Source: Eubacteriales bacterium | GTDB lineage: Bacteria; Bacillota; Clostridia; Oscillospirales; CAG-272 | Length of the DNA stretch: 64,000 nucleotides | Assembly (NCBI GenBank): GCA_045594705.1 | Contig: JAZNZB010000038.1 | Location: 20,234 to 84,233 of the forward strand | Reading direction: 5' to 3' | Shown here: piece by piece, positions 1-64,000 of the stretch | Numbering within the stretch: the stretch's first letter is position 1 | Layout: every line of letters starts with the position of its first letter | Translations under genes and position numbers: made by a program | Notes under the pieces: model-generated | Seen by the model: only the letters and a program-made list of their open reading frames with translations | Databases searched by the model: none | Told to the model about the DNA's origin: nothing

Positions 1-118
1 CAGCCTCCGGAGTGGTCTGCTCATCACCTGTGCTACCGGGATCGCATGCAGCAAACTGCAGCAGCATCACAAAGCAAAGGCAGAGTGCAAAAACAGAAAT
101 GAGTTTTTTTGCATTCAT
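1..118 (-). CDS. N-terminal fragment of a putative lipoprotein (gene continues past the window start)
   Basis: Minus-strand ATG at 118 reads MNAKKLISVFALCLCFVMLLQFAAC-DPGSTGDEQTTPEA: basic n-region, hydrophobic core, FAAC lipobox. Preceded by a canonical promoter at 152-180. Absent from the ORF track because it is truncated. Confidence 0.55.
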   Translation of the reverse strand, partial: MNAKKLISVFALCLCFVMLLQFAACDPGSTGDEQTTPEA

Positions 119-151
119 GGGAATCATTCCTTTCGTTGGTGTAATACATAT

Positions 152-180
152 ATTATACTACATAATTCTCTATTTGTCAA
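152..180 (-). promoter_or_regulatory. sigma-A type promoter (TTGACA-N17-TATAAT)
   Basis: Minus strand reads TTGACA aatagagaattatgtag TATAAT, about 35 nt upstream of the ATG at 118. Confidence 0.55.
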
Positions 181-257
181 TAAAGCCATATACGCATATC
201 CTCTGTATATTGATATAATCCATAAAATGAAAAAACCAAAAAAGTGCAAATATCACA

Positions 258-290
258 ACAAAAAGGGCTGACAACCAGCGTCAGCCCTTT
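258..290 (-). terminator. Rho-independent terminator of paralog A
   Basis: GGGCTGAC/GTCAGCCC stem (265-272 / 280-287) followed on the minus strand by TTTTTTG, directly after the stop at 304. Confidence 0.75.
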
Positions 291-303
291 GAAATCCATA
301 GGA

Positions 304-1839
304 TCAGTCTCTCTTTTTTGCAACGAATGCAACGCCCAGCAGTGCGATCAGTGCAGCTGCGGGAGCTGCTACGACAGCGCCGCAACCGGACTTTTCAGCC
401 TCGGTGGTCTGCTCTTGGCTCTCAGTCTCGCTTTGGTCTGCCGAAGGCTCTTCCGTTTCGGGAGCATCGGTCTTTGGAGGCTTGGTTTCCTTTTCGGTCG
501 TCTCGGGCAATGCACCAAGCAGATCGATCAGATAATCCTTTGCATACTGCTCTGCGTCCTCGATGGTGCGGAAGCATGCAATGTACGCAATGTCGTAGTG
601 CTTCAATTCCTCGTCAGTATTGTTCACGTTCTGAATATCCATACGGATCATATTGACTCTGCCCTGCCAATCAAGGTCGTCGGTCAGATCCAGAACACCC
701 ATGCACCATTCATCGCCAAAATCATATTCGGCAATATCGATCTCACAGCTGCAATCGGGCTGTGCACTCAGATTCTTGCCTGCACTGTAGAAAACAAGGC
801 CGGATTCAGCATAGCAGGCTCTTGTGAGAATCGCGATCACGGGGAAATCTGCAGCCTCATAGGACACGGCCACCTTGGGAGAGAAAATGATATAACCCGA
901 AGCGGTCAGCGCGGTTGCCTTCATCGTACCGTCCTCGTTGACGGCAAGGTCGATATTCGAGCTCTGGAACTGGTTGAACTGCTCCTTGGCAGAATTCCAG
1001 ATCAATGCAGGCTGACCTTCGGGAACGGTGGAAGAATCCGCGATAGGCGCAAAGTTGTTGCGGTTTTCCTCGGGCTCCATGCTGTCCTCACCAAAAGGAA
1101 CCTCGCCCTGGAACTTGCTGATGTTCGCTCCGATGGAAGAACCGGACTCGGTAGAATAGAAGGAAATACCCACGTATGCACCGTCTGCGCAGTAAGTATC
1201 CAGAGTCTCGTCCGCTAACTTGGTCACGTCCTCAAACTTGGTTCCGCACAGATAGAAGGCATAGCCCGTACCTGTATACTCTACCTCAAAGGTATAGGTT
1301 TCCTGTCCCTGCTCGTTGACCGGGATAGTGACTTGCTGCTGGCTGAACAGCGTGTATCCTCTGTCGTCATTGAGATAGTGGAACTGCGCAACAGCAGCGC
1401 CTTCGCCTGCTCCGCGGATCAGCACGGAAACGCCCTCGCCGTATCCCTTCTGACCGGGTGCGAAGATCTCTTTGCTGTGCAGAGAGATGCCAACCCAGTG
1501 GTCACTGCCTTCATAAGCAAAATCGGTTACGGTGAATTCCAAGGAAATGGATCTGCCGTTACCTGCTGCGTTGGTATCCTTGAGATTATAGGGGGTCTTG
1601 GTATGAATGTGGGTATAGGGGGTGTTATTGGTATAGTCTGCAGAATCCAACACAAGGCCCTTGTCTACTTCATAGTGAAAACCGCAATAAGGTCTGTAGC
1701 TATCGGGATCCTGATAGTCGTCCGCAGCGCGGGTTGCAACCCAGTCACCTTCAACCGCTGCTGCACCGGGAATGATCATCACGGACGCAACGGACAGAAT
1801 CATCACTGCTGTCAAAGCCAAAACAAGAATTTTTTTCAT
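304..1839 (-). CDS. Secreted, C-terminally anchored two-domain protein, uncharacterised family (paralog A)
   Basis: 511-aa ORF with GGAG RBS. Signal peptide MKKILVLALTAVMILSVASVMIIPGAAA, mature start VEGDWVATRAADDY. Blocks shared with the three neighbours (LIRGAG, KFQGEVPFGEDS, SYEAADFP, DIAYIACFRTIEDAEQYAKDY), P/T/E linker, tail EKSGCGAVVAAPAAALIALLGVAFVAKKRD. Confidence 0.9.
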   Translation of the reverse strand: MKKILVLALTAVMILSVASVMIIPGAAAVEGDWVATRAADDYQDPDSYRPYCGFHYEVDKGLVLDSADYTNNTPYTHIHTKTPYNLKDTNAAGNGRSISLEFTVTDFAYEGSDHWVGISLHSKEIFAPGQKGYGEGVSVLIRGAGEGAAVAQFHYLNDDRGYTLFSQQQVTIPVNEQGQETYTFEVEYTGTGYAFYLCGTKFEDVTKLADETLDTYCADGAYVGISFYSTESGSSIGANISKFQGEVPFGEDSMEPEENRNNFAPIADSSTVPEGQPALIWNSAKEQFNQFQSSNIDLAVNEDGTMKATALTASGYIIFSPKVAVSYEAADFPVIAILTRACYAESGLVFYSAGKNLSAQPDCSCEIDIAEYDFGDEWCMGVLDLTDDLDWQGRVNMIRMDIQNVNNTDEELKHYDIAYIACFRTIEDAEQYAKDYLIDLLGALPETTEKETKPPKTDAPETEEPSADQSETESQEQTTEAEKSGCGAVVAAPAAALIALLGVAFVAKKRD

Positions 1840-1878
1840 TTTGTCTCTCCTTGAATAGGAATTATTGAATACACATTT

Positions 1879-1907
1879 ATTATATCACTTTTTCATTTTT
1901 CTGTAAA
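1879..1907 (-). promoter_or_regulatory. sigma-A type promoter of paralog A (TTTACA-N17-TATAAT, TG-extended -10)
   Basis: Minus strand: CACCATTTACA gaaaaatgaaaaagtga TATAAT. The same layout precedes all four paralogs. Confidence 0.6.
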
Positions 1908-1943
1908 TGGTGACATTCCACAAATATGTGTCCCCGTTTCGTG

Positions 1944-1980
1944 CAAAATAACAAGGGCTGACGCCAAAGCGTCAGCCCTT
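1944..1980 (-). terminator. Rho-independent terminator of paralog B
   Basis: AAGGGCTGACGC/GCGTCAGCCCTT stem (1953-1964 / 1969-1980) followed by a T-rich tract on the minus strand, after the stop at 1995. Confidence 0.7.
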
Positions 1981-1994
1981 AAAATAGTGATATC

Positions 1995-3542
1995 TTAGTC
2001 CTTCTTTTTTGCAACGAATGCAACGCCGACAAATGCAACCAGTGCTGCAACGGGAGCGATCGCTACAGACTTGCAGCCGCCGGACTGCTCTGCATCGGTG
2101 GAAACTTCCTCGGAGGGAATCTCTTCGGTGGGAGCATCGGTCTTTGCCTCAGTCGTGGGAGCTTCGGTGGTGGGCTCTTCGGTAGGCTTTTCGGTGGTCT
2201 CGGGCAGCTTGCCAAGCAGTGCTACAAGAGTATCCTTTGCATACTGCTCTGCTTCCTCGGCAGAACGGAATGCACCGAAGAATGCAATGTCAAAGCTCTT
2301 CATAGAATCATCTGTGTAATCGATGTTATAGAAGTCGAGACGGAGACCGTTCATCTTTCCTTCCCAGTCGGGGTCTTCGTTCAAGTCAACAATAGACATG
2401 CCCCAGCCTTCGCCAAGATCGACCTCATACATGTCGAAATCACAGTAGTTCTGCGAGCCAACGCCCAGCGTCTTACCTGACATATAGTAGAATCTTCCGG
2501 ATTCTGCATTACAGTTCTTGTAAAGAACAGCAAGATACGGGAAATCGGATGCCTCATAGGTATAATCCATGTTAGGTCCGAAGTTAATGTAGGGAGAAGG
2601 AGCGTTGGCGGCAATGGTTACTATACCGTTTTCCTGAATGGTATAATCACCGTTGCTGAGAGAAACCTTATCATACTGCTCCATCTTACCATCCCACTTG
2701 ATTGCGGGCTGACCCGCGGGAACGTTGGAGGAATCAATGATCTCCGCAACCTTAGTAACGTTGGGTTCGGGCTCAGCACTATCTTCACCATAAGGAACAT
2801 CGCCCTGGAACTCAGTAATCAAGAAAGATGCAGGGGTTTCGATCTCCTGGGTCATAAGAGTGATGCCGAGGTATGCACCGTCAGCGCACTTTTCGTCCAA
2901 AATTCTGTTGAGCTCGCCGGTAGAATCGGAGAACTCAGTGCCGCAAAGGTTCATTACATACTCGCTGCCATTATGTCTGATCGAGAAGGAATATTCCTCC
3001 TGGCCGGCTTCATTGAGTGTGGGATAGACAGTGCCTTCGGTAAACATCTTGAAGATGTTGTTGTCCTGGTCTACGTAGCAGGGCTGACCCGTAGTAGCGC
3101 CGTTACCAAAACCACGCATCAGGATGCAGAGGCCGGAACCGTAATTGGTGTTACCCTGTGCAACCTTATCCTCGCTGTTAAGGGTGATTGCGATCCAGTG
3201 GTCACAGTCGCCATACGCATACTCGGTAATGGTAAACTTAACAGAAAGCGCGTTTCCGTTACCGTCAGCATCGGGGTCCTTCAAATTATAGGGCTTTCTC
3301 GTATTGACTTGCACGTAAGGTGCGCAGTTAGTAAAGTCTGGCGAAATGACTTGGAATCCCTCGGTGGTATACTTGTAACCGGCAGCGGGGGTGTAGTGTT
3401 CCTCATCTTCGTAACCGTCGGCAGATCTCGTTGTAATAAAATCACCTTCAACAAGCTCTGCAGCAGAGGTGGTGGTTGCAAGTACAGTCAGTGTAGAAAT
3501 AGCCATGGTCAGTACAAGCAACATAGTCATCAATTTTTTCAT
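1995..3542 (-). CDS. Secreted, C-terminally anchored two-domain protein, uncharacterised family (paralog B)
   Basis: Start moved to the internal ATG at 3542 (MKKLMTMLLVLTMAIS...), which has an AGGAG RBS and a promoter at 3588-3616. Signal peptide, mature LVEGDFITTRSADGYEDE, family blocks, tail EQSGGCKSVAIAPVAALVAFVGVAFVAKKKD. Confidence 0.9.
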   Translation of the reverse strand: MKKLMTMLLVLTMAISTLTVLATTTSAAELVEGDFITTRSADGYEDEEHYTPAAGYKYTTEGFQVISPDFTNCAPYVQVNTRKPYNLKDPDADGNGNALSVKFTITEYAYGDCDHWIAITLNSEDKVAQGNTNYGSGLCILMRGFGNGATTGQPCYVDQDNNIFKMFTEGTVYPTLNEAGQEEYSFSIRHNGSEYVMNLCGTEFSDSTGELNRILDEKCADGAYLGITLMTQEIETPASFLITEFQGDVPYGEDSAEPEPNVTKVAEIIDSSNVPAGQPAIKWDGKMEQYDKVSLSNGDYTIQENGIVTIAANAPSPYINFGPNMDYTYEASDFPYLAVLYKNCNAESGRFYYMSGKTLGVGSQNYCDFDMYEVDLGEGWGMSIVDLNEDPDWEGKMNGLRLDFYNIDYTDDSMKSFDIAFFGAFRSAEEAEQYAKDTLVALLGKLPETTEKPTEEPTTEAPTTEAKTDAPTEEIPSEEVSTDAEQSGGCKSVAIAPVAALVAFVGVAFVAKKKD

Positions 3543-3587
3543 TCTAACTTCACTCCTTTTCTCATAAAAGTTATCGATTACTATTAT

Positions 3588-3616
3588 ATTATATCTCTTA
3601 AAATTAATTATGTAAA
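3588..3616 (-). promoter_or_regulatory. sigma-A type promoter of paralog B
   Basis: Minus strand: CACTATTTACA taattaattttaagaga TATAAT. Confidence 0.6.
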
Positions 3617-3664
3617 TAGTGAACCTACACAAATATTCTGACGCAAAACTATAAAATAATACAA

Positions 3665-3694
3665 TAAAAAAGGGGCTGCCGAAATCGGCAGCCC
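3665..3694 (-). terminator. Rho-independent terminator of paralog C
   Basis: GGGCTGCCGA/TCGGCAGCCC stem followed by TTTTTT on the minus strand, after the stop at 3721. Confidence 0.75.
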
Positions 3695-3720
3695 AAACGG
3701 TTAATAAATTCAGTCAAGAA

Positions 3721-5280
3721 TCAGTCCTTCTTTTTTGCAACGAATGCAACACCGAGAAGTGCGATCAGTGCAACTGCGGGAGCGATGACTACGGACTTGC
3801 ATCCACCGGACTGTTCAGCATCGGTGGTAGCTTCCTCGGAAGGATTCTCTTCCGTAGGAGCATCGGTCTTTGCCTCGGTCGTGGGAGCTTCGGTGGTAGG
3901 CTCTTCGGTAGGCTTTTCAGTCGTCTCGGGCATCTTGCCAAGCAGAGCAATCAGATAATCCTTTGCGTACTGAACGGCTTCCTCTTCGGTGCGGAATGCT
4001 GCAAAGAAAGCAACGTCAAAGTTTGCAGTTTCTTCATCGGTATAATCCACATCTTTGAAGTCAAGTCTCATACCATTGATTCTGCCCTCCCATTCGGGAT
4101 CATCCGTCAGGTCAAGAACAGACAGACCCCAGCCTTCGCCAAAGTCATAATCGTCATACATGATATCCATCAGGCAATCGGAATTTGCACCCAGGGTTCT
4201 GCCGGAATAGTAATACATCTGTCCATCGAGATCTAAGCAATTTCTGGTCAAAGCAACAACGATCGGGAAATCGGAAGCTTCGTAAGAAATATCGTTTTTG
4301 AGGTTGAAACTGATGTAAGGACCGGTACCGTTTGCTTTCAGGGATACAATACCGCTTTCCTGAACTGTATAGTCAGCATTGGAAACAGAAATCTTATCAT
4401 AATACTCAGCCTTACCATCCCAAATAACAGCAGGCTGGCCTGCGGGAACGGTTGAGGAATCAGCGATCTCAGCAAAATTCTTCACGTTAGCTTCGGGATC
4501 TGCACTGTCTTCACCGTAAGGAACAGCGCCCTGGAATTCAGTGATCACAAAGGATGCGGGAGTTTCGATCTCGGTGGTCATCAGAGTAATACCGAGATAT
4601 GCACCTTCAGCACACTGCTCGTCAAAAACTCTATCCAGATTTCCGTCGGGATCGGAAAATTCAACACCGCACAGATTCATCACGTATTTGGTGCCGTCAT
4701 GCTTGATCGAGAAGGTATATTCTTCCTGGCCGTCATCGTTCAAAGTAGGATTGATCTGGCCCTGCGTGAAGAGAGAGAACTTATTGTTCTCTTTGTCAGA
4801 ATAGTGAGGCTGTCCGGTAGCAGCACCGTTACCTGCACCGCGGATCAGAATGCAAAGGCCGGAGCCGTAAGCGGGATTACCCTGGGTTGCAGTAGGCTCG
4901 CTGTTGAGAGTGATAGCGATCCACTCGTCCTTGTTGTTGTACTCGCCGCCATAAGCGAATTCCTGAACGGTGAATTTTACGGAAAGCGCATTGCCGTTCT
5001 CATCAGCATTAGGTGCCTTGAGATCATATGCTTCTTTTGTATGCGCTTGAATGTAGGGGCTGCAATTGGTAAAATCGGGAGCAACCGTCTGGAAGCCCTC
5101 GGTTGTATACGTGTAGCCTGCAGCGGGCGTATAATCGGTAACACCCTCTTCGTATGCATCGCCTGCTCTGGAGGTTACCCAGTCGCCTTCTACCTCGGCT
5201 GCATTTGCGGGGATTGCCAGAACAGTCATAGTTGCCAGCAACAGACACATTGCGAGCATGATTGTCAATAATTTTTTCAT
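3721..5280 (-). CDS. Secreted, C-terminally anchored two-domain protein, uncharacterised family (paralog C)
   Basis: Start moved to ATG at 5280 (MKKLLTIMLAMCLLLATMTVLAIPANA) with AGGAG RBS. Mature EVEGDWVTSRAGDAYEE, family blocks, tail EQSGGCKSVVIAPAVALIALLGVAFVAKKKD. Confidence 0.9.
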   Translation of the reverse strand: MKKLLTIMLAMCLLLATMTVLAIPANAAEVEGDWVTSRAGDAYEEGVTDYTPAAGYTYTTEGFQTVAPDFTNCSPYIQAHTKEAYDLKAPNADENGNALSVKFTVQEFAYGGEYNNKDEWIAITLNSEPTATQGNPAYGSGLCILIRGAGNGAATGQPHYSDKENNKFSLFTQGQINPTLNDDGQEEYTFSIKHDGTKYVMNLCGVEFSDPDGNLDRVFDEQCAEGAYLGITLMTTEIETPASFVITEFQGAVPYGEDSADPEANVKNFAEIADSSTVPAGQPAVIWDGKAEYYDKISVSNADYTVQESGIVSLKANGTGPYISFNLKNDISYEASDFPIVVALTRNCLDLDGQMYYYSGRTLGANSDCLMDIMYDDYDFGEGWGLSVLDLTDDPEWEGRINGMRLDFKDVDYTDEETANFDVAFFAAFRTEEEAVQYAKDYLIALLGKMPETTEKPTEEPTTEAPTTEAKTDAPTEENPSEEATTDAEQSGGCKSVVIAPAVALIALLGVAFVAKKKD

Positions 5281-5320
5281 GTTTTTTCTCCTTTCCTTAT
5301 GAAATAATTCTGACTTAATT

Positions 5321-5349
5321 ATTATAACATCAATCCACACCGCTGTAAA
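5321..5349 (-). promoter_or_regulatory. sigma-A type promoter of paralog C
   Basis: Minus strand: CACTATTTACA gcggtgtggattgatgt TATAAT. Confidence 0.6.
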
Positions 5350-5404
5350 TAGTGAATTTGAACAAATCAGCCTTCTCTAAAACAACACTTTCAACAATGA
5401 CATA

Positions 5405-5429
5405 GGGGCAGTCGCGATGCGACTGCCCC
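5405..5429 (-). terminator. Hairpin terminator of paralog D
   Basis: GGGGCAGTCGC/GCGACTGCCCC perfect stem after the stop at 5459. The trailing T tract is weak. Confidence 0.55.
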
Positions 5430-5458
5430 TGATTCGGGTCACTATATTCAGTTATGAA

Positions 5459-7048
5459 TTAGTCCTTCTTCTTTGCTACGAAAGCAACGCCCAGAAGAGC
5501 AACCAGAGCTACTACGGGAGCAGCAATGATGGAGCCGCAGCCGGACTTTTCAGCCTCGGTGGTAGCTTCCTCGGTGGGAGCCTCAGTGGAGGGAGCGGTG
5601 GTTGCGGGAGCATCGGTAGTGGGAGCCTCGGTCTGTTCCTCAGTGGTGGGTTCCTCAGTGGTAACTTCTTCTGCATTGTAGCCCTTAGAGGTCAGCCAAG
5701 CCTGGGTGTAAGCGGTAGCCTCTTCAACGGAGCGGAATGCGCCGTAGAAAGCGATATCGAAGTTGTTGTACTCTTCGTTGGTAATATCGTCTGCATCAAA
5801 GTCGTAACCAATACGGATGCTGTTGATTCTGCCTTCCCAACCACCAATAGCGGTCTCATCATCATCGTCGGTGTAATCGGAGAAGTCAATGATACCCATG
5901 GTCCAGCCGCCACCGAAGTCATACTCGGTGGGATCCCAGGTTTCGCTGTAGGTGTTCTCAGCGCTCAGGATGTCACCTGCGCAGTAGTAAACGTTACCCT
6001 GGTTAGCCCAGCAGTTTCTGGTCAGAACTGCGATGTAGGGGAAGTCAGCTGCTTCGTAGGAAACCTCGGACTTAACGCCCAACGTGATATAGGGGGACTG
6101 AGTCTGTGCGGTAACCTTAACGGAACCGTCCTCGTTGATCTCGTGTACGCCACCTGCTACGCTGATCTTTCTGAAGTCTCTGAGGGTAGAATCCCACAGA
6201 ACTGCAGGCTCGTTAGCGGGGATGTTTTCGGAGGGAGCGATGGGAGCCTTAGCACGGAGGTCCTCTTCGGGAACTGCGGAGTCGTCACCTACAGGGATAT
6301 CGCCCTGCCACTCGGTGATAGCAAAGGAAATCTTCGAATCAGCAACACCGGTCTGAGTGCAGATATTTACATAGCAGCCTTCAGCAAACACTTCATCAAA
6401 GTGAGCGTTCATCTTATCGTCGCCAACAAATTCGTGACCGTTTACAGCAACTACGTAGCCGCCATCAGCATACTTAACAGTGAAGGTGTACTCTTCCTGA
6501 TCATTGTCGTTCATAGGAACTTCAATCGTGGGGAAAGCAGCAGTAAGAGGAACCCAGTTAGCGTCCTTATCAACGTAGAAGGGCTGAGCCTGGGCGGAGC
6601 CGTAGCCGCCGCCACGAATCAGAATGCAAAGACCCTCGCCGTATTCAGCACTGGGGGGAGCAGACATATTGCCGCTGGACAGGTTGAAGGAGATCCACTG
6701 GTCCTTGCCTTCGCCGCCGTCATAAGCGTACTCAAGAATGGTCATCTTGAGGTTAACGGAATAACCGTTACCATCGTTATTAGCCTTGAGATCTACAGGG
6801 TTCTTGAGGTGTACCTGAACGAAGGGAGTATTGTTGGGAGCGTACTCGGGAGGATCAACAACAAAGCCCAGTTCGGGATCGTAGTGGTAGCCAGCTGCGG
6901 GGCAGTAGCTGCCTTCGTCTTCATAGTCGTCAGCACTTCTGGAGGTTACCCAGTCACCTTCGAGCGCTGCGGAGGTAGAAACTACCATAGCAGCTGCCAG
7001 GGACAGAACCATCAGAGAAGCGAGCAGCACGGAAAGAAATCTTTTCAT
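5459..7048 (-). CDS. Secreted, C-terminally anchored two-domain protein, uncharacterised family (paralog D)
   Basis: 529-aa ORF, AGGAG RBS. Signal peptide MKRFLSVLLASLMVLSLAAAMVVSTSAA, mature LEGDWVTSRSADDYEDE, family blocks (LIRGGG, EWQGDIPVGDDS, SYEAADFP, FDIAFYGAFRSVEEATAY), tail EKSGCGSIIAAPVVALVALLGVAFVAKKKD. Confidence 0.9.
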   Translation of the reverse strand: MKRFLSVLLASLMVLSLAAAMVVSTSAALEGDWVTSRSADDYEDEGSYCPAAGYHYDPELGFVVDPPEYAPNNTPFVQVHLKNPVDLKANNDGNGYSVNLKMTILEYAYDGGEGKDQWISFNLSSGNMSAPPSAEYGEGLCILIRGGGYGSAQAQPFYVDKDANWVPLTAAFPTIEVPMNDNDQEEYTFTVKYADGGYVVAVNGHEFVGDDKMNAHFDEVFAEGCYVNICTQTGVADSKISFAITEWQGDIPVGDDSAVPEEDLRAKAPIAPSENIPANEPAVLWDSTLRDFRKISVAGGVHEINEDGSVKVTAQTQSPYITLGVKSEVSYEAADFPYIAVLTRNCWANQGNVYYCAGDILSAENTYSETWDPTEYDFGGGWTMGIIDFSDYTDDDDETAIGGWEGRINSIRIGYDFDADDITNEEYNNFDIAFYGAFRSVEEATAYTQAWLTSKGYNAEEVTTEEPTTEEQTEAPTTDAPATTAPSTEAPTEEATTEAEKSGCGSIIAAPVVALVALLGVAFVAKKKD

Positions 7049-7103
7049 GATGAAAATCTCCTTTGATAAAAATAGTTTTGGTATCGCATATATGCGCAGT
7101 ATT

Positions 7104-7132
7104 ATTATAGCACAATTGTCAAATTCCGTAAA
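7104..7132 (-). promoter_or_regulatory. sigma-A type promoter of paralog D
   Basis: Minus strand: GCCTATTTACG gaatttgacaattgtgc TATAAT. Confidence 0.55.
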
Positions 7133-7203
7133 TAGGCACTTTTACGAAAAATCACTTAATTTACTGGTATTATTGCACAAAACAAGTTCACATCGGCATC
7201 ACA

Positions 7204-9300
7204 TTACAAAAGCGTCTCATAGTAGTATATAGGCAGTGCGCTCCAGCCGTGACAAAGGCTTGCGGCGTGCCCGAAATCCGAAAGGCCGATGATGGTCTCC
7301 CAGAAGGTGGTTGCACCGTTGCGCAACATATGAAAATAGTCACGGTCCAGCTCGTCAATGATCACCCCTGCGTATGCTTCCCTGTCATATGATAGCAGCG
7401 CGTCAAAGCGGAAGGAGTTCATGCTCAGCGTATTGGGATGCACCGTATATCCGCAATTGTCTTTTCCGTTGGTAGCGAGAATACGCAAAATATTGGTCTT
7501 ATCAACGCCATCTGCCGCGCCGCACAGCATGCAAAGTGCATTGGTCAGCACGCTGTATTCCCCTCTGCAACGGTTTTCAAACGACTCGAACAGGCGAGTC
7601 TCGGGATTATAGAATTCCCTTGCGATCGCTGCGTTGACGCGCTTTGAAAGCTCGCGGTATTCCCCTGCCTCTCGGGTCTTGCCGAGCGCATCACAGATCT
7701 TTGCCATATGCACAAGCGCAAGCGAGAAAAAGGCGTTGAGCGGTGCTTCCATGCTGCGGTTTTGCTCAAAGAAATGGCCGTTCATGCCGGGACTCCATTC
7801 ATAGAAGTTCCAGTATCCTCCCTCACCGTAGAAATTCTCGATCAGGCCGCTTTCCTGCAGCTTTCCGATAAACGTATGGATGATGGTATCCAGCACGGGA
7901 TAGCACTCCTCTGCGAGCGTCACGTCGCCCGTGTAGCGAATGTATTCCTCCATCTGGATAAAATACACGGTTGAGAAGGACGGAATGGGAAAATCCTTGC
8001 CTGCGGGATAGCAAAGCGTCAGAATGCCGTCCGGGCGCAAGCCCTTGGAGATCAATTTCAGATTGGCGCGCGGGAAATCCTTTTCGCCAAAGGCATAATA
8101 GCCGCAAAGCATCTGATTGCGCGAGTCCATGCAATAGAGTGCCTGCTCTCTCCAGGGGCAGTCCTCATAGTGCTCGTGCATGCATTGCAGCAGCGTATTG
8201 GCACAGACCTCGTAGATGGTATTCTGCAAGAGATTTCCCTTTTCGAATTTCTTGGCGGTCACGGGATACAGCGTAGGTCTCAGACCTGCGTAATGCACGG
8301 TAAATTCGGTGGCGTTGACAAAGAACTGCACGTATCGGCAGCCAAAGCGTCGGAAGGTATGCAGGTATTGGTTTCTTCCCTTTTTGGCTCTGTAATCGGC
8401 CGAGAATCCTCGCACGGACGTGCGGCATCTGCCGTCGGCCAGGTGCTCTCCGTAGCCGATCTCGATCTGACAGTCGTGCGGTACTTCAATGTCAAAGTCC
8501 AAAAATCCCGCCCATTCCTGTCCGAGATCCACAATAAAGAAGATGCCCTGCGCCACGTCCTCTGTCTTAAAATGCACCGGCTTGTCAAAGCCGAAGAATC
8601 CGCGCATATCCGAGATCTGCTCGGGATAACGGTGACGAAGCGCTGCGTGTTGCATCATCTTATCGGGGCTTGTATGCTGCTTTTCCACGTAATCAAAAAG
8701 GCCTTGCATACACATCTGCGCTTGTGTTCTCGGAGCAAGCTCCAGCATTTTGACGGGTCGCAGCGTAAAATCGGTGGAGATCATGGGCATGAGCACACTC
8801 GGCGCAAAGCCATCGGTCACATCCCGTTCGATAAAGCCATCGTACGAGGTAGCGTCGTAGTGATAGGTATAGCCCAGCTGCCCCGAGATCAGCTGTCTGA
8901 CGTGCGAAATGTAGTCGCGCGACAAGCGCGAAAGCGTGCTTTCATCCGAGTAACAGATGGGAGTATCCTGCTCACGGATCTCGAAGATCACACCCGGATC
9001 ACCGTGAATGTAGGTCTGCGTGTCGTCGCCATAGTACCACACTACGATGACCAGTTTGTTCTTGCCTGCCTTGACAAATTTGGTGACGTCCACGCGGTCA
9101 CAGACCTTGTAGGTGGGATAATCGGCATATTGGCCAAAGGCGGCAAGCTCGCCGTTAAGGTACACGGTATAATTGGAGTCTGCGGCTATGGTCAGCGTAT
9201 AAGGTGCTTGCCCGCTTGCATCAAATTCCGCAATGAAGTCCGCAAATTCATCCGACAGGAGCTCCCCTGCCTTCCAGATCCATTTAGCTTTCTGAAACAT
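7204..9300 (-). CDS. GH78-like (alpha-L-rhamnosidase-related) six-hairpin glycosidase, cytoplasmic
   Basis: 698 aa. N-terminus MFQKAKWIWKAGE... is typical of the rhamnosidase N-terminal domain, and EDCPWREQALYCMDSRNQ resembles the GH78 DCPxRE(R) motif. No signal peptide. Family call is from motif memory only. Confidence 0.6.
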   Translation of the reverse strand: MFQKAKWIWKAGELLSDEFADFIAEFDASGQAPYTLTIAADSNYTVYLNGELAAFGQYADYPTYKVCDRVDVTKFVKAGKNKLVIVVWYYGDDTQTYIHGDPGVIFEIREQDTPICYSDESTLSRLSRDYISHVRQLISGQLGYTYHYDATSYDGFIERDVTDGFAPSVLMPMISTDFTLRPVKMLELAPRTQAQMCMQGLFDYVEKQHTSPDKMMQHAALRHRYPEQISDMRGFFGFDKPVHFKTEDVAQGIFFIVDLGQEWAGFLDFDIEVPHDCQIEIGYGEHLADGRCRTSVRGFSADYRAKKGRNQYLHTFRRFGCRYVQFFVNATEFTVHYAGLRPTLYPVTAKKFEKGNLLQNTIYEVCANTLLQCMHEHYEDCPWREQALYCMDSRNQMLCGYYAFGEKDFPRANLKLISKGLRPDGILTLCYPAGKDFPIPSFSTVYFIQMEEYIRYTGDVTLAEECYPVLDTIIHTFIGKLQESGLIENFYGEGGYWNFYEWSPGMNGHFFEQNRSMEAPLNAFFSLALVHMAKICDALGKTREAGEYRELSKRVNAAIAREFYNPETRLFESFENRCRGEYSVLTNALCMLCGAADGVDKTNILRILATNGKDNCGYTVHPNTLSMNSFRFDALLSYDREAYAGVIIDELDRDYFHMLRNGATTFWETIIGLSDFGHAASLCHGWSALPIYYYETLL

Positions 9301-10288
9301 GCTCTACCTCCGATTGATAGTATTTTCCTTGGTACAGGTCGTTTTGATACAGAATTTTATCCACGTCGTTGACCACGGCCGTTTTGCGTCTGCTCCAGTC
9401 GGGCGCAAGCAGCGAATCCGGTGCACCGTCTCCGGTCAGACGCGCGATCACGGTATCGGGCGGCAGCAGCGTCAGGGCCTTGGCCACGATTTCGGTATAT
9501 GCCGATTGCGTCATGGGCTCGTAGTCACCGTTCAGATATATATCAGCCATGACGGTATTTTTGATCACGTGCAAAAGGTGCAGCTTGACCTGATCGGGAT
9601 GCAATTCCGCCACGTCGCGCACGCTCTGCAGCATGGTCTGCTCGTCTTCGCCCGGCAGACCGAGGATCAGATGGATGCAGATGTGAATATGCGGGCTTGC
9701 CTCTCGCAGTGCGCGATAACCGGCAACAAAAGAGGCAAAGTCGTGCCCGCGGTTGATCAGCGCAGCGGTTTGATCGTCCGAGCTTTGCAGACCCAGCTCG
9801 ACTGTCAGATAGGTGCGGCCAGCAAGCTCCGCAAGATAAGCGACAACGTCACTCTCAAGGCAATCTGCACGCGTTGCGATATTCAAGCCCACCACGCCCG
9901 GGTATGCGAGTGCCTGCTCGAATTTCTCGCGCAAGATCTCAAGCGGCGCGTAGGTGTTTGTATGCGCCTGGAAATACGGAATGACCTTGTCGGTCTTCCA
10001 TTTTCCGCTGATCAGCGCGTGGGATCTTTGCATCTGCTCCAAAATCGGCACGTCGGGTGGCGGTGCAAAATCCCCGCTTCCCTTGTCCGAGCAGTAAATG
10101 CAGCCGCCGTGCGCGCATTTGCCGTCGATATTCGGACAGGTAAAGCCCGCGTCGATGGGCAGCTTGGCAACCTTACCGCCAAAGGTATTTTTGAGAAAAT
10201 AGTCGTAGGTATAATAGCGTTTATTTGTATCGCTGAACGCAAACGGATTACTTGCCGCCTGCGTGACCTTCTTGCCCATGCCCATCAC
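9284..10288 (-). CDS. TIGR01212-family radical SAM protein (YhcC-like)
   Basis: NKRYYTYDYFLKNTFGGKVAKLPIDAGFTCPNIDGKCAHGGCIYCS is the hallmark N-terminus of this family. Exact start is ambiguous (ATGs at 10288, 10285, 10279). The 3' end overlaps the next gene by 17 nt. Confidence 0.88.
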   Translation of the reverse strand: MMGMGKKVTQAASNPFAFSDTNKRYYTYDYFLKNTFGGKVAKLPIDAGFTCPNIDGKCAHGGCIYCSDKGSGDFAPPPDVPILEQMQRSHALISGKWKTDKVIPYFQAHTNTYAPLEILREKFEQALAYPGVVGLNIATRADCLESDVVAYLAELAGRTYLTVELGLQSSDDQTAALINRGHDFASFVAGYRALREASPHIHICIHLILGLPGEDEQTMLQSVRDVAELHPDQVKLHLLHVIKNTVMADIYLNGDYEPMTQSAYTEIVAKALTLLPPDTVIARLTGDGAPDSLLAPDWSRRKTAVVNDVDKILYQNDLYQGKYYQSEVEHVSES

Positions 10289-10302
10289 CTCACTTTGGTT
10301 TT

Positions 10303-10331
10303 ATTATACAGGAAATATTTTGCAATGTCAA
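10303..10331 (-). promoter_or_regulatory. sigma-A type promoter (TTGACA-N17-TATAAT)
   Basis: Minus strand: TTGACA ttgcaaaatatttcctg TATAAT, just upstream of the radical SAM gene. Confidence 0.6.
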
Positions 10332-10365
10332 TAAAAAATAAGAATCCCCGCACAGCGAGGATTCT
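10332..10365 (-). terminator. Rho-independent terminator of the aminotransferase gene
   Basis: AGAATCC/GGATTCT stem followed by TATTTTTTATT on the minus strand, after the stop at 10376. Confidence 0.6.
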
Positions 10366-10375
10366 CTGTTCGATA

Positions 10376-11656
10376 TTATTCTGCCAGCAGCTTTTCAAGT
10401 GCCGCAAGTCTGACGCAAACGGTCAGCACGTTCATGGCGTCGGTCAGATCGGGAATGGACGGATAGGTGGGGGCAATACGGATGTTGGAGTCGGCGGGGT
10501 CTTTGCCGTAAGGATAGGTAGCTCCTACCTTGGTCAGCACCACGCCTGCCTCTTTTGCAAGCTCGCCTGCTCTCTTAGCCGTGCCGGGCATAACGTACAA
10601 ACTGACGAAATAGCCGCCCTTGGGGTCTGTCCAGTGGGCAATTCCCTTGTCGCCGAGATCGCGCTCCAGCGTCTCTTTGACGATCTCAAAGCGAGGACGC
10701 AGAATGGCCGCCTGCTTTTGCATGATGACCTTGACGTTCTCTGCCGTACCGAAGTACTTGACGTGACGCAGCTGGTTAAGCTTGTTATAGCTGATGGTCT
10801 GAACGGTCATTTCCTTCTTGGCGTGGTCTAAGTTCGCATCAGACATAGCCATCACGGCAACGCCTGCACCGGGATAGGTGATCTTGGAGGTGGAGGCAAA
10901 ATAGAAGATTCTGTCCTCGTTGCCATACTTGCGGCAGAGCGCGAAAATGTCAGCCAAGTGGTCCTCCTGTCCGTACAGCGCATGGACGACGTATGCGTTA
11001 TCCCAAAAGATACGGAAATCGGGGGCTGCGGTTTTCATGCTTGCAAGACGCTCAACCGTTTCGTCGGAATAGATATATCCGTCCGGATTGGAGTACTTGG
11101 GGTTGCACCAGATACCCTTGATGGATGCGTCATTTGCAACCAATTCCTCAACCATGTCCATATCGGGACCGGTTTCAAGCATGGGAATGGTGATCATTTC
11201 AATACCCATCTTTTCGCAGATCGCAAAGTGGCGATCGTAGCCGGGAGACGGACACAAAAACTTGATCTGATCCAGCTTGCACCAAGGGGTCGAGCCCTCG
11301 GTTGCGGTGCCGTACAGCATACAGCGGCACATGGTATCGTACATCAGCGTCAAGGACGAGTTGCCTGCTACGAAAATACTGGAAGCGGGGATGCCGAGCA
11401 GATCGCCAAACAGCTTTTTTGCCTCGGGCACGCCGTCCAGCATGCCGTAATTGCGGCAGTCAAAGCCACTCTCGGAAAAGCAAGATTCACGGTCGATGCA
11501 AGTCAGGAGACCGTCTATCATATCCAGCTGCTCCGTACAGGGCTTGCCTCTCGAAAGGTCAAGCGAAAGGCCCTTTGCCTTGATCTGTTCATATTCCTTT
11601 TGTAAGGATTGGTATTCGGCAAGCAGCGTCTGCTGGCTTTGTTCTATATAATGCAT
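10376..11656 (-). CDS. PLP-dependent aminotransferase (class I/II fold)
   Basis: 426 aa. [15 protein letters not shown] near the N-terminus and [13 protein letters not shown] (PLP-lysine context) match the aspartate-aminotransferase-like subfamily. Substrate unknown. Confidence 0.85.
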
Positions 11657-11690
11657 GTCAGTAATACTCCTATTTCAATTCAACTCGTTC

Positions 11691-11719
11691 ATTATACCAC
11701 GGAGCTTGACAATTTGCAA
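11691..11719 (-). promoter_or_regulatory. sigma-A type promoter (TTGCAA-N17-TATAAT)
   Basis: Minus strand: TTGCAA attgtcaagctccgtgg TATAAT, upstream of the aminotransferase gene. Confidence 0.55.
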
Positions 11720-11753
11720 TAGGTATTTTGAAATATTTTCAAAAATTATTGCA

Positions 11754-14120
11754 TTATTTATCGGGATATTGCGCTTTTTTCCAAAATCCCGCCACGATTT
11801 TTGCAAGAGATTGCGCGTCGCTTGCAAATTGTACATCCTCCCAATGTGGGGGAAACAGGTCAATATAGCGTTGCTCGGCATATCTTTGATCCAGCAAGAT
11901 TACAACACCGCGGTCGGTATCGGTACGGATCACGCGACCCGCCGCCTGCAGCACGTGATTCATGCCGGGGTAAACGTAGGCGTATTCGTAGCCCATACCG
12001 TTTTGGTCTGCGTAATAATCGCGGATGATGTTTCTCTCGTCCGACAGTCCGGGAATTCCGACCCCCACGATGATGCTGCCGATCAGTCTGCCGCCGGGCA
12101 GATCCACACCCTCGGAAAACGAGCCGCCCAGCACACAAAAGCCGATCAGCATGCTTGGGTTATCCGCGCAGAATGCATCGAGAAACTGCTCCTTCTGCTC
12201 CTGTGTCATACCGCGCTTCTGCACTAAGATGGGCACATCGGGGTAACGGTCGGAAAATGCCGCAACCACCTTTTCCATATAGGAATATGACGGGAAATAC
12301 ACCATGTAATTCCCTACCTTGCCACAAACCGACGCAGCAATATAGGAAGCAGTCTTTTTGATGGATCTGTCCCTATCCTCGTATCTTGTGCTGATGCCCT
12401 CTGCCACTGCCACGCAAAGATTCTCACGCGGAAAGGGTGACGGGAAATTGACCGAAACGGCATGCTTCCCACCGCCCAGCGTTTGCGCAAAATAGCTTGG
12501 AGGCGTCAGCGTTGCGGAGAACATGATCACTGCTTCCGCTTTTTCGTTACACTGCTCAAGCTGACTGCTGGGATCAAGACAAAGCTGCTTGAGTGTGACC
12601 TCTTCTCCCTGCACGGTCAGATAGGTCACAAACCCGGAATCATAAAGCTCAGCTGTTGCCACGTAGGCGCGCAAAGAGGTATAGAAGGTCTCGATACAAT
12701 CGTATAATGCATCATAGCTGTGATTTTTCAGCCATTTATCGATGCTTGATGAAAGACTTGAAAGAACCTCGTTGACGTCGTCCAATGGCTCGCGCGAGAA
12801 ATAATAGCCGCATTCGATGCCCTCGCTGCTTTTTTGCATGGTATCGCGGCAATAGCTGCGGACGGTTTTGAATACACGCATGCTTTCCTTGATCTTTTTT
12901 TGCAGCGGCTCGGACTCGGGCAGCATTTGGAGCAAGGAGGCAAATCCGGTGCTCCGGAGCTCGCAGGAAAACATATCTCTCGCTCTATCCGTCAGGTTAT
13001 GCGCCTCATCGACAAGAAGTACGTATTTCCCGTTATTTTCCACGAAATATCTGCGCAGCTTGACAGCAGGATTATACACGTAATTATAGTCACAGATGAT
13101 AATGCTGCAGAATTCGGACAGATCCAGCGAAAGCTCATATGGGCATACACCGTATTTCTCTGCCACGCGGCGGATGAGTGCCGAGGTATAGCCGTTCTGG
13201 AAGGTCAACAGCTCGGAGATAGCTTGCATGATCTTGGTATGCGAGAGGCTGCGCGGACACTCGTGCTTGCAGGTGCGGTGCGTACAGCCGTCAACAGGAC
13301 ACATTTGCTCCTTGGCTGAAAGCACAATGGTACGCAGTGGGGCGCCCGCGTCAAACAGGCGTTTTGCCGCTGCAAAGGCCTCGCGGCGCGTGCTGGATTT
13401 GGCAGTCAGATAAAAGATCTTATCGCATTTCCCTTTTCCCATGGCGCGTACGGCGGGATACATGGTGGAAATGGTTTTGCCGATACCGGTCGGGGCTTGA
13501 ATAAACAAGCGGCTGCCGTGCATAATATCGCGGTAGCACTCACGCATGAATTCCTCCTGCCCCTCGCGGATCTCGGGATACGGAAACGCAAGCGTTGCCG
13601 CACGCGGCCTGACATCGCGGTTCTGCTCTACGCAATTCTCAATATAAGGCATGGCGCGCGATAGAATGGAGGTATATTCCTCTTGCAGCGTTTGGACAGT
13701 ATAGGTCACGGCAGTGTTTGCGGTCTCTCCCGAGGAAGTGACAGTAATTCTGCGCAAGGTTACACAGTCAAGCTGCTTGGCTGCAGCCAGAAAATACCCA
13801 AGACATCGTTGACGCACGGGGATATTGATGATTTCATCCCGCTCGGGCAGATTGGCTGCGCGGCGGGAGTGATCGATGATCATGCGCTCACCGTCGATCT
13901 CAATGCCCTGCGCAATGCCGCTGACCTTGATAAGCACGCCCGAAAAACGGCAGGTATGCTGCAGCTGCACATCGGAAAAATACGTTCCGTTCTGTGCACT
14001 GACGGCATCCAGCGCGATCTCACACGCAGGCTCTTCGCGAAAGTTGCCGCGCCCGAAAGCAACGGCACACAGCTCGCCAAGCTCCAGCTCAACAGCTCCC
14101 GTCTGCTCATTGTATCGCAT
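11754..14120 (-). CDS. XPD/DinG-family (Rad3-like) Fe-S DNA helicase with an N-terminal extension
   Basis: Start set at ATG 14120 (AGGAGG RBS). Walker A APTGIGKT, DEAH box LLVDEAHNL, Cys cluster MCPVDGCTHRTCKHEC...VCPYE typical of XPD-type 4Fe-4S domains, C-terminal helicase motifs (QAAGRVIR). About 190 aa precede the helicase core. Confidence 0.88.
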   Translation of the reverse strand: MRYNEQTGAVELELGELCAVAFGRGNFREEPACEIALDAVSAQNGTYFSDVQLQHTCRFSGVLIKVSGIAQGIEIDGERMIIDHSRRAANLPERDEIINIPVRQRCLGYFLAAAKQLDCVTLRRITVTSSGETANTAVTYTVQTLQEEYTSILSRAMPYIENCVEQNRDVRPRAATLAFPYPEIREGQEEFMRECYRDIMHGSRLFIQAPTGIGKTISTMYPAVRAMGKGKCDKIFYLTAKSSTRREAFAAAKRLFDAGAPLRTIVLSAKEQMCPVDGCTHRTCKHECPRSLSHTKIMQAISELLTFQNGYTSALIRRVAEKYGVCPYELSLDLSEFCSIIICDYNYVYNPAVKLRRYFVENNGKYVLLVDEAHNLTDRARDMFSCELRSTGFASLLQMLPESEPLQKKIKESMRVFKTVRSYCRDTMQKSSEGIECGYYFSREPLDDVNEVLSSLSSSIDKWLKNHSYDALYDCIETFYTSLRAYVATAELYDSGFVTYLTVQGEEVTLKQLCLDPSSQLEQCNEKAEAVIMFSATLTPPSYFAQTLGGGKHAVSVNFPSPFPRENLCVAVAEGISTRYEDRDRSIKKTASYIAASVCGKVGNYMVYFPSYSYMEKVVAAFSDRYPDVPILVQKRGMTQEQKEQFLDAFCADNPSMLIGFCVLGGSFSEGVDLPGGRLIGSIIVGVGIPGLSDERNIIRDYYADQNGMGYEYAYVYPGMNHVLQAAGRVIRTDTDRGVVILLDQRYAEQRYIDLFPPHWEDVQFASDAQSLAKIVAGFWKKAQYPDK

Positions 14121-14150
14121 GCCGTCACCTCCTTTGCCATCATTATTTCT

Positions 14151-14179
14151 ATTATAACACAATGCGTGCACTCCGTCAA
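14151..14179 (-). promoter_or_regulatory. sigma-A type promoter (TTGACG-N17-TATAAT)
   Basis: Minus strand: TTGACG gagtgcacgcattgtgt TATAAT, upstream of the helicase gene. Confidence 0.55.
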
Positions 14180-14267
14180 TGTCAATTACCATATTTTTAG
14201 GGGTACACAAAGTCGTGTATTTCGCTTATAATGTTATTAAGAAACGTAACACCGAAAGGATTTCTAT

Positions 14268-14897
14268 ATGGATTTGATCAAGATCAGCGATTCCAAGCTG
14301 AAAATCATGCTGACCCCTTCGGACATGACCTATTACGACTTACATAACGACTCCGTCAGCTTTGCTGACGCACACGTACGCCGCGTATTGCGCAGGCTTT
14401 TATCCGATGCGCGCGAGCAGACCGGATTTGACGGAGATATGACACGCCTTTACGTGCAGATGTACCCTTGCGCGGATGGCGGATGTGAGCTTTTTATTTC
14501 AAAGCCGGAGGAAGCAGACGCGCAGACCGATGCTTGCTATTCTTCGCCCATGCTGCCCTCTCCCACCATCCAAAGCCGAGCGTTGCGCGGCAAAGAAAGG
14601 CACGGCCCCGATATGTGTGCATACTCATTTACCAGCCTCAAGGACGTCATCAGCACCTGCAAGCGGTTGCTTGCAATCGGATTTCCCGGAAAAAGCACGC
14701 TTTACACAGATCAAAAAAACCTTTATTACCTGCTTTTACGTGATTTTTCCGCGCCTTCCTTGTATTCCCCCGATGAATACTGCTTTCTTGTTGAATACGG
14801 TGTACGCGAGAATGCCAGAATCATACAGACATATATTGGTGAGTATGGCATGCTGATTTGCGAGGATAATGCCGTGCAAATCATGTCAAAGCTATAA
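14268..14897 (+). CDS. MecA-like adaptor protein
   Basis: 209 aa. MDLIKISDSKLKIMLTPSDMTYYDL... and the C-terminal LYYLLLRDF...LVEYGVRE...EYGMLICEDNA follow the MecA N- and C-domain pattern (recalled from B. subtilis MecA). Confidence 0.7.
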   Translation: MDLIKISDSKLKIMLTPSDMTYYDLHNDSVSFADAHVRRVLRRLLSDAREQTGFDGDMTRLYVQMYPCADGGCELFISKPEEADAQTDACYSSPMLPSPTIQSRALRGKERHGPDMCAYSFTSLKDVISTCKRLLAIGFPGKSTLYTDQKNLYYLLLRDFSAPSLYSPDEYCFLVEYGVRENARIIQTYIGEYGMLICEDNAVQIMSKL

Positions 14898-14911
14898 TTT
14901 TTGTCAAACAC

Positions 14912-14940
14912 TTGCAATCCTTGCATCTATTTGGTATAAT
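14912..14940 (+). promoter_or_regulatory. sigma-A type promoter (TTGCAA-N17-TATAAT)
   Basis: TTGCAA tccttgcatctatttgg TATAAT, upstream of the uracil-DNA glycosylase gene. Confidence 0.55.
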
Positions 14941-14957
14941 GGTAGCATGAAAGCGAG

Positions 14958-15518
14958 GTGCTACCATTGACCTGGGATCAACTTTATGAATCTTGCGCGG
15001 CTTGCGAGAAATGTGAGCTTGCCAAAACAAGGACCAACTGCGTATTCGGTACGGGAAACCGCGAGGCGGACATTCTGTTCGTGGGCGAAGCTCCCGGTGA
15101 GCAGGAGGATCTTTCGGGCACGCCCTTTGTGGGCAGAGCCGGTCAGCTGCTGGATAAATATCTGTACGCCGTGGATATCGCGCGAGAGGACGTATATATT
15201 GCCAACATTCTCAAATGCCGTCCGCCCAAGAACCGCGATCCGCTGCCCGCAGAGGAAGAGGCTTGCATAGACTATCTGCGCGAGCAGGTGAGATTGATCA
15301 AGCCCAAGATCATCGTATGTCTTGGCAGAATTGCCGCTATGAAGCTGATCAAGCCCGATTTCAAGATTTCCAAGGAGCATGGCATCTGGTTTGAAAAGGG
15401 CAACTTTGTCATGACCGCGGTCTATCACCCCGCCGCGCTTTTGCGTGATCCGCGTCGCAAGGAGGAAATGCTTGCGGATATGCAGGAAATCAAGAAAAAA
15501 CTGGATAGCTTGAAATAA
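14958..15518 (+). CDS. Family 4 uracil-DNA glycosylase
   Basis: CEKCELAKTRTNCVFGTGNREADILFVGEAPGEQEDLSGTPFVGRAGQLL is the family-4 UDG signature. Start uncertain: GTG at 14958, or TTG at 14967 which is better spaced from GAGGTG. Confidence 0.9.
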   Translation: MLPLTWDQLYESCAACEKCELAKTRTNCVFGTGNREADILFVGEAPGEQEDLSGTPFVGRAGQLLDKYLYAVDIAREDVYIANILKCRPPKNRDPLPAEEEACIDYLREQVRLIKPKIIVCLGRIAAMKLIKPDFKISKEHGIWFEKGNFVMTAVYHPAALLRDPRRKEEMLADMQEIKKKLDSLK

Positions 15519-15530
15519 AGGACTCTGCGT

Positions 15531-16508
15531 ATGAAATTCGACTTTACTTCCCTGCTTGTCGTCATCATCGTCATGTTTCTGATGATGGTGGTCGGCTTTT
15601 TCTGCCGCAAGATCGGCTGGATCGACGAGGCAGCCTCCAAAAGGCTTTCCACACTGATCATCAAGGTCGGACAGCCCATGATGATCATTGACGCGCTTGT
15701 CAACGTTCAGTACACCACCGAAAATCTCAAAAAAGGACTGCTGATCCTGGGCATCGGATTCTTTTTGCATTTTCTCATGGCTTTGCTGGCTTTCCCGCTT
15801 TGTATGCCCTATAAGGATCTTAACGAGCGCAAGATCACCGAGTTCTCGCTCATTTTTACCAACTGCGGCTTTATCGGCCTGCCCATTCTGGGGGCCTTGT
15901 TCGGTGACATCGGCAAATTTTACGGCGCGTTCTATCTGATCAGCTTTAACATCTTCATGTACATCTGGGGTCTGATGATCCTCGGTCGAAAGAGAGACGA
16001 CATTCGCATGACGCCCAAGAAAGCACTGATCAACTTTGGCTCGATTCCCTGCGCAATTGGCGTGGTGCTGTATCTTTTGCGCAATCCCGCGCTTAACAAT
16101 CCTTTGATCGGCACTGTTGTAGACGACGCGTTTTTGATGCTGTTTGCAAAGCTTGCTGCTTTGTGCCTGCCAATCTCGGTACTGATCACGGGTGCGCTGC
16201 TTGCAACAAGATCCCCAAAGCAGCTGTTCTGCTCGGGCAAGATCTATCTGTTCTCGCTGCTCAAGCTGATCCTGATCCCCGCTTTGGTATTCGTGATCTG
16301 CAGACTGCTCGGGTTTTCGCACGATATCATCATGTTTTCAACAGCCGTTACGGCACTGCCCACAGCGTCCATCATTTCGATGTTTTCCGAGACCTACGAC
16401 ATCTCACCCGGCTACGCCTCACAAACCGTGGGCGTGTCCAGCATGCTTTGTCTTGTCACGCTGCCGCTTGTGCTGACCTTGGCAGATAAGGTGTTGCAAA
16501 TATGGTAA
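15531..16508 (+). CDS. AEC-family (auxin efflux carrier) transporter
   Basis: 325 aa, about 10 hydrophobic segments. N-terminus ...MVVGFFCRKIGWIDEAASKRLSTLIIKVGQPMMI is typical of AEC permeases. Confidence 0.85.
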   Translation: MKFDFTSLLVVIIVMFLMMVVGFFCRKIGWIDEAASKRLSTLIIKVGQPMMIIDALVNVQYTTENLKKGLLILGIGFFLHFLMALLAFPLCMPYKDLNERKITEFSLIFTNCGFIGLPILGALFGDIGKFYGAFYLISFNIFMYIWGLMILGRKRDDIRMTPKKALINFGSIPCAIGVVLYLLRNPALNNPLIGTVVDDAFLMLFAKLAALCLPISVLITGALLATRSPKQLFCSGKIYLFSLLKLILIPALVFVICRLLGFSHDIIMFSTAVTALPTASIISMFSETYDISPGYASQTVGVSSMLCLVTLPLVLTLADKVLQIW

Positions 16509-16512
16509 AGTG

Positions 16513-16547
16513 AAACCACCGGTTCAAAAACCGGTGGTTTATTTTTA
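16513..16547. terminator. Bidirectional hairpin terminator between convergent genes
   Basis: AAACCACCGGTT/AACCGGTGGTTT stem followed by ATTTTTATTATT. Confidence 0.75.
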
Positions 16548-18398
16548 TTATTCATACATTTCAATCGATCCCGTTTCAGTATAAACCATACCGTCCGTAC
16601 AGTATATCGCTATTCCCTTCCTGATAGCTCCCTGAGCGATATCGATTTTCAACCATTCTTCAACCGTTCCTTGGTAATCCACGCGCCATAACGAAGTTCC
16701 CGGAACCAGTGCATTGCTTTCAATCCTATTGAGACTTGTCGGAAGTGTCACGCTTGTTAACCATTCACAATTGTAAAACACGTGACTTGGCAAGACCTCG
16801 ATCGGTTGTTCAAATACAATATCACAACCGATTCCGCTTTCCCTGAATGCGGATGCTCCGATTTTCTGAATTTTGACAAGCCCGTCAATCTCATAAAGAA
16901 CGTGACATTTTCTGAATGCAAACGCTCCAATTTCAGTCAGGTTTTCATTGACTGATACATGTTTGAGCGAGGCGCATCCATCAAACATGTTCGAAGGAAT
17001 AGCCAAAAGACCGCCAAGATCTGCACGCATCAGATTTTCACATTGCAAAAACACTCCTTCTCCTATATGCTCAATGTTTTCGCCAATCTTTACAGAGGCG
17101 ATAGAATTACACTTAGCAAATGCCTCGTCTCCTATGCTTGTGACATTCACAATGCTTAAGTTACTTAATGAAGTACATTGATAGAATGCTTTTTCACCAA
17201 TTTCTCTCACATACGCCAAATCTACTTTTTCAAGTGAGATACAGCCCATAAAAGCTTCGTCCCCAATTTTTTGTATGGTGTCGGGCAAGTCAACCATTGT
17301 GATCGATTCATTTCCCTTAAATGCGCCGTCGCCGATACTCGTCACTTGCGCCATCTCTATCTCTTCCAGTGCACTGCAATATGCAAATGCAGAATCACCG
17401 ATCGAAACGGGACCATCGGGGATGGAAAGCCGCTGCAAGGCAGAGCAGTTTTCAAACGCCTGCTTGCCGATCTCTTGCAGCTTATCGCTGCTGATCTCTA
17501 CCGAATTCAGAGCGTGACAGCCTGCAAAGGCTCTCTCACCAATGCTTTGCAGCTCAGCAGGAAATTCAACGCTTTCAAGCGAGGTGCACTTTTCAAATGC
17601 GCTGTTCCCAATGGTGATAATGCTGTCACTCATTCTGACCGTCTTGAGCTGCTTGTGCCCCTTAAAAGCGCCCTCATTGATGGTCGTGACGGGAATCCCC
17701 TTGTATTCACCGGGGATATAGATCTCCCCCCAGGTGCCGTTCATCGCGTGTATCCAATACTCAAGCGACTCCGTTTGCTCGTTGAAATGCAAATACAGCA
17801 TCACACCGTGAATACTCGTGATCTCGGGAATATCATCGGGAATCGTAACGTCGGGCGGGATTATATCCTCGACTCGCTCTGTCTCTGTGCCCTGTATGAT
17901 CTCTCCGAAGGTCTCGTCGCTCAGATCGTTTTCCAAATAATACTGATACATACGGTCCAAAAACGTGCCGAGATCAGCGGATAGATCTCCGACAAGGCCG
18001 CCCGAACCCTGCTTCATGGCTTCGATGATGGAGTGCTCTCCTCCTGCGCCAAGCACGTCAAACAGCGTATCGGTCAGTGGCCAATGTACCCACAAGGCTT
18101 CGGATCGGTTGCCGTCCTCGTCGCCGCTCTGAGGAAACATGACATGGTCAACGACCTCGGACACGGTGTTATTGATCGGCTCTCTGAACACGATATAGGT
18201 CAGCGGCAGGCTGCAAAGCAGCAGCGCAAATACAAGCACAAGGCAGGCGGCACTGATCAGCAAAGCACGCATATAGTGCTTTTTGTGCGGAGGCTTTTTG
18301 GCAAGCCCTGCGTCCATTCGTTCAAATTCATCCAGATAATCCGGATCGATCTTGCCGATCGCATCGGTCAGCAGATCGCGATTGATTTGCTTACTCAT
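16548..18398 (-). CDS. Single-pass membrane protein with extracellular BspA-type leucine-rich repeats; putative anti-sigma/sensor partner (L1)
   Basis: 616 aa. Short cytoplasmic head (LLTDAIGKIDPDYLDEF), a TM segment (ALLISAACLVLVFALLLCSL), a juxtamembrane block shared with L2/L3, then about 23-aa repeats of the form xxIGxxAFxxCxxLxxVxIPxxV. The start ATG overlaps the stop of the upstream sigma gene (ATGA). Confidence 0.85.
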   Translation of the reverse strand: MSKQINRDLLTDAIGKIDPDYLDEFERMDAGLAKKPPHKKHYMRALLISAACLVLVFALLLCSLPLTYIVFREPINNTVSEVVDHVMFPQSGDEDGNRSEALWVHWPLTDTLFDVLGAGGEHSIIEAMKQGSGGLVGDLSADLGTFLDRMYQYYLENDLSDETFGEIIQGTETERVEDIIPPDVTIPDDIPEITSIHGVMLYLHFNEQTESLEYWIHAMNGTWGEIYIPGEYKGIPVTTINEGAFKGHKQLKTVRMSDSIITIGNSAFEKCTSLESVEFPAELQSIGERAFAGCHALNSVEISSDKLQEIGKQAFENCSALQRLSIPDGPVSIGDSAFAYCSALEEIEMAQVTSIGDGAFKGNESITMVDLPDTIQKIGDEAFMGCISLEKVDLAYVREIGEKAFYQCTSLSNLSIVNVTSIGDEAFAKCNSIASVKIGENIEHIGEGVFLQCENLMRADLGGLLAIPSNMFDGCASLKHVSVNENLTEIGAFAFRKCHVLYEIDGLVKIQKIGASAFRESGIGCDIVFEQPIEVLPSHVFYNCEWLTSVTLPTSLNRIESNALVPGTSLWRVDYQGTVEEWLKIDIAQGAIRKGIAIYCTDGMVYTETGSIEMYE

Positions 18399-18976
18399 AC
18401 CGAATATCCCTCCTCTTCCAATCTTTGTTTAAGCTCAGATCTGAGACTTGCAAGCTCCTTGTTGATCTTAGAGCGGCTGCGACCCAGTTTTTTTGCAATC
18501 TGATCAATCTGATGCCCATAGAAATAACGGCTGATGAAAATATACTGACTCTCTCCTTCAAGCCCTGCCATAAACTCATCCAGGACGCTCGACAAAACGT
18601 CACTGTCCTGCTCTGTGTATCTGATCGGTTCTTCCGAAACGAACGAAAAATCCGAGAGCGAGATGGGCTGGCTGTCCCCTCCGCGCTTTTGTCTGTTATG
18701 GTGTCTGTAATACATCATAGCCTGGCGGCGCATGATGACAGACAAAAAGGCCTTAAGCACGCGAGGACGCTTGGGCGGCATGGAGTTCCATGCGCCGAGA
18801 TACGTATCGTTCAGGCATTCCTCGCTGTCCTGGAGATCATGCAGAATATTGTTTGCAACCGTCATCAAATATGCACGGTATTTCTGATCAGTCAGACGAA
18901 TGGCCTCCTGATCTCTTGCCCAATACAGATCAATGATGGTCTCGTCATCAGGCAGGTAGGTTTTGATTTGTTGCAT
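18395..18976 (-). CDS. Sigma-70 family (ECF-like, regions 2 and 4) RNA polymerase sigma factor (S1)
   Basis: Start set at ATG 18976 (AGGAG RBS), 193 aa. IIDLYWARDQEAI...LQDSEECLNDTYLGAWNSMPP (region 2) and YIFISRYFYGHQIDQIAKKLGRSRSKINKEL (region 4 HTH). Confidence 0.9.
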   Translation of the reverse strand: MQQIKTYLPDDETIIDLYWARDQEAIRLTDQKYRAYLMTVANNILHDLQDSEECLNDTYLGAWNSMPPKRPRVLKAFLSVIMRRQAMMYYRHHNRQKRGGDSQPISLSDFSFVSEEPIRYTEQDSDVLSSVLDEFMAGLEGESQYIFISRYFYGHQIDQIAKKLGRSRSKINKELASLRSELKQRLEEEGYSV

Positions 18977-18995
18977 GTCATCTCTCCTTGTTGAG

Positions 18996-19034
18996 CTTTT
19001 CACCTATATAGATGCTAAAATTTTGAAAATGTGT
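18996..19034 (-). promoter_or_regulatory. Conserved upstream motif of sigma gene S1 (candidate alternative-sigma promoter)
   Basis: Minus strand: ACACATTTTCAAAATTTTAGCATCTATATAGGTGAAAAG. Related blocks sit at the same place upstream of S2 and S3. No TTGACA-N17-TATAAT is present. Confidence 0.45.
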
Positions 19035-19088
19035 ACGCTTTTGATTCAATTTTATCATATTTTCAAAAAAAATCAACAGACAAACAAA

Positions 19089-19114
19089 GGCAGAGAGCCA
19101 AAATGCCCTCTGCC
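19089..19114 (-). terminator. Hairpin terminator after L2
   Basis: GGCAGAGAGC/GCCCTCTGCC stem (one mismatch) with T-rich flanks on both strands, directly after the stop at 19128. Confidence 0.65.
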
Positions 19115-19127
19115 CTGCTTTTTTTGT

Positions 19128-21230
19128 TTATTCTATTACGATCTCACCGTCGGTGCAGACGATTTTGACTCCGCTTGGGATTGCGCGAGTGTCGACTTGA
19201 ACCTTGCTTTCAAATTCCTGCACAGTTCCCGGATAGTATATTGACTTAAGATTTGCACATCCGGTAAATGCATCGGATACGATATGCTCAAAATTCTCAG
19301 GCAGATAGACCTCTTCCAGATTTGCACAATCCTGAAATACGCGGCTATCAATCGTATCAACCTTATCCGGCAGTGTAATTCGCACAAATCCTGTGTTTGT
19401 AAACATGCCAATGCACAAGTCTCTTCCGTCAAATCCCTCTCCAAAGGTGACGTTTTTGAGCGAATAGCATCCCATAAAGAGCTCGAACGAATCCGGGAAT
19501 TCCTCAATGAATGCGGGCACGTATGCACTCTGCAGGCTCACACAATCCTGGAATACGCGTTCACCCATTTGGTCTACGCCGTCAGGTATCGAAACGCTTG
19601 ATAAGGACGTGCATCCTTTAAAGGATTCGAGCCCTACGGTAAGCAAAGTCTTTGGCAAATACAGTTCCTTGACATTGGTACAATTCAAAAACGCCCTTTG
19701 ACCTATGATTTCAAGCCCTTCAGGCAATATCACCGCCTCAAGAGAGCTGCAGGTTGAAAATGCGTATTCGTATATATTCTTCAAATTTTTAGAAAACGTG
19801 ACCTGCTTTAAGCCTGTGCAGCCTCCAAACGCGCTGCTTTCGATTGTTGTAACGCCATCGGGTATGACGATCTCTTGGAGCGATACACAATAGTTGAAGG
19901 CAGACGCACCGATGGTTTGGCACGAAGTTGGCAGTACGATCTCTTTGAGCTTTCCGCATCTGTAAAAGCAATCGGACGGTACGGTCTCAAGGCTCTCAGG
20001 CAACGTGACGCTGACAAGCTCCGAGCAACCCGAAAATGCCGACGGCTCTATCGTGGTCACACTTGGCGGCAGGACGATCGATTCCAGTCCACTTCCTGTA
20101 AAGACTGCACTGCCGATATCCTGCAGCTGCGCGGGTAGTTCGATCGTTTTGATTGCAATACAACCTGAAAAAGCATGATCGAGAATTCTTATACAGCCTT
20201 CCCCGATGATCACCTCTGTCAAATTCACGCTATCCGAGAAGCATTTTGCGGGAATGGTTGTAAGATTCTTGGGCAAAACCGCACGATTCATTCTCTGGCT
20301 GTTTAAGAATACACCTTCATCCATGCTTTGTAAGGAATCCGGAAGCTCCAGCTCTCTGATATCATTGCAGTAAAAGGCTTCCCGACCGATATGCTGCAAA
20401 TTCTGCGACCACTTGACCGTATGCAGCTGCGTACTGTAGTAAAAAGCCTCTGCTTGAATTTCGGTAATACTGTCGGGCAATATGAGTTCTTTTATAAACA
20501 CGTTGTTATAAGCCGCTTTTTCTACTATGACCTGAACGGGCAGACCGTTGATCTCTGCAAGAATTTCCACGACACCGTCACCGTTCGAAAGCTCTGACGT
20601 AGTTTTGATATTCGTGACTTGCCAATAGTCGTCCTTTTCTCCGCGCTCATAAACGATGCCGTTATGCTCGTATACGGTTTGCTCACCTTGCGTCGTAGGC
20701 TCCTCAGGCTCGTCTGTCGTTTGCTCGGTATCCTGCTCGATCGGGGGCTCCGGATCAGTCTTGTGCTTATGGTAATACTCATACAAGCGTTCAAGGAACG
20801 CACCGATGGATTGCATGATCTCCCCAAAAAGACCGCCCTGCATTCCCTGCATCTGATCGATGACGGAATCTTCTGTGCCCGCGCCCAAGGCTGCAAACAA
20901 CTCTTCCGAAAATTCCCACTCGATCCAATTGAGCAACAGATCCTCTTGCTTGATATCGGTTTCTTCATCATCTAAGGGGAAAAGCACGCGGTCGATCGAT
21001 TCGATTACGGCAGAATTGATCTGCTCGCGATGCACGATATAGGTCAGCGGCAAGGATGCCAGCAGCAAACTAAAGGTCAAAAGCAGACAAGCCGCTGCGA
21101 TCAGTAGCTTGCCCCACGCGGGCATGCGGCGCTTTTTTCGCAGCAAAAGACGGGTTTCCATTTGCGTATAGCTCTCAAGCAGATCGGTATCGATCATGCC
21201 GATCGCATCCAATAACATATCCTGCGTCAT
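19128..21230 (-). CDS. Single-pass membrane protein with extracellular BspA-type leucine-rich repeats; putative anti-sigma/sensor partner (L2)
   Basis: 700 aa. MTQDMLLDAIGMIDTDLLESY head, TM (LLIAAACLLLTFSLLLASL), conserved juxtamembrane block, acidic linker, long LRR array. ATGA overlap with S2. Confidence 0.85.
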   Translation of the reverse strand: MTQDMLLDAIGMIDTDLLESYTQMETRLLLRKKRRMPAWGKLLIAAACLLLTFSLLLASLPLTYIVHREQINSAVIESIDRVLFPLDDEETDIKQEDLLLNWIEWEFSEELFAALGAGTEDSVIDQMQGMQGGLFGEIMQSIGAFLERLYEYYHKHKTDPEPPIEQDTEQTTDEPEEPTTQGEQTVYEHNGIVYERGEKDDYWQVTNIKTTSELSNGDGVVEILAEINGLPVQVIVEKAAYNNVFIKELILPDSITEIQAEAFYYSTQLHTVKWSQNLQHIGREAFYCNDIRELELPDSLQSMDEGVFLNSQRMNRAVLPKNLTTIPAKCFSDSVNLTEVIIGEGCIRILDHAFSGCIAIKTIELPAQLQDIGSAVFTGSGLESIVLPPSVTTIEPSAFSGCSELVSVTLPESLETVPSDCFYRCGKLKEIVLPTSCQTIGASAFNYCVSLQEIVIPDGVTTIESSAFGGCTGLKQVTFSKNLKNIYEYAFSTCSSLEAVILPEGLEIIGQRAFLNCTNVKELYLPKTLLTVGLESFKGCTSLSSVSIPDGVDQMGERVFQDCVSLQSAYVPAFIEEFPDSFELFMGCYSLKNVTFGEGFDGRDLCIGMFTNTGFVRITLPDKVDTIDSRVFQDCANLEEVYLPENFEHIVSDAFTGCANLKSIYYPGTVQEFESKVQVDTRAIPSGVKIVCTDGEIVIE

Positions 21231-21808
21231 ACCAAGTAGCCCTCCTTTGCCAAATGCTCGCGAAGACCTCGCTTGATGTCATAGACGTCCTTATTGACCG
21301 TGGATTTGCTGCATCCAAGCTCGGATGCGATCTGATCCAAGCCCTTTGCATAATAATATCGGCTGATGAATACATAGCGCTGTCGTGCGCTCAGCGTACG
21401 CAGCCAATCGCTGATGGCCTGACCCAATTCGGCAGTTTCCTGCATGGTATACGAGCCCTCCTGATCAGGCACATAGTCCTCAAAATCGGTCAATGAAAAG
21501 GTGACCCTCAGATCCCTTTTCTGCCTGTGCTTTTCCCTGTATTTGCTGATGGCGATCCTGCGCATGATCGAGCCCAAGAAGCTTTGCAGCACGTTGGGAC
21601 GGTGCGGCGGAATGGCATTCCAGGTGCTGACGTAAGTATCATTCAAGCATTCCTCGCTATCCTGCATATCGTGCAGGATATTCTGCGAGACGCTGATCAA
21701 AAATCTGCGATACTTGACGTCGGTCGCCTCTATGGCCTTTTCGTCGCGTGCCCAATACAGTGCAATGATCTCTTGGTCACTGCGCAAACTTACGTTTTGT
21801 TCTTGCAT
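21227..21808 (-). CDS. Sigma-70 family (ECF-like) RNA polymerase sigma factor (S2)
   Basis: Start set at ATG 21808 (AGGAG RBS), 193 aa. IIALYWARDEKAIE...MQDSEECLNDTYVSTWNAIPP and YVFISRYYYAKGLDQIASELGCSKSTVNKDV. Confidence 0.9.
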   Translation of the reverse strand: MQEQNVSLRSDQEIIALYWARDEKAIEATDVKYRRFLISVSQNILHDMQDSEECLNDTYVSTWNAIPPHRPNVLQSFLGSIMRRIAISKYREKHRQKRDLRVTFSLTDFEDYVPDQEGSYTMQETAELGQAISDWLRTLSARQRYVFISRYYYAKGLDQIASELGCSKSTVNKDVYDIKRGLREHLAKEGYLV

Positions 21809-21837
21809 TGTCACGTCTCCTTTTTGTTTGATATGGG

Positions 21838-21876
21838 CTTTCGTAAGTATAGTCGCCAAACGAAATGGAAAAGTGT
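21838..21876 (-). promoter_or_regulatory. Conserved upstream motif of sigma gene S2
   Basis: Minus strand: ACACTTTTCCATTTCGTTTGGCGACTATACTTACGAAAG. Aligns with the S1 and S3 blocks. Confidence 0.4.
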
Positions 21877-21945
21877 AAAGATATTGATAATTTTCCTCTA
21901 TTATCATTTTATCATAAAATCGCAATTTTGCAAGAGGAAAAGCAA

Positions 21946-21972
21946 GGCAGAGAGCCCGAAGACTCTCTGCCC
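21946..21972 (-). terminator. Hairpin terminator after L3
   Basis: GGCAGAGAG/CTCTCTGCC stem followed by TTGCTTTTCC on the minus strand, after the stop at 21982. Confidence 0.65.
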
Positions 21973-21981
21973 TGCAAAATT

Positions 21982-24273
21982 TTAGTGGATAGTAATGACC
22001 TCGCCATCATCGCAGATTACGGAAACTCCGGCCATCAAAGCATCCTCGGCAATTGCAAGCGCATGCCATTGCTGTAATGTGCCTCGGTATTGAATGGTAT
22101 CAAGCTTTTCACATCCCGTAAAGGCTTGACTGCCTATGCTTTGCACCGACTCCGGAATGGTGATGGTTTGCAAGGATTTACAGTTCATAAAGCATTGTTC
22201 CGGCAGCTCGCGCAAGGAATTGGACAATACGATATTCTCAAGACTTGTGCATCCCATAAACTCGCCAACACCGATGTATTCGATCGTATTCGGCAGATAC
22301 ACGTTTTTGACACTGTACGCCCCTGTAAATGCCTTTTTAAGTCCAACCACTTTATCATAATAGTAATACGCAGCAACGTTGATCGTGTCGTAATACCTTG
22401 TCATTTCCAAAGAGGTCAACTCGTATAGTCCTTGATACTCACCGCTTTTTATCGGTAAGTAGTTCATTTCCTGTGTAACATCTGCAAAATATTCTCCGTC
22501 CGCAAGCTTGACGATCGCTCCCGATCCGAATACACGACCAAGAGGCTCACGATATATTCCGCAAAACCATTGCGGAGCTGTAACGTTCATTATGACGTAT
22601 TGCACGTTTTCAAAGCTTTGTGCCCTGAGTGCTGTAAGCGTGGAAGGCAGCTCGATCTTATTGATCGAAGTTCCCGAAAACGCACTGCTTCCGACTTCAA
22701 CAAGCCCCTCCGGCAGGCTGATCGCAGTCAATGATTTGCAGCCTTCAAACGCGTTTGATTGAATCTCAGTCAAGGTACTTGGCAGCACAACGCTTTGTAA
22801 ATTTTCACATTCCGCAAACGAGTGCTGTCCTATAGTAGTTGTGCCTTCAGCAAGAATCACACTTTCCAAAGCATGACATTCCTCGAATGCACGGAGAGAA
22901 ATAACCTCTACGCTGCCCGGAATGATGATCTCGGTCAATGCCGTTCCCGAGAAGGCCGACTTGCCAAGATTGGTAAGTCCCTGCGGGAGTTCAATACCAT
23001 GCAGATTGCCGCAGCCGCTGAACGCTGATTCTCTGATTTCGGTAACGCTTTGCGAAAGCTGTGCTGCAGTCAGCTGTGTACAATTTTCAAAACATGCGCT
23101 GCTGATCAGCGTTGTTCCCTCCGGAATATCCAAAACGACCAATCCGGTTTCCGCAAAGGCTTGCGGACCTAAAGATTCAAGATTTTTCGGCAGATCGACG
23201 CTTCCAAGCGCGCTGCATTGATAAAAGGCTTGCGTCATGATCTGTGTCACCGAATCCGGGATTTCCACGGAATTCAAGAAAGGATTCATTGCAAAGCAGT
23301 ATTGCGGGACCTCTGTCAGGCCATCGGGCAAGGATACGTATTCAATTCCCTTTCCACCGGCTTCATTTGAGCATTCGTAGAATGCATACGATCCCAATTT
23401 GGTCAAGCTATCAGGCAGTTCAACACGGGTAAGCGATTGACAATATGCAAACGCGTATTCGCCAATCTCTTCAAGATTTTGTGACCAAGTGATCGAAGAT
23501 AGATTTCCACAACCCAAAAAGGCTTTTTCACCAATATGTGTTATCGAATCCGGAAGAATCAGCTCACGTAACGTGCTTCGCTCTTTGGCTGCTTCTTGCC
23601 TGATTTTAGTCACGGGAAGACCTTCGATCGCTTCGGGAATTGTCAATACACCGTCTTTTACCTTATCAACACTGTACAGCATCCAATAATCCTGACCGAC
23701 GCCCTTTCTGTAAGTGCAACCGTCAAGCTCCAACATGATCGCTTCTTGACTTTCGGATTCAGTCCCTGATTCCTTTTCCGTGGGGCTATCAATGTCTTCT
23801 TTATACTTTTCATAGTAATCAAACAACTTATCCAAAAGCCCACCAAGGCTTTGCCAAGCCTCACCCGCAAGTCCACTTTGCTCACCTATCATCCAGTCGA
23901 TAACCGAGTTTTCCGTGCCTGCGCCCAGTGCATTGAATATCTGTTCCGTAATCGGCCATTCGGTCCAGTTCAGCAACAGATCCTCTTGCTTGATATCTGC
24001 ATCCTCGTCGTCCAACGGGAAGATCACGCGGTCGATCGCGTCCGAGACGGCCGAGTCGATTTTTTCACGGTTGACAATGTACACAAGCGGCAGCGAGGTG
24101 ACAAGCAATGCAATCACCAACAGCATAGAGATCGCTGCTGCCAGCAGCGTGACAAGATACCGCTTTGTTTTGCTCCGCTTGCGGCTTCGCAGTGCCATAT
24201 CCTTGAGCACGTATGCTTCGACAATATCGGCATCCACCATGCCGACCGCGTCCATAAACATGGATTTATTCAT
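21982..24273 (-). CDS. Single-pass membrane protein with extracellular BspA-type leucine-rich repeats; putative anti-sigma/sensor partner (L3)
   Basis: 763 aa. MNKSMFMDAVGMVDADIVEAY head, TM (LVTLLAAAISMLLVIALLVTSL), conserved juxtamembrane block, LRR array interrupted by a non-repeat insert. ATGA overlap with S3. Confidence 0.85.
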   Translation of the reverse strand: MNKSMFMDAVGMVDADIVEAYVLKDMALRSRKRSKTKRYLVTLLAAAISMLLVIALLVTSLPLVYIVNREKIDSAVSDAIDRVIFPLDDEDADIKQEDLLLNWTEWPITEQIFNALGAGTENSVIDWMIGEQSGLAGEAWQSLGGLLDKLFDYYEKYKEDIDSPTEKESGTESESQEAIMLELDGCTYRKGVGQDYWMLYSVDKVKDGVLTIPEAIEGLPVTKIRQEAAKERSTLRELILPDSITHIGEKAFLGCGNLSSITWSQNLEEIGEYAFAYCQSLTRVELPDSLTKLGSYAFYECSNEAGGKGIEYVSLPDGLTEVPQYCFAMNPFLNSVEIPDSVTQIMTQAFYQCSALGSVDLPKNLESLGPQAFAETGLVVLDIPEGTTLISSACFENCTQLTAAQLSQSVTEIRESAFSGCGNLHGIELPQGLTNLGKSAFSGTALTEIIIPGSVEVISLRAFEECHALESVILAEGTTTIGQHSFAECENLQSVVLPSTLTEIQSNAFEGCKSLTAISLPEGLVEVGSSAFSGTSINKIELPSTLTALRAQSFENVQYVIMNVTAPQWFCGIYREPLGRVFGSGAIVKLADGEYFADVTQEMNYLPIKSGEYQGLYELTSLEMTRYYDTINVAAYYYYDKVVGLKKAFTGAYSVKNVYLPNTIEYIGVGEFMGCTSLENIVLSNSLRELPEQCFMNCKSLQTITIPESVQSIGSQAFTGCEKLDTIQYRGTLQQWHALAIAEDALMAGVSVICDDGEVITIH

Positions 24274-24857
24274 ACCTTGTATCCCTCCTTTTCCAGCGTT
24301 GCTTTCAAAGAAGTCTTGATGTATGCGATGTCCGCATTGACGGTCGATCGTGCACAGCCGAGTGCTTGCGCGATCTCTTCAATGGAGCGGGCATCGAAAT
24401 ACCGGCTCATAAAGACGTAGCGTTTGCGCTCATCCAATGTTCTGATCCAAGCGCTGATCACATCGGACAGTTCCCTTGCTTCTCTTTCATCATAAGAGGC
24501 AAAGTCGTCCGATAACACGCCCTCCAAATCGGAAAGCGGTGCAACAAATGCGGGCGGAATGGCCTTTTTGGTATGCTTTTTTCTGTATCGGTCAATGGCA
24601 AGATGACGCGTAATGGTGCTCAAGAACGCCTGCAGCACGTTTGGTCTGTGCGGCGGCATGGACTCCCATGCACCAAGATAGGTGTCGTTGAGGCATTCCT
24701 CACTGTCCTGCATATCCGAAAGGATGTTATGCGCGACGCGCAGCAAATAATTGCGGTATTTGAGATCCGTATACTTGATCGCCGCTTCATCTCTTGCCCA
24801 ATACAGCTCAACAATGGCCGAATCGCTGAGCATATAGGTCTGATTCTGATTCATCAT
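24270..24857 (-). CDS. Sigma-70 family (ECF-like) RNA polymerase sigma factor (S3)
   Basis: 195 aa, AGGAGG RBS. IVELYWARDEAAIK...MQDSEECLNDTYLGAWESMPP and YVFMSRYFDARSIEEIAQALGCARSTVNADI. Confidence 0.9.
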   Translation of the reverse strand: MMNQNQTYMLSDSAIVELYWARDEAAIKYTDLKYRNYLLRVAHNILSDMQDSEECLNDTYLGAWESMPPHRPNVLQAFLSTITRHLAIDRYRKKHTKKAIPPAFVAPLSDLEGVLSDDFASYDEREARELSDVISAWIRTLDERKRYVFMSRYFDARSIEEIAQALGCARSTVNADIAYIKTSLKATLEKEGYKV

Positions 24858-24874
24858 GAAGCCTCCTTAATTGT

Positions 24875-24914
24875 CCTTTCACCTATACAGACGAGAAAGA
24901 TTTCGAAAAAGTCC
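24875..24914 (-). promoter_or_regulatory. Conserved upstream motif of sigma gene S3
   Basis: Minus strand: GGACTTTTTCGAAATCTTTCTCGTCTGTATAGGTGAAAGG. Shares CT(A/G)TATAGGTGAAA with S1. Confidence 0.45.
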
Positions 24915-24933
24915 GACGGTTATTGAAATAATT

Positions 24934-24966
24934 TCAAAAAACAGGCGAAATTTCTTTCGCCTGTTC
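24934..24966 (-). terminator. Rho-independent terminator of asnS
   Basis: AACAGGCGAAA/TTTCGCCTGTT stem followed by TTTTTGAAA on the minus strand, after the stop at 24976. Confidence 0.8.
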
Positions 24967-24975
24967 ATTTTTGCA

Positions 24976-26370
<1,395 letters not shown>

Positions 26371-26391
26371 GATAATCTCCTTGAATGTGTT

Positions 26392-27126
26392 TTACTGTGT
26401 AAGTCCGCCCAAAAGACCACTGAGCTGCCCGTAGCCCGGGATATTCTCTTCCAGAATTCCCTCCATAAAGCCCTCGTTGCCCTTCATGGCATGATAGACC
26501 GATTCGTAAATGGCATCGCGTACCGTACCGTTTGCCACCTCGTTGATGCGTTCCACGATAGCATCAGCAACTGCATCCGCCGTTTTCTGCGCAATATACT
26601 CACGCAGAGAGTCCGGCTTATCATCAGGCAATTGCACTTCGGTTGTTATCTCTTCCTCGGTTGTTTGCTCCTCCGAGCCAATGCCATCAAATCTATCCTC
26701 GAGCCAATTCTTGATCAGCCCCTTGATAAATTCCGACGTGCTGCTGCTTCCTATGTACAGATCCAAAACCTCACCGATGATCTGAGAGTAATCGTAATCT
26801 CCATTGCCAAGACCGCCAAGTGATCCGAGAATGCCCTCAACAATGCCCGCATACTCGGTGGTTTCCTCTTCGGAGTCAGATTCTGTGGTTCCACCCTCTA
26901 CCTTACCGAGAGCCTCCAGTATAGATTCGGACATGTCGGCTTTAAGCTGTTCCAGCTCTTCTTGGCTGATCTCATGCTCGGTCTCTGCTTCACGTTCGGT
27001 TTCTGTTTCTTTTTCGCTGTCCTTGGGATCGTCATTATTACTACCGTCATCCTTACAAGCGGTCATGACGGTGACTGTCATCAGCAATACAAGGAGCACA
27101 GAGATCATTCTGATAAACTGTTTCAT
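26392..27126 (-). CDS. Acidic putative lipoprotein, unknown function
   Basis: Start moved to ATG 27126 (MKQFIRMISVLLVLLMTVTVMTAC-KDD, lipobox) because a promoter at 27182-27210 lies inside the longer ORF. Mature protein is very Glu/Asp/Thr rich. Ends 21 nt upstream of asnS. Confidence 0.7.
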   Translation of the reverse strand: MKQFIRMISVLLVLLMTVTVMTACKDDGSNNDDPKDSEKETETEREAETEHEISQEELEQLKADMSESILEALGKVEGGTTESDSEEETTEYAGIVEGILGSLGGLGNGDYDYSQIIGEVLDLYIGSSSTSEFIKGLIKNWLEDRFDGIGSEEQTTEEEITTEVQLPDDKPDSLREYIAQKTADAVADAIVERINEVANGTVRDAIYESVYHAMKGNEGFMEGILEENIPGYGQLSGLLGGLTQ

Positions 27127-27181
27127 TGCGTATGCTGTTCCTTTCTTAGTAAATATTCGTTGATTTGGAAAACTTCTACTC

Positions 27182-27210
27182 ATTATAGCACTATTCATCG
27201 AGAATGTCAA
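27182..27210 (-). promoter_or_regulatory. sigma-A type promoter (TTGACA-N17-TATAAT)
   Basis: Minus strand: TTGACA ttctcgatgaatagtgc TATAAT. Confidence 0.6.
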
Positions 27211-27257
27211 CTGTTTTGCACAAACATGATAAAATTACCAAGAAAATTCAGGATTAT

Positions 27258-27292
27258 TCAAAATAGCCTCATCCGCATTGGCGGATGAGGCT
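27258..27292 (-). terminator. Rho-independent terminator closing the 36135-27297 gene string
   Basis: AGCCTCATCCGC/GCGGATGAGGCT 12-bp stem followed by ATTTTGAAT on the minus strand, after the stop at 27297. Confidence 0.7.
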
Positions 27293-27296
27293 TGGA

Positions 27297-29249
27297 TTAT
27301 TGCACGTATTCTATTTCAACCGAAAGCGCGGTGCTGTCGTATGCGGAGGTTTTGCCCATGTTGACTGCGATCCAGATGCGATCACCCTTCTTAACGGTCA
27401 TCTGAATGCTGCCCTTTCCGACCTCCCCGTACGGTGCATCCACATATCCGTAGCGATCTCCCTGTGTCATTGCTTGCTTTTCATGCATGACGCGATATCG
27501 GATGCCGTCTCCCTCGGGCGAGGTAACGCTTACGTTGAAGGCATACAGGATATTTCCATCCTCGGGCGCTTCAAATACGAGTACTGCATCGTATTGATCC
27601 GGATGCACGGCACTGCTCATAATCAGAGAAAACTCGGATTTTCCTTGCCAGCGTTGATTGGCGGCATCAAAGGTCATCTCGTAAAGCTTATCTTTTCCGG
27701 GCTGTGCGCACATATAGTACCAGCCGCCCTTTCCCTGCTCAGTGGAGTATCCACCGGGGAATGAAAACACGCTCTGCGGCTTGTCTACCGCAACGGCGGT
27801 CAGGTCGTTGATCACATGAATGTTAACGTATTCTCCATTGGGAGCAATATTGTAGTACTCGGTTATATACGCATAAGGATTGCCTCTGCGCAGCATCTGG
27901 GAAAGCTTGATTTCCATTTGGATGCTCGTATCCGCAGTATCTATAACAGGGGGCGGATTATCACCAAGCCAGGTGCTTGCCAGCTGCTCCCATACCCATT
28001 TGTAGCTTTCATAATCTGCGTCGATCGTCCAGTTTGCAATGCTGAGATACGTACAGCCACGGGAGTACGCATCCATGCCCTGTTCAAGATACTTTTCAGG
28101 TGTCGCGCCAACCTGGTTCGGGCCATCGATCTCCTGTGCAAGCAGCACGCTTGGAGCAAAGGTTGCATCTGCGTAGTCCATGGAAAATTCGTGCTCGGAA
28201 ATAGGTCCGTCATCGATCCATACCACGTCGGCGTTCTCTGCAAGGTCACCTGCATTGAGCGTGCATCTCAGCAAGGACGCCGCATCAAAGTGGCTGCCGA
28301 ACTGCAAAGCGAGCTTGGACTCGGGTGCTGCATCCTTTTGTACCTTGGCAAGTGCGTCAATAAAGCCCTTGAGCTTTTGATGGCGGAACTGATACCAAAG
28401 CACGCCAAGGTTATCCGATGCGGTGCAGGAAGGTGGCTCTACCCGGGAGAAATCAGAATAATTTGTTCCGAGAATGACGTTCAAGGCGGCAATATCACCG
28501 TATTTGTCCTTCAAGAAAGCACGGAAGGCATTCTTGGCAAGATCCGAATAATCATATTCTCCGGCCGGCCAATATTCTGTTTCGGCAAACTGCGTAAATG
28601 CGGGCAGATAAAACAGGATATCGTCACCGTAAAGTGCGTCGTAACGCTTAACTGCATCCTCATAAAATGCCACTGCCGCACCAACGGCACTCTCAGAGCA
28701 AAACGAGATCACTGTACGCATCCCGTCGATTGAGCCCCCCTGGCAAAGATTGCCCGCGGGGTCTCTCTGCATCTGATCAAGGCCGATCACCTTGTCGTCC
28801 GCACGGCGGGTCAGATCGATCGAGATCGCGACCTTGAGCCCCTTGGTCTTGACCACATATTCGATCATGGGATCAAACGCAGAAAAATCGTATTCTCCTG
28901 CCGTCGTTGATTCCACACGACTCCACGGAATGTGCACCTTGATAGCATTAAAGCCGGTCGCAGCTGCAGCGTCAACCGTTTGCTCAAATTGCACCTGCGT
29001 CTGAGACGTAAAATTCCAGATGCGGTAGATATAGTATCTCTCGCCTATCTCTCTCTGTGCTTTCATATCGGTGTTCTCCTGTGTGGTCTCCTCCAAGGAT
29101 TCTGTCGTATCATCGCTTGTCTGGGACAAGGTCGTGGATTCTGTATTGTCCTGTATGGGCTCGTCAGGCACAGGCGTGCACGCAACCGCTCCGAGCACAA
29201 GTGCACCGGGCAGCAGCATGCACAGCAGCTTTCTGATCGTTCCGAACAT
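27297..29249 (-). CDS. Putative lipoprotein glycoside hydrolase (TIM-barrel, GH42/clan GH-A-like)
   Basis: Start set at ATG 29249 (AGGAGG RBS). MFGTIRKLLCMLLPGALVLGAVAC-TPV signal/lipobox. GFNAIKVHIPWSRVESTTAGEYDFSAFDPMIEYVVKTKGLKVAISID resembles the N-terminal barrel strands of GH42/GH35-type enzymes. Family not certain. Confidence 0.6.
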   Translation of the reverse strand: MFGTIRKLLCMLLPGALVLGAVACTPVPDEPIQDNTESTTLSQTSDDTTESLEETTQENTDMKAQREIGERYYIYRIWNFTSQTQVQFEQTVDAAAATGFNAIKVHIPWSRVESTTAGEYDFSAFDPMIEYVVKTKGLKVAISIDLTRRADDKVIGLDQMQRDPAGNLCQGGSIDGMRTVISFCSESAVGAAVAFYEDAVKRYDALYGDDILFYLPAFTQFAETEYWPAGEYDYSDLAKNAFRAFLKDKYGDIAALNVILGTNYSDFSRVEPPSCTASDNLGVLWYQFRHQKLKGFIDALAKVQKDAAPESKLALQFGSHFDAASLLRCTLNAGDLAENADVVWIDDGPISEHEFSMDYADATFAPSVLLAQEIDGPNQVGATPEKYLEQGMDAYSRGCTYLSIANWTIDADYESYKWVWEQLASTWLGDNPPPVIDTADTSIQMEIKLSQMLRRGNPYAYITEYYNIAPNGEYVNIHVINDLTAVAVDKPQSVFSFPGGYSTEQGKGGWYYMCAQPGKDKLYEMTFDAANQRWQGKSEFSLIMSSAVHPDQYDAVLVFEAPEDGNILYAFNVSVTSPEGDGIRYRVMHEKQAMTQGDRYGYVDAPYGEVGKGSIQMTVKKGDRIWIAVNMGKTSAYDSTALSVEIEYVQ

Positions 29250-29271
29250 GCGAACCTCCTGTGATTGGTTT

Positions 29272-30219
29272 TTAATAGAAAGTGGCAACCTCTTGTGCGG
29301 GTTTGGTGGCAAACTCGGTCTTTTCTGCGTAAAGCACGGGACCCGGTCTGCCGTAAAGCTTATGTGATTCTACGCGAATCTTGGCAGTCACAATGGTCCA
29401 ATCGCGCGTTTTGAGGTTGATCGCGGACGGGAAATTGCATACAAGCGCGTTATATTCGATATCATCCGCACAGCAGGTCATGACATGACGACCGATGATC
29501 AGCGAGGACTTGCCAAGCTTGGCATCACGTGCCACAATGCCCTTGAAGCGCACCGTTTTGCCGTGATACTTGTCTGTTTCCTCTGCCAGGTCGCGATACC
29601 AGATCGCGTAATCTTCATCCTTGATGTCAATGATGGGAGCATCAATATCGAAAGGCAGCGGATCCTCAATCTCGTCGTATTCTACGTGCCCGTCGGGATA
29701 ATCGTAGGTGATGGACGCTCTGATGCTGACGCTGCGCACCACACGGTGAATCTCTTCTTTATCAATCACCTCGGGCGTGCGGTTGAGTACGATCATTTCG
29801 CAAGCCTGCAGCTTATCCACCATGAGCTGACGCATGTTGGCGTTGTAGGTCAGGAAGGTGTTGGCGTCCGCAAACATCATGTTCTGGAAAATAAACCAGT
29901 CTGCAGGCAATGCTGCGTACAGTCGGTCAAGCAGCCACATGCCGTTGTATTCAATGATCACGCGATCGATCTTGTGCTTTTTGTAAAGCAGGGTCAGATA
30001 GTCGCGGTTGAGATCCTCGGGATCATCGATCAGTTCAAAATAGCAGTTCTTCCCCCAGAAGCGATCGAGCTCCAGCTCCTCTTCGCCCTCCTCGCACATG
30101 ATGATCAGCGTTTTTTCACCGGAATTGAAGCGTTGATCCTCCATGGATTCCTGGATGATGTGCGTCTTTCCGCCCTCCAGGAAACCGGTAAATAGATATA
30201 CAGGTATTTTTTTTGCCAT
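29272..30219 (-). CDS. Divergent P-loop GTPase related to COG0523, lacking CxCC, with a Cys-Cys-containing C-terminal domain
   Basis: 315 aa. Walker A TGFLEGGKT. Where COG0523 has the GCICC motif there is none. The C-terminal part contains GRHVMTCCADDIEYNALVC. Starts 1 nt after the stop of the upstream COG0523 gene. Confidence 0.7.
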   Translation of the reverse strand: MAKKIPVYLFTGFLEGGKTHIIQESMEDQRFNSGEKTLIIMCEEGEEELELDRFWGKNCYFELIDDPEDLNRDYLTLLYKKHKIDRVIIEYNGMWLLDRLYAALPADWFIFQNMMFADANTFLTYNANMRQLMVDKLQACEMIVLNRTPEVIDKEEIHRVVRSVSIRASITYDYPDGHVEYDEIEDPLPFDIDAPIIDIKDEDYAIWYRDLAEETDKYHGKTVRFKGIVARDAKLGKSSLIIGRHVMTCCADDIEYNALVCNFPSAINLKTRDWTIVTAKIRVESHKLYGRPGPVLYAEKTEFATKPAQEVATFY

Positions 30220-30220
30220 A

Positions 30221-31372
30221 TCAGCCCTCCGAGCGTCTGAGGCTTACACCAAGCAAATTGCCAATGGCCTCAATATCAAGACCTGAACCGATCACACAAA
30301 GACGGCCGATGATGCCGGCAGCACCCGTACGGATATCGGGCTCACCGGGCACATAGTCAAAGTGGATCCAGTTGCCGTCGTCGCCTGCCACAATACCCTT
30401 TGCACGCAGCACGATGCCGTATTTACCCTCGTCACAAAGCTCCTCAAGCTGCTCTGCAAGCTTTTGGGCATTGAATTTCGCCGTGGTCTCAGCACCCGCG
30501 CTGACAAATACTTCGTCGGCATGGTGATGATGGTGGTGACCGCCACAGCCGCAGCTGCAGCCCTCATCGTGGTCGTGATGATGGTGATGTCCGTGCTCAT
30601 GGTCATGCTCGTGGCGGCCGCAATCACATTCCTCGTCGTGATCGTGATGATGGTGATGTCCGTGCTCATGGTCATGCTCGTGGCAGCCGCAATCACATTC
30701 CTCGTCGTGGTCGTGGTGATGGTGGTGTCCGTGCTCATGGTGCGCATGCGCCAGTCTCGCAAGCTCAGCCTGGAGTGTATCCTTGCGCTCCATGGCCTCC
30801 AGCAGCTGCTCTGCACTCAGCACATCCCAATCGGTGGTAACAATGGTAGCAGTCTCGTTGTGCTCTCTGAGCATAGCTACGCAGTCCGCGATCTTTTTCT
30901 CGCTTGCTGTGCCGGTATGCGACAGCACGATGCAGCCTGCATTGGCAACCTGGTCGTTAAAGAACTCACCGAAGTTCTTCATGTACATCTTGCACTTGCC
31001 TGCATCCACCACAGTGGTGAACGCGTTGAGCTCTGCTCCTTCGATCTCGAGATTCTGTACCGCTCTGATCACGTCGGACAGCTTTCCGACACCCGAGGGC
31101 TCGATCAGAATTCTGTCGGGAGCATACTGCTCCAGCACCTGAGTCAGTGCCTTGCCGAAATCGCCAACCAGCGAGCAGCAGATGCAACCGGAATTCATTT
31201 CATTGATCTGAATACCGGCCTCGGCTAAAAATCCGCCGTCAATACCGATCTCGCCGAATTCGTTCTCAATCAGCACCAGCTTTTCTCCCTTGTATGCCTC
31301 TTCGATCATCTTTTTGATCAGCGTGGTTTTACCCGCGCCCAGAAATCCCGAAAAAATATCAATCTTGGTCAT
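30221..31372 (-). CDS. COG0523-family (CobW/ZigA-like) metallochaperone GTPase with a His-rich insert
   Basis: 383 aa. Walker A SGFLGAGKTT, metal-binding NSGCICCS, and the insert HAHHEHGHHHHHDHDEECDCGCHEHDHEHGHHHHHDHDEECDCGRHEHDHEHGHHHHHDHDEGCSCGCGGHHHHHH, then a CobW_C-like end. Confidence 0.9.
   Translation of the reverse strand: MTKIDIFSGFLGAGKTTLIKKMIEEAYKGEKLVLIENEFGEIGIDGGFLAEAGIQINEMNSGCICCSLVGDFGKALTQVLEQYAPDRILIEPSGVGKLSDVIRAVQNLEIEGAELNAFTTVVDAGKCKMYMKNFGEFFNDQVANAGCIVLSHTGTASEKKIADCVAMLREHNETATIVTTDWDVLSAEQLLEAMERKDTLQAELARLAHAHHEHGHHHHHDHDEECDCGCHEHDHEHGHHHHHDHDEECDCGRHEHDHEHGHHHHHDHDEGCSCGCGGHHHHHHADEVFVSAGAETTAKFNAQKLAEQLEELCDEGKYGIVLRAKGIVAGDDGNWIHFDYVPGEPDIRTGAAGIIGRLCVIGSGLDIEAIGNLLGVSLRRSEG
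30575..30742 (-). repeat. In-frame 69-bp tandem repeat (about 2.4 copies) encoding the His/Asp/Cys-rich insert
   Basis: 30575-30643 and 30644-30712 differ at only a few positions by eye. A partial third copy follows. Each unit encodes 23 aa (HEHDHEHGHHHHHDHDEECDCGx). Confidence 0.85.
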
Positions 31373-31384
31373 TTTTCTACCTTC

Positions 31385-33073
31385 TTAGTTCTTATTCTTA
31401 GTTCCTCTGTAAACGTAGTTGAGTCTGCCCAAAGGTGCGGCATCCCCCTTATCGTAAAAGTCCTCAATATTTGTCAGCTCCTCGGTGCTGTCCGCAGCCT
31501 TGAACCAGACAGTAAAATCGTCACGGTCAAGACCGAGTACCGCTCTGGGTGCAATGATCAGCAGCATGTTGCCGGAGCATCTGTATACCACGTCCCCGAA
31601 ATCGGCTGCGCGCAGGCCGTCTACGATCACAGCCACGGTGCTCTTATGGTCGTCGTAGGGCTTGTTGTTCAGCACGTACTGATACTCTTTCCCACCGTCT
31701 GTATTGAGATAGATCTTCATCCAGCTTCCCTGTCCGTCCCAAGGCTTGATCTCGTCCTTGGTAATAATCCCGAAATAGATAAAATCGTCGTCGTGGCTGA
31801 CGGTCATTCCTGTAATAGCATTGCGCTGGGTGCGGTTTTCATATACCGTGCCGGAGCCCTGGGCGCATCTTGCAAAGTCACCGTCTGAGAAATTATGATA
31901 CTCAGCCCAGACCTCCTCGGCTTCATCCTGCTCGGAATCGTTGTAATAATCCACGGGGGCAAGCTCTGCAAAGGTATCGTACTCGTCCACGCCTTTATAC
32001 TTACGGACGTAGTCGACCAGCTGCATGAAGTAATTGTCAAAATAACCTCCGCGCATCATTTCAATATCGCGGCTATATTCATAGTTGGCACAGTCCACAA
32101 ACATAATGGGACGCTCGGGAATGCCCTGCCAATGGCCTGCGATCCATTCGTTCCAGCCCGTGACCAGCACGATGGGCGGATCGGTCTCGATGGCGCGCTC
32201 AAACTGCTCGGCGAAATTGTAGCCGTGCAGGTAGGCATCCGGATCAGGATCGTTATGCATATCGTGGAAGCCGCGGCCGTTGTTATCGGTCTCGCCATAC
32301 ATCACCGAGTCGCCAAAGCGCAGCTGCGGATGCTGGGCAACAGAGACGTTGATCACCTCGTCCTCGCCCTTCAGATTGGCAAACACGCGCTGCGGACGGG
32401 TAAAATCCATCCAGGGCCAGCCGCCCAGCTTATCGGGCTCGTTGGGCCACTGCGACATCTTAATATTGAAGAATTCTCTGCATTCGGGCGAGCACTCCTC
32501 TTCTACTGCGATAATGACCGGTTTGCCTTCAAAGCAGAACCAAGTGTCGGGGCAATAGTTTACGGCATAGATCTTATCATAGATTTCCTGCACGGTCTTG
32601 CCGGAATGCGTGTTGGTATAGAACATGACCTTAGGGATCTTCCAGCCGTCGCGAGCGTATTCGTCCAGCACGCGCATGACAAGCTTGACGTTGTGCTCGT
32701 AGATGCAGGCATTGGTGGTATCGAAGAACAAAAAGTCAACGTCCGCCTGGATCAGCAGCTTCATGTGACGGCGTACGACCCACTCGTCATCGGAATAATA
32801 ATATCCGTAAAAGGGCTCGCCCCAATGGTGATACGTGCCAATGCCACCCCAGTACTCCGCATCCGGGTGCTGCCCTGCGTCGGGGTGCTTGGCCGTGATC
32901 TTGGAGATATCGTAGGGCTTGTGTCTGCCATGCTCGCCAAGCCACAGAAAATAAAACATACCAACAAGGCGGTTTTCTCTGCGCGCCGGAGCGTTTTCGC
33001 GGTCGGCTGTCCTTCTGCCCAGCGCATCGGTAGCCATCAAAGGTCCGTTTGCATAATTCTTATATTGCTTCAT
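31385..33073 (-). CDS. Cytoplasmic hypothetical protein, possibly a glycoside-hydrolase-like TIM barrel
   Basis: 562 aa, no signal peptide. GMFYFLWLGEHG...WGEPFYGYYYSDDEWVVRRHMKLLIQADVDFLFFDTTN resembles the N-terminal pattern of some endo-glycosidase families. I cannot assign a family. Confidence 0.55.
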   Translation of the reverse strand: MKQYKNYANGPLMATDALGRRTADRENAPARRENRLVGMFYFLWLGEHGRHKPYDISKITAKHPDAGQHPDAEYWGGIGTYHHWGEPFYGYYYSDDEWVVRRHMKLLIQADVDFLFFDTTNACIYEHNVKLVMRVLDEYARDGWKIPKVMFYTNTHSGKTVQEIYDKIYAVNYCPDTWFCFEGKPVIIAVEEECSPECREFFNIKMSQWPNEPDKLGGWPWMDFTRPQRVFANLKGEDEVINVSVAQHPQLRFGDSVMYGETDNNGRGFHDMHNDPDPDAYLHGYNFAEQFERAIETDPPIVLVTGWNEWIAGHWQGIPERPIMFVDCANYEYSRDIEMMRGGYFDNYFMQLVDYVRKYKGVDEYDTFAELAPVDYYNDSEQDEAEEVWAEYHNFSDGDFARCAQGSGTVYENRTQRNAITGMTVSHDDDFIYFGIITKDEIKPWDGQGSWMKIYLNTDGGKEYQYVLNNKPYDDHKSTVAVIVDGLRAADFGDVVYRCSGNMLLIIAPRAVLGLDRDDFTVWFKAADSTEELTNIEDFYDKGDAAPLGRLNYVYRGTKNKN

Positions 33074-33091
33074 GGTCGTTTCCTCCCCGCA

Positions 33092-33448
33092 TTATTCGAT
33101 ATAGGACGTAACGATAATATCCGCTCCCGTATCAAGAATATTGGCCACGACAACGTCGCCCTGACGGACGCAGTCGGAAACGCTAAGCGCGTTAATCAGC
33201 TTCATTGCGTCAAACAAAAGCTCCTTGGGGATTGCTTGATTGGATTTTACCGCTACCACCTCACCGCTCTTGGTCATGACGGTGGTAGTCAAGGTTCTTG
33301 TGGGGCAAGTGCATTCGGCAACTGCATAGTCGTTGCCTCGCTTACATGCGTTTCCCTTAACAGACAATACGTTTTTACCCTCGTATTCCACGGTCAGCTG
33401 ACAGCCGCGAGGGCAAATGATACAAGTCATTTCTCTGATATTAGCCAT
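33092..33448 (-). CDS. DUF1667 domain protein
   Basis: Start set at ATG 33448 (GGAGGG RBS). MANIREMTCIICPRGCQLTVEYEGKNVLSVKGNACKRGNDYAVAE is the characteristic Cys-rich DUF1667 N-terminus. It is the usual third gene of this oxidoreductase trio. Confidence 0.85.
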   Translation of the reverse strand: MANIREMTCIICPRGCQLTVEYEGKNVLSVKGNACKRGNDYAVAECTCPTRTLTTTVMTKSGEVVAVKSNQAIPKELLFDAMKLINALSVSDCVRQGDVVVANILDTGADIIVTSYIE

Positions 33449-33452
33449 TTTC

Positions 33453-34697
33453 TCAGCCCTCCAATCCGATGCTGATCTCGCCCGTTCCGATCTCGGCCAG
33501 CACCTTTGCATCCAGCTTTACCGTCTCCATCTCACCGGGAGCAAGCTTGATCTTTTTCTTACTTGAAATCACATTCTCTCCGCATCTGACCACGATCTTT
33601 TTGTCGCGGAACACGTCGGATACACGGAAATAGACCACGGTATCCTGTGCGCTGGTGATCCTTTGCGGTACGGTATAGCGTACACCGTTGACGGGACGCA
33701 CACAAATATCCACACGCTCGCTCCCGATTCCTGCAATGTAATCCGCAGCGGCACAGCCCGCGATCTCAGCCTCGTCGGACACGTAGTCCACAAGGTCGTG
33801 CACGTGCAGCACGTTGCCGCAAGCAAATACACCGGGCACGGAGGTTTGTCTGTTCTGGTCGGTCACGGCTCCACCCGTGATGCGGTCAATATCAATACCC
33901 GCACCCTTGGTCAGCTCGTTTTCGGGCAGCAAGCCGCAGGAAAGCAGCAGCGTATCGCACGCGATGTACTGCTCGGTCTCTTTGATGGGTCTGCGCTGCT
34001 CATCCACCTTGGCAATGGTCACACCCGTGACTCTTTCCTTACCGTGAATCTGCACGACCGTGTGAGAAAGCAACAGCGGAATACCGAAATCGTTCAGACA
34101 CTGCTCAATATTTCTTGCAAGGCCACCGGAATAAGGCATCAGCTCACAGACCGCCTTGACCTTTGCGCCCTCCAGCGTCATGCGGCGCGCCATGATCAGA
34201 CCGATATCGCCCGAGCCGAGGATGACCACCTCTTTACCGGGCATATAGCCCTTGATATTGACGTACTTCTGTGCAGTGCCCGCAGTATAAATACCCGACG
34301 GACGTGAGCCTGCGATGTTGAGCGCACCCTTGGGACGCTCGCGGCAGCCCATGGCTAAAATGATGGCGTCTGCCTTGATATGCATAATTCCATCGGTGGA
34401 GTTGATGGCGGTGATTTCCTTATCGGGCGTGATCTTTGTGACCATAGTGCCCACCTTATAAGGAATGCCAAGCTCCTTGACCTGCTCTGCATAGCGAGCA
34501 GCATACTCGGGGCCCGTCAGCTCCTCGCCGAATTTATGAAGGCCGAAGCCGTTATGAATACACTGGCGAAGGATGCCGCCAAGATGCGCCTCGCGCTCCA
34601 GGATCAGAATATCCTTGACCCCTGCCTTGTATGCAGCAACCGCTGCACTCATGCCTGCAGGGCCACCGCCCACGATGACAAGTGAGACTTTAAGCAT
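33453..34697 (-). CDS. NAD(P)/FAD-dependent oxidoreductase (pyridine nucleotide-disulfide oxidoreductase fold)
   Basis: 414 aa. Two dinucleotide-binding motifs (VIVGGGPAGMSAA; VVILGSGDIGLIMA) and GVFACGNV. Confidence 0.85.
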   Translation of the reverse strand: MLKVSLVIVGGGPAGMSAAVAAYKAGVKDILILEREAHLGGILRQCIHNGFGLHKFGEELTGPEYAARYAEQVKELGIPYKVGTMVTKITPDKEITAINSTDGIMHIKADAIILAMGCRERPKGALNIAGSRPSGIYTAGTAQKYVNIKGYMPGKEVVILGSGDIGLIMARRMTLEGAKVKAVCELMPYSGGLARNIEQCLNDFGIPLLLSHTVVQIHGKERVTGVTIAKVDEQRRPIKETEQYIACDTLLLSCGLLPENELTKGAGIDIDRITGGAVTDQNRQTSVPGVFACGNVLHVHDLVDYVSDEAEIAGCAAADYIAGIGSERVDICVRPVNGVRYTVPQRITSAQDTVVYFRVSDVFRDKKIVVRCGENVISSKKKIKLAPGEMETVKLDAKVLAEIGTGEISIGLEG

Positions 34698-36135
34698 TGT
34701 CCTTCCCTCCTTTGGTTCTTCCGTAATTGATGATTGAGGCGCCGCCCGATTTGGTGACCTGCTCGTAAGGAATGCCCAACTCGCGGGACAAAATCTCGAC
34801 TACGATGGACGAGCAGAAGCCGCCCTGGCATCTGCCCATGCCGCTGCGTGTGCGTCTCTTGACGCCATCCACGTCGCGTGCACCGGGATTTGTGCGGATC
34901 GCGTACACGATCTCGCCCTCGGTGACTTCCTCGCATCGGCAGACCATATTGCCATACGCGGGCTCTTTTGCAATGACCTCATTCTTCTGCTCGTCGTCAA
35001 GCTTACGATACCAGCCCGACGGCTTGCGAATGGGATTCCAGTCCTCTTTCTTTTCAAGCACAAGGCCTTCCTTGCCAAGCAGCTCGACGCAATACTCGCC
35101 AAGTGCGGGTGCGCTTGTCAGGCCGGGGCTTTCAATGCCGCCGAACGTGATAAACCCGGGGGCGGATGCATGGATGATAAAATCGCCCGTACTGCCGACT
35201 GCACGAAGCCCTGTAAAGCTTGTGATCACTCCGCCGAACGGAATGCCCTTGATGTATCTTGCGCTCTGCTCGCGGATGCTTGCAGTACCCTCGGCGGTGG
35301 TATCAAGGTCCTCCTTGTCTGTCATATCCACAGCGGTAGGCCCTAACATGACGTTGCCACCCGTGGTTGCCGTGACCAGGATGCCCTTGCCCTTGGGTGT
35401 GGGCGTGGAGAACAGCGTATAGCCGGTCAGAGAGGGCGTGTACGCCTTGTCCAGCACCATATATTCACCGCGTCTGGGATGCACGTCAAACGACTCATCC
35501 CCTACCATAGCTGCGATCTTATCCGAATAAAGGCCTGCTGCATTGACAACATATCTTGCTTCGACCTTCTGATCCCCCGCATACAGCGTATAACCGCCGT
35601 CAGCGGATTCGATGCGGTCCACTTCAAAATTGCGAATAAACTGCGCGCCGTTGTCCATGGCGTTGCCAAGTCCCGCGTCGCAAAGACCAAACGGGCTGAC
35701 AATCGCACCCGTAGGTGCCCAGAGTGCACAGGTGACCTCCTCGGTCACGTTGGGCTCAAGTGCAAGCACACCTTCGCGGTCAAGCACCGCAAGTCCCTCG
35801 ACGCCGTTTTTGACGCCGCGCTCGTAAAGGTCTTCAAGCGTAGCCTTGTCCTCGTCGCCATAGCCAAGCACCAAGGAGCCGTTACGCACGTACTTGACAC
35901 CAAGCTCTGCGCAGACCTGCTCCATCATCTTGGAGCCCGCTACGTTAAAGCGAGCCTTGAGCGTGCCCGGCTTTGCATCAAAGCCTGCGTGCACGATGGC
36001 GCTGTTGGCGCGCGAGGCGCCCGTGCAAACGTCGTTGGCTCTCTCCACAACGCACACGTCCAGCTTGTATGCGGACAGGGCTCTTGCGCACATCGCGCCC
36101 ACGACGCCCGCACCTATAATACATACGTCAAACAT
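34690..36135 (-). CDS. FAD-dependent oxidoreductase, glycerol-3-phosphate dehydrogenase-like, with a BFD-like [2Fe-2S] domain
   Basis: Start set at ATG 36135 (GGAGG RBS). MFDVCIIGAGVVGAMCARAL (GxGxxG) and the C-terminal CRCEEVTEGEI...RRTRSGMGRCQGGFC. Confidence 0.85.
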   Translation of the reverse strand: MFDVCIIGAGVVGAMCARALSAYKLDVCVVERANDVCTGASRANSAIVHAGFDAKPGTLKARFNVAGSKMMEQVCAELGVKYVRNGSLVLGYGDEDKATLEDLYERGVKNGVEGLAVLDREGVLALEPNVTEEVTCALWAPTGAIVSPFGLCDAGLGNAMDNGAQFIRNFEVDRIESADGGYTLYAGDQKVEARYVVNAAGLYSDKIAAMVGDESFDVHPRRGEYMVLDKAYTPSLTGYTLFSTPTPKGKGILVTATTGGNVMLGPTAVDMTDKEDLDTTAEGTASIREQSARYIKGIPFGGVITSFTGLRAVGSTGDFIIHASAPGFITFGGIESPGLTSAPALGEYCVELLGKEGLVLEKKEDWNPIRKPSGWYRKLDDEQKNEVIAKEPAYGNMVCRCEEVTEGEIVYAIRTNPGARDVDGVKRRTRSGMGRCQGGFCSSIVVEILSRELGIPYEQVTKSGGASIINYGRTKGGKDNA

Positions 36136-36178
36136 ACCGTAATACCTCCAAGTATACATAGTAATCCTATTATAAGTT

Positions 36179-36207
36179 ATTATAACACTATCCTTTTGAT
36201 TCGTCAA
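36179..36207 (-). promoter_or_regulatory. sigma-A type promoter (TTGACG-N17-TATAAT) heading the 36135-27297 gene string
   Basis: Minus strand: TTGACG aatcaaaaggatagtgt TATAAT. Confidence 0.6.
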
Positions 36208-36225
36208 GAAATCAGAGCGTTTTTA

Positions 36226-36254
36226 TTGACAATTTTCTTTGGCTGTGATAAACT
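36226..36254 (+). promoter_or_regulatory. sigma-A type promoter (TTGACA-N17-TAAACT), divergent
   Basis: TTGACA attttctttggctgtga TAAACT, about 30 nt upstream of the ATG at 36287. Confidence 0.45.
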
Positions 36255-36286
36255 GAAATTATCATACAGCCGAAAGGAGCATACTG

Positions 36287-37903
36287 ATGAACAAGCATTT
36301 CAAGTTAAGCCTTCCCGACTCCGGCAAGGATATTTATATGCCCAGAAAGACACAGACCTGGGGATACCGCTACGGCCCTTCTATCATGGTCGAGGGCGAC
36401 GTTTGCCGCGCATGGTTCGCCTCCCCCGGAGATTGCTTTGAAGCAGACTGGTTTACCTATCGCGAATCCCGCGACAAGGGCGAGACCTGGACCGACGAGC
36501 GCGTGGTGCTGACTCCCACGCCCGATTCCATGGACTGGTTCTCTGTTTGTGACCCTGCGGTTTTCAAATACGGGAAATACTACTACATCGGCTACACTTC
36601 CACCATTTTTGCTGACGGTGGCGGCGTTTGCAACAACGGATTCGTGGCAAGAAGCGAAAACCCCGACGGTCCCTTCTTCAAGTGGACGGGCGACGGCTGG
36701 GGCGAATACCGCAACGGCTGTGCATGGATGGGCAAGCCTGCGCCCATTATCTACTACGACGAGGATTGGAAACACTGGGGGGCGGGTGAGTTTTCCTTCG
36801 TGGTCAAGGACGACCTGCTCTACATCTATTACACCTGGACCTCCAAAAAGGCAGACGGAACAAGCTACTCACAGACACGTGTGGCAACCGCCGACATCAC
36901 GCGCGAGGATTGGCCGCGCACCATCGTGCAGCACGGCGTGGCTGCGGTGCGCAACGGCGGCGGAAACGATTCCTATGACGTAGTCTTTTGCGAAGAGCTC
37001 GGCAAGTTCATTGCCCTTTCCACCGACAAGCGGTTTTCGGGGGACAGCTTTTTGTCTGTTTCCGAGTCGGACGACGGCCTTGTATTTACCCGAGTCAACG
37101 ACATCCGCACCAACACCTGCTTTATGCTGCACAACTGCGGCATTTCGGGTGACGCACAACACCATATAGGGCAAGGCGATACCCTGCTGCTCGGCTATGC
37201 TTACGGCAACCAATGGGGCAAATGGGGTACGAGATTGCACAGATACGAGTACACTCTCATGGACGAGGACTACTATTCCGAGCTGGATCTGCCCAATCTT
37301 GCCATGGAGAGCGAGCTTTGGGAGCGCGACCCCGACATGCAGCCCATGATCCTGACAGCCGTGAAACCGCACTACATCCGCGTCAAGCCCGGCACAACCG
37401 CACCGATTGAAATGAAGACCTACAACTCCTGCTACGAGCCGGAAATGATAGATCCGTCTCTGCTCACGTTTGACAACTTTGACACCGAGATCGTAGAGAT
37501 CAAGGACGGTATGGTCATCGGTAAACAGGTGGGATACACCTACGTGGATGCGCATCTTGGAAACCTTTGCGGCACGGTGCTTGTGTACGTGGATGCGCCC
37601 GATACCTGCTACGATGCGGGCACGCGCACGGTGGTTTCGTTTGAGCCGATGCTCGACACATACGTCATTTCCCTTTCCGAGGGCGTCGCCAAGCAGCTGC
37701 GAGGACTGGCGCATTGGTCGGACGGCAGGTGGTACGAGATCTGCGAGGTCAAGGACGGCGTGACCTATCAAAACCACTCCCCCGAGCTGATCAGCGTAGA
37801 CGAACGCGGCATTTGCAAGGCACTCGGCACCACGGGTACGGCCAAGGTCACCCTGCAAGCGGGAGATTTTGCATTTGACGTCAACGTCATTGTGACAAAA
37901 TAA
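36287..37903 (+). CDS. Beta-propeller glycosidase-like protein with one Asp-box and a C-terminal Ig-like region
   Basis: 538 aa, AGGAG RBS, no signal peptide. SRDKGETW matches the BNR/Asp-box SxDxGxTW. Blade-like repeats (VCDPAVFKYGKYYYIGYTS). C-terminal beta-sandwich-like end (TGTAKVTLQAGDFAFDVNVIV). Family unassigned. Confidence 0.6.
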   Translation: MNKHFKLSLPDSGKDIYMPRKTQTWGYRYGPSIMVEGDVCRAWFASPGDCFEADWFTYRESRDKGETWTDERVVLTPTPDSMDWFSVCDPAVFKYGKYYYIGYTSTIFADGGGVCNNGFVARSENPDGPFFKWTGDGWGEYRNGCAWMGKPAPIIYYDEDWKHWGAGEFSFVVKDDLLYIYYTWTSKKADGTSYSQTRVATADITREDWPRTIVQHGVAAVRNGGGNDSYDVVFCEELGKFIALSTDKRFSGDSFLSVSESDDGLVFTRVNDIRTNTCFMLHNCGISGDAQHHIGQGDTLLLGYAYGNQWGKWGTRLHRYEYTLMDEDYYSELDLPNLAMESELWERDPDMQPMILTAVKPHYIRVKPGTTAPIEMKTYNSCYEPEMIDPSLLTFDNFDTEIVEIKDGMVIGKQVGYTYVDAHLGNLCGTVLVYVDAPDTCYDAGTRTVVSFEPMLDTYVISLSEGVAKQLRGLAHWSDGRWYEICEVKDGVTYQNHSPELISVDERGICKALGTTGTAKVTLQAGDFAFDVNVIVTK

Positions 37904-37926
37904 TTGACAGTTGTGAAACATTCGCT

Positions 37927-38050
37927 GTAGGGGGCGACGTCCTCGACGCCCCCTCCCATATATACCACCTTATTAACGGACAGCCGAGGACGCCTGTCCC
38001 TACATGACGTTGTTGATGCAAAACGGGCTGTCGAGGACGTCAGCCCCTAC
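37927..38050. repeat. Three REP-like hairpin units with a conserved loop
   Basis: Unit 1 (37927-37956, inverted): GGGGGCG-TCGAGGACGT-CGCCCCC-TAC on the minus strand. Unit 2 (37978-38003): GGACAG-CCGAGGACGC-CTGTCC-CTAC. Unit 3 (38025-38050): GGGCTG-TCGAGGACGT-CAGCCC-CTAC. Confidence 0.8.
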
Positions 38051-38074
38051 CGACAGACGGATTGCATAGAATAG

Positions 38075-38114
38075 CCCCCGACGGACTCAAAAATCCTTCG
38101 GGGGTGCTTTTATT
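38075..38114. terminator. Hairpin terminator between convergent genes
   Basis: CCCCCGA/TCGGGGG stem followed by TGCTTTTATT on the plus strand. Lies 4 nt from the GH35 stop on the other strand. Confidence 0.65.
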
Positions 38115-38117
38115 CAA

Positions 38118-39896
38118 TTATTTCATCTGCAAATTCTGCAGCTCCGGTGTATCCGTGAACATGATTACGGGATCGGTATAGCCATCCGATTCAAAGACCA
38201 CGATCTCGTTGTCGCCCGTGTGCAAGAGTGGTGCGGGCAGGTACAGCGTTTTCTGCGGACCTGCGGGATTATAGTAACGGCCGATATTGAAACCGTTGAC
38301 CGTGACAAAACCTTTGTGAAAGCCATCAAGGCGAACGAAGGTATCTTTAGGGGCCTCATCAAGATGCAGATTGCCGCGCAGGAATGCGGGTCCGGAAAAC
38401 CCGTGCTCGGGTGCATAGGTCAGACCGGTCAGATCGTCCATGGTCATGGGGTACATCTCCCAGCCGAAGTGATAACGCTGCCCCAGGCGCACGCCGCCCA
38501 AAATTCCCTTCTTATCCAGCAAATTGATGCCGTAATTAACTCTGCCCATGTTCTCGACCAGAATATCCACCACGGCGGACTCACCGAAATCAAGCGAAAC
38601 GTTGATCTCATCGTTTCGGCGGTCACGCTCCTTGATGCCTGCAAATTGCCCGTTGACAAACACAATGGCGCGGTCGTGCAGCTCACCAAAGCAAAGCGGC
38701 AGCGGCTCAATCGGGCCATGAATGGTGGTGCGATACAGCGTAAAGCCGAAGTCCTGCCCCAGCTGCTCCATGGTTTTGGGGAATGCAGCCCTGACGGGAG
38801 AAGACAGCTTGTCAAGATTCTCAAACAGCTCCGCCTGCTCGGTCAGCGTAAGGTTGCCGTAGGCTGCCTTTTCGGAGTTTTTGACCTCGATTTCGGGCGC
38901 AGGCTTGCCCGTTCTTCGTGCGATCAGATCCTTGACTGCCTCATAAAGCGGGGTGGTATCCCCTGCTTCGGTCAACAGCGCGCGGTAGTCGTAGCTTGTG
39001 ATGGTGGGCTGATACTCGCCCGGATGATTTGCGCCGTTCCAAAAAGCGAAATTGGTGCCGCCATGGAACATATACAAATTAAAGGACGCGCCGAGATCAA
39101 AGAACTTTTCGATCTCGCGCACGATGTCCTCGATGGGTCGCAGCTGCGTGCCCGACTCGTACCAATGGTCAAACCAGCCGTCCCAGAACTCACCGCACAT
39201 CAGAGGGCGATCCTTTTGGAACTCGTTCAAGGTCAAAATCTGCTCGGTATAGCTGCCGAAATTGGCCACGGCCAGCACCTCGGGCAACGTACCGCCGCTC
39301 AGCATCCACTTAGCCGTGCCGTCCGAGGTGAACAGCAGACAATCAATGCCGTTTTCGCGGTAGATATCCACGATCTTTTGCAAATAGACCTTATCGTCGC
39401 CGTAGCTGCCGTACTCATTCTCGACCTGTACCATGATGACGTTGCCGCCGTTGGTGCACAGATGCGGACGGATGCGCGAGAGCAGCTCGCGATAATACGG
39501 CTTTACCTTGGATAGGTACATGGGATCGTCACAGCGCAGCGCAATATCGGGATAAGAGAGCAGCCAGGAAGGAAGTCCACCGAAATCCCATTCGGCACAA
39601 ATGTAAGGCCCCGGACGAAGGATGACGAAAAGACCCAGCTTTTCTGCCGTTTCGATAAATTTCTCAATATCAAGCAGCCCCGAGAAATCAAACTGCCCTT
39701 CCCGTCTCTCGTGCAGATTCCAGCAGGTATAGGTCTCGACCGTATTGAGTCCGCATGCCTTGAGCTTGAGCAGTCTGTCCTCCCATTGCTCGGGCAGGGT
39801 GCGGAAATAATGCACAGCACCCGACAGAATGGTCACGGGCTGACCGTCATAAAGAAATTGTGCGTTTTCGTATGCAAATGTGTGCTTCATATCCAT
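38118..39896 (-). CDS. GH35 beta-galactosidase
   Basis: 592 aa. GAVHYFRTLPEQWEDRLLKLKACGLNTVETYTCWNLHERREGQFDFSG...ILRPGPYICAEWDFGGLPSWLL and VQVENEYGSYG are GH35 signatures. Confidence 0.93.
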   Translation of the reverse strand: MDMKHTFAYENAQFLYDGQPVTILSGAVHYFRTLPEQWEDRLLKLKACGLNTVETYTCWNLHERREGQFDFSGLLDIEKFIETAEKLGLFVILRPGPYICAEWDFGGLPSWLLSYPDIALRCDDPMYLSKVKPYYRELLSRIRPHLCTNGGNVIMVQVENEYGSYGDDKVYLQKIVDIYRENGIDCLLFTSDGTAKWMLSGGTLPEVLAVANFGSYTEQILTLNEFQKDRPLMCGEFWDGWFDHWYESGTQLRPIEDIVREIEKFFDLGASFNLYMFHGGTNFAFWNGANHPGEYQPTITSYDYRALLTEAGDTTPLYEAVKDLIARRTGKPAPEIEVKNSEKAAYGNLTLTEQAELFENLDKLSSPVRAAFPKTMEQLGQDFGFTLYRTTIHGPIEPLPLCFGELHDRAIVFVNGQFAGIKERDRRNDEINVSLDFGESAVVDILVENMGRVNYGINLLDKKGILGGVRLGQRYHFGWEMYPMTMDDLTGLTYAPEHGFSGPAFLRGNLHLDEAPKDTFVRLDGFHKGFVTVNGFNIGRYYNPAGPQKTLYLPAPLLHTGDNEIVVFESDGYTDPVIMFTDTPELQNLQMK

Positions 39897-39899
39897 ATC

Positions 39900-40583
39900 T
39901 CAATCGTTACTTGTGGGAATATACGGTGCAATGGCTGCCGCTGTTGCCATAATGGGCATGGACTGTACCCAGATCTTACCCGGGCCGGTCACACGCGTGT
40001 TAAAGAAGCCCTCGCCGCCAAACAGCACGTTTTTCGCGCCCTTGACGCTCTCCAGCTCCATGGTACAGGCCTCGGTCATGGCTGCAAGATACCCTGTGCC
40101 GAGAATAATGCTCTGCCCTGCGGCAAGCTCATATTCTTTGCAGTAGCCGTCGATCTCAACAAACACAAGGCCATCACCCGTGATCTTCTGCATGATAAAG
40201 CCTTCACCGCCAAACAACCCTTGGCCGATCTTTTTGCGGAAATGGATGGACAGATTCAGTCCCTTCTCCATGGCCAAAAAGCCCTTTTTCTGCACGATGA
40301 TGCCATTGCCGGGCGTGACGTGAAAAGGCAGGATCGAGCCCGGGAAGGAGGACGAAAACGCGATCATGCCGGGGCGACCCTCTGCGGTATATTCGTTCAA
40401 AAACACGGATTCGCCCGAAAACAGTCTGCCCATGGCCTTGCCAAATCCGCCTGCGTTTGTTTCCATTTTCATATTGGGGCTCATCCAGCTCATAGCCCCT
40501 CTCTCTGTGCAAAGCGTTTGCCCTGCCTCGGGATAACAGATCACAACGGGAAGCGAATCTCCTTGAATTTCATATTTGATCAT
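39900..40583 (-). CDS. TIGR00266/AIM24-family protein (DUF124)
   Basis: 227 aa. MIKYEIQGDSLPVVICYPEAGQTLCTERGAMSWMSPNMKMETN... and ...GEGFFNTRVTGPGKIWVQSMP fit the family pattern. Confidence 0.85.
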   Translation of the reverse strand: MIKYEIQGDSLPVVICYPEAGQTLCTERGAMSWMSPNMKMETNAGGFGKAMGRLFSGESVFLNEYTAEGRPGMIAFSSSFPGSILPFHVTPGNGIIVQKKGFLAMEKGLNLSIHFRKKIGQGLFGGEGFIMQKITGDGLVFVEIDGYCKEYELAAGQSIILGTGYLAAMTEACTMELESVKGAKNVLFGGEGFFNTRVTGPGKIWVQSMPIMATAAAIAPYIPTSND

Positions 40584-40647
40584 ATTGAACTCCTTTCATG
40601 GACAAAGCCCTGCACGGAATACTCCGTGCAGGGCTTGATATAGGTTA

Positions 40648-42006
40648 TCAGTAACCGATCACGGTCTGGTAAACGACCTGCGCGTAAATTCTGCTCAGGA
40701 AGTCGTTGGGATGGTTGATATTGTTACCGGTATGGTCGCGGAAGCGCTTGTTCTCCAGAATTCTCTGGCTCATGGTGGTCATCTTGGCGACGGCGCAGGA
40801 CTTACCGTCCTCTACGTAATCTGCTGCAAGCGCTTCAAACACATTCTCAAAGCGGTGCTGATTGCCGTACCAGCCGTTGGTGGCCTCGGGATTGGGAATC
40901 ATGGTTGCCACAAGCAGCATCTCTGCCTCGGGTGCGATCTCATACAGCTTATCCGAGATCTTCTTGATTGCCTTCTGCTCGTTCTTGGGAGAATTTCCTG
41001 CATCGTTCATACCGAATGCCAGCAGGAAGAAATCACAGCCGTACTGCTCTACGAAGGGCTTGACGTATTCGTCAAACTTGTTAAAGCCGTCAGCACTGGT
41101 CCAACCGCCCACGGCGGGATTGATATAGGTAATGGTACCGTTTGTGCCGAACACGGTGTCCTCTGCGGGAGGAACTGCAGCACCGGTAAGGCCGGTGTTG
41201 ACGTACTTGACGGTATAGCCGTACTTCTGCGCCAGGTACTGCGTGAACAGCTGGGTATAGGAGGGTGCGTAAGGATTGGTGCCGGAAAGACCCGACGAGG
41301 ATGCGCCGAAGGTGATGCTGTCGCCATAGAAGATCATGGTAGCATCCTGACCTGCCTCCAGCTTTGCGATCAGCTTTGCAAACTGATTCGAGGTCTCGGG
41401 TACAAAGCCCTCCCAGGTCTGGCTGTGCGTGTAGGTCACGGCGATCTGCCACTGGGTCATCACAACGCCCTCACCCCAATAGGTATAATATTGCTTTCCG
41501 TCATACTTGGTAACAAGCTGTGCGGGCATACCGGGGATCTCGGTTTCGTGATAGTATTCCTCAAAGGTGATGACGGGAATGCGCGTGCCCTCAAGCAGCA
41601 CCAGCTGTCCGTCCACAACGTCATAGTCCTTGCCCTGCTCGTAAACCGTTTTCAGGTCGTAAGAGGTGACGGAAAGAATCTCGTCGGGCGTATACAGCAA
41701 GGACGCCTTGTCGTCCATGCCGACGAACATGACAGTCTCGTTATACATGTACTTGCCCTTCCAGATAGGCTTCATATAGGTATCCAGATAGTAGGTGTCG
41801 TAAGCAAGCAGCTCCTCGGGCTTTTCGGGCTCGGTCTGCTCCTCGGTGGTCTCTTCGGGTGTGGTCTGCTCGGGAGCTGTAGTACCCTCGGGAGCCGTGG
41901 TATCCTCGGGAGTTGTGGTCTCTTCGTTTCCGCCGTCACAGCCGACAAAGCAAACGCCGAGCATCAACATCGCAAGGATCATGGAAAGAAATCTGATCGT
42001 TTTCAT
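40648..42006 (-). CDS. SGNH/GDSL-type hydrolase lipoprotein
   Basis: Start set at ATG 42006 (GGAGG RBS). MKTIRFLSMILAMLMLGVCFVGC-DGG lipobox, T/E/P linker, FYGDSITFG (block I) and LLAFGMNDAG (block III). Confidence 0.8.
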   Translation of the reverse strand: MKTIRFLSMILAMLMLGVCFVGCDGGNEETTTPEDTTAPEGTTAPEQTTPEETTEEQTEPEKPEELLAYDTYYLDTYMKPIWKGKYMYNETVMFVGMDDKASLLYTPDEILSVTSYDLKTVYEQGKDYDVVDGQLVLLEGTRIPVITFEEYYHETEIPGMPAQLVTKYDGKQYYTYWGEGVVMTQWQIAVTYTHSQTWEGFVPETSNQFAKLIAKLEAGQDATMIFYGDSITFGASSSGLSGTNPYAPSYTQLFTQYLAQKYGYTVKYVNTGLTGAAVPPAEDTVFGTNGTITYINPAVGGWTSADGFNKFDEYVKPFVEQYGCDFFLLAFGMNDAGNSPKNEQKAIKKISDKLYEIAPEAEMLLVATMIPNPEATNGWYGNQHRFENVFEALAADYVEDGKSCAVAKMTTMSQRILENKRFRDHTGNNINHPNDFLSRIYAQVVYQTVIGY

Positions 42007-42045
42007 ACGTTCCTCCAAAATGATTATTTTAGTGTTTTGATTTAC

Positions 42046-42483
42046 TTACTTCGTGCCGGTCGAGCCAAAGCCGCCCGTGCCTCTCTCGGTTTCCTGCAGT
42101 GCATCCACCTCGCAGAACTGTGCTTGGTACACCGGTGCGAAAACCATCTGCGCCACTCTCTCACCCGGCTCAACCGTCTGCGGCTGCTCGGTATGATTAT
42201 GCAAAGAGACCATGACCTGGCCGCGGTAGTCGCTATCAATCACGCCGACCTTATTGGCAGGCGCAAGCCCGCGCTTGGTGGCAAGGCCGCTGCGCGCATA
42301 GATAAATCCCGCAAAGCCCTGCTCGATCTCCATCGAAAGTCCCGTGGGGATCAGCACGGTCTGACTTGGCTGTATGGTCACCGCCTCGTCAATGCATGCA
42401 TACAGATCCGCGCCTGCTGCGTCGGCGCTTCCGTAGGTGGGGACGTGTGCATTTTGCTGCAGCTTTACGATCTTGACTGTCAC
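42046..42483 (-). CDS. dut: dUTP diphosphatase
   Basis: 145 aa, GTG start with GGAGGA RBS. AAGADLYA, ARSGLATKRGL, GVIDSDYRGQV and GGFGSTG are the dUTPase motifs. Confidence 0.95.
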   Translation of the reverse strand: MTVKIVKLQQNAHVPTYGSADAAGADLYACIDEAVTIQPSQTVLIPTGLSMEIEQGFAGFIYARSGLATKRGLAPANKVGVIDSDYRGQVMVSLHNHTEQPQTVEPGERVAQMVFAPVYQAQFCEVDALQETERGTGGFGSTGTK

Positions 42484-42561
42484 AACTTTCCTCCGGGTAA
42501 GATAATATATTCATAGTGTAACAAATATTTTTTAACACGGTGTGAACATATGCAATTATTC

Positions 42562-42590
42562 TTGACGAATTGATCAAAAAGGAGTATAAT
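42562..42590 (+). promoter_or_regulatory. sigma-A type promoter (TTGACG-N17-TATAAT)
   Basis: TTGACG aattgatcaaaaaggag TATAAT, about 30 nt upstream of the ATG at 42623. Confidence 0.6.
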
Positions 42591-42622
42591 CATGGTAACA
42601 GTTTTATCAAGGAGGACGACCC

Positions 42623-43690
42623 ATGAGCAAAACAAAGGTTGCCGTGATCGGCTGCGGAACGATCGCTAACAGCGCACATATTCCCGCATACATGAACAAT
42701 CCCGAGGTAGAGATCAAGTATTTCTGTGACATCATTCCCGAAAAGGCTCAGGCTGCCGTGGAAAAATACGGCTGCGGTACTGCCATCGTGGACTACCACG
42801 AGATTTTGGACGACCCGGAGATCGAGGCAGTTTCGGTCTGCACCCCCAACCGTATGCATACCACCATTGCCATTGACTTTTTGGAGCACGGCAAGCACGT
42901 GCTTTGCGAAAAGCCCGCGGCACGCACCTATGCCGAGGCAAAGCTGATGCAAGAGGCACAGCACAAGTCGGGTAAGGTACTCAACATCGGCGTGGTCAAC
43001 CGCTTCAATACGGCTGTCAACGAGATCAGAAAGCTGATCGAGAACGGTGATCTTGGCGAGGTCTATCACGTATACGTATCCTTCCGCGCATGGCGTTCGA
43101 TCCCGGGACTTGGCGGTGCGTTTACCACCAAGGAGATCGCAGGCGGCGGTGCTTTGATCGACTGGGGCGTGCATTACCTGGATATCGTGATGTACTGCAC
43201 GGGCGATCCCAAGCCTCTGACCGTTTCGGGCAAGGCATTTTGCAAGCTGGGCGTAGATATGCCGAACTACGTTTATGAGGGCATGTGGGCTGAGGATACC
43301 AAGGACGTAAACGGCACCTACGACGTGGACGACAGCGTCACCGGCTTTATCCGCACCGAAGGCCCGACCATCACCTTCAACGGTGCATGGGCGCAAAACA
43401 TCGGCATTGGCGAGGCTTATATCGACTTCCTTGGCGACAAGGCAGGCGTTCGCCTCAACTATGGCGGCAATTTCACGGTATTCGGCACCAAGGACGGCAA
43501 GCTGACCAAGGAAATTCCCGAATACGACAGCGTACATATGTTCCAGAACGAGATCGATTCCTTCATCCGCTGCATCAAGACGGGCGAAAAGCTTCCCTCT
43601 CACATCGACCAGGTCATCATCACCGCGCGTATGATGCAAGCCATCTACGACAGCTCCGAGCAAAACGAGGAAATCAAGCTGGAGTGGTAA
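42623..43690 (+). CDS. Gfo/Idh/MocA-family NAD(P)-dependent oxidoreductase
   Basis: 355 aa, AGGAGG RBS. KVAVIGCGTIANSAHIPAY Rossmann start and EKPAARTYAEA motif. Confidence 0.9.
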   Translation: MSKTKVAVIGCGTIANSAHIPAYMNNPEVEIKYFCDIIPEKAQAAVEKYGCGTAIVDYHEILDDPEIEAVSVCTPNRMHTTIAIDFLEHGKHVLCEKPAARTYAEAKLMQEAQHKSGKVLNIGVVNRFNTAVNEIRKLIENGDLGEVYHVYVSFRAWRSIPGLGGAFTTKEIAGGGALIDWGVHYLDIVMYCTGDPKPLTVSGKAFCKLGVDMPNYVYEGMWAEDTKDVNGTYDVDDSVTGFIRTEGPTITFNGAWAQNIGIGEAYIDFLGDKAGVRLNYGGNFTVFGTKDGKLTKEIPEYDSVHMFQNEIDSFIRCIKTGEKLPSHIDQVIITARMMQAIYDSSEQNEEIKLEW

Positions 43691-43694
43691 AATA

Positions 43695-43727
43695 GAAAAG
43701 GTGAATGCAGATTGCATTCACCTTTTC
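43695..43727. terminator. Bidirectional hairpin terminator
   Basis: GAAAAGGTGAATGCA/TGCATTCACCTTTTC 15-bp perfect stem with A/T-rich flanks, between convergent genes. Confidence 0.8.
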
Positions 43728-43735
43728 TATTCCGG

Positions 43736-44077
43736 TTAAATTTTTTCCTTAACCTTGGAAGCCTTACCAACTCTGCCGCGCAGGTAGTACAGCTTTGCAC
43801 GTCTGACCTTACCACGACGGATAGTGTCAACAGCTACTACGTTGGGAGAGTGGATGGGGAAAGTCTTTTCAACACCGCAGCCGTAAGAAATTCTTCTTAC
43901 AGTAAAGGTAGCGGAGATACCTGCACCGTGCTTCGCGATAACAGTACCCTCGAAAAGCTGGATTCTCTCTCTGGAACCCTCTTTGATCTTGTTGTGAACA
44001 CGTACGGTGTCACCAACGTTGACAGAAGGAATTTCTGCCTTCAATTGCTCGTTTGTAAAAGCCTCGATCAGATTCAT
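43736..44077 (-). CDS. rplS: 50S ribosomal protein L19
   Basis: 113 aa. [10 protein letters not shown]-type start ([35 protein letters not shown]), [21 protein letters not shown] and [10 protein letters not shown]. Confidence 0.97.
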
Positions 44078-44160
44078 TTTGATGGCCCTCCTTATATTAT
44101 CGGATGTTCATGCGAGCATGCAGCGGACCACCCGTTCTAATGCCGTGCTCATGGCACGCA
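44078..44160 (-). promoter_or_regulatory. Structured 5' leader of rplS (possible ribosomal-protein autoregulatory leader)
   Basis: About 85-nt leader between the promoter and the ATG. Contains the hairpin ATGCGTGC-CATGA-GCACGGCAT and further GC-rich segments ahead of the AGGAGGG RBS. Not compared to any covariance model. Confidence 0.3.
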
Positions 44161-44166
44161 TCGGTT

Positions 44167-44195
44167 ATTATAACATATACTTTCTCAAAATGCAA
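44167..44195 (-). promoter_or_regulatory. sigma-A type promoter of rplS (TTGCAT-N17-TATAAT)
   Basis: Minus strand: TTGCAT tttgagaaagtatatgt TATAAT. Confidence 0.6.
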
Positions 44196-44243
44196 GAGCT
44201 TTTTGAAAAATAATTTACATTTTTCTCATGTTTTTTTGCATTT

Positions 44244-45659
44244 TCAGCGTTTGAGTCTTCCCTTCAGCATCTCGGGCAGCATTTTGAGCATGGAGAGCAG
44301 CGCGGGCGCATTCAACCCCACTACCGCAACAGCCAAAAGACCGATGTACAGCTGCCAGAGATACGGCTCGGTCATCATAATGACCGTCATGCCGCCAAGC
44401 AGCACGGTATTGATTGCAATGCGCGGGATCTGCAAATTGAAGCGGATAAAACGATGCATGGTAGCCGCACGCAGTACAAAGACAGCAAAATAGCTGACAA
44501 ACGTTGCAACCGACGCACCGACCGCACCCCACGACGGGATCCAGATCAGATTGAGCACGATATTGAAAATCGCGCCCACCATGGAGGTATAAAACGACAC
44601 CATGGTCTTTTTCTTGGTGAAATATGCGGTTGCCAGGAACGAGTCAAATGAGGTGAATACCGTGGCAAGCACCAGAATCGGCACGTACAGCCATGCCTGA
44701 TAATAAGAATCGGCAAACAGCAGCACCGAGGCCACCTTGGCAAATGCAATCAAGCCTGCCCCGCCCACAAACACAATGGCCACGTAATAGCGGAACACCT
44801 TGCCAAAGAAATCGGCGCATGCATCGGGGTCATCCGACTCCTTGACAGCGGACAGTCTCCACGCTTCGTTGAAGACCGAGACCATATACGTCAGCAGCGT
44901 GGGGATCTTATAGGCAGCCGCGTAAAGGCCGTTCTCTGCATCCGAGCGCATGCGCGCGACCAGATAGCGGTCGGAAACTCCCGTGATCCACCAGAATACG
45001 GTGGTGGGGATCAGCGGCAAGGAAAAGCGCAGCATCTCACCCATGATTTTTTTGGAGATCTTTTTGAACGAAAAGGCGCGCCACAGTCTGCAATACACAA
45101 TCAGCACAAGCGTGGTGACAAAATCGGCACACACGACGCTGAGCACGTATCCCTCGATCTTCATTCCAAAGCCCAAAAGGAACAACAGATTGAAGCCAAT
45201 ATTGAGTGCGGTATTCAGAATGCCCTGAAAAGCAAAGGTTTTTGTGCGACCGATAGCACAAACGTACTGCGCGCAAACCGAATGAAAATTGGAGCACAGC
45301 ACGAAAATGACGATCAGCCAAACGTAGGATGCGAAGTATTCCAGCAGCAAAAGCAGCGGCGAGAGCAGCAAAAAGCCTGCCGAGCTGATGGCCAAAATGG
45401 CCATGCCGCTTGAGAAAAAGGCTTCCTTATCCCCTTCCTTGGCTGCTGCATTGCGGAACAGTCCCTCGGCAATGCCAAGGCAAGCCAACGGGATGAGCAG
45501 ATTGGCAAGCTGCGTGATCAGATCCGCGGTGGAATACTGCGCCTCGGACAGGCATGCGGTATACAGCGGCATCATCAAAAAGACCAGCATTTTGGATACA
45601 AATTTTCCCACTGTAAAGATCACGGTATTTCCAAACAGTCTCTTGATTCTGGCGTCCAC
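44244..45659 (-). CDS. MOP-superfamily oligosaccharide/polysaccharide flippase (Wzx-like)
   Basis: 471 aa, GTG start with GGAGG RBS, about 12-14 hydrophobic segments. N-terminus ...LFGNTVIFTVGKFVSKMLVFLMMPLYTACLSEAQYSTADL is typical of polysaccharide-biosynthesis flippases. Confidence 0.8.
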   Translation of the reverse strand: MDARIKRLFGNTVIFTVGKFVSKMLVFLMMPLYTACLSEAQYSTADLITQLANLLIPLACLGIAEGLFRNAAAKEGDKEAFFSSGMAILAISSAGFLLLSPLLLLLEYFASYVWLIVIFVLCSNFHSVCAQYVCAIGRTKTFAFQGILNTALNIGFNLLFLLGFGMKIEGYVLSVVCADFVTTLVLIVYCRLWRAFSFKKISKKIMGEMLRFSLPLIPTTVFWWITGVSDRYLVARMRSDAENGLYAAAYKIPTLLTYMVSVFNEAWRLSAVKESDDPDACADFFGKVFRYYVAIVFVGGAGLIAFAKVASVLLFADSYYQAWLYVPILVLATVFTSFDSFLATAYFTKKKTMVSFYTSMVGAIFNIVLNLIWIPSWGAVGASVATFVSYFAVFVLRAATMHRFIRFNLQIPRIAINTVLLGGMTVIMMTEPYLWQLYIGLLAVAVVGLNAPALLSMLKMLPEMLKGRLKR

Positions 45660-45693
45660 GTGCTCACCTCCCCTTTTTTGCCGACTAACCTAT

Positions 45694-45722
45694 ATTTTAT
45701 CACTTTGCCGCTTGGGTGTCAA
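45694..45722 (-). promoter_or_regulatory. sigma-A type promoter (TTGACA-N17-TAAAAT)
   Basis: Minus strand: TTGACA cccaagcggcaaagtga TAAAAT, upstream of the flippase gene. Confidence 0.5.
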
Positions 45723-45740
45723 GGCAAGCAGAGATGTTTT

Positions 45741-47552
45741 TCAAACATTTTCCATCCAAAATCCGTTTGCCGGCGGTAGGGGGGCGAGAAGAATTCCCGA
45801 AAGTCCTTGCAAATCAAGCGTGACCCATCCTTCACCGTCGGTCTGTAGACGATTGGGCTCGCTTTGCTCATTCGTAGCAAAGATCTGCTCATAATACGGA
45901 TATCTGCCGCCAAGCTGCGCGCGTACGCCCTGTGCCTCTTTCAAGCTGAAATTGATCAGCACGCAAACCTCCCTGCCCGCCCGGTCGAAGCGTCGGAAGG
46001 CGATCACACCCTCGGGTGCATTATCAAGCATCACTGCCAAGATCCCATCCTTGCCAAAATCACATTCCCACAGCGCAGGGATTTGCCCATACAGTCGGTT
46101 GAGTGCCCTTACATATTGGTACAATTCCTTATGAAAATCCAGTTCCCTTACAAACCATTCCATACTACCGCCCACCTGCCAGGCTGTCGACTGCCCGATC
46201 TCATTGCCCATAAAGATCAGCTTTTTTCCAGGCAGACAGGTCATATAGAAAAACAGCAGCCGCATAGATGCAAATTTTTGCACTCTGTCACCCGCCAAGG
46301 CTTCAAGCACAGACGTAGCGCGCTCTGCAATCAACTCGGATGACAGTGCAAGAATGCAGTCCTCAGCGAATACATATCCGGCAGGCTCGCGCCAGGCCTG
46401 TCTGCCAAGGCGAATATCCGTCGGCATGGCAAAGCAATCAAGCATGGCTCTCTCGACGCGCGGATCGATGACCAGATCGTAGCCCAGTCCTCCCCATGCG
46501 GCATCCGTGCTCAGCCCCCGGTGACCCGCACCGCGCAAAAGCAGCAATGCATCAGGCATCCCTTTATGCACGTGAGCCGCAAGTCCTCTGACAAAGTCTC
46601 CCGTTGATCGGTCGGGACTCATCCCTTCTGCATTGATATACAAGCCGTCCAGATGATATTCGCGCAGCCAGAACATAACCGCAGAATACAGCAGAGTGGT
46701 AGCGTAAGGGTCTGCATAAGCAAATCGAGCCCTGCCGTCCCGCATGGATGCATACGCGCCCGCGCCGTCAAAGTTGACAAGACCGCCCACGTGCGTGCCG
46801 GGGGCACGGCACTCCAGCTCCATGATCACACCGATCTGCTCCTTGTGCATGCGATCCACAAAGTATGCAAAATCATCCTGCGTGCCAAGCACACTGTCGG
46901 GAGCGAAATATGACACGATGCCCTCTTTGCCTGCATTCTGACGGCAAACACTGTGCAAAAGCAGGTGCGTATATCCCATATCGGCCAAATATTGCGCGAG
47001 CAGATCGGCTATGATGCGGTAATTGGCGTCCACACCCACGGCATCCCGATCCAACCAGCCAAGAAGCTCTGCTTCATAGATGTTCATGGGATATGCATAC
47101 TTTTCGTGTTCACTGTGATGCATGGCTCTTGCGGAAAGATAATCACGGTCGTGCCAGACGTAATGCTGCTCGGTGCTGATATAAGATGCGCCTTCCCCGC
47201 TGCACTCACTCGCACGGGCATACGGATCGGCCTTATAATGCCTGCCATCTCCCGTTTCTACAAGATACTTGTACCGCAAGCCCTCGGGGCAGATTCCCGC
47301 GCGCATGCAAAGCTCCCATACACCACTTTGTGGGATGCGCTGCATGGGCACGGGCTCCCAGCCATCCCACTCCCCAACCAGACTGACCCGATCCGCTCCG
47401 GGCGCAGCTACGCGAAATACGTAGCTCCAATCCGGCCTGTCAAGCAACCTGTGCACGCCAAAATAGCGATAGGCATGCGTTCCGTTTCCCTTTTGCAGAT
47501 AATAGTCGGCAAGAGAGGCCGCGCCGCTCGATGCCTGCGTTTCATAGATCAT
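45741..47552 (-). CDS. GlgB-like GH13 protein (CBM48 plus alpha-amylase barrel) with substituted catalytic motifs; probable pseudoenzyme
   Basis: 603-aa intact ORF. It is collinear with 1,4-alpha-glucan branching enzymes (YRYFGVHRL, FRVAAPGADRVSLVGEWDGW, PGKKLIFMGNEIGQSTAW). GH13 regions I-IV read ELECRA, LYINAE, LLLRGAG and ALSSELI in place of DWVPGH, LRVDAV, MAEEST and LSHDEV. Confidence 0.8.
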   Translation of the reverse strand: MIYETQASSGAASLADYYLQKGNGTHAYRYFGVHRLLDRPDWSYVFRVAAPGADRVSLVGEWDGWEPVPMQRIPQSGVWELCMRAGICPEGLRYKYLVETGDGRHYKADPYARASECSGEGASYISTEQHYVWHDRDYLSARAMHHSEHEKYAYPMNIYEAELLGWLDRDAVGVDANYRIIADLLAQYLADMGYTHLLLHSVCRQNAGKEGIVSYFAPDSVLGTQDDFAYFVDRMHKEQIGVIMELECRAPGTHVGGLVNFDGAGAYASMRDGRARFAYADPYATTLLYSAVMFWLREYHLDGLYINAEGMSPDRSTGDFVRGLAAHVHKGMPDALLLLRGAGHRGLSTDAAWGGLGYDLVIDPRVERAMLDCFAMPTDIRLGRQAWREPAGYVFAEDCILALSSELIAERATSVLEALAGDRVQKFASMRLLFFYMTCLPGKKLIFMGNEIGQSTAWQVGGSMEWFVRELDFHKELYQYVRALNRLYGQIPALWECDFGKDGILAVMLDNAPEGVIAFRRFDRAGREVCVLINFSLKEAQGVRAQLGGRYPYYEQIFATNEQSEPNRLQTDGEGWVTLDLQGLSGILLAPLPPANGFWMENV

Positions 47553-47606
47553 AAAAAACCTCCGTGCGGTAATACGGTAAGTATTGCCCGTGCACGGAGG
47601 TTTATT
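47553..47606 (-). terminator. Strong Rho-independent terminator after the YebC-family gene; contains the RBS of the GlgB-like gene
   Basis: Minus-strand RNA: AACCUCCGUGC...GCACGGAGGUU (11-bp stem, extendable through GGCAAUAC/GUAUUACC) followed by UUUUUU and then the AUG at 47552. Confidence 0.8.
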
Positions 47607-47619
47607 TCAATCTTTCTGA

Positions 47620-48354
47620 TTACTCGTCCTGGTTTTCCCAGTTGTGGAATACGGAGAGAACGTCGTCGTCCTCCTCCAGCTTTTCAAGCAGCAGGTTCAT
47701 GAACTTCTTATCGTCGTCGGTGGTCAGCTCAACGTAGGTGGAAGGAATCATGGTCTGCTCTGCGGAGAGCACGTTGTAGCCCTTAGCCTTGATGTCCTCT
47801 GCGACTGCGAAAACGTCGGCAGACTCGGTGTAAACCTCGAATACCTCGCCCTCGGCTGCAAAGTCCTCGGCACCTGCCTCCATAGCATCCTCCATCAGCT
47901 TATCCTCGTCAATGTCGCCATCCTCGTTGTCAATGACGATCAGGCCTTTTTCGGAGAACATGAAGCTGACGCTGCCCGAGGTACCAAGGTTACCGTGGTA
48001 CTTGGAGAAAGCGGCACGCACGTTGCCTGCGGTTCTGTTTCTGTTATCGGTAGCAGCTCTGACAATGACTGCCACGCCTGCGGGACCGTAGCCCTCGTAG
48101 GTAATCTCTTCAAAGTTGTCGCCGCCTGCGCCAAGTGCCTTTTCGATACTTCTCTTGATGTTATCGTTGGGCACGTTGTTTGCCTTTGCCTTGGCGATCA
48201 GATCTCTGAGCTTGGAGTTGTTGTTGGGGTCGCCGCCGCCAGCCTTGACGGCTACAGCGATTTCCTTACCGATCTGGGTAAAAATCTTACCCTTAGCGGC
48301 GTCGGTCTTTTCCTTCTTGTGCTTGATGTTGGCCCATTTGCTATGTCCGGACAT
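47620..48354 (-). CDS. yebC: YebC/PmpR-family DNA-binding transcriptional regulator
   Basis: 244 aa. MSGHSKWANIKHKKEKTDAAKGKIFTQIGKEI... is the invariant family N-terminus. Confidence 0.95.
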   Translation of the reverse strand: MSGHSKWANIKHKKEKTDAAKGKIFTQIGKEIAVAVKAGGGDPNNNSKLRDLIAKAKANNVPNDNIKRSIEKALGAGGDNFEEITYEGYGPAGVAVIVRAATDNRNRTAGNVRAAFSKYHGNLGTSGSVSFMFSEKGLIVIDNEDGDIDEDKLMEDAMEAGAEDFAAEGEVFEVYTESADVFAVAEDIKAKGYNVLSAEQTMIPSTYVELTTDDDKKFMNLLLEKLEEDDDVLSVFHNWENQDE

Positions 48355-48390
48355 GATATATTACCTCACTACAATTAAATTTTTCAAAAA

Positions 48391-50115
48391 TCAGATCTTC
48401 TCGGTCTTTTTCAGACAGATCATCTCAAACGCGCTGCCAAGCACGTGCTTGGTGGCAAGCGTGAGCGCGATTCTTGTCTGCTTGACGCGCTCGTCGGTCT
48501 CCGACAGGATGCGGCAGTTATGATAGAAGCGGTTGAACGCAACGGCAACGTCCAGAATGAATCTGGTGATAACCGAGGGCTCATAATCGCGCAGTGCCAG
48601 CAGCACCTTTTCTTCATAGGCGGCAAGCACCTTTAAGAGTGCCTGCTCCTCGGGGGCGGTGATGACAAAGTCCGCACCGCTCGGCTGCCCTGCCTTTTCA
48701 AGCACCGAGCAAGCACGTGCGTACGTGTACTGCACGTAAGGACCTGTATTACCGTCAAAGGACAACGCGTCGTCCATGTTGAAGTCGATATCCTTGATGC
48801 GGTTATTGGTCAGATAGTAAAACACGATCGCACCAACGCCCACAGCCTCTGCGACGTCAGTTCTGCCCTTCATCTCGGGATTCTTTTCCTCCATGATCTC
48901 AGTGACCTTTTCAATGGCCGCACCGAACAAGTCACGCAACAGCACCACGTTGCCGGTTCTGGTTGCCAGCTTTGCACCGCCGATGCTGACCGTACCGTAG
49001 GGCACGTGCACCAGCTGATCGTGCCAGTCGTAGCCCATCAGCTCCACGACCTTGAACCACTGCTTGAAGTGCAGAATCTGCTGAGTGCTGGTCACGTAGA
49101 TACACTTATCAAAATGATAGTTTTCCTTACGGTAGACAGCAGCTGCGATGTCACGCGTGGGATACAGCGTGCTGCCGTCTCTCTTGAGGATCAGGCAAGG
49201 AGGCATGCCGTATTCGTCCAGATCGACGATGGATGCGCCGTCGTCCAGCTTGAGTAGACCCGCATCTCGCAGCTTTTGCACCTGCGCGGGCATCTTGTCG
49301 GTATAAAAGGACTCGCCAAGATAGCTGTCAAAGGTAATACCCAGCTGTGCGTAGGTCTTTTCGTATTCCTCAAGTGAGATCTGAATGAACCACTTCCACA
49401 GTGCGAGATTTTGCTCGTCGCCCGTCTCCATCTTATGGAACTCGGCACGCGCTGCGTCTGCAAGCGCGGTCTTGCCCTGCTCCTTTTCCTCGGTGATGGC
49501 GTTATTGATCTTGACGTAAAGCTCAACCAGCGTATCAATACCGCCCTGCTCGACCATTTCCTTGCTGCCCCAGGTATTATACGCTAAGATCAGCTTACCG
49601 AACTGGGTGCCCCAGTCGCCAAGGTAGTTGATACCGAAGCAATCATAGCCTGCAAACTCGTGAATCTTCTTGAGTGAATGGCCAATAACCGTGGTACCCA
49701 GGTGTCCGATATGGAAGGGCTTTGCCACGTTGGGAGAGGAATAATCCAGTACGACCTTTTTGCCCTTACCGATTTCAGGGGCGCCGTACCTTTCCTTTTT
49801 CTCAAGCACGGCACAAAGCACGTGGCTTGTCAGGTATGCAGGGCTCAGACGGATATTGAGATAGCCGTTGACTGCCTCTGCGCTCACGATGCAATCGCAG
49901 TCCAGATGCTCTGCCAGCGTCTGCGCGATCATAACGGGTGCGCGACGCAGCGTTTTGGAGAGCTTGAAGCAAGGCAGCGCAAGGTCGCCCATGCCCGCAT
50001 CGGGGGGATATTCCAGCATGCCTGCCAGCTCGTCCACCGTCAGCTCTGCTGCGGGATTGATGGCAAGAATGCCCTTTTGAATGTTACTTGCAATATTCTG
50101 TTTGATTTTCAGCAT
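48391..50115 (-). CDS. argS: Arginine--tRNA ligase
   Basis: 574 aa. DYSSPNVAKPFHIGHLGTTVIGHSL (HIGH motif region) and an ArgRS-type N-terminal and anticodon-binding domain layout. Confidence 0.95.
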   Translation of the reverse strand: MLKIKQNIASNIQKGILAINPAAELTVDELAGMLEYPPDAGMGDLALPCFKLSKTLRRAPVMIAQTLAEHLDCDCIVSAEAVNGYLNIRLSPAYLTSHVLCAVLEKKERYGAPEIGKGKKVVLDYSSPNVAKPFHIGHLGTTVIGHSLKKIHEFAGYDCFGINYLGDWGTQFGKLILAYNTWGSKEMVEQGGIDTLVELYVKINNAITEEKEQGKTALADAARAEFHKMETGDEQNLALWKWFIQISLEEYEKTYAQLGITFDSYLGESFYTDKMPAQVQKLRDAGLLKLDDGASIVDLDEYGMPPCLILKRDGSTLYPTRDIAAAVYRKENYHFDKCIYVTSTQQILHFKQWFKVVELMGYDWHDQLVHVPYGTVSIGGAKLATRTGNVVLLRDLFGAAIEKVTEIMEEKNPEMKGRTDVAEAVGVGAIVFYYLTNNRIKDIDFNMDDALSFDGNTGPYVQYTYARACSVLEKAGQPSGADFVITAPEEQALLKVLAAYEEKVLLALRDYEPSVITRFILDVAVAFNRFYHNCRILSETDERVKQTRIALTLATKHVLGSAFEMICLKKTEKI

Positions 50116-50169
50116 AATATATTCCTTATATGATGATTTTCATAATGATGACGATTTTCACAATTCTGT

Positions 50170-50198
50170 ATTATAACACATATTTGACGTGAATGCAA
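50170..50198 (-). promoter_or_regulatory. sigma-A type promoter of argS (TTGCAT-N17-TATAAT, TG-extended)
   Basis: Minus strand: TTGCAT tcacgtcaaatatgtgt TATAAT. Leader is only about 55 nt. Confidence 0.6.
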
Positions 50199-50212
50199 CA
50201 GCATTTTGCGAA

Positions 50213-51889
50213 TTATTCGCGATCCTTTGCACAAAGCATGTCTCTTGCCGCCTGCATTTGCGCATCCGTGATATGGATGCCGCCCAGAATTCGTGCGATC
50301 TCGCAAACGCGATCCTCGCCCTCAAGCGTATTCACCGAGGTAAAGGCTCTTCCCTCCCTTTCCTGCTTGGAAATGTGCAGATGCTGCTTACCAAGAGAAG
50401 CGACCTGTGCCGAATGGGTGATGCAGATGATCTGTTGCCCCTTTGCCATATCGGCAAGCCTGATGCCGATCTTGCGAGAGGTCTTGCCGGAAATACCCGT
50501 ATCCACCTCGTCGAAAACCGTGGTCGGCACACCGTCCTTTTGATTCATAACGCATTTGATAGCCAACATGATGCGCGAAAGCTCACCGCCGGACGCAATG
50601 CGGATCATGGAAGAAAGCGGCTCTCCCGGGTTGGTGGCGATCATGAATTCCACGCGGTCAATGCCGCCCGGACCCAGTTCCTTTTCTCTTGTTACGGCAA
50701 TGCGGAAGCGCACGCCTGCCATATCGAGATAAGCAAGCTGTCCTGCGATTTGCTCTGCCGCCTCAATTGCCGCCTTTGCGCGGACCGTGGACATTTGCTC
50801 TGCCAGCGTCATCGCACGCTTATGTATTTCTGCGATCTCGGCGTCGTATTGCTCCGCAAGCACGTCCGAGTGCTCGATCTCATCCAGTCGCGCTTTGGCA
50901 TTTACCAAAAATTCCAATACAGCTTCAACAGAGCCACCGTACTTGCGCTTGAGCTTGGAGATCGCCTCGAGTCTGTCCTCGATCCTATCAAGCATTGCCA
51001 CGGGATCGTCGTCGATATCCTCTGCGTACGCTTCAATACGTTCGGACAGATCGCGCACACGGTAGGAAAGGTCGATCAGCTCCTCGCCAACCTCGGCAGC
51101 ATCCGGCACGTAAGCGGCCAGCGCATTCATGGAAGCAGCGCATCGCTCCAACATATATGAAACCGCACCGTTTGATCCCGCGCCCGTGAGCACCTTGGTG
51201 GAAAATTTGACCTGCTTTTGCACCTTTTCGGTATTTTGCAGCTTATTTCTCTTTTCGATCAGCAGCTCCTCTTCACCCGCCTTGAGCTTTAAGGCAGAGA
51301 TATCGGCTATCTGATAGCTCAACATTTCTATGGTGCGCAATCTCTCACCCGCATCACGCGTCAGTGCATCACGCTTTTCACAAAGGCTGCGCCACTGCTC
51401 ATAAAGCAATCCGTACTCAGCCTTCTGTGCATCAATGCCTGCGTAAGCGTCCAGCATATCCATATGGTAGCGCAGATCCGCAAGCAAGCGGTTATCGTCC
51501 TGCCCGTGAATCGAGATCAGATATATGCTCGCTTCTCGCAGCATACCCAGCGTCGCCACCTTGCCGTTGATGCGCGCGCCGCTCTTTCCGTCCGCGCCAA
51601 GCGTTCTTTGCAAAACGACCTCGCCGTCATCGCAAGCAATGCCCAGACCGGCAAGGCCTTGGATCGCTCCCTTAGTCAGATCAGAAAAATGGGCGGTAAC
51701 GCATGCGCTGCTCTCACCCGAACGCACAAGCTCACGGTCACCCTTGGCACCGCAAACCAGCATAATACTATCCACGATCACGCTCTTGCCCGCGCCCGTC
51801 TGACCCGTCATGACACAAAAGCCGGACGAAAAATCGATCTCTGCTTGCGAGATGACCGCGATATTTTCTATATGCAGTCCCTTTAGCAT
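50213..51889 (-). CDS. recN: DNA repair protein RecN
   Basis: 558 aa. MLKGLHIENIAVISQAEIDFSSGFCVMTGQTGAGKSV (Walker A), coiled-coil middle, C-terminal ASGGELSRIMLAIK and VFDEVDTGISG. Confidence 0.96.
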   Translation of the reverse strand: MLKGLHIENIAVISQAEIDFSSGFCVMTGQTGAGKSVIVDSIMLVCGAKGDRELVRSGESSACVTAHFSDLTKGAIQGLAGLGIACDDGEVVLQRTLGADGKSGARINGKVATLGMLREASIYLISIHGQDDNRLLADLRYHMDMLDAYAGIDAQKAEYGLLYEQWRSLCEKRDALTRDAGERLRTIEMLSYQIADISALKLKAGEEELLIEKRNKLQNTEKVQKQVKFSTKVLTGAGSNGAVSYMLERCAASMNALAAYVPDAAEVGEELIDLSYRVRDLSERIEAYAEDIDDDPVAMLDRIEDRLEAISKLKRKYGGSVEAVLEFLVNAKARLDEIEHSDVLAEQYDAEIAEIHKRAMTLAEQMSTVRAKAAIEAAEQIAGQLAYLDMAGVRFRIAVTREKELGPGGIDRVEFMIATNPGEPLSSMIRIASGGELSRIMLAIKCVMNQKDGVPTTVFDEVDTGISGKTSRKIGIRLADMAKGQQIICITHSAQVASLGKQHLHISKQEREGRAFTSVNTLEGEDRVCEIARILGGIHITDAQMQAARDMLCAKDRE

Positions 51890-52347
51890 TACTGGCCTCT
51901 GATAATTTCCTTGATTTTGGTGTTCAGATCAGCCGCAGCCTCAGCGGAGCGCGAAATGACGATGATGGTATCATCCCCTGCCACGCAGCCGAGAATGACC
52001 GGCAGCCTCAGATTATCAATACCTACGGCAACCGCCTGCGCCATGCCCGGGAAGGTTTTGATCAAGACCGTGTGCTGCGCATAGTCCACCGAGGTAATGG
52101 ATTCTGCAAGCGCATGATTGAACTTGAAATTGCCAAGAGGCTCGCTCGTCTTGGGCAGCTCGTAACGGTAAGAGCCCTTTTCGCCCATCACCTTGGTCAG
52201 CTTGAGCTCACGGATGTCACGGGACACGGTTGCCTGCGTAACGTCATAGCCCATTTTGCGCAGATACTCGATCAGCTCGTCCTGCGTCTCGACGTCGTAT
52301 TTTTCCACGATCTCTATGATCTTCTCATGTCTGTTCTTTTTCATCAA
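51889..52347 (-). CDS. argR: Arginine repressor
   Basis: 152 aa. RHEKIIEIVEKYDVETQDELIEYLRKMGYDVTQATVSRDIRELKL (winged helix) and the C-terminal GCVAGDDTIIV. Confidence 0.95.
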   Translation of the reverse strand: MMKKNRHEKIIEIVEKYDVETQDELIEYLRKMGYDVTQATVSRDIRELKLTKVMGEKGSYRYELPKTSEPLGNFKFNHALAESITSVDYAQHTVLIKTFPGMAQAVAVGIDNLRLPVILGCVAGDDTIIVISRSAEAAADLNTKIKEIIRGQ

Positions 52348-52365
52348 ATGTCACTCCGTTTTCGT

Positions 52366-53244
52366 TTATTCGTTCTCGGTCATCTTCTGGCGCAGCTTTT
52401 TATAAAAGCCACAGCTTTTGATGCGCACCAGATTGGTCTGCAGTGGGGATTTGCTGATGCGGACAACGTCGCCCTTATACATTTCATAATTGGTTCTGCC
52501 ATCCACGGTCAGATACAGCATCTTTTCACGCTGGCAGATATTTTTGATCTCAAGCACTGCACTATCCGGGAAGATCATGGGTCTTGCTGCCAGAGAGTGC
52601 GGGCAGATGGGCGTGACACAGAAGCAGGACACACGGGGATCCACAATCGATCCGCCGGCCGACATGGAATAAGCGGTAGATCCCGTAGGCGTTGCCACGA
52701 TCAGGCCGTCTGCACGGTAAGAGGTCACGGGTACACCGCCCTCAGAAAGCTCAAGGTCGACAATGCGTGCGATCGATCCGTTGGAGATCGAGGCATCGTT
52801 GAGTGCGTAGCACAAGGAACGCAGATTTCCCTTGGAGCCGATCAGTTCCACGTTAAGCATCGAACGCTTTTCCAAGGTGTATCCATCCGGCTCGAACAGC
52901 CTGTCAAGATCTGCCACATCGCGCATCTCCAACTCAGCCATAAAGCCAAGTCTTCCCAGATTGATTCCCAGAATGGGCGTGCCGCGCGTGGCCGACCGTC
53001 TTGCCGCCTCTAAAATCGAGCCGTCTCCGCCAAGCACCACGATCATTTCTGCAGTTGCGTACACCTCGTCGATAGGCAGAAGCAAAAACTCAGCCTTTCC
53101 CTGTGCCATTTTGAGAAAACGCTCCCGATTATATACGGCAGCCACCACCTCACAGCCATGCGAGATCAGCCGCTGCGCCACAGTAATGGCGGCATGCGCT
53201 TTTTCGGTGATATTATAATTCGTAATGATCGCAACTCTCTTCAT
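52366..53244 (-). CDS. nadK: NAD(+) kinase
   Basis: 292 aa. VVLGGDGSILEAARR (GGDG motif), NLGRLGFMAE and GLIVATPTGSTAYSMSAGG. Confidence 0.94.
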   Translation of the reverse strand: MKRVAIITNYNITEKAHAAITVAQRLISHGCEVVAAVYNRERFLKMAQGKAEFLLLPIDEVYATAEMIVVLGGDGSILEAARRSATRGTPILGINLGRLGFMAELEMRDVADLDRLFEPDGYTLEKRSMLNVELIGSKGNLRSLCYALNDASISNGSIARIVDLELSEGGVPVTSYRADGLIVATPTGSTAYSMSAGGSIVDPRVSCFCVTPICPHSLAARPMIFPDSAVLEIKNICQREKMLYLTVDGRTNYEMYKGDVVRISKSPLQTNLVRIKSCGFYKKLRQKMTENE

Positions 53245-53253
53245 GCCGATCTC

Positions 53254-54045
53254 CTACTTTCTCTTGTCCAAAAACAGCCGTTGCACCGTCGATGTGCGTG
53301 CGATACCGTTTTGTCCGTTTTTTACATAATATGCAAGGTATTCGATATTGCCGTCTCCGCCCTCAATGGGAGACTCGGTGAGTCCGTAAAGACACAGAGC
53401 CTGCTGCTCTGCTGCTTCCAATACACGCTCAACCGCTGCGCGACGGTCCTTGGCATTCCTGACGATGCCGCCCTTGCTAAGTGCTGCTCTGCCCGCTTCA
53501 AATTGCGGCTTGATCAGTCCGACGTATATACCGCCATCCTTCAAAAGGTTGGATACAACAGGAAGGATCAGCGTCTGCGAAATAAACGAAACGTCCATGA
53601 CCACAATATCCACGCAGCCTCCGATATCGTCCGGCTGCAGGTGTCTTGCATTGACGCCCTCCATATTGGTCACGCGCTCGTCAAGCATCAGGTCGGGATC
53701 CAGCTGATCCCTGCCCGAATCAATGGCGTACACGTGCGCTGCACCCGCTTGCAGCAAGCAATCGGTAAAGCCGCCCGTGGATGCACCGATATCGGCCGCA
53801 CGCAGGCCTTCGACGTTGATGCCAAAGGTACGCAACGCCCCCTCCAGCTTTTGTCCGCCGCGGCTGACGTATCGCTCGCGTTCCAATATCTCAACGGTAT
53901 GCTCTGCATTCTCGTCGATCTCCTGCGAGGGCTTTTTCATCACCTGCCCGTCAATAACGGCATGCTCTTGCTCTATATATTTTCTTGCAGCGGTACGGCT
54001 TTTGACGTAACCGTACTCAACAAGGTACAGATCCGCTCTCATCAT
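53254..54045 (-). CDS. tlyA: TlyA-family rRNA (cytidine-2'-O)-methyltransferase
   Basis: Start set at ATG 54045 (ATGA overlap with the upstream stop). MMRADLYLVEYGYVKSRTAARKYIEQ (S4 domain), YVSRGGQKLEGAL and DIGASTGGFTDCLLQAGA (SAM site). Confidence 0.9.
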   Translation of the reverse strand: MMRADLYLVEYGYVKSRTAARKYIEQEHAVIDGQVMKKPSQEIDENAEHTVEILERERYVSRGGQKLEGALRTFGINVEGLRAADIGASTGGFTDCLLQAGAAHVYAIDSGRDQLDPDLMLDERVTNMEGVNARHLQPDDIGGCVDIVVMDVSFISQTLILPVVSNLLKDGGIYVGLIKPQFEAGRAALSKGGIVRNAKDRRAAVERVLEAAEQQALCLYGLTESPIEGGDGNIEYLAYYVKNGQNGIARTSTVQRLFLDKRK

Positions 54046-54542
54046 CCCACGCCCTGCAGTTGCAAAATGCTTTCGCGGAAGAACGGGATAAACTGCAAAA
54101 GCAGCGGTACGACAATACCAACGCCGCAGCCTGCCCACACCTGCAAGGGCGTATGGCCGACCAGCTCCTTGAGTCTCTTTTCTCTGTTCTCTTCATTCTC
54201 GGCGTTGATCACGTCAATCACCAGCTTGTTGATAATGGCTGCCTGCTTGCTGACCTCACGACGCACGCCCATAGCGTCACGCATGACGATCATGGCCAGC
54301 ACGCCCGCAATAGCAAACTCAAAGGAGGCGGGCGAAAACACGACCGCAGTTGCCACGGCCATAGACATCACGGCTGCGGTGTGCGAGCTGGGCATACCGC
54401 CCGTGCCAAAAAGGATATTGGGAATATCCAGCTTCTTTTGCTTAAAGCCTCGGGTAAATATTTTCAATATCTGAGCCGTAAACCATCCGGTCAGTGCGGA
54501 CATGACTATGTAGTTGGTAAAAAAATCTCTAACTGCTTGCAT
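54042..54542 (-). CDS. Divergent PAP2-family membrane protein (DUF212)
   Basis: Start set at ATG 54542 (GAGGA RBS). GTGGMPSSHTAAVMSMAVA and MRDAMGVRRE are typical of the family. Confidence 0.85.
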   Translation of the reverse strand: MQAVRDFFTNYIVMSALTGWFTAQILKIFTRGFKQKKLDIPNILFGTGGMPSSHTAAVMSMAVATAVVFSPASFEFAIAGVLAMIVMRDAMGVRREVSKQAAIINKLVIDVINAENEENREKRLKELVGHTPLQVWAGCGVGIVVPLLLQFIPFFRESILQLQGVG

Positions 54543-54562
54543 GTTGTCATTCCTCTGTTTTA

Positions 54563-55444
54563 TCAATAGTTTCTTTTTGCAAGAAATTCTGCCAAAGTCA
54601 CCAAGCTTTGACTGTTTTCCAAGGTCCCGATCGCCGAAACGGCATCCTCCGTCAGCTGCTTGGCATATGCGCGCGCGCCATCCACGTCGTAAAAGCGCAT
54701 AAACGTGGTCTTGCCGTCCTTTTGGTCACTGCCCACGCTCTTGCCGAGTGCCTCTGCGCTCTGCGTGCAATCCAGGATATCGTCAATGACCTGAAAAGCA
54801 AGCCCGATGCTGCGTGCATACGTCACGAGTGCTTCAGTCCTTGCGTCGTCCGAAGCAAGCTCGGCTGCATGACAGCCGAGTCTGACGGCAGCCTCGATCA
54901 GAGCACCCGTTTTGCCGCGATGCAGCTCGAGCAGCTCCTCTTCTGTCAAAACGTTTTTCTCACCGAACATATCAATGACCTGCCCCTTGACCATACCAAA
55001 GCTGCCCGCACCGCACGAGAGCGCAAGTGCTGCATCCGCGCGGCTTTGTGCCGATGCGTACGGGCAGGACAGGATCACGCCAAAGGCGTCGGTCAGAAGT
55101 CCGTCGCCCGCCAGGGTGGCAATATCCTCGCCAAACACCTTGTGATTGGTGGGTCTGCCTCGACGCAGATCGTCATCGTCCATACAAGGCAGATCATCGT
55201 GGATGAGCGAATAAGTATGCACCATTTCCACGGCGGCTGCATAATCCAGCGCAACTCTTTGGTCACCGCCAAGCATGCGGCAGGTCTCAAGCACCAGTAC
55301 GGGGCGAATACGCTTGCCCCCTGCAAGCAGGCTGTATTTCTGGGCGTCGTACAGCACCTTGGTCGTACGGCTACCCTCGGGATATATCTGTGCAAGACGC
55401 TCACCGACAAGGGCTGCGTCTTGCTCTATGAATGCAGGAATCAT
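54563..55444 (-). CDS. ispA: Polyprenyl (farnesyl/geranylgeranyl) diphosphate synthase
   Basis: 293 aa. First DDxxD in LIHDDLPCMDDDDLRRGRPTNH, second in FQVIDDILD. Confidence 0.93.
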   Translation of the reverse strand: MIPAFIEQDAALVGERLAQIYPEGSRTTKVLYDAQKYSLLAGGKRIRPVLVLETCRMLGGDQRVALDYAAAVEMVHTYSLIHDDLPCMDDDDLRRGRPTNHKVFGEDIATLAGDGLLTDAFGVILSCPYASAQSRADAALALSCGAGSFGMVKGQVIDMFGEKNVLTEEELLELHRGKTGALIEAAVRLGCHAAELASDDARTEALVTYARSIGLAFQVIDDILDCTQSAEALGKSVGSDQKDGKTTFMRFYDVDGARAYAKQLTEDAVSAIGTLENSQSLVTLAEFLAKRNY

Positions 55445-55456
55445 ATCGAATCTCCT

Positions 55457-55696
55457 TTAAGCGTCTGTATCTTCAGTGATAAAATCGACGGCAACGATCT
55501 CGCCCTGCGCGTTCTGCTGCAGGATCTTGATCTTTCTCTCCGCCTCGTCAAGCTCGGCGGACAAGCGGCGCACGATGGCAACGCCCTCCTCATACATTTT
55601 CAAAGACTCCTCCAGAGGAATTTTATCGCTTTCCATGGCACGGATGATCTGTTCCAGTCTCGCCAGTGCCTGCTCATAACTCAATTTCTGTTCCAT
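55457..55696 (-). CDS. xseB: Exodeoxyribonuclease VII small subunit
   Basis: 79 aa. SYEQALARLEQIIRAMESDKIPLEESLKMYEEGVAIVRRL. Confidence 0.93.
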   Translation of the reverse strand: MEQKLSYEQALARLEQIIRAMESDKIPLEESLKMYEEGVAIVRRLSAELDEAERKIKILQQNAQGEIVAVDFITEDTDA

Positions 55697-56913
55697 AATT
55701 GCTCCTTCTTGACAGAATCCACGGTGGCATCCACCGCTCCGTCCGCAAATCTGACCGTAATTCTTTCGCCCGCGTCAAAGGCAGCAGCACTTGTACTTAC
55801 CTCGCCATCCGCATTTTGCGCCACGGCGTAGCCTCTTTGCAGCACTGCCAGCGGGCTGAGTGCCTCCAGCTTGCCAACCGAGGCCGCAAGCCCCTGCCGT
55901 TTGCGATCCAGCAGCATCTGTCCCGCCGTATGCATGCGCACCGAAAGCTCGTCTAAGCGCATCTGCTTTTCTGCCGTGACGGCAGCGGGAGAGCGCATGG
56001 CGCGCGAGGAGGCCAGCACGCGAAGCTGATCCCTCTTGGCTGCAATATCCGCGCGCAAAAGCGCGCCGATCTTATTAAGCCTTGCGTCAAGCTCTGCTTT
56101 GAGCGCAAAGCGATCCGGGAAGACCAGCTCTGCTGCGGCACTCGGCGTAGGCGCGCGCAGATCTGCCACAAAATCACAGATGGTAAAATCTGTCTCGTGT
56201 CCGACCGCGGAAATGACCGGAATGGCCGAGGCTGCGATCTCTCTTGCAAGCCGCTCGTCGTTGAACGCCCACAGGTCCTCGATCGAGCCGCCGCCGCGTC
56301 CGATGATGATGACGTCCACGTTCCCCGCACGGTTAAAATAACGGATACCGCCCGCCAGATATGCGGCAGCCTGCTCGCCCTGCACCAGCGACGGGAAGAT
56401 GAGCAGCTCGCCCTGCGGGTATCTTCTGCCCGTGATATTGATGATATCGCGGATGGCCGCGCCCGTGGGAGAGGTAATGACACCCACACGCCGCGGCAAG
56501 CTTGGGATGGGCTTTTTGCGGCTTTGGTCGAAAAGCCCCTCGGCGGCAAGGCGCGCCTTGCATTGCTCAAAGGCAAGGTACAGGCTGCCAAGTCCGTCCG
56601 CCTCCATCAGATCGGCGTAAAACTGGTACTGACCGCCCGCCACGTAAGCCGAGACTCTGCCGTGCAGCAGCACCTTCATGCCGTCGCGCGGCTCAAACTT
56701 CAGTCTTGCTGCATTGGAACGGAACATGACCACGCGCAAGGTCGCGCCCGCGTCCTTGACCGAGAAGTACATGTGCCCCGTTCTGTATTGATTGGTGAAA
56801 TTCGAGATCTCACCCTTGATCCATATATCCGAGAGTACTGCGTTGCCGTCCAGCAGCATTCGCACGTATTCGTTGAGCTGTGTCACGGAAAAATACTGCC
56901 TGACGTCTTGCAT
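55681..56913 (-). CDS. xseA: Exodeoxyribonuclease VII large subunit
   Basis: 410 aa. FSVTQLNEYVRMLLDGN...IWIKGEISNFTNQYRTGHMYFSVKD (OB fold) and VGHETDFTICDFVAD. 16-nt overlap with xseB. Confidence 0.95.
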   Translation of the reverse strand: MQDVRQYFSVTQLNEYVRMLLDGNAVLSDIWIKGEISNFTNQYRTGHMYFSVKDAGATLRVVMFRSNAARLKFEPRDGMKVLLHGRVSAYVAGGQYQFYADLMEADGLGSLYLAFEQCKARLAAEGLFDQSRKKPIPSLPRRVGVITSPTGAAIRDIINITGRRYPQGELLIFPSLVQGEQAAAYLAGGIRYFNRAGNVDVIIIGRGGGSIEDLWAFNDERLAREIAASAIPVISAVGHETDFTICDFVADLRAPTPSAAAELVFPDRFALKAELDARLNKIGALLRADIAAKRDQLRVLASSRAMRSPAAVTAEKQMRLDELSVRMHTAGQMLLDRKRQGLAASVGKLEALSPLAVLQRGYAVAQNADGEVSTSAAAFDAGERITVRFADGAVDATVDSVKKEQLWNRN

Positions 56914-56915
56914 GT

Positions 56916-57884
56916 TTACTCCCCTTTCAAAAATTGATTACGGCACAAAAGGCTTGTGCCTGCGGCGTTGTCCGCAGAGAATGCGGGTGCGCCGAAATAG
57001 GCGTGGAACTTGCGCTCCAATCGCTCGCGGATGCGGCAGTTGCTCATAACGCCGCCTGCGTACAGTACGGGCATTCTGCCATATTCGGTCAAAATGTTCT
57101 CGGTCATCTTAGAGAGCGTTTCCGCCACGAAATCCAGGGTATACGCGCTGACAAGCTCCTTGTTGCCCGTCATGTTGTACAGCTTGAGAGCCAGATTTTC
57201 AAGCCCGGACAGATTGCACACGCTGCCCTTGACCGACACGCGCGGCTTGGGGATCTTGCCCGTGGCGTTTGCTGCCAGCAGCTCAATGGCTCTGCCGCAT
57301 GGGAACGAAAGCCCCATGGCAACGCCGATGCGGTCAATGGCCTGCCCTGCGTTGAGGTCGGCCGTCTCGCCCACCAGCGTGACCTTGCCGATGCTGCCAT
57401 GCTCGGGCGTGACCAGCACCGCCTCGGTGGTGCCGCCCGACACGTGGAACGCAACGAACGGTCCTTGCATCAGCTTTTCCATCTGTCCCGAAGCATACGC
57501 TGCCGCCATAATATGGCCGTTCTGATGCGAAAACGCGTAAAGCGGCACGCCAAGTGCAGCCGCAAAGGAGGTTGCAGCCGTCTTGCCTGCCAAAAAGCAA
57601 GGCATATAAGAGCCCTCGGCATCACGCGGATAGGCGGAATAGCCCACTGCAGCCACGGTATAATCGGCCGTGACGGCACGCAGCACCTCGCAAACATCGG
57701 GCAGATTTTTCAGGTGCGCAAACACCGCATCACTCTGTCTGAGTCCGCAAGCACCCGCTTCTACGGGTAAAGGGCTTTTGATATTGGCAATCACCTTTCC
57801 GTCCTCGGTGCAAACTGCTGCCGAGGTGGTATAGTTGCTGGTATCAAAGCCAACGAAGCATACGGGTTTATTCTGCATGTGCAT
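56916..57884 (-). CDS. Kae1/TsaD-like (peptidase M22 / ASKHA fold) paralog of unknown role
   Basis: Start uncertain (ATG 57884 or 57878, both overlapping the nusB end). FVGFDTSNYTTSAAV, HQNGH (HxxxH metal site) and AGGVMSN resemble TsaD/Kae1 motifs. Otherwise divergent. Confidence 0.65.
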   Translation of the reverse strand: MHMQNKPVCFVGFDTSNYTTSAAVCTEDGKVIANIKSPLPVEAGACGLRQSDAVFAHLKNLPDVCEVLRAVTADYTVAAVGYSAYPRDAEGSYMPCFLAGKTAATSFAAALGVPLYAFSHQNGHIMAAAYASGQMEKLMQGPFVAFHVSGGTTEAVLVTPEHGSIGKVTLVGETADLNAGQAIDRIGVAMGLSFPCGRAIELLAANATGKIPKPRVSVKGSVCNLSGLENLALKLYNMTGNKELVSAYTLDFVAETLSKMTENILTEYGRMPVLYAGGVMSNCRIRERLERKFHAYFGAPAFSADNAAGTSLLCRNQFLKGE

Positions 57885-58287
57885 CCAGCTCGTTCTTAAT
57901 ACCGTTGAGTACGCCGTTGACAAAGCCGCGTACCTTTTCGTCGTCATACTTCTTGGTCAGCTCGATCGCCTCGTTGATGGCAACCGCGCAGGGTACGTCC
58001 TTGACGTACGCCATTTCATACGTGCAAAGACGAATGACAGCGCGGGAGACGCGGGTCAGGCGGGAGACCTTCCAGCCGTTGGAGTGACGCTCGATGGTGG
58101 CGTCGATCTCGTCCAGCTTTTCGCAAACGCCGAAAAAGGCGTCCTTGATATAAGCTCCCTCGGGCTCGCCATTCTGCTCACACCAGGTCGCATAGACCTC
58201 TTCGGGGGTCTCGTCTCTTCTGAAATCACTTTCAAAAAGCAGTCCAAATACTGCCTCTCTTTGCATTTTTCTACTCATTTGTGCCAT
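57868..58287 (-). CDS. nusB: Transcription antitermination factor NusB
   Basis: Start set at ATG 58287 (AAAGGAAA RBS; the longer ORF would begin almost at the predicted transcript start). REAVFGLLFESDF... and AINEAIELTKKYDDEKVRGFVNGVLN. Confidence 0.9.
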   Translation of the reverse strand: MAQMSRKMQREAVFGLLFESDFRRDETPEEVYATWCEQNGEPEGAYIKDAFFGVCEKLDEIDATIERHSNGWKVSRLTRVSRAVIRLCTYEMAYVKDVPCAVAINEAIELTKKYDDEKVRGFVNGVLNGIKNELDAHAE

Positions 58288-58340
58288 AGCTGTTTCCTTT
58301 CGCACGAATTTGGGCATATATAGTCATTATATAATATTTT

Positions 58341-58369
58341 ATTATACACAATACCGCGCAAAAAGTCAA
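58341..58369 (-). promoter_or_regulatory. sigma-A type promoter of the nusB gene string (TTGACT-N17-TATAAT)
   Basis: Minus strand: TTGACT ttttgcgcggtattgtg TATAAT. Confidence 0.6.
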
Positions 58370-58420
58370 CACAAAAATGCATAAATGTTTGCATAAAGTG
58401 AATATTTCCATCCGAGCACA

Positions 58421-58455
58421 AAAGAAAAAAGATCCCCGCGGCTAATGCCGCGGGG
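58421..58455 (-). terminator. Rho-independent terminator of the two-gene AT-rich insert
   Basis: CCCCGCGGC/GCCGCGGGG stem followed by TCTTTTTTCTTTT on the minus strand, after the stop at 58465. Confidence 0.8.
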
Positions 58456-58464
58456 AATGTGAAA

Positions 58465-59445
58465 CTACTCTGCTCTCACTGTGGGTTCTGTAATGGGAAT
58501 CATAAACCATGCGCCGTCGCTGACTGTATTACCGTCTTTTGTTGTGATCTTGGCCTGAACGCTGCAATCCAGAGCAAGGCTTCCGTCTTCCAATCGGACA
58601 AGCTGATCTATTTCAGCCTCATAGGTCCAAGTGCAGCCTTCCTCCTCTAACTCTCGATATATGCTATTCGCCTCTTCCTCCAACACTCGATAGACGCTTT
58701 TCATAAATTCCTCCGGAATGGGCTTAACGTTTTTCATATCACCCAGATTATTGTGGCTATACGAAAATACTGTTCCCGCGTCATCAACTGCAATCACCAT
58801 GTGATCGCATGTTTTCAGTTCTCCGATGTACCTGTAAAACCAAAAAAAGCTGATTCCAACCCCTATTTCGGGATCCCATTTGTAATTTTGAGGATCTTCC
58901 ACATGCTTTGACAAAAAATCGTAAGCAATTTCGTATCTTTGCTCTTCCGTATACGATACCTCACCGTTTTCACTGTAGTGAGGAAAAAACGAAAACTCAA
59001 TGCATTTTCCGGTTTTTGCATCAATGACAAGTTCGGATGGTTTGCCATTATACACACCATCATACCAGTGTTTTCCATCGTTATACAGCCATCCATCGGT
59101 TGAATATGCATACACGTATTCGTATTCAATGTCATTGACGGTGTATTTGACGATCTTCTCTGCTCGGTCATCCTGATAATTCTTCGTATTCAGCGAAATA
59201 TCTTCTGAATGATTTGGATCTAAAGATGATTCCGATGAATCATATTGTAATCCATTAAGTTTTTTTAAAAAAGCACCGTCAACGATCATGTCTTCCGTGT
59301 TATCAGCATCATTATCCGATACAAATTCCGTATGTAAGGATCCTTCCTCATATTGCGAACGATCCGGTACATTTAACTCTTGACACGCTGCAAGAGAAAT
59401 AACCATAACGAATATCATTAAAAATAAATAAAATGTTTTTCTCAT
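58465..59445 (-). CDS. Hypothetical lipoprotein
   Basis: 326 aa. MRKTFYLFLMIFVMVISLAAC-QELN canonical lipobox. Visibly more AT-rich than its neighbours. No family recognised. Confidence 0.7.
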   Translation of the reverse strand: MRKTFYLFLMIFVMVISLAACQELNVPDRSQYEEGSLHTEFVSDNDADNTEDMIVDGAFLKKLNGLQYDSSESSLDPNHSEDISLNTKNYQDDRAEKIVKYTVNDIEYEYVYAYSTDGWLYNDGKHWYDGVYNGKPSELVIDAKTGKCIEFSFFPHYSENGEVSYTEEQRYEIAYDFLSKHVEDPQNYKWDPEIGVGISFFWFYRYIGELKTCDHMVIAVDDAGTVFSYSHNNLGDMKNVKPIPEEFMKSVYRVLEEEANSIYRELEEEGCTWTYEAEIDQLVRLEDGSLALDCSVQAKITTKDGNTVSDGAWFMIPITEPTVRAE

Positions 59446-60176
59446 AGAAACCTCCTGACATTAAGATGATTAATATTCGGGGTAAATCCATAAACCAATC
59501 TCCTTGCGAAGGTGTTGGGAACCCGACAACAACATTTTGTATTAAAATTCAGCAAGCTAACATTTGCCACACCCGTACTTGCATTAACGGATCCGGCCTT
59601 TACTCGAGTTGATACTGTGTTCCCGGATAAATCAACAGGATATATAGTAAAATATGCCATATTTTTTTCTGGCTTCCACGTATAGCTCAAGAAAAACTCT
59701 TGCGCATTAGGAATGCTTTTCTCACTCTGTTGACAAACATTTGTCCCATGCGCAGTCGAACCATTCGGTATTGTCAAATAATTTTTGGATGACTTGTTTT
59801 TGAAGCCTATGTATCCCTCATGAAGCAAAATGCCAATATAGGGTTCAATATTTTCCCAATTATCGATTGCAGCAACCTCGGGCTCTTGCAAATTAATTGG
59901 TTGCAGTGGGTCAAGTTCAACTGCTGCAAATTCATCCTGTTCGCTCGAAGTCACGCTTTCTACGGACTCCGAGCCAGTGTCTTGTGAGGCCGCGGGCGTT
60001 TCGGTCTGTTCGGTTTGTTGTTCACCCGCATATACGGACAACAAGGAAAGCACAAGCAAAAGTGCCAGTGCCCGACCTATGGCCAAGAATATTATACCAT
60101 ATATTCTATGGCTTGTCAACTTTATTTGTGCATTATGTACACTGCATGCAGGTATTGATTCTCCTTCACTATACAA
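59442..60176 (-). CDS. Hypothetical secreted or membrane-anchored protein, possibly with one ricin-type beta-trefoil-like repeat; start uncertain
   Basis: The track ORF starts at a TTG with no RBS. Hydrophobic segment ALALLLVLSLLSVYA, acidic linker, then KNYLTIPNGSTAHGTNVCQQSEKSIPNAQEFFLSY, loosely like a lectin (QxW-type) subrepeat. Overlaps the downstream gene by 4 nt. Confidence 0.45.
   Translation of the reverse strand: MYSEGESIPACSVHNAQIKLTSHRIYGIIFLAIGRALALLLVLSLLSVYAGEQQTEQTETPAASQDTGSESVESVTSSEQDEFAAVELDPLQPINLQEPEVAAIDNWENIEPYIGILLHEGYIGFKNKSSKNYLTIPNGSTAHGTNVCQQSEKSIPNAQEFFLSYTWKPEKNMAYFTIYPVDLSGNTVSTRVKAGSVNASTGVANVSLLNFNTKCCCRVPNTFARRLVYGFTPNINHLNVRRFL
60091..60119 (-). promoter_or_regulatory. 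Perfect TTGACA-N17-TATAAT inside the 5' part of ORF 59442-60176
   Basis: Minus strand: TTGACA agccatagaatatatgg TATAAT. If used, the transcript would begin near 60084, just before the hydrophobic segment. Confidence 0.4.
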
Positions 60177-60312
60177 ATGTCGAAAAACACTATATGATTA
60201 CATTTATTACAAAAGATAATTGTAAATGATTTGTAAACAAGTGGTTCTTTTCACACTTTACCGACCGGTTGACCGTCCCTGTAAAGGTTTCGTAAAAATT
60301 TCGCACGCGGGC

Positions 60313-60341
60313 TTGCATTTTTCGCGCGAATATGGTAAAGT
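60313..60341 (+). promoter_or_regulatory. sigma-A type promoter (TTGCAT-N17-TAAAGT)
   Basis: TTGCAT ttttcgcgcgaatatgg TAAAGT, upstream of the 60357 ORF. Confidence 0.4.
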
Positions 60342-60356
60342 ATATATATCTGTACT

Positions 60357-60821
60357 ATGAAAGGTTCTCCCCGCATGAAATTCAAGTCCTTGATCAAAGC
60401 TTTTTTGATACATACCTGTATTTATACAACCGTGGCGTTCGGGGCATCCATGATCTTCATTGCCGCATGCGGCATGACCTCGTTTGCCGTTCCCACGTAT
60501 TTTCTCGTGCTTGCCTTCTGCGCGTTCTTTGCAATGGCCAACGCCGTTTTTGCTCACTCGGGTCTTTCGATCTGGTGGCGTTCGATCCTGCACGCCATCT
60601 TGACGCTGGGCGGCTTTTACTTATGCATTTATTCCAGATATGCGGATATCGGCATGAATCGTGACGCGCTGCTGCTCTTCTCTGTGCTGATGACGCTTTT
60701 GTACGGTGCTTGCATGGGTACGTTTTTGGCAGTCCGCTACGCGCGCCTGCGCAAAAAGGAGCAAAAGGCTTATCAAAGTCAATTTTCAAGTCCCAACAAT
60801 AAAGATCAGAAACGGAGATGA
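60357..60821 (+). CDS. Small integral membrane protein, unknown function
   Basis: 154 aa, four hydrophobic segments and a basic C-tail. The first ATG lacks an RBS; ATG at 60375 (MKFKSLIK) is an alternative start. Confidence 0.6.
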   Translation: MKGSPRMKFKSLIKAFLIHTCIYTTVAFGASMIFIAACGMTSFAVPTYFLVLAFCAFFAMANAVFAHSGLSIWWRSILHAILTLGGFYLCIYSRYADIGMNRDALLLFSVLMTLLYGACMGTFLAVRYARLRKKEQKAYQSQFSSPNNKDQKRR

Positions 60822-61681
60822 CCCCGACCATGAATCAAGATTCGATCATTAAAGTACTGCTTATCGTAATCATTGCGCTGCTCGCTGTAAATATTCTTTT
60901 GCTGACCGCTTGGGGCGTGATCGCGCTTGTCCAAGGCGTTACCACTCCCGGTGCTCAAGGATCAGTCGGCACCCCCAACGACACAAAGGATACACAGGAC
61001 GTTCCCGCCTGGCAGCCCGACCCCTCGGTCATTCTCGGACAGAGCGAGGATATGGGTGATGAATATATTGACAGCATCATTTTCCTTGGCGACTCGACCA
61101 CCTATCACATGATCAACCGCGCCGTGCTCAAGGGCGGCAAACAGACCACGCAGGTGTGGTCCGGTGCTTCGGGCTGGCTGAATCTGGACGGAACCATCCA
61201 CACCACCACCATCCGCTATCCCGAAACGGGCGAGGAGATCAAGATCGCCGATGCGGTCGCACTCAAAAAGCCCGAATATCTGGTTATCACGTTGGGCATC
61301 GACTACGGTGTTGCTTACTGTGATCAGAACAAGTTCACCACCTACTACGGCAAGCTGCTCAGCGCCATCCGCCAGGCAAGCCCCGATACCAAGATCATGC
61401 TGCAATCCATCTTCCCCGTTTCCGCTGCCTACGAGCAATCGGTCATCGACGCGGGAAATGAGAAGAACGGCATTACCAATGCAAAGATCGATACCGCCAA
61501 CACCTGGGTCATGAAGCTGGCCAAGGATTACGGCTGTAAATATCTTGACACGGCAAGCGTGCTCAAAAACGACAGCGGCGCAATGAGTGCCCTGTACGAC
61601 GCAGGCGACGGCATCCACATGACTGCCGAGGCCTACAGAGCGATTTTGCAATATATCCGCACACACGGATACACCGACTGA
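60818..61681 (+). CDS. Membrane-anchored SGNH/GDSL-family hydrolase
   Basis: 287 aa. N-terminal TM (VLLIVIIALLAVNILLLTAWGVIALV), IIFLGDSTTYHM (block I) and DGIHMTAEAY (block V DxxH). ATGA overlap with the previous gene. Confidence 0.8.
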   Translation: MTPTMNQDSIIKVLLIVIIALLAVNILLLTAWGVIALVQGVTTPGAQGSVGTPNDTKDTQDVPAWQPDPSVILGQSEDMGDEYIDSIIFLGDSTTYHMINRAVLKGGKQTTQVWSGASGWLNLDGTIHTTTIRYPETGEEIKIADAVALKKPEYLVITLGIDYGVAYCDQNKFTTYYGKLLSAIRQASPDTKIMLQSIFPVSAAYEQSVIDAGNEKNGITNAKIDTANTWVMKLAKDYGCKYLDTASVLKNDSGAMSALYDAGDGIHMTAEAYRAILQYIRTHGYTD

Positions 61682-61698
61682 TCAAAGGAGATAAGGAT

Positions 61699-62196
61699 AT
61701 GAAAAAACTGACTATGATCGCAGCTTTGCTGCTTTGCTTTGCTTGTATGATAAGCGCATGCTCCTCCGTCAGGGATGACGTTGCTGTCAAGGATATTTCC
61801 ACTGCTGTTCTTGGCAAGGTCAGCACGCAGGGCGGCTTTACCGCAGCGGACACCGACTACGTTTCTCTCGAATTTGCGCAGCCCGGTGTGATCGATTCCA
61901 ATGTTTCCGAATGGATCATCTGCGCATCCACCTCTTCGCAGACAGTAGATGAATTCGGGATTTTCCACGTCAAGCAGGGCGGCGACGTAAGTGCGGTCAA
62001 GAACGAGGTACAGGCTTACGTGCAGTCCATGCAGGTCAAGTTGGAGGTTTATCTTGACATGTACGATCCTGCCGAAAAGACCAAGCTGGAAAATGCACAG
62101 GTCACGGTATTCGGCAATTACGTGGTCTACACCATGCTCAGCGACGCGGACACCACCGCATGCACCTCGGCAATCTCGGACGCTCTGAGCGAATAA
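61699..62196 (+). CDS. DUF4358-domain lipoprotein
   Basis: 165 aa, AGGAG RBS. MKKLTMIAALLLCFACMISAC-SSV lipobox. EFGIFHVKQGGDVSAVKNEVQAYV...VFGNYVVYTML fits the DUF4358 pattern. Confidence 0.75.
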   Translation: MKKLTMIAALLLCFACMISACSSVRDDVAVKDISTAVLGKVSTQGGFTAADTDYVSLEFAQPGVIDSNVSEWIICASTSSQTVDEFGIFHVKQGGDVSAVKNEVQAYVQSMQVKLEVYLDMYDPAEKTKLENAQVTVFGNYVVYTMLSDADTTACTSAISDALSE

Positions 62197-62225
62197 TCTT
62201 CGGCTATAACAAAGCACGTTATAAC

Positions 62226-62254
62226 AAAAAGCCCTTGCAGCTGCAAGGGCTTTT
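62226..62254. terminator. Bidirectional hairpin terminator
   Basis: AAAAAGCCCTTGCAG/CTGCAAGGGCTTTT palindromic stem between convergent genes. Confidence 0.8.
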
Positions 62255-62267
62255 CTCTATGCTTCAT

Positions 62268-63134
62268 TCAGTTCACCGGTCTGCAAACGTGTGCGACGAT
62301 CCCCTCCCTGTTGATCTGCTTGCACACCTGCTTTGCCGTGCTTTCGCTCTCAAAAATTCCCACGATGCTGGGTCCGCTTCCGCTCATCATAGCCGCGATC
62401 GCACCGCCGTGCTCCATTTCTTGCTTGAGTACACTTGCCACCCCGTGCACAGGAAGCACCACTGATTCAAACACGTTATACATGGCATCACTCATGCCCT
62501 TCAGGTCTTTCTTTTGCATCGCGTCAAGGATACGTGCAAGCCTATGCTCGCTCTGCGCGGCTTGCTGCGCAAAATCTCCGTACTGCTCATCCAGTGCGCG
62601 ATATGCCCAAGGTGTGCTCACACCCTGTCCGCCGCGCGCAATGACCAGATAGCAATCGGGCATGGGAACGCAGCTCTGCAGCCGTTCACCGATGCCGCGA
62701 GTGATCTGCGTTCCGCCCACAAGGCAAAACGGCACATCCGCGCCAAGGCGCGCACCCAGCGCAAGCAGCTCCTGCTCGGAATATTTGGCAAACTGCATAT
62801 TCAGCCCGCGCAAAACAGCCGCGCAATCCGCACTGCCGCCGGCAAGTCCCGCCTCGGCAGGAATGCGCTTTTGTACGTCAAGCGTCACGTGACACGGGAT
62901 ATCACCGCCGAAATACAAGGCAGCCGCGCGATAGGCAAGATTTCGCTCATCACACGGCAATCCTCCGTCACAGTGCAGTGTGATCCCGACGGGCAAGGCA
63001 TCCGTGCAGGCAATTCTGACCGTATCATAAAGATCCACTGCTTGCATGATGCTGACGATATCATGATAACCGTCACTGCGCTTGGCAGTCACGTCCAGAT
63101 ACAGATTGATTTTCGCATAAGCACGCAATTCCAT
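62268..63134 (-). CDS. ispE: 4-(cytidine 5'-diphospho)-2-C-methyl-D-erythritol kinase
   Basis: Start set at ATG 63134 (GGAG RBS). MELRAYAKINLYLDVTAKRSDGYHDI, KRIPAEAGLAGGSADCAAVL (GHMP kinase motif) and MSGSGPS. Confidence 0.93.
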   Translation of the reverse strand: MELRAYAKINLYLDVTAKRSDGYHDIVSIMQAVDLYDTVRIACTDALPVGITLHCDGGLPCDERNLAYRAAALYFGGDIPCHVTLDVQKRIPAEAGLAGGSADCAAVLRGLNMQFAKYSEQELLALGARLGADVPFCLVGGTQITRGIGERLQSCVPMPDCYLVIARGGQGVSTPWAYRALDEQYGDFAQQAAQSEHRLARILDAMQKKDLKGMSDAMYNVFESVVLPVHGVASVLKQEMEHGGAIAAMMSGSGPSIVGIFESESTAKQVCKQINREGIVAHVCRPVN

Positions 63135-63260
63135 TCGGTCAGTCTCCTTGCTTTGTCCGTTTTTTTGATTATACCATACCTCGATGCATTTGGCAAGGGC
63201 GAAATCTGTGCGCAAGGCAAAAAAATTCGCGCACGCGCGCGTAAAACTTTAGTCCGGCTC

Positions 63261-63289
63261 TTGACGCGCGCGCGGAATTGTTATATAAT
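63261..63289 (+). promoter_or_regulatory. sigma-A type promoter (TTGACG-N17-TATAAT)
   Basis: TTGACG cgcgcgcggaattgtta TATAAT, about 55 nt upstream of the ATG at 63344. Confidence 0.55.
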
Positions 63290-63343
63290 TTAATGTGCGG
63301 GATTATTTTTTCGCATACAGACCGAGATCAAGGAGACCTTTTT

Positions 63344-64000
63344 ATGGAGTTACAAAAAAACAAAGGATACAAAGCCTATTTCTTTGCTGCAATTGCCGTA
63401 GCAATCGTGGGCATTTTACTTTATGCTATCGTAAATATTGACAGCCTGAAAGCATTTATCAATCGCTTGATGCTGATCTTCGGACCGGTGATCTACGGTT
63501 TTTGCATTGCATACCTGTGTAATCCCATCATGAAGGTGTTTGATAATTACGTATTCAAAAAGGTCAAGTTCCCCGGTCTGCGCCGAGCGCTCTCCCTGAC
63601 CATGACCGTGATCGTCGTGCTTTTGGGAATCTCCGTCGTCATCGGACTTCTGGTACCCGAGATCATTCGCAGTATCCAACACCTGTTTGCCAACTATGAC
63701 TCGTATCTGGAAGAGGTCATCGGCATTGTCAATGGCTTCATTATCTGGCTGGAAAAGATGATCGGTAATTCCCCTGCCGAAAACGCACAATATATCAGCG
63801 TTGAGGAGATCAAGGAGATCGTGACCTCGACAGTCAACTCCGTATTCGACTCCTCCAAGAGCATACTGCAGCAGATCACCGAGATTTTTGATGAGAATTC
63901 CACGTCCATGCTCAAAAAAGTATTCGAAAAGCTGTTCCCCTATACCGGAACATTGATCAATAAGATCTACGTCTTTATTATCGACGCCTTCTTCAGCATT
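63344..64000 (+). CDS. AI-2E-family (PerM/YtvI-like) transporter, 5' part (runs off the window end)
   Basis: My own translation from ATG 63344 (AGGAG RBS): MELQKNKGYKAYFFAAIAVAIVGILLYAIV...LMLIFGPVIYGFCIAYLCNPIMKVFDNY...RRALSLTMTVIVVLLGISVVIGLLVPEII. Open to position 64000. Not in the ORF track because it has no stop. Confidence 0.75.
   Translation, partial: MELQKNKGYKAYFFAAIAVAIVGILLYAIVNIDSLKAFINRLMLIFGPVIYGFCIAYLCNPIMKVFDNYVFKKVKFPGLRRALSLTMTVIVVLLGISVVIGLLVPEIIRSIQHLFANYDSYLEEVIGIVNGFIIWLEKMIGNSPAENAQYISVEEIKEIVTSTVNSVFDSSKSILQQITEIFDENSTSMLKKVFEKLFPYTGTLINKIYVFIIDAFFSI

Follow-up and report, generated by a model that had tools for sequence, protein, structure and literature searches.

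Four adjacent minus-strand genes in the window, by which we mean the whole 64-kb stretch of DNA analysed here, probably encode abundant surface-displayed carbohydrate-binding proteins, namely, lectin-like adhesins or glycan-capture proteins. This reading draws on sequence features and structure models, and we give it a probability of roughly 0.6. The host is most likely an uncultured, plant-glycan-degrading gut Clostridium.

The open reading frames of the array were called as copy 1 (304..1839, 511 aa; the final gene of the array), copy 2 (1995..3542, 515 aa), copy 3 (3721..5280, 519 aa; the copy used for the structure model) and copy 4 (5459..7048, 529 aa), all on the minus strand. The first-pass annotation had described four secreted paralogs sharing one architecture, and this description held: each protein begins with a signal peptide with an Ala-x-Ala end, and pairwise amino-acid identity among the copies is 42-65% (tblastn E ≤ 1e-117). 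Tblastn with the array proteins revealed no fifth copy in the window. Copy 2 is the most recent duplicate in the array; copies 2 and 3 share 65% identity overall and 91% in the stalk. Both termini of copy 2 are identical or nearly so to P0013, annotated as 'hypothetical protein [Ruminococcaceae bacterium]'. In copy 3, the signal peptide (residues 1-28) is followed by domain 1 (residues ~29-250, window 4531-5196, minus strand), domain 2 (residues ~285-448, window 3937-4428, minus strand), a Pro/Thr/Glu stalk (residues 449-492) and a Cys tail (residues 493-519). The motifs quoted earlier for the family were mostly right, and were inexact for copy 2 (VEGDF, LMRG and TYEASDFP) and copy 1 (YDIAYIACFR).

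The proteins had been assigned to no recognisable family, and this remains true at the level of profiles: Pfam and NCBIfam models matched neither the four copies nor any of 46 family members, and the family profile found nothing under E = 0.4 among PDB sequences. The folds, however, are recognisable by structure (Foldseek probability 1.0), and structure prediction does not bear out, in that form, the claim that neither domain can be matched. The AlphaFold2 model of full-length copy 3 reached pLDDT 85.1 and pTM 0.75, with pLDDT mostly above 90 in domain 1, disorder at residues 457-500 and a helix at 503-517; domain 2 modelled by itself reached pLDDT 93.4. Domain 1 is, in this model, a concanavalin-A-like lectin/glucanase jelly roll (L-type-lectin or GH16-like). 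Its Foldseek matches at probability 1.0 comprised the L-lectin modules of SraP (4m00, 4m01) and YwfG (7yl4), legume-lectin-like domains (7elv, 5zbt, Emp46p/47p) and GH16 enzymes (2vy0, 3dgt, 5nbo, 6t2p, 9int), with 230-280 aligned columns and target TM-scores of 0.42-0.55; the best-ranked matches were adhesin lectin modules. Domain 2 is modelled as a CBM6/CBM86-type beta-sandwich of the galactose-binding-like type. It matched CBM86 of Roseburia Xyn10A (6sgf; E = 4e-7, target TM-score 0.66) and the CBM6 modules 1o8s, 1gmm and 1uy2, which are bound to xylan or cellobiose (~E = 1e-5, TM-scores 0.56-0.63). With identities of about 8-14% and modest TM-scores (0.4-0.66), the matches hold at the level of the fold and thus point to a kind of function, carbohydrate binding, and not to a specificity. 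Other beta-sandwiches of these types have structural roles or mediate contacts between proteins. In family alignments, G32, G55, Y58, G62, D118, G139, G141, L145 and R147 are invariant in domain 1; the invariant polar residues are D118 and R147 in domain 1 and D337, D390, R405 and R430 in domain 2.

Counting of family members, suggested as a check by the first-pass annotation, gave ~480 clusters at 50% identity, and the genome hits are uncultured Clostridia throughout, most of them labelled as herbivore-gut samples. The family genes stand as 1-6 tandem copies at one conserved chromosomal site, which holds at least one copy in each related genome sampled. Copy types follow one another in the same order in different species: where related loci have the GH78-like gene, the family gene beside it is of the copy-4 type (orthologs 68-77% identical at the loci L002 and L005-L016 of close relatives), and copy-1-type orthologs (60-91% identical) close the array at loci L001-L005 and L010, as copy 1 does here. 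The old paralogs are 42-48% identical to one another, compared with 60-91% to their positional counterparts in other species, and most likely arose by old duplications and have diversified since. The family module is also carried by giant adhesin-type proteins, such as one of 2860 aa with LRR_5, MucBP, Big_2, VWA, cohesin and dockerin domains.

A C-terminal anchor had been proposed for each protein; the tail is present, but its conserved Cys-containing tripartite pattern, common to the NAGPA family, had been overlooked. From the alignment of the copies, the tail is encoded on the minus strand at 5462..5551 in copy 4 (…EKSGCGSIIAAPVVALVALLGVAFVAKKKD), 3724-3813 in copy 3, 1998-2087 in copy 2 and 307-396 in copy 1. 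The pattern consists of G-C-[G/A/K]-S, a Gly/Ala-rich helix and KKK[D/E], in that order; in the four copies the hydrophobic helix leads into KKKD. It was present in 202 of the 231 fetched family members; in the family profile the residue at -1 is Gly in 83%, the Cys is invariant, +2 is Ser in 66%, and the basic cluster follows the Cys at a distance of 20-25 residues, most often 22, with KKKD as the commonest ending. Of 120 homologs of a NAGPA (PF09992) protein, which is unrelated to the array family, 108 had the same tail, position for position (-1 Gly 97%, Cys 100%, +2 Ser 76%, 22 residues to the basic cluster), and the pattern holds even where a wholly different linker precedes it. Six family members are truly without the Cys, and their helices are far more hydrophobic, with Kyte-Doolittle values of 2.95-3.67 against a mean of 2.31.

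Sixteen tails were compared with the models of NCBIfam release 20. The MYXO-CTERM, Synerg-CTERM, JDVT-CTERM and CGP-CTERM models gave nothing above cut-off with these tails; the best Synerg-CTERM score was 15.1 against a cut-off of 22.5, and the remaining hits, all sub-threshold, were to MYXO-CTERM protein tails. Rumino_NPXTG and LPXTG_anchor aligned to the helix and basic part alone and scored below cut-off, except with one NAGPA-protein tail (16.1 versus 15.9). The proteins were rejected as sortase substrates, with no LPXTG/NPXTG-type pentapeptide ahead of the helix. CPBP, rhomboid, exosortase and sortase genes were found neither in the window nor within 10 kb of any locus examined; for CPBP, the search consisted of a motif scan of the window and loci, and of Pfam lists for four further loci, covering 10 kb to either side. 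Genes for such sorting enzymes usually lie at other places in the genome.

By analogy, we tentatively propose that the tail is a previously undescribed Cys-dependent sorting signal of Clostridia. The invariant Gly-Cys, which borders the helix on its outer side, might serve as the recognition site in a pathway like that of MYXO-CTERM and Synerg-CTERM proteins; the Cys might be lipidated, and a dedicated intramembrane protease (CPBP/myxosortase-like or other) might then remove the helix to yield a C-terminal lipid anchor. If true, the lectin-like proteins and the unrelated NAGPA proteins would become 'C-terminal lipoproteins', and the myxosortase-type pathway would extend to Clostridia. Clostridia have no outer membrane. 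It is quite possible, on the other hand, that the tail is a plain C-terminal transmembrane anchor that undergoes neither processing nor lipidation, its Gly-Cys being due to local structure or packing, or to common descent of a mobile linker-anchor cassette. Consistent with such an anchor, no candidate sorting enzyme lies near any locus, no sorting-signal HMM reached its cut-off, and the few members with an ordinary Cys-less helix indicate that the proteins work without the motif. It fits less well with a position-specific pattern that is common to two unrelated families and kept despite wholly different preceding linkers, and with the low hydrophobicity and Gly/Ala richness of the helices, traits of cleaved sorting signals that the helices of the Cys-less members do not show. 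The architecture also agrees with the one by which Cys-containing tripartite signals have been defined in print (bioRxiv 10.1101/2023.06.07.544157; PMC11980579).

The view of the array as four separate, strong transcription units is supported by sequence features that are conserved across species. Each copy has its own promoter on the minus strand: TTTACG-N17-TATAAT with a TG extension for copy 4 (7104..7132), which is conserved before copy-4-type genes at most related loci, and TTTACA-N17-TATAAT for copy 3 (5321..5349, TG extension), copy 2 (3588..3616) and copy 1 (1879..1907, TG extension). These promoters match the consensus at 10-11 of 12 positions, and the RBS AAGGAG lies 7-10 nt ahead of the ATG in all four copies. 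The longer TTG/GTG start options of the open reading frames lie upstream of the promoters, and the ATG starts are therefore correct. In other genomes (25 loci), 45 of 54 family genes are preceded by the same promoter and RBS layout, with further conserved positions 5' of the -35 element. A hairpin follows each copy (-20 to -35 kcal/mol, z -3.0 to -5.7, the z-scores comparing fold energy with that of shuffled sequences). Intrinsic terminators follow copy 3 (3673..3694, minus; -20.1 kcal/mol, z = -4.4), copy 2 (1952..1981, minus; -25 kcal/mol, z = -4.75) and copy 1 (262..290, minus; -19.9 kcal/mol, z = -3.05). The hairpin after copy 4 (5404..5430, minus) has a 12-bp G+C-rich stem and a weak U-tract (-34.6 kcal/mol, z = -5.7 in window 5375-5458); the terminator scanner called the hairpins of copies 1, 2 and 3 and missed this one because it has no clean U-tract. 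The promoter, RBS and hairpin that the first-pass annotation had assigned to every copy were all recovered. The effective number of codons is 33.2 in copy 4, the lowest among 26 window genes and hence the strongest codon bias, and 40.6-42.3 in copies 1-3, at the low end for the window.

Strong expression signals would also suit a main structural surface coat, S-layer-like, self-assembling, very abundant and not ligand-binding, with a C-terminal anchor in the membrane and a glycosylated Thr/Pro stalk like the haloarchaeal S-layer glycoprotein. We regard such a coat as unlikely. It would account for the very strong promoter, RBS and terminator signals kept in many species, for the codon bias of copy 4, and for the presence of at least one copy at a fixed site in each related genome sampled; the stalk and tail also give weak, sub-threshold matches to TIGR04216, in the C-terminal region of haloarchaeal S-layer glycoproteins that depend on ArtA (E = 1.5e-6, 26.8 bits against a 400-bit cut-off). 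The matches to S-layer models, however, span only the low-complexity stalk and helix, and Pfam and NCBIfam revealed neither SLH nor any other domain known for S-layer anchoring or assembly. Multidomain adhesins contain the module as one domain pair, which is more in keeping with a binding role than with a lattice subunit, and the retention of several diverged paralogs next to one another, all with promoters of their own, likewise speaks against a coat.

The upstream neighbour of the array is a GH78-like gene (7204..9300, minus) for a cytoplasmic six-hairpin glycosidase (Pfam Bac_rhamnosid6H 4e-25, Bac_rhamnosid 5e-6). Its product has no signal peptide. A gap of 155 nt separates the 3' end of the gene from copy 4, and on its upstream side the gene overlaps a radical-SAM gene. 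The terminator scanner found nothing in the gap before copy 4, so transcription may to some extent read through into that copy. The array had been placed directly downstream of a cytoplasmic GH78-like gene, which is correct here, but the link between the two is only lineage-specific. The GH78-like gene adjoins family genes in L018 and in close-relative loci extending far enough upstream; it is absent at L020, L022, L023 and L025, and in more distant genomes the family gene directly follows the radical-SAM gene, with no GH78-like gene in between. Other glycan-related genes in the window encode GH35, GH42-like and GDSL esterase proteins. A glycoside hydrolase-rich genome context, the many GH16 enzymes among the structural matches of domain 1, and the fact that glycanases commonly carry a CBM6-like module behind their catalytic domain would agree with an array of surface enzymes, in which domain 1 is a catalytic GH16/ConA-like glycoside hydrolase or transglycosylase and domain 2 its carbohydrate-binding module, but this is highly improbable, given that the GH16 catalytic strand motif E-x-D-x-x-E is absent from the family alignments, D118 is the sole invariant acidic residue of domain 1 (E186 varies in distant members), no glycoside hydrolase HMM matches, and the top-ranked matches are adhesin lectin modules.

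Taken as surface-displayed carbohydrate-binding proteins, the four products would be exported via Sec, and signal peptidase I would cut the signal peptide. The C-terminus would tether each protein to the membrane with KKKD on the cytoplasmic side, and the Pro/Thr/Glu segment would form a stalk crossing the cell wall, possibly O-glycosylated. Both beta-sandwich domains would then bind glycans beyond the wall, and the maintained old paralogs may provide a set of differing binding specificities.

Several known systems resemble parts of these proteins. The haloarchaeal S-layer glycoprotein C-terminus (PGF-CTERM, ArtA-dependent) belongs, like the array tail, to a probably abundant surface protein and shares with it a Thr/Pro/acidic stalk that leads through a short motif and a helix to a basic end; weak matches to TIGR04216 and PF18204, with scores far below cut-off, support the likeness, and the array tail differs in having no Pro-Gly-Phe motif, a bacterial host and unrelated extracellular domains. 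SraP of Staphylococcus aureus (4m00/4m01) and YwfG of Lactococcus (7yl4) have a ConA-like jelly roll, as domain 1 does, and in both cases the module belongs to secreted, surface-tethered proteins with a stalk. Identity to domain 1 is ~9-12%, with no lectin HMM match for domain 1, and SraP and YwfG are anchored by LPXTG and sortase, whereas the array proteins would be anchored by the C-terminal Cys tail. Domain 2 has the same fold as CBM86 of Roseburia intestinalis Xyn10A (6sgf) and CBM6 (1gmm, 1o8s, 1uy2), with E = 4e-7 to 2e-5 and TM-scores of 0.56-0.66, and all of these modules come from plant-glycan-degrading gut or cellulolytic Clostridia. Identity is 11-14% with no CBM HMM match, and domain 2 is longer (~165-190 aa against ~130), ends in an amphipathic helix and is not attached to a catalytic domain. 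The published Cys-containing tripartite signals, MYXO-CTERM and Synerg-CTERM, are cleaved by CPBP proteases (bioRxiv 10.1101/2023.06.07.544157; PMC11980579). In these signals and in the Cys tail alike, a short Gly/Ser-rich signature closes with an invariant Cys and runs without a spacer into a transmembrane helix, which a basic cluster follows at the extreme C-terminus. The weak HMM hits of the tail all fall in this class, and every model score is below cut-off. The Cys tail has a Lys-rich basic cluster with Asp/Glu at its end; that of the published signals is Arg-rich. The Cys tail occurs in Clostridia, for which no such signal is described in bioRxiv 10.1101/2023.06.07.544157 or PMC11980579, and, like the MYXO-CTERM/Synerg-CTERM class, it is carried by unrelated extracytoplasmic proteins.

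ORF calling recovered four paralogous genes on the minus strand, as the first-pass annotation had claimed, at 304-1839, 1995-3542, 3721-5280 and 5459-7048 (copies 1-4). Their products of 511, 515, 519 and 529 aa share 42-65% mutual identity, copies 2 and 3 being the closest pair. Each consists of two beta domains (domains 1 and 2), a Pro/Thr/Glu stalk and a Cys-containing tail. The motifs quoted earlier for these proteins were broadly correct; in the alignment, only copies 1 and 2 depart from them slightly. No fifth paralog was detected in the 64-kb window by homology search, and an exact-sequence look-up of copy 1 returned no matching record. The finding is real, and the earlier account of it is largely correct.

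Neither domain was matched by any Pfam or NCBIfam model when the four copies and 46 family members were scanned, which upholds the view that they have no such family; the family profile had no match among PDB sequences, and an Rfam search of the whole window gave none. A word-indexed search returned 86 clusters at 90% identity, all annotated as 'hypothetical protein' and all from Clostridia or Ruminococcaceae MAGs. An exhaustive profile search using the two domains alone yielded 479 clusters at 50% identity with E <=1e-3 (191 at <=1e-30), most of which were 510-630 aa long with the architecture of the window copies. Some giant surface proteins also include the two-domain module, alongside LRR_5, MucBP, Big_2, VWA, cohesin and dockerin domains. 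A related-loci search with 16 sequences recovered 25 loci, one genome per species. Every one belongs to uncultured Clostridia, Eubacteriales or Oscillospiraceae, and the names of the isolates refer to the gut or faeces of sheep, yak, horse and roe deer. A sizeable unannotated protein family (~480 clusters at 50% identity) is thereby defined; it is new by sequence, and its parts are of known kinds.

The domains had been described as belonging to no recognisable family, and this did not hold at the level of fold once structure prediction was combined with structural search. The AlphaFold2 model of copy 3 (46-sequence alignment; pLDDT 85.1, pTM 0.75) comprises two all-beta domains, a disordered stalk at residues ~457-500 and a terminal helix at 503-517. 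Domain 1 matched ConA-like lectin/glucanase folds among PDB structures with probability 1.0; L-lectin modules from the adhesins SraP and YwfG were among them, as were legume-lectin-like domains, Emp46p/47p and numerous GH16 enzymes. Domain 2, modelled alone with pLDDT 93.4, was closest to CBM86 of Roseburia intestinalis Xyn10A (E = 4e-7, target TM-score 0.66), followed by CBM6 modules and then by CBM27 and beta-sandwich domains of GH85 enzymes. A viral structure library yielded nothing beyond generic receptor-binding proteins resembling LamG and CBM. The identities in the PDB matches were only 8-14%, and therefore the kind of function alone can be deduced from them. We consider it probable (about 0.6) that the array encodes strongly expressed lectin/CBM-like surface proteins, tethered by the C-terminus, of a gut Clostridium that degrades plant glycans. 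A structural role in the surface coat is the main rival, which we regard as rather improbable. A catalytic role is unlikely, and GH16 catalysis by domain 1, despite its resemblance to GH16 folds, was rejected because the GH16 catalytic motif is absent from the family alignments. As carbohydrate-binding surface proteins, the family would offer a concrete handle on how herbivore-gut degraders of plant fibre attach to or capture glycans. Further glycan-related genes of the window fit a plant-polysaccharide-degrading organism, namely those for a GH42/GH14-like protein, a GH35 beta-galactosidase and two GDSL esterases, one of them a lipoprotein (27297-29312, 38118-39896, 40648-42018 and 60818-61681).

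Strong expression was assessed from the signals flanking each gene. The claim that every copy has its own promoter, ribosome-binding site and hairpin was borne out by promoter scanning and by folding against shuffled sequences. TTTAC(A/G)-N17-TATAAT lies 5' of each copy with 10-11 of 12 positions matched, with a TG extension in three of the four; AAGGAG precedes each gene, and a stable hairpin follows each (-20 to -35 kcal/mol, z-scores -3.0 to -5.7). The hairpin after copy 4 (5404-5430) was not called by the terminator scanner because of its poor U-tract. TTTACN-N17-TATAAT and AAGGAG are found ahead of 45 of 54 family genes as well, some of which encode proteins only 25-35% identical. Alignment of 44 promoters on the -35 hexamer revealed further near-fixed positions: C.A immediately 5' of the -35, the TG extension in most promoters, and a nearly invariant TTTG ~18 nt upstream of the hexamer, present in the window and in 40 promoters elsewhere. 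The TTTG element, located approximately at 1925-1932, 3634-3641, 5367-5374 and 7150-7157 for copies 1-4, is a possible UP-element or activator site, and copy-1-type genes have it within TGTGA-N4-TCAC. The 5' UTR of copy 4 contains the palindrome GCGCA-N5-6-TGCGA(C/T) (about 7080-7097, minus strand), which recurs a few bases 3' of the -10 in copy-4-type genes at 12 other loci (L002, L005-L011 and L013-L016). It could serve as a 5'-terminal stabilising stem-loop or as an operator; its stem is invariant across the window and these loci and gives no covariation to tell the two apart. The effective number of codons of copy 4 (33.2) is the lowest of 26 window genes, and those of copies 1-3 (40.6-42.3) lie at the low end. 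These signals point to four strongly expressed monocistronic units and suggest that the family ranks with the most highly expressed surface proteins of an uncultured clostridial lineage from herbivore guts. The separation of the units is qualified at one end, where the scanner called no terminator between the upstream GH78-like gene and copy 4, and read-through into copy 4 is therefore possible.

The array occupies a fixed site. Its 5' neighbours are, in order, genes for a membrane transporter, MecA, a helicase, aspartate aminotransferase, a radical-SAM protein and, where present, the GH78-like protein; on the 3' side follow a lipoprotein without Pfam match, an XRE regulator, RuvB, RuvA and YfhO. 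Loci carry 1 to 6 copies, and closer relatives preserve the arrangement of copy types, with the copy-4 type first and the copy-1 type last. Positional counterparts across species are 60-91% identical, as against 42-48% between paralogs; the duplications are thus old and maintained, except for the younger split of copies 2 and 3. The GH78-like six-hairpin glycosidase (7204-9300, minus strand; Bac_rhamnosid6H, 4e-25; without signal peptide) adjoins the array in the window, as had been noted, but this adjacency is not kept in distant genomes. Four of these (L020, L022, L023 and L025) lack the gene at the locus, and a functional link between it and the array was downgraded for this reason; a single family member of 830-1027 aa directly follows their radical-SAM gene.

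In sister strains with an identical copy 2, a fifth gene (382 aa) lies 3' of the array (L026:13398-14546, L027:11798-12946 and L028:13398-14546), and family members of ~385 aa (P0207, P0217 and P0230) consist of domain 1 alone plus the Cys tail. The window is without this gene, the lipoprotein gene lying directly after copy 1 (1-117, minus strand, cut by the edge; complete at L005:13360-15411). This ~680-aa lipoprotein has the lipobox LQFAAC, and its C-terminal domain contains a W.G.VNAIRFD motif resembling one in domain 2, but the profile match between the two domains is weak (hhalign probability 38%, E = 3e-4). The YfhO-family GT-C-type membrane protein is encoded ~5 kb 3' of the array, beyond ruvAB and outside the window (L005:18487-21333 and L026:19758-21548, minus strand); a connection with glycosylation of the Thr/Pro stalk, itself only possible, is purely speculative. 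Elsewhere in the window (16548-24857, minus strand), three consecutive gene pairs each comprise an ECF-type sigma factor (195-232 aa) followed by a BspA-type LRR_5 protein of 616-763 aa. The similar N-termini of the three LRR_5 proteins (...LLDAIG.ID.D...) suggest a possible anti-sigma function, with the leucine-rich repeats as sensor domains.

The C-terminal tail is a more interesting result than the lectin/CBM-like reading. The first-pass annotation had recorded a C-terminal anchor; the tail is present, and beyond that reading it carries a conserved Cys motif that also occurs on an unrelated family. All four copies end in ...(S/G)GC(G/K)(S/A), a hydrophobic helix and KK(K/R)D, and 202 of 231 fetched family members have the tail, even where the preceding linker is unrelated. 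In these tails the Cys is invariant, Gly occupies -1 in 83% and Ser +2 in 66%, and the distance to the basic cluster is most commonly 22 residues; six members truly without the Cys have distinctly more hydrophobic helices. A tail regex run over all loci detected an unrelated 1239-aa protein with a NAGPA (phosphodiester glycosidase) domain (PF09992; L024:13154-16873, minus strand), and 108 of its best 120 homologs (P0233-P0352), surface proteins of uncultured Clostridia, bear the tail. Here Gly occupies -1 in 97% and Ser +2 in 76%, again with 22 residues to the basic cluster. The same position-specific profile in an unrelated family indicates that the tail is a modular signal, and not the quirk of a single family. 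Tail-bearing NAGPA genes often stand in tandem pairs (e.g. 10001-15077 of L031). A profile of 73 tails retrieved only one 57-aa fragment from a database of 5.8 billion proteins, in which a 30-residue profile is too short to reach significance.

For Gram-positive bacteria, knowledge of surface anchoring has centred mainly on sortase/LPXTG, N-terminal lipoproteins and SLH domains. When 16 tails were compared with NCBIfam release 20, sub-threshold matches were obtained to Synerg-CTERM, MYXO-CTERM protein tails, PGF-CTERM S-layer glycoproteins and the helix part of LPXTG/NPXTG anchors; the tail of one NAGPA protein barely exceeded the LPXTG_anchor cut-off (16.1 vs 15.9), solely through its helix and basic part. 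When every ORF of the window and of 25 loci was searched by regex for the CPBP intramembrane protease motifs (EExxxR ... FxxxH ... HxxxN), only two implausible matches emerged, and no CPBP, rhomboid, exosortase or sortase gene was found in the gene neighbourhoods of four further loci. Because enzymes that process such signals generally serve many substrates and have their genes elsewhere, the lack of one nearby is uninformative. The tail makes a good candidate for a sorting signal not described before and, shared by two families, it is a testable candidate for a new one in Clostridia. A tail HMM would be immediately usable in genome-wide profiling to look for the processing enzyme, as for MYXO-CTERM. 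For published Cys-containing tripartite signals, Cys lipidation followed by cleavage by a CPBP protease has been proposed (bioRxiv 10.1101/2023.06.07.544157; PMC11980579); that the present tail would be processed in this myxosortase manner is a tentative suggestion by analogy. These signals have been described in Myxococcota, Synergistota, some Proteobacteria and Thermococci, and not in Clostridia (bioRxiv 10.1101/2023.06.07.544157; PMC11980579), for which our literature search found no description of one. Their definition calls for a Gly/Ser-rich signature with an invariant Cys at its end, followed without a spacer by a helix and a basic cluster (bioRxiv 10.1101/2023.06.07.544157; PMC11980579), and the family tail fits it well.

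Follow-up and report, generated by a model that had tools for sequence, protein, structure and literature searches.

Four paralogous genes lie in tandem on the minus strand of a 64 kb window (the whole stretch of DNA analysed), and their shared C-terminal tail raises the question of whether it is a plain membrane anchor or a processed sorting signal and, if the latter, which enzymes act on it. With ORF starts placed at MKK start codons, the ORF list and its translations give proteins of 511 aa (paralog 1, 304–1839), 515 aa (paralog 2, 1995–3542), 519 aa (paralog 3, 3721–5280) and 529 aa (paralog 4, 5459–7048). All four have the same architecture from N- to C-terminus: a signal peptide, two lectin-like beta-sandwich domains, an acidic T/E/P linker and the Cys-containing tail. 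In the AF2 model of paralog 1 (pLDDT 83.7) the beta-sandwich domains span residues ~33–245 and ~275–440, and the top Foldseek matches to this model are ConA-like lectin/glucanase folds; the paralog body has no Pfam or NCBIfam family match.

A preliminary description of this locus claimed that all four proteins end in a Gly-Cys, a helix and KK(K/R)D, and the translations confirm it. The C-terminal ends AEKSGCGAVVAAPAAALIALLGVAFVAKKRD (paralog 1), EQSGGCKSVAIAPVAALVAFVGVAFVAKKKD (paralog 2), EQSGGCKSVVIAPAVALIALLGVAFVAKKKD (paralog 3) and AEKSGCGSIIAAPVVALVALLGVAFVAKKKD (paralog 4), each followed directly by the stop codon, share the pattern [S/G]GC[G/K], ~20 hydrophobic residues, KK[K/R]D, stop. 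The tail-coding stretches had been correctly placed at 304–399, 1995–2090, 3721–3816 and 5459–5554. Scored with tail HMM A3, which has a background below 5 bits, the minus-strand tails are KSG-C-GAVVAAPAAALIALLGVAFVA-KKRD-stop in paralog 1 (304–393, Cys codon 382–384; 58.7 bits), SGG-C-KSVAIAPVAALVAFVGVAFVA-KKKD-stop in paralog 2 (1995–2084, Cys codon 2073–2075; 51.3 bits), SGG-C-KSVVIAPAVALIALLGVAFVA-KKKD-stop in paralog 3 (3721–3810, Cys codon 3799–3801; 61.6 bits) and KSG-C-GSIIAAPVVALVALLGVAFVA-KKKD-stop in paralog 4 (5459–5548, Cys codon 5537–5539; 63.9 bits). No further ORF in the 64 kb window carries such a tail.

A degenerate DNA pattern for the tail had two matches, compared with 0.00 in 100 shuffles. 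Mean pairwise identity among the four paralogs rises from 38% in the signal peptide to 47% in the body, 60% in the linker and 75% in the tail. The tail had been described as far better conserved than the linkers; the direction of this difference stands, its margin is only moderate, and the linker value is inflated because the linker is of low complexity. Synonymous differences between paralogs occur at 2–8 of 26 tail codons, and the conservation therefore acts at the protein level rather than reflecting recent gene conversion.

A profile search found the tail on many further proteins, almost always at the extreme C-terminus. In a search of 1.84 billion proteins, a tail profile of 34 positions matched 328 cluster representatives at E ≤ 1e-3, with the match lying at the C-terminus in 147 of the 150 best representatives. 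By their bodies, the carriers group into at least 29 unrelated clusters, and a Sec signal peptide is present in about 40 of 52; the tail is a module, not a peculiarity of one family. Its Cys is invariant (54 of 54 homologues, 24–29 aa from the protein end) and passed a check of conservation in orthologues down to 27% identity. Gly directly precedes the Cys in 183 of 198 tails. Across these 198, the residues after the Cys are G/K/A, S/G/A and V/I in that order, and no spacer separates the motif from the helix. The consensus is a T/E/A/P-rich linker, [K/E][K/G/S]-G-C-[G/K/A]-[S/G/A]-[V/I]-[V/I], ~17 more uncharged residues and [K/R]KK[E][D/N]-stop.

When 185,579 species genomes were scanned with a strict DNA pattern, which captures only ~25% of tail variants, 46 had matches (93 stretches in total, at most five per genome), and every match closes a long ORF. 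The 46 genomes are all MAGs of Clostridia, from human or animal gut or from rumen. The tail turns out to be a sorting tag that had not been described before and that is widespread in, and specific to, one clade of uncultured Clostridia of gut and rumen. It satisfies two criteria of the generic tripartite class: a motif, helix and basic cluster form the very C-terminus of proteins whose N-terminus is a signal peptide, and the tail is modular (unrelated carriers, several tails per genome). The reading as a sorting signal is supported in silico by this design, the invariance of the Cys, the spread over at least 29 families, and the multicopy occurrence with narrow taxonomy.

Comparison with published C-terminal sorting-domain HMMs, which had also been proposed, showed that no CTERM-type model covers the tail: none of the NCBIfam and Pfam sorting-domain models reached its cut-off in the 16 proteins tested. 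Membership in the PGF-CTERM/archaeosortase class was not met (PF18204, 7.9–16.6 bits, cut-off 18.8; TIGR04126, 7.4 bits, cut-off 24.5). The MYXO-CTERM domain model had no match at E ≤ 10 in the paralogs and two tails or at E ≤ 1 in ten other carriers, and whole-protein models of MYXO-CTERM-anchored families gave weak matches far below threshold. The CGP-CTERM model TIGR04288 had no tail match.

The tail could also be a divergent sortase signal, with a specialised sortase reading xSGCG instead of LPXTG and linking the protein to peptidoglycan. Like LPXTG signals, it combines a motif, helix and basic cluster on signal-peptide proteins in a setting of Gram-positive surface display; the host is a Firmicute, local sortase signals have a similar helix and basic end (Rumino_NPXTG, 10.6–16.1 bits, cut-off 23.5), and LPXTG-like signals occur in the same clade (e.g. 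PVPTGD...KRREN in L091). We nevertheless consider a sortase signal very improbable. The Rumino_NPXTG match spans the helix and basic part only, the tails have neither a P/T pentapeptide (the absence of LPXTG was already part of the preliminary description) nor a spacer between motif and helix, and Pfam scans of large ORFs found no sortase in the window; membership in the LPXTG/NPXTG class was accordingly not met. Signals that membrane-embedded enzymes cut are characterised by the lack of a spacer (Haft 2023). The invariant residue, Cys, likewise sets the tail apart from LPXTG signals, and the likely enzyme is membrane-embedded instead of a sortase.

The window encodes no processing enzyme, as had been stated: no sortase, CPBP, rhomboid or Lgt turned up when all large ORFs were scanned with Pfam, and tblastn and HMM searches of the window with candidate enzymes found nothing. 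A co-located partner for the tail exists outside the window, in the form of an Lgt homologue and a CPBP/Rce1-like protease. At locus L022, an Lgt homologue (PF01790, 107 bits) is flanked by two tail genes and overlaps a CPBP gene; the genome concerned, JAFSVU, is the only one matched by both the strict tail pattern scan and the CPBP search. The CPBP meets family membership (PF02517, 62 bits, gathering score 22.4; conserved EExxxR, FxxxH and HxxxN/D motifs) and belongs to a subfamily of 516 proteins, of which the best 120 listed are 41–98% identical to it. Residues E126, E127, R131, F159, H163 and H207, which make up EExxxR, FxxxH and the third-motif His, do not vary among 40 sequences. The fold of its AF2 model (pLDDT 89.7) matches SpdC and APH-1, the CPBP protein SpdC being the best PDB match (probability 0.99). 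The Lgt homologues meet membership at the Pfam level (PF01790, 107–143 bits, gathering score 24.9) and fail the equivalog test (TIGR00544, 55–90 bits, threshold 118.9); all seven sequences have GR[IL]GC[FL]xAGCC[YH]G in place of the canonical GRxGNFxNxE.

These enzymes also bear on whether the tail is simply a known Synerg-CTERM or MYXO-CTERM domain overlooked owing to HMM thresholds. Synerg-CTERM (TIGR04564) is the best sub-threshold match (16.7 bits, E 0.0055 for the paralog-2 tail; 11.3 bits for P0181; cut-off 22.5) and has a similar design, a Ser/Gly cluster whose last residue is a single invariant Cys abutting the helix without a spacer, a basic cluster and a predicted CPBP/Rce1-like partner, MrtS (NF040589) (Haft 2023, preprint). 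We give this explanation hardly any weight, since all scores were below curated cut-offs in the 16 proteins tested, the basic cluster here is Lys-rich and ends in Asp or Glu (KKK(E)D), and Synerg-CTERM is confined to the order Synergistales (phylum Synergistota), its phylogenetic profile picking out a divergent type II secretion operon (Haft 2023), whereas all hosts of this tail are Clostridia. No type II secretion system was seen in the Clostridia loci examined. The Clostridia CPBPs are a different subfamily, coupled to lgt, and fall far under the cut-offs of every myxosortase model (MrtS, 21.8 bits, cut-off 130; Mrt_core, NF040914, 16–24 bits, cut-off 100). Membership was thus not met for either Synerg-CTERM or MYXO-CTERM/myxosortase.

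Among CPBP loci de-duplicated at 90%, Lgt lies directly upstream of CPBP in 45 of 50 informative loci; an adjacent lgt is absent in five CPBP clusters, and downstream of the lgt of Clostridium sp. CAG:448 this CPBP is absent within ~300 nt, the point at which the available sequence ends. A tail-bearing gene lies less than 1 kb away on the same strand in 18 of 35 Lgt-CPBP loci, and 16 of the 35 have no tail gene nearby. The background of 4 tail ORFs per 320 kb of flank leads to an expectation of ~0.4 adjacent tail genes, and the observed number is therefore a ~40-fold excess. That tail genes are repeatedly found beside Lgt and a membrane protease suggests that the helix is replaced by a lipid anchor.

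Another explanation of this gene order is that the Lgt-CPBP pair serves N-terminal lipoprotein maturation, with the CPBP acting like S. aureus LnsB in N-acylation, the adjacency of tail genes being inherited synteny and the tail having another enzyme or none. Firmicutes do have a CPBP-family protein, LnsB, that takes part in modifying lipoproteins, but it lacks the CPBP catalytic residues (PMC7387801), which the L022 subfamily keeps invariant. The lgt is found in housekeeping contexts such as ftsK-lgt-CPBP and may be the genome's sole copy; the Lgt of the pair may merely be a housekeeping enzyme. The adjacent tail genes come from at least seven unrelated families in different CPBP lineages and therefore do not represent one inherited arrangement, and overall we find this explanation quite unlikely.

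The tail may instead be a passive type I membrane anchor whose helix is retained lifelong, the juxtamembrane Gly-Cys having another role (a disulfide bond with a partner, S-acylation that is not followed by cleavage, or packing of the helix). There is no evidence of tail cleavage, ~20 hydrophobic residues followed by KKKD make a perfectly good stop-transfer sequence, the window lacks an enzyme gene, and about half of the Lgt-CPBP loci lack a nearby tail gene. A passive anchor leaves unexplained the invariant Cys, the fixed Gly and the small residues that follow (in more than 300 cluster representatives and at least 29 families), the narrow taxonomic range, and the excess beside Lgt-CPBP across at least seven cargo families; we regard it as unlikely, though it deserves to be kept in mind.

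Our preferred reading, to which we assign a probability of roughly 0.6, is that the tail belongs to a Cys-type C-terminal sorting system, the fifth of its kind and the first from monoderm bacteria. In it, Lgt would attach a lipid to the Cys and the CPBP would take off the helix, both steps being inferred. The four described Cys-type tripartite signals are all paired with CPBP proteases (Haft 2023). The signal peptide, which is present in the sequences, would direct passage across the membrane by Sec (export is inferred). The C-terminal helix would then keep the protein in the membrane, oriented so that the Lys cluster lies on the inside and the Gly-Cys at the outer surface, a topology predicted from the positive-inside rule. 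An Lgt-family transferase is inferred to place a lipid on the thiol of the invariant Cys, and the dedicated CPBP/Rce1-like glutamic intramembrane protease, encoded right behind lgt, is inferred to cut after the Cys and remove the helix and KKKD. This would leave the lectin-like cargo anchored in the outer leaflet through a lipid at its C-terminus. That the tail is cleaved and lipidated, and which lipid is used, is inferred from the gene neighbourhood and by analogy with MYXO-CTERM/myxosortase, without experimental data.

The suggested pathway follows the logic of CAAX processing and of the proposed MYXO-CTERM/myxosortase model, transferred to a monoderm bacterium. In eukaryotic and archaeal CAAX processing a prenyltransferase and then Rce1 likewise put a lipid on a near-C-terminal Cys and cut after it, but that pathway is cytoplasmic, uses a prenyl group and removes three residues, whereas the pathway proposed here would be extracytoplasmic, probably use diacylglycerol and remove a helix of ~25 residues. 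MYXO-CTERM has an invariant Cys in a GC-type motif, and its CPBP, MrtX, removes the helix after proposed lipidation of the Cys; cleavage by MrtX has been shown experimentally, and Lgt is the authors' leading candidate for the lipidating enzyme (mBio 2025, PMC11980579). Differences are that MYXO-CTERM is found in Myxococcota, has an Arg-rich tail, involves final export to the outer membrane by type II secretion, and has dozens of substrates per genome in Myxococcus rather than several. We found no lgt gene-order link described for MYXO-CTERM, whereas lgt and CPBP overlap here.

CGP-CTERM/archaeomyxosortase MrtA of Thermococcales resembles the tail in its single-membrane cell, a Cys-Gly abutting the helix, a Thr-rich linker, a CPBP partner and the expected replacement of the helix by a lipid anchor; it differs in being archaeal and in its 20-aa Cys-Gly-Pro motif. 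We know of no Lgt homologue in Archaea, and to our knowledge the Cys-modifying enzyme of Cys-type C-terminal sorting signals has not been identified. Such signals with CPBP processing were described only in 2023–2025 and are known from three lineages of diderm bacteria and one order of archaea. If our reading is true, monoderm Bacillota would have their first Cys-type C-terminal sorting system, many surface proteins of abundant but uncultured Clostridia of gut and rumen would carry its tag, and gene order would for the first time link a Cys-type signal with a CPBP protease as well as an Lgt homologue. What has been a guess, Lgt as the enzyme that lipidates the Cys, would become a three-gene cassette open to direct test, and the two HMMs gained (tail and CPBP subfamily) would better annotate hundreds of "hypothetical" surface proteins.

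A bolder version, which we put forward only tentatively and at somewhat less than even odds, is a "reverse lipoprotein" pathway in Gram-positives. An Lgt-family enzyme would add diacylglycerol to the Cys of a mirror-image lipobox outside an inverted C-terminal helix, and the translationally coupled CPBP would cut off the helix, leaving a C-terminal lipid anchor; the lgt-CPBP pair would also identify the lipidating enzyme for MYXO-, Synerg-, JDVT- and CGP-CTERM. The tail shares with the N-terminal lipoprotein pathway (lipobox, Lgt, LspA) a Cys at the outer end of a helix, small neighbouring residues, a basic cytoplasmic end and a linked Lgt-family gene. It differs in being C-terminal with the polarity of the chain inverted, and the CPBP would cut after the Cys, LspA before it. 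Read from the membrane outward, the tail motif [VIM]-[SGA]-[GKA]-C is the mirror image of the lipobox [LVI]-[ASTVI]-[GAS]-C.

Four tandem paralogs on the minus strand of the window (304-7048) share one design. Each gene (304-1839, 1995-3542, 3721-5280 and 5459-7048, encoding 511, 515, 519 and 529 aa) begins with a Sec-type signal peptide (MKK..AxA), continues through a body of about 410 aa that matches no Pfam or NCBIfam family, passes into a linker of about 45 aa that is acidic and rich in T/E/P, and ends in a tail consisting of [K/G]SG(G)-C-[G/K], 20-21 uncharged residues and KK[K/R]D-stop. The tail Cys codons of paralogs 1-4 lie at 382-384, 2073-2075, 3799-3801 and 5537-5539. The preliminary description had reported this ending on all four paralogs with exact coordinates, and was also right that the tail is better conserved than the preceding linker: mean inter-paralog identity is 38% in the signal peptide, 47% in the body, 60% in the linker and 75% in the tail. 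Tail codons differ synonymously among paralogs at 2-8 of 26 positions, which argues that the tail is maintained by selection on the peptide and not by recent gene conversion. No further ORF with such a C-terminal end occurs elsewhere in the 64 kb window, and shuffled sequence gave zero matches to a degenerate DNA pattern modelled on the tail.

The AlphaFold2 model of paralog 1 (pLDDT 83.7) contains two beta-sandwich domains, for which Foldseek found ConA-like lectins and glucanases (GH16, legume-lectin-like, PL7, CBM66) at a domain-level TM of about 0.5. Judging from this predicted fold, the cargo probably serves at the cell surface to bind or cleave glycans. Directly upstream of the array is a GH78-like (alpha-L-rhamnosidase six-hairpin) gene (7204-9300, minus strand) with a counterpart in genomic locus L001 (5894-7990), and the gene order helicase, aminotransferase, radical SAM, GH78-like, paralogs is kept in a relative having three paralogs. 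ORFs of up to 549 aa run antisense across the paralogs (244-1218, 2973-3641, 4699-5271 and 5417-7066, all on the plus strand) and seem to be shadows of the coding strand rather than genes. Elsewhere on the minus strand, three large BspA-type LRR_5 genes in 16548-24857 are each paired with an ECF sigma factor gene, one pair after another (sigma factor gene listed first: 18395-19003 with 16548-18398, 21227-21925 with 19128-21230, and 24270-24857 with 21982-24273).

The paralog family has only 54 members among 5.8 billion proteins, the few with a named source being labelled Clostridia MAGs. The preliminary description had called the Cys invariant, and this holds in all 54 members, down to 27% identity and always 24-29 residues before the C-terminus. 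To look beyond the family, we scored a 34-position tail-only profile by HMMER against 1.84 billion cluster representatives; a word-indexed search with the same profile had returned only fragments of 40-81 aa, uninformative on modularity. The exhaustive search matched 328 proteins at E<=1e-3, and the match reached the C-terminus in 147 of the top 150. The 52 matches of at least 200 aa fall into at least 29 unrelated body clusters, with an N-terminal signal peptide in about 40 of the 52. Across 198 tails, Gly directly precedes the Cys in 183, the positions after it favor G/K/A, S/G/A, V/I and V/I, no spacer separates Cys from helix, and the basic cluster starts 19-23 residues past the Cys; the 30 residues ahead of the Cys are rich in Thr (20%), Glu (18%), Ala (15%) and Pro (10%). 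We consider it very probable that the Cys tail is a modular sorting or anchoring domain. A purely passive anchor, in which the helix simply stays in the membrane, would leave the invariant Gly-Cys across unrelated families unexplained.

Whether an existing model already covers the motif had been left undecided in the preliminary description. We scanned the four paralogs and ten unrelated tail carriers against NCBIfam release 20 (June 2026) and Pfam, and two isolated tails against NCBIfam only, and no model reached its curated cut-off. The top sub-threshold scores were 16.7 bits for Synerg-CTERM (cut-off 22.5), 16.1 for Rumino_NPXTG (23.5), 15.7 for GG_III-CTERM (22) and 16.6 for PGF-CTERM (18.8), the last shortfall being the ground on which PGF-CTERM membership was rejected. 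Membership of Synerg-CTERM or MYXO-CTERM was rejected on model cut-offs, taxonomy and secretion-system context. A sortase signal was rejected as well: the tail lacks the LPXTG pentapeptide, as had been noted from the outset, it lacks a spacer, and no sortase is nearby. Unlike LPXTG, the tail has the spacerless motif-helix junction noted by Haft for signals cut by membrane-embedded enzymes. Four Cys-containing tripartite signals have been described (MYXO-, JDVT-, Synerg- and CGP-CTERM), none of them in Firmicutes (Haft 2023 preprint), and literature searches, including full text, found no account of such a system in Firmicutes or Clostridia. By these scans and searches, the Cys tail is previously undescribed.

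For its distribution, genomes were scanned with a DNA pattern, neutral to codon choice, for G-C-G-x-[VIM]2-x17-[KR]K[KR][DE], whose D/E requirement after the basic cluster lowers coverage to about one quarter of tail variants. The pattern occurred in 93 stretches from 46 of 185,579 species-representative genomes, with at most five stretches per genome, a long ORF ending at every match, and 110 tail ORFs in total over the 93 loci. All 46 genomes come from uncultured Clostridia sampled in rumen, colon, rectum or faeces, with NCBI labels including Eubacteriales and Oscillospiraceae MAGs, Ca. Scatosoma, Clostridium sp. CAG:448 and 'Mageeibacillus sp.' UBA1212. A single MAG contig (L091, 1543-3372 and 5554-7455) carries an LPXTG-like signal (..PVPTGDSALIF..AKRREN) as well as a Cys tail (..KSGCGAVISGG..KKKEF), so the clade has C-terminal signals of both kinds.

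All-against-all clustering of ORFs over the 93 tail loci revealed no recurrent enzyme neighbor, and the lead to partner enzymes came solely from screening the multi-TM ORFs around these loci for motifs. In a goat-rumen Clostridia MAG (L022), a homologue of the diacylglyceryl transferase Lgt (PF01790, 107 bits) is flanked by two tail genes, and the end of lgt overlaps a gene for an Rce1-like CPBP protease (PF02517, 62 bits). The subfamily of this CPBP comprises 516 proteins, the best 120 of which are 41-98% identical to the query, mostly over more than 85% of its length. Its members keep the glutamic-protease motifs E126-E127-x3-R131, F159-x3-H163 and H207 invariant, and an AlphaFold2 model (pLDDT 89.7) has as its top PDB matches the CPBP-fold proteins SpdC (probability 0.99) and APH-1. 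They fall outside every described myxosortase family, scoring 24-27 bits for MrtJ (cut-off 75), 16-24 for Mrt_core (100) and 22 for MrtS (130). In one CPBP clade, the next gene encodes a conserved protein ending in a Cys-less helix and ..IFVTDxEKKIIGK[KR] (L022 4422-5390, minus strand; L101 11374-12279; L103 11059-12024; L105 10764-11219; L191 2254-3201), followed in most loci by a metallophosphoesterase gene and in several of these also by a 2-oxoacid-dehydrogenase-type acyltransferase gene.

We examined the neighborhoods of 11 CPBP members and 80 further metagenome loci, counting CPBPs de-duplicated at 90% identity. Tail genes were called by a broad tail HMM that had to match at the ORF end, at a threshold of 14 bits chosen because a reversed-sequence control peaks at 11.5 bits. 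In 45 of the 50 informative clusters, lgt lies immediately upstream of the CPBP gene, with an overlap or a gap of at most 450 nt; the other five lack an adjacent lgt. Among the 35 Lgt-CPBP clusters with sufficient upstream DNA, 18 have a same-strand tail gene no more than 1 kb away, 17 upstream of lgt and one downstream of CPBP (14 of 27 after de-duplication at 70%). Flanking DNA more than 2.5 kb from the lgt-CPBP pair contains four tail ORFs in 320 kb, so chance alone would give about 0.4 adjacent tail genes. The tail genes next to the pair come from at least seven unrelated families with only signal peptide and tail in common, so that a single inherited arrangement does not account for the linkage. 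In roughly half of the Lgt-CPBP loci, no tail gene lies within the available sequence. The linkage of tail gene, lgt and CPBP gene rests on co-location alone. The WGS prefixes JAFTPD, CBDPOZ, CBDTEC, CBDQSI and JAGCSF at CPBP loci are absent from the 46 pattern-positive genomes, and only JAFSVU is among them. The tail-bearing CAG:448 genome has an lgt that this CPBP does not follow in the roughly 300 nt up to the end of the locus sequence. The window, as the preliminary description stated, encodes no candidate processing enzyme, neither Lgt nor CPBP; no Lgt-CPBP locus could be tied to its genome, and the exact paralog 1 protein is not on record.

Gene linkage is a second feature that a passive anchor cannot explain. 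We instead favor, at a probability of roughly 60% and without experimental data, a lipidate-then-cleave pathway: tail proteins would be exported by Sec and held transiently by the helix with KKKD on the cytoplasmic side, an Lgt-family enzyme would transfer lipid to the Cys thiol, and CPBP cleavage behind the Cys would leave the protein anchored by a C-terminal lipid. Support comes from the spacerless junction and from MYXO-CTERM, whose published working model is the same; there, cleavage by MrtX is experimental and the lipidating enzyme is unknown, with Lgt the leading candidate (PMC11980579). It also comes from a resemblance to the lipobox, [LVI]-[ASTVI]-[GAS]-C: read from the membrane outward, the tail signature [VIM]-[SGA]-[GKA]-C is its mirror image, a speculative rationale for recognition by an Lgt-type enzyme. 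The Lgt homologues may be either housekeeping or specialised enzymes. All seven (L022, L084, L097, L101, L103, L105 and L107) carry GR[IL]GC[FL]xAGCC[YH]G in place of the GRxGNFxNxE of E. coli Lgt, and all fall below the TIGR00544 equivalog cut-off; comparison with the CAG:448 Lgt yielded no paralogue-specific signature, because that CPBP-unlinked enzyme shows the same GCC-type motif. The CPBP might alternatively act like LnsB in N-terminal lipoprotein acylation, a reading weakened by its retention of the catalytic residues that LnsB has lost (PMC7387801), and one that does not account for the diversity of adjacent tail cargos. Tail architecture, invariance, modularity and distribution, the intact CPBP motifs and the gene linkage are direct observations. 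Within the reach of sequence analysis, the sorting-signal interpretation first proposed for the window is supported, export, transient anchoring, lipidation and cleavage being inferred only. As a Cys-type sorting system, the clostridial tail would be the first from a monoderm bacterial group, and also the first in which lgt is physically coupled to the protease gene.

A further family carries a divergent tail that keeps Cys, helix and KKKD without the acidic linker or the Gly before Cys (L012 1321-3030, L043 473-2110 and L088 3097-4428; e.g. ..LFGNHCRSTIVTP..FKKKD), and its genes sometimes adjoin arrays of window-type paralogs. Among the 94 tail-profile matches of at most 150 aa, 19 have nothing but an acidic T/E/P/A linker of 18-94 aa between a lipoprotein-type signal peptide with its lipobox Cys and the Cys tail (metagenomic proteins P0057, P0076, P0090, P0106, P0122, P0150, P0173, P0183, P0194 and others). 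If both ends were processed, these short proteins would become peptides lipidated at both termini.

Follow-up and report, generated by a model that had tools for sequence, protein, structure and literature searches.

What kind of system arises when a gene for an ECF sigma factor is joined, three times in a row, to a gene for a large membrane protein with leucine-rich repeats (LRRs)? Pairs of an ECF sigma and an anti-sigma factor are one of the main routes by which bacteria transduce signals, and to our knowledge almost nothing is known about them in the Clostridia, uncultured and commensal, that predominate in animal guts. A sequence-only reading of the window (the whole 64-kb stretch of DNA analysed here) had described three sigma-LRR modules (S-L) of identical layout, and all six open reading frames were found where it had placed them, as neighbouring modules on the minus strand in the order S3-L3, S2-L2 and S1-L1:

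24270..24857, minus strand: S3, ECF sigma factor of 195 aa (Pfam Sigma70_r2, r4_2 and Sigma70_ECF; TIGR02937)
21982..24273, minus strand: L3, 763 aa, with head, TM helix, juxtamembrane block and LRR_5 ectodomain (ORF, Pfam, alignment)
21227..21808, minus strand: S2, ECF sigma factor of 193 aa (Pfam, NCBIfam)
19128..21230, minus strand: L2, 700 aa (ORF; AF2 model; LRR_5 E 9e-129)
18395..18976, minus strand: S1, ECF sigma factor of 193 aa (Pfam, NCBIfam)
16548..18398, minus strand: L1, 616 aa, with head, TM helix, juxtamembrane block and LRR_5 ectodomain (ORF, Pfam, alignment)

Pfam analysis found Sigma70_r2, Sigma70_r4_2 and Sigma70_ECF in S1, S2 and S3, and all three passed the cut-off of the NCBIfam model TIGR02937 (sigma70-ECF; 68.8 bits for S3 against a cut-off of 42.9), which confirmed the two-domain sigma factors that had been described. 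With 193-195 aa and only sigma2 and sigma4, they have the domain content of the ECF group (group 4), in which these two domains make up a protein of about 200 aa. In the mechanical ORF list, S1 and S2 begin earlier, at a GTG and a TTG codon; AAGGAG precedes each of the ATG codons chosen for the sigma genes in the sequence-only reading, which makes these ATG starts the better choice. Every named ECF subfamily or equivalog model of NCBIfam, among those listed SigW, SigM, SigY and SigZ, stayed far under its cut-off with S1-S3, and the best subfamily scores were 70 bits against 204 for PRK11922 and 63 against 126 for Sig70_bacteroi1. No fourth module was detected in the 64-kb window by tblastn. 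PADLOC gave no match on the modules, and therefore they are not a catalogued defence system. The flanks of the modules consist of housekeeping genes.

At all three junctions (3/3) the stop codon of the sigma gene overlaps the start of the L gene, which encodes a protein of 616-763 aa, as ATGA, just as had been reported, and a GGAGG Shine-Dalgarno sequence sits within the conserved C-terminal (E/K)EGY codons of the sigma gene. For relatives elsewhere, the informative sources were an exhaustive HMMER search and locus scans; the word-indexed homologue search returned 2 fragments with the L2 N-terminus and 34 short fragments with the head profile (A6), with no ectodomain census. The sigma subfamily to which the S proteins belong comprises at least 937 protein clusters. 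A coupled ORF starts between -30 and +5 nt from the sigma stop in 100/101 subfamily loci, and all L-type N-termini found in other genomes (13/13) are directly preceded by an S-type sigma gene. The proposed conserved sigma/partner family is thus borne out, and the partners have the arrangement of co-transcribed +1 regulators of ECF sigma factors, by ATGA overlap in the window and by coupling in those 100 of 101 loci. Casas-Pastor et al. caution that a putative anti-sigma factor at position +1 need not function as one.

Alignment of L1-L3 recovered the shared head motif, the single TM helix and the conserved juxtamembrane block of the earlier description. Identities were 31-45% in the head, 56-77% in the TM helix and 38-64% in the juxtamembrane block, and 33-34% in the LRR region. 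A K/R-rich stretch lies N-terminal to the TM helix and therefore points to an N-in topology. The AF2 model of L2 divides the protein as follows:

21129-21230, minus strand: L2 head, aa 1-34
21033-21119, minus strand: L2 TM helix, about aa 37/38-66
20763-21032, minus strand: L2 helical juxtamembrane block, aa 67-156
20676-20762, minus strand: L2 disordered acidic linker, aa 157-185
19131-20675, minus strand: L2 LRR_5 solenoid, aa 186-700

The mean pLDDT of this model was 87.9, with values >95 in the repeats and only about 60-70 in the head, for which two helices (aa 3-13 and 15-30) were predicted. The BspA-type repeat array that had been recognised in L1-L3 matched Pfam LRR_5 with E values from 6e-84 to 9e-129, and the repeats form a solenoid, as is characteristic of this type. 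The top Foldseek matches of L2 were 4gt6 and 4fs7 (E about 1e-16) and 4cp6. In repeat family and solenoid fold the L proteins are like the BspA-type LRR_5 surface proteins, such as BspA of Tannerella forsythia, the pneumococcal PcpA, 4gt6 from Faecalibacterium and 4fs7 from Bacteroides, and the models that match them describe surface adhesins (HupY/LrrG in NCBIfam) or cell-surface proteins and PcpA (Foldseek). We know of no BspA-type LRR_5 surface protein that carries the L head and juxtamembrane block. In the literature that was searched, neither an ECF partner with an LRR ectodomain nor a sigma factor paired with an LRR protein was found, in agreement with the suspicion that such a partner is undescribed.

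To which class of anti-sigma factor could such a head belong? Class I anti-sigma factors have a four-helix cytoplasmic domain, with HxxxCxxC in the ZAS proteins. The heads of L1-L3 contain no HxxxCxxC, as had been remarked, nor any Cys. Class I anti-sigma domains measure 101 +/- 33 aa, and with about 34 aa, two predicted helices and no HxxxCxxC the head was rejected as a member of this class, including the zinc-binding ZAS type. Pfam gave no match to the head at E values up to 10, and searches of PDB sequences with the N-terminal profile and the head profile returned noise only. An AF2 model of the N-terminal part alone was weak (pLDDT 68, pTM 0.40), and Foldseek found nothing below E = 2 with it; judged by this weak model, the juxtamembrane block appears to have no known fold relative. 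The predicted shape of the head is closest to that of class II anti-sigma domains, for example CnrY. In the CnrH/CnrY pair, a very short cytoplasmic part of two helices, as predicted for L, is followed by a single TM helix, and the two CnrY helices suffice to clamp sigma4 and sigma2 (PMC7406223). However, no sequence or fold similarity of the head to CnrY or to any PDB chain was detected, and CnrY is a small protein working with CnrX, whereas L has its own ectodomain of 450-600 aa.

The closest known logic had been seen in the SigI/RsgI pairs of Acetivibrio (Clostridium) thermocellum, and as an analogy this stands. Like the putative pairs here, SigI/RsgI form several paralogous operons per genome, with interchangeable modular ectodomains on a constant cytoplasmic and TM part, a promoter of its own for each paralogue (as predicted for S1-S3), and XAA motifs in the TM helix, which ClpXP recognises in RsgI once RseP has cut (PMC12203970). 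Membership, on the other hand, was rejected. S1-S3 contain Sigma70_r4_2, the canonical sigma4 that is missing from SigI; the L proteins gave no RsgI_N match; and the juxtamembrane block of L, all-helical in both AF2 models, is unlike the autoproteolytic SEA-like domain of RsgI. Because of these canonical ECF sigmas, the missing RsgI_N and the helical block, the likeness is one of logic only, and the sensors also differ, being carbohydrate-binding modules in SigI/RsgI and, as putative sensors, LRRs in the L proteins.

Analysis of the relatives showed a strong TM helix in 93/95 readable partners and the strict head motif in 80/95, with a visible variant in most of the others. The head and TM helix are unrecognised by Pfam and NCBIfam models, and RefSeq names the partners 'hypothetical protein' or 'leucine-rich repeat domain-containing protein'. 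The ectodomains on the shared head and TM helix are LRR_5, serpin, DUF6273 or unknown. The defining unit is the head plus TM helix, common to LRR and non-LRR partners. The LRR pairs, which had been taken for the family itself, are real pairs but make up one clade within a much broader, mostly unannotated class. With the head and TM helix unchanged on varied ectodomains, it is the head that regularly accompanies the likewise constant sigma, and ectodomains that are swapped between loci while the head stays are what would be expected if the head binds the sigma.

The TM helix of the partners also carries a near-invariant xAA(C), with AA within its first 14 residues in 70 of the 73 unique partners and a superficially lipobox-like [AGSV][AGS]C in 49/73. 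This likeness would suit a reading that we hold to be very unlikely, in which L and the sigma do not interact: L would be the main co-transcribed target of the sigma, the head and TM helix would serve in an uncommon way for export or anchoring, as a long signal-anchor or as an AAC box like that of lipoproteins, and the sigma would be controlled otherwise. The very short head, unlike any known anti-sigma domain and modelled with low confidence, fits such a reading as well. However, the Cys of the partners has a median position of 47, with about 4 uncharged residues (median) before it and at least 11 hydrophobic residues after it. Neither this position nor this hydrophobic context suits the signal peptide of a lipoprotein, and on these grounds the conserved AAC was rejected as a lipobox. 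Moreover, the head motif was seen only in partners of this sigma subfamily, it is constant across unrelated ectodomains and the 4-nt overlap is conserved, all of which would hardly be expected if it were a generic signal for export. Sigma and head also diverge together, with co-varying distances (Mantel r = 0.77, 0/2000 permutations), although co-inheritance alone could yield such covariation.

Most likely, the modules represent a form of sigma/anti-sigma signalling that has so far not been characterised and is common among the Clostridia of the gut, and it is fairly probable that each is a self-contained, autoregulated pair of an ECF sigma and a single-pass anti-sigma factor, from which the sigma would be released by intramembrane proteolysis. 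What was observed, and what this pair model builds on, is how the genes are arranged and coupled, that head and TM helix are conserved while ectodomains vary, and that the promoter-like elements are conserved. As we infer them, sigma-head binding, proteolytic release and the signal would work in the following way. Translational coupling on one transcript would supply S and L in a fixed proportion, L would be inserted in the membrane with its N-terminus in the cytoplasm, and its acidic two-helix head of about 30 residues would tether the cognate sigma at the membrane. A surface event, either a ligand on the LRR ectodomain, which would then be the sensor, or damage to it, would lead to removal of the ectodomain and then to site-2 (RasP/RseP-type) cleavage inside the TM helix, after which the xAA(C) at the cytoplasmic end of the helix may become a degradation tag. 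The freed sigma would act on its own paralogue-specific promoter (positive autoregulation) to give new S and L, and possibly also on other targets elsewhere in the genome. The predicted topology of L and its xAA(C) are consistent with the hallmarks of regulated intramembrane proteolysis in RsiW, RsiV, RseA and RsgI, which are single-pass N-in proteins with an Ala-rich (XAA) motif in the TM helix and are cut by site-1 and site-2 proteases. The short head without a database match and the effector-like LRR_5 and serpin ectodomains are points against the model.

The same genetic coupling and topology would also be predicted if the head activated or stabilised the sigma instead of inhibiting it, much as FecI depends on the N-terminal part of FecR, and a head this short could be a chaperone-like peptide. 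We rate this as the least probable of the readings, because Pfam found no FecR similarity and characterised single-pass +1 partners of ECF sigmas are, by established knowledge, mostly inhibitors (PMC7826278). An inhibitory pair of comparable build is SigV/RsiV of Bacillus subtilis, Clostridioides difficile and Enterococcus faecalis. It likewise consists of a canonical ECF sigma and a co-transcribed single-pass N-in partner; the RsiV ectodomain is itself the lysozyme receptor, and the sigma is freed by regulated intramembrane proteolysis and is autoregulated (PMC5014341, PMC9044953). In contrast, NCBIfam places the S proteins in no characterised ECF equivalog, the head has only about 30 aa, and the L ectodomain is of the LRR_5 type, with a private helical juxtamembrane block.

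One promoter-like element was found upstream of each sigma gene:

24873..24916, minus strand: S3 promoter-like element, TCGGAC-N17-CGTCTGTATAGGTGAAAGGAC, with ECF-type -35/-10 and a conserved purine-rich block
21847..21879, minus strand: S2 promoter-like element, TTTACAC-N17-CGACTATAC (motif search of the window)
18995..19036, minus strand: S1 promoter-like element, GTACAC-N16-CATCTATATAGGTGAAAAGC (motif search; related loci)

These predicted ECF-type promoters have a -35 element of the form ...AC, a spacer of 16-17 nt and a -10 element of CGTC, CATC or CGAC; they differ among the three paralogues and are kept in related loci. Typical of the ECF group are autoregulated promoters with ..AAC or ..AC conserved at -35 and CGT.. 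at -10. The S3 element is a single match within the window, and in other genomes TCGGAC-N17-CGTCT is kept upstream of 7 more sigma genes of the S3 type. TTACAC...GCGACTATA stands upstream of the sigma gene at locus L011, whose product is 72% identical to S2, and GT(A/G)CAC-N16-CATCT stands upstream of 4 further sigma genes (loci L002, L004, L005 and L008), whose products have S1 as their closest relative in the window (51-56% identity).

No promoter sites beyond the modules' own were found in the 64-kb window or in the flanks of the related loci, and therefore the LRR protein may be an output as much as a sensor; it could even be the output rather than the sensor. In a homeostatic version of the pair, the surface protein (LRR here, serpin and others elsewhere) would be the product, an adhesin or inhibitor, and the sigma would only express it. 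By titrating the sigma, the head would make the surface protein limit its own amount, and what is shed or degraded would be replaced, with no dedicated ligand sensing and no wider regulon. Such a cassette would agree with promoter matches confined to the three modules between housekeeping flanks, and with the LRR_5 and serpin ectodomains, which look like effectors (adhesin, protease inhibitor) and less like classical sensor domains. It would also agree with the gain and loss of modules as units, which is apparent from the close relative L003, with one module where the window has three, and from L011 with four. We nevertheless find it unlikely, as the promoter search covered 64 kb of the genome and a regulon may lie elsewhere, and one dedicated sigma per surface protein would be an expensive form of constitutive control. 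Since the head must still bind the sigma, it is a variant of the pair model and no true alternative to it.

The pair model could also take the form of true LRR receptors, which we regard as possible but doubtful: a host, dietary or microbial ligand on the solenoid would be relayed through the private helical juxtamembrane block to intramembrane proteolysis, which would take the dedicated sigma off an anti-sigma domain of a new, minimal class (about 30 aa). If this were true, gut Clostridia would have put one head/sigma chassis to use with serpin ectodomains, for example to sense proteases, and with others, and the surface-to-transcription switches so formed would be a large family, orthogonal and plug-and-play. 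The partners form a widespread, so far unannotated family on a minimal head and TM module. Should the head prove to be a new minimal anti-sigma domain, anti-sigma factors would gain a further structural class, and a tie to gene regulation would be made for BspA-type LRR surface proteins, whose best-known role is that of adhesins. Synthetic biology would then have sigma/anti-sigma/promoter triplets that are orthogonal by nature, since three are visible in one window.

Each module had also been given its own terminator, and terminator-like hairpins were located at the following positions:

21942..21975, minus strand: hairpin after L3, with 15 pairs (9 G-C) and a T-run behind it
19087..19116, minus strand: hairpin after L2
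16513..16540, no strand assigned: hairpin common to L1 and the convergent transporter gene

The assignment thus holds for L3 and L2, whereas the hairpin at L1 was scored on the plus strand as terminator of the convergent transporter gene and is probably a bidirectional terminator.

The ORF list placed three consecutive pairs of an ECF sigma gene (S1 to S3) and the gene of its LRR membrane partner (L1 to L3) on the minus strand, as the sequence-only reading had claimed for 16548-24914, and no fourth module was found within the 64-kb window.

Module genes in the window (ORF list and Pfam)
24270-24857, minus strand, S3
21982-24273, minus strand, L3
21227-21808, minus strand, S2
19128-21230, minus strand, L2
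18395-18976, minus strand, S1
16548-18398, minus strand, L1

The mechanical ORF calls for S1 and S2 began further upstream, at GTG and TTG, but we preferred the ATG starts of the earlier reading because an AAGGAG ribosome-binding site stands before each. All three sigma proteins (pairwise identity 47-52%) matched Sigma70_r2, Sigma70_r4_2 and Sigma70_ECF in Pfam, which agrees with the region 2 plus region 4 layout assigned to them, and exceeded the NCBIfam sigma70-ECF superfamily cut-off; none reached an NCBIfam subfamily or equivalog cut-off, and no curated NCBIfam ECF subfamily was matched. The BspA-type repeats were also recovered, as LRR_5 (Pfam) matches in L1-L3 with E from 6e-84 to 9e-129, and the first 160 residues of L1-L3 had no Pfam match even at E up to 10. 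The ATGA overlap was present at all three S/L junctions, with a GGAGG Shine-Dalgarno sequence 9-10 nt 5' of the L start, within the codons of the conserved C-terminal (E/K)EGY of the sigma, a classical case of translational coupling. A terminator had been proposed for each module; terminator-like hairpins were found 3' of L3 and L2, and the one 3' of L1 is shared with the convergent transporter gene. Pairwise identity of the partners by region was 31-45% in the head, 56-77% in the TM helix, 38-64% in the juxtamembrane block and 33-34% in the LRR region. The conservation of head motif, TM helix and juxtamembrane block described earlier held in the alignment.

The AF2 model of L2 (37-sequence alignment, mean pLDDT 87.9) showed a head of two short helices (aa 3-13 and 15-30, pLDDT about 60-65), a single long TM helix (about aa 37-66), a juxtamembrane block of four helices (about aa 68-156, pLDDT 65-80), a disordered acidic linker (about aa 160-182) and an LRR solenoid (aa 186-700, pLDDT above 95). 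A K/R-rich stretch lies between head and TM helix, and these positive charges indicate an N-in topology. The top structural matches were gut-bacterial BspA-type LRR cell-surface proteins (4gt6, 4fs7), PcpA and TpLRR. The N-terminal 175 residues modelled alone gave a weak model (pLDDT 68) with no match to PDB folds below E = 2. An SEA-like autoproteolytic domain, as in RsgI, was ruled out for the juxtamembrane block because the block is predicted to be helical.

Few proteins carry the L-type N-terminus. When its profile was run exhaustively with HMMER against 1.84 billion cluster representatives, just 39 proteins scored E below 1e-10; each match ran through the head and on into the juxtamembrane block, most of them over the complete N-terminal profile; weaker matches covered head and TM helix only, with unrelated C-terminal parts. 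Among GTDB genomes it turned up in seven MAGs of uncultured Clostridia/Eubacteriales, two of them carrying the labels sheep colon and yak colon; the sole NCBI name found for L-type proteins is 'leucine-rich repeat domain-containing protein'. At the seven GTDB loci and the ENA metagenome locus L001, an S-type sigma lay directly 5' of 13/13 L-type N-termini, so the pairing is kept elsewhere. Two modules were present in five of the seven GTDB loci. Locus L003 (JAFVTI010000048.1, sheep colon MAG), whose flanking proteins are 88-95% identical to those of the window, has a single module in the interval from asnS to the transporter gene that holds three in the window (16548-24857), and L011 has four in tandem; the number of modules is thus fluid in evolution. 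At L002, L004, L005 and L008, modules 1 and 2 are separated by three to five small ORFs (about 190-320 aa), which have no equivalent in the window.

The sigma subfamily is much wider, with at least 937 clusters at E below 1e-20 and at least 579 metagenome stretches, human gut samples among these. We took a census of 102 sigma loci, of which 101 were evaluable for the downstream ORF and 95 had readable partner products. An ORF began -30 to +5 nt from the sigma stop at 100/101 loci, and the offset was -3 (ATGA overlap) in 51/71 unique partners. A strong TM helix behind a 35-60-residue N-terminus was found in 93 of the 95 readable partners, and the strict head motif, of the type (L/I)xxA(I/L)(G/S)x(I/L)D(D/x)D(I/L)(I/V)E, in 80, with an obvious variant in most others. 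The ectodomains differ (LRR_5, serpin, DUF6273, unknown), and the juxtamembrane block was present only with an LRR ectodomain. The cultured species Lachnospira eligens ATCC 27750 and Monoglobus pectinilyticus have the same arrangement, with the partner annotated 'hypothetical protein'.

Within the same sigma subfamily, membrane-anchored serpin ectodomains follow the same head and TM helix in L027 (partner ORF from about nt 752; Pfam Serpin, E 3.7e-61) and in L087 and L035, matched to it by phmmer; coupled in this way to an ECF sigma, the serpin might sense proteases or act as an inhibitor that regulates itself. Another pair, a sigma plus a 177-aa partner that lacks any Pfam domain (MKHEVLTRAIGELDDELIADAYAYKPRKR...), recurs near-identically in about 20 contigs (L047, L052-L068 and others), several labelled human gut metagenome, so this pair appears to be common in human gut samples.

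A constant head and TM helix that is always coupled to a constant sigma, with a changing ectodomain, is the pattern typical of a sigma-binding (anti-sigma) module. Distances between sigmas and between heads co-varied (Mantel r = 0.77, 0/2000 permutations), which co-inheritance could account for. A class I anti-sigma domain was ruled out, as the head is much too short (101 ± 33 aa for that class), and so was a zinc-binding anti-sigma factor: HxxxCxxC is missing from L1-L3, as had been noted, and the heads also lack cysteine. In CnrY, two helices are enough to clamp sigma4 and sigma2 (PMC7406223). A near-invariant xAA(C) lies at the cytoplasmic TM end in L1-L3 (for example L2 aa 44-48, window about 21087-21101) and in partners with unrelated ectodomains; AA occurred in the first 14 residues of the TM helix in 70/73 unique partners and [AGSV][AGS]C in the helix in 49/73. 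It is reminiscent of the XAA motifs in the RsgI TM helix, which ClpXP recognises once RseP cleavage has exposed them (PMC12203970). A lipobox was rejected for the Cys motif because the Cys (median position 47) has 4 uncharged residues in front of it (median) and no fewer than 11 hydrophobic ones behind it. We conclude that the S-L pairs are real, conserved and widespread, and for their mechanism we infer an ECF/anti-sigma pair whose sigma would be freed by proteolysis, with putative binding, cleavage and signal; we favour this because of the constant head and TM helix, the CnrY precedent, the AA motif and the non-lipobox Cys. That the head is a mere export or anchor signal, with L just a target of the sigma, is improbable and disfavoured by its sigma-specific occurrence, and a positive (pro-sigma) role of the head seems improbable too.

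ECF-type elements stand 5' of the sigma genes and are kept although the surrounding intergenic DNA is divergent.

Promoter-like elements in the window
24916-24886, minus strand, S3-type, TCGGAC-N17-CGTCT(A/G)TA, also at 7/8 related loci
21879-21847, minus strand, S2-type, TTTACAC-N17-CGACTATAC, also 5' of an L011 sigma 72% identical to S2
19036-19010, minus strand, S1-type, GT(A/G)CAC-N16-CATCT, also at 4 loci elsewhere

At those four loci the S1-type element precedes the second-module sigma, whose nearest window relative is S1 (51-56% identity), and more distant subfamily members have the same promoter plan with different -35 and -10 words. This pattern supports a presumptive positive autoregulation with paralogue-specific promoter recognition. 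A degenerate pattern for all three types hit exactly the three module elements in the window; the lack of further sites is weak evidence because about four matches were expected by chance. No other candidate targets of the S sigmas were seen within the 64 kb, and the flanking genes are housekeeping (asnS, helicase, UDG, mecA, transporter). This agrees with a self-limiting cassette that expresses a surface protein, without real sensing, as do the effector-like ectodomains, but such a cassette would still require head-sigma binding, and we consider it rather unlikely. A purine-rich block, (G/A)TGA(A/G)GG, lies directly 3' of the -10-like element (window 24873-24887 and 18995-19008) and upstream of the sigma in L009, L012-L014, L048 and others; it was found in 43 of the subfamily's 79 unique upstream regions, against 4.7 expected from shuffles, and could be an extended -10/discriminator, initial transcribed sequence or 5'-UTR element.

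The proteolytically released pairs proposed here would work like SigV/RsiV and the multiple SigI/RsgI systems. The latter had been named as the nearest logic, which holds as a working analogy but not as membership, ruled out by the canonical sigma4 and the lack of an RsgI_N and an SEA-like domain. Most ECF groups have a group-specific, uncharacterised single-TM partner at +1 (Casas-Pastor et al.), so the general pattern is expected. In the literature searched, no ECF partner was described as having an LRR ectodomain, as the earlier reading had supposed; the minimal head is likewise without earlier description, and the ectodomain is unusual.

Elsewhere in the window, GC falls to 0.42 at 58000-60200 (about 0.52 around), and this stretch may be an acquired islet; it holds two ORFs with a 4-nt overlap, 59442-60176 (weak RicinB_lectin_2 match) and 58465-59445 (DUF4901, YcdB/YcdC repeat). 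Two genes adjoin asnS: 26392-27210 encodes an acidic 272-aa protein that begins with a hydrophobic segment and has no Pfam match, and 27297-29312 encodes a product of 671 aa whose N-terminus resembles that of a lipoprotein (…LGAVAC…) and which matches Glyco_hydro_42 and Glyco_hydro_14 weakly. The 671-aa gene and asnS also adjoin the module in L002, L004, L005, L006 and L008.
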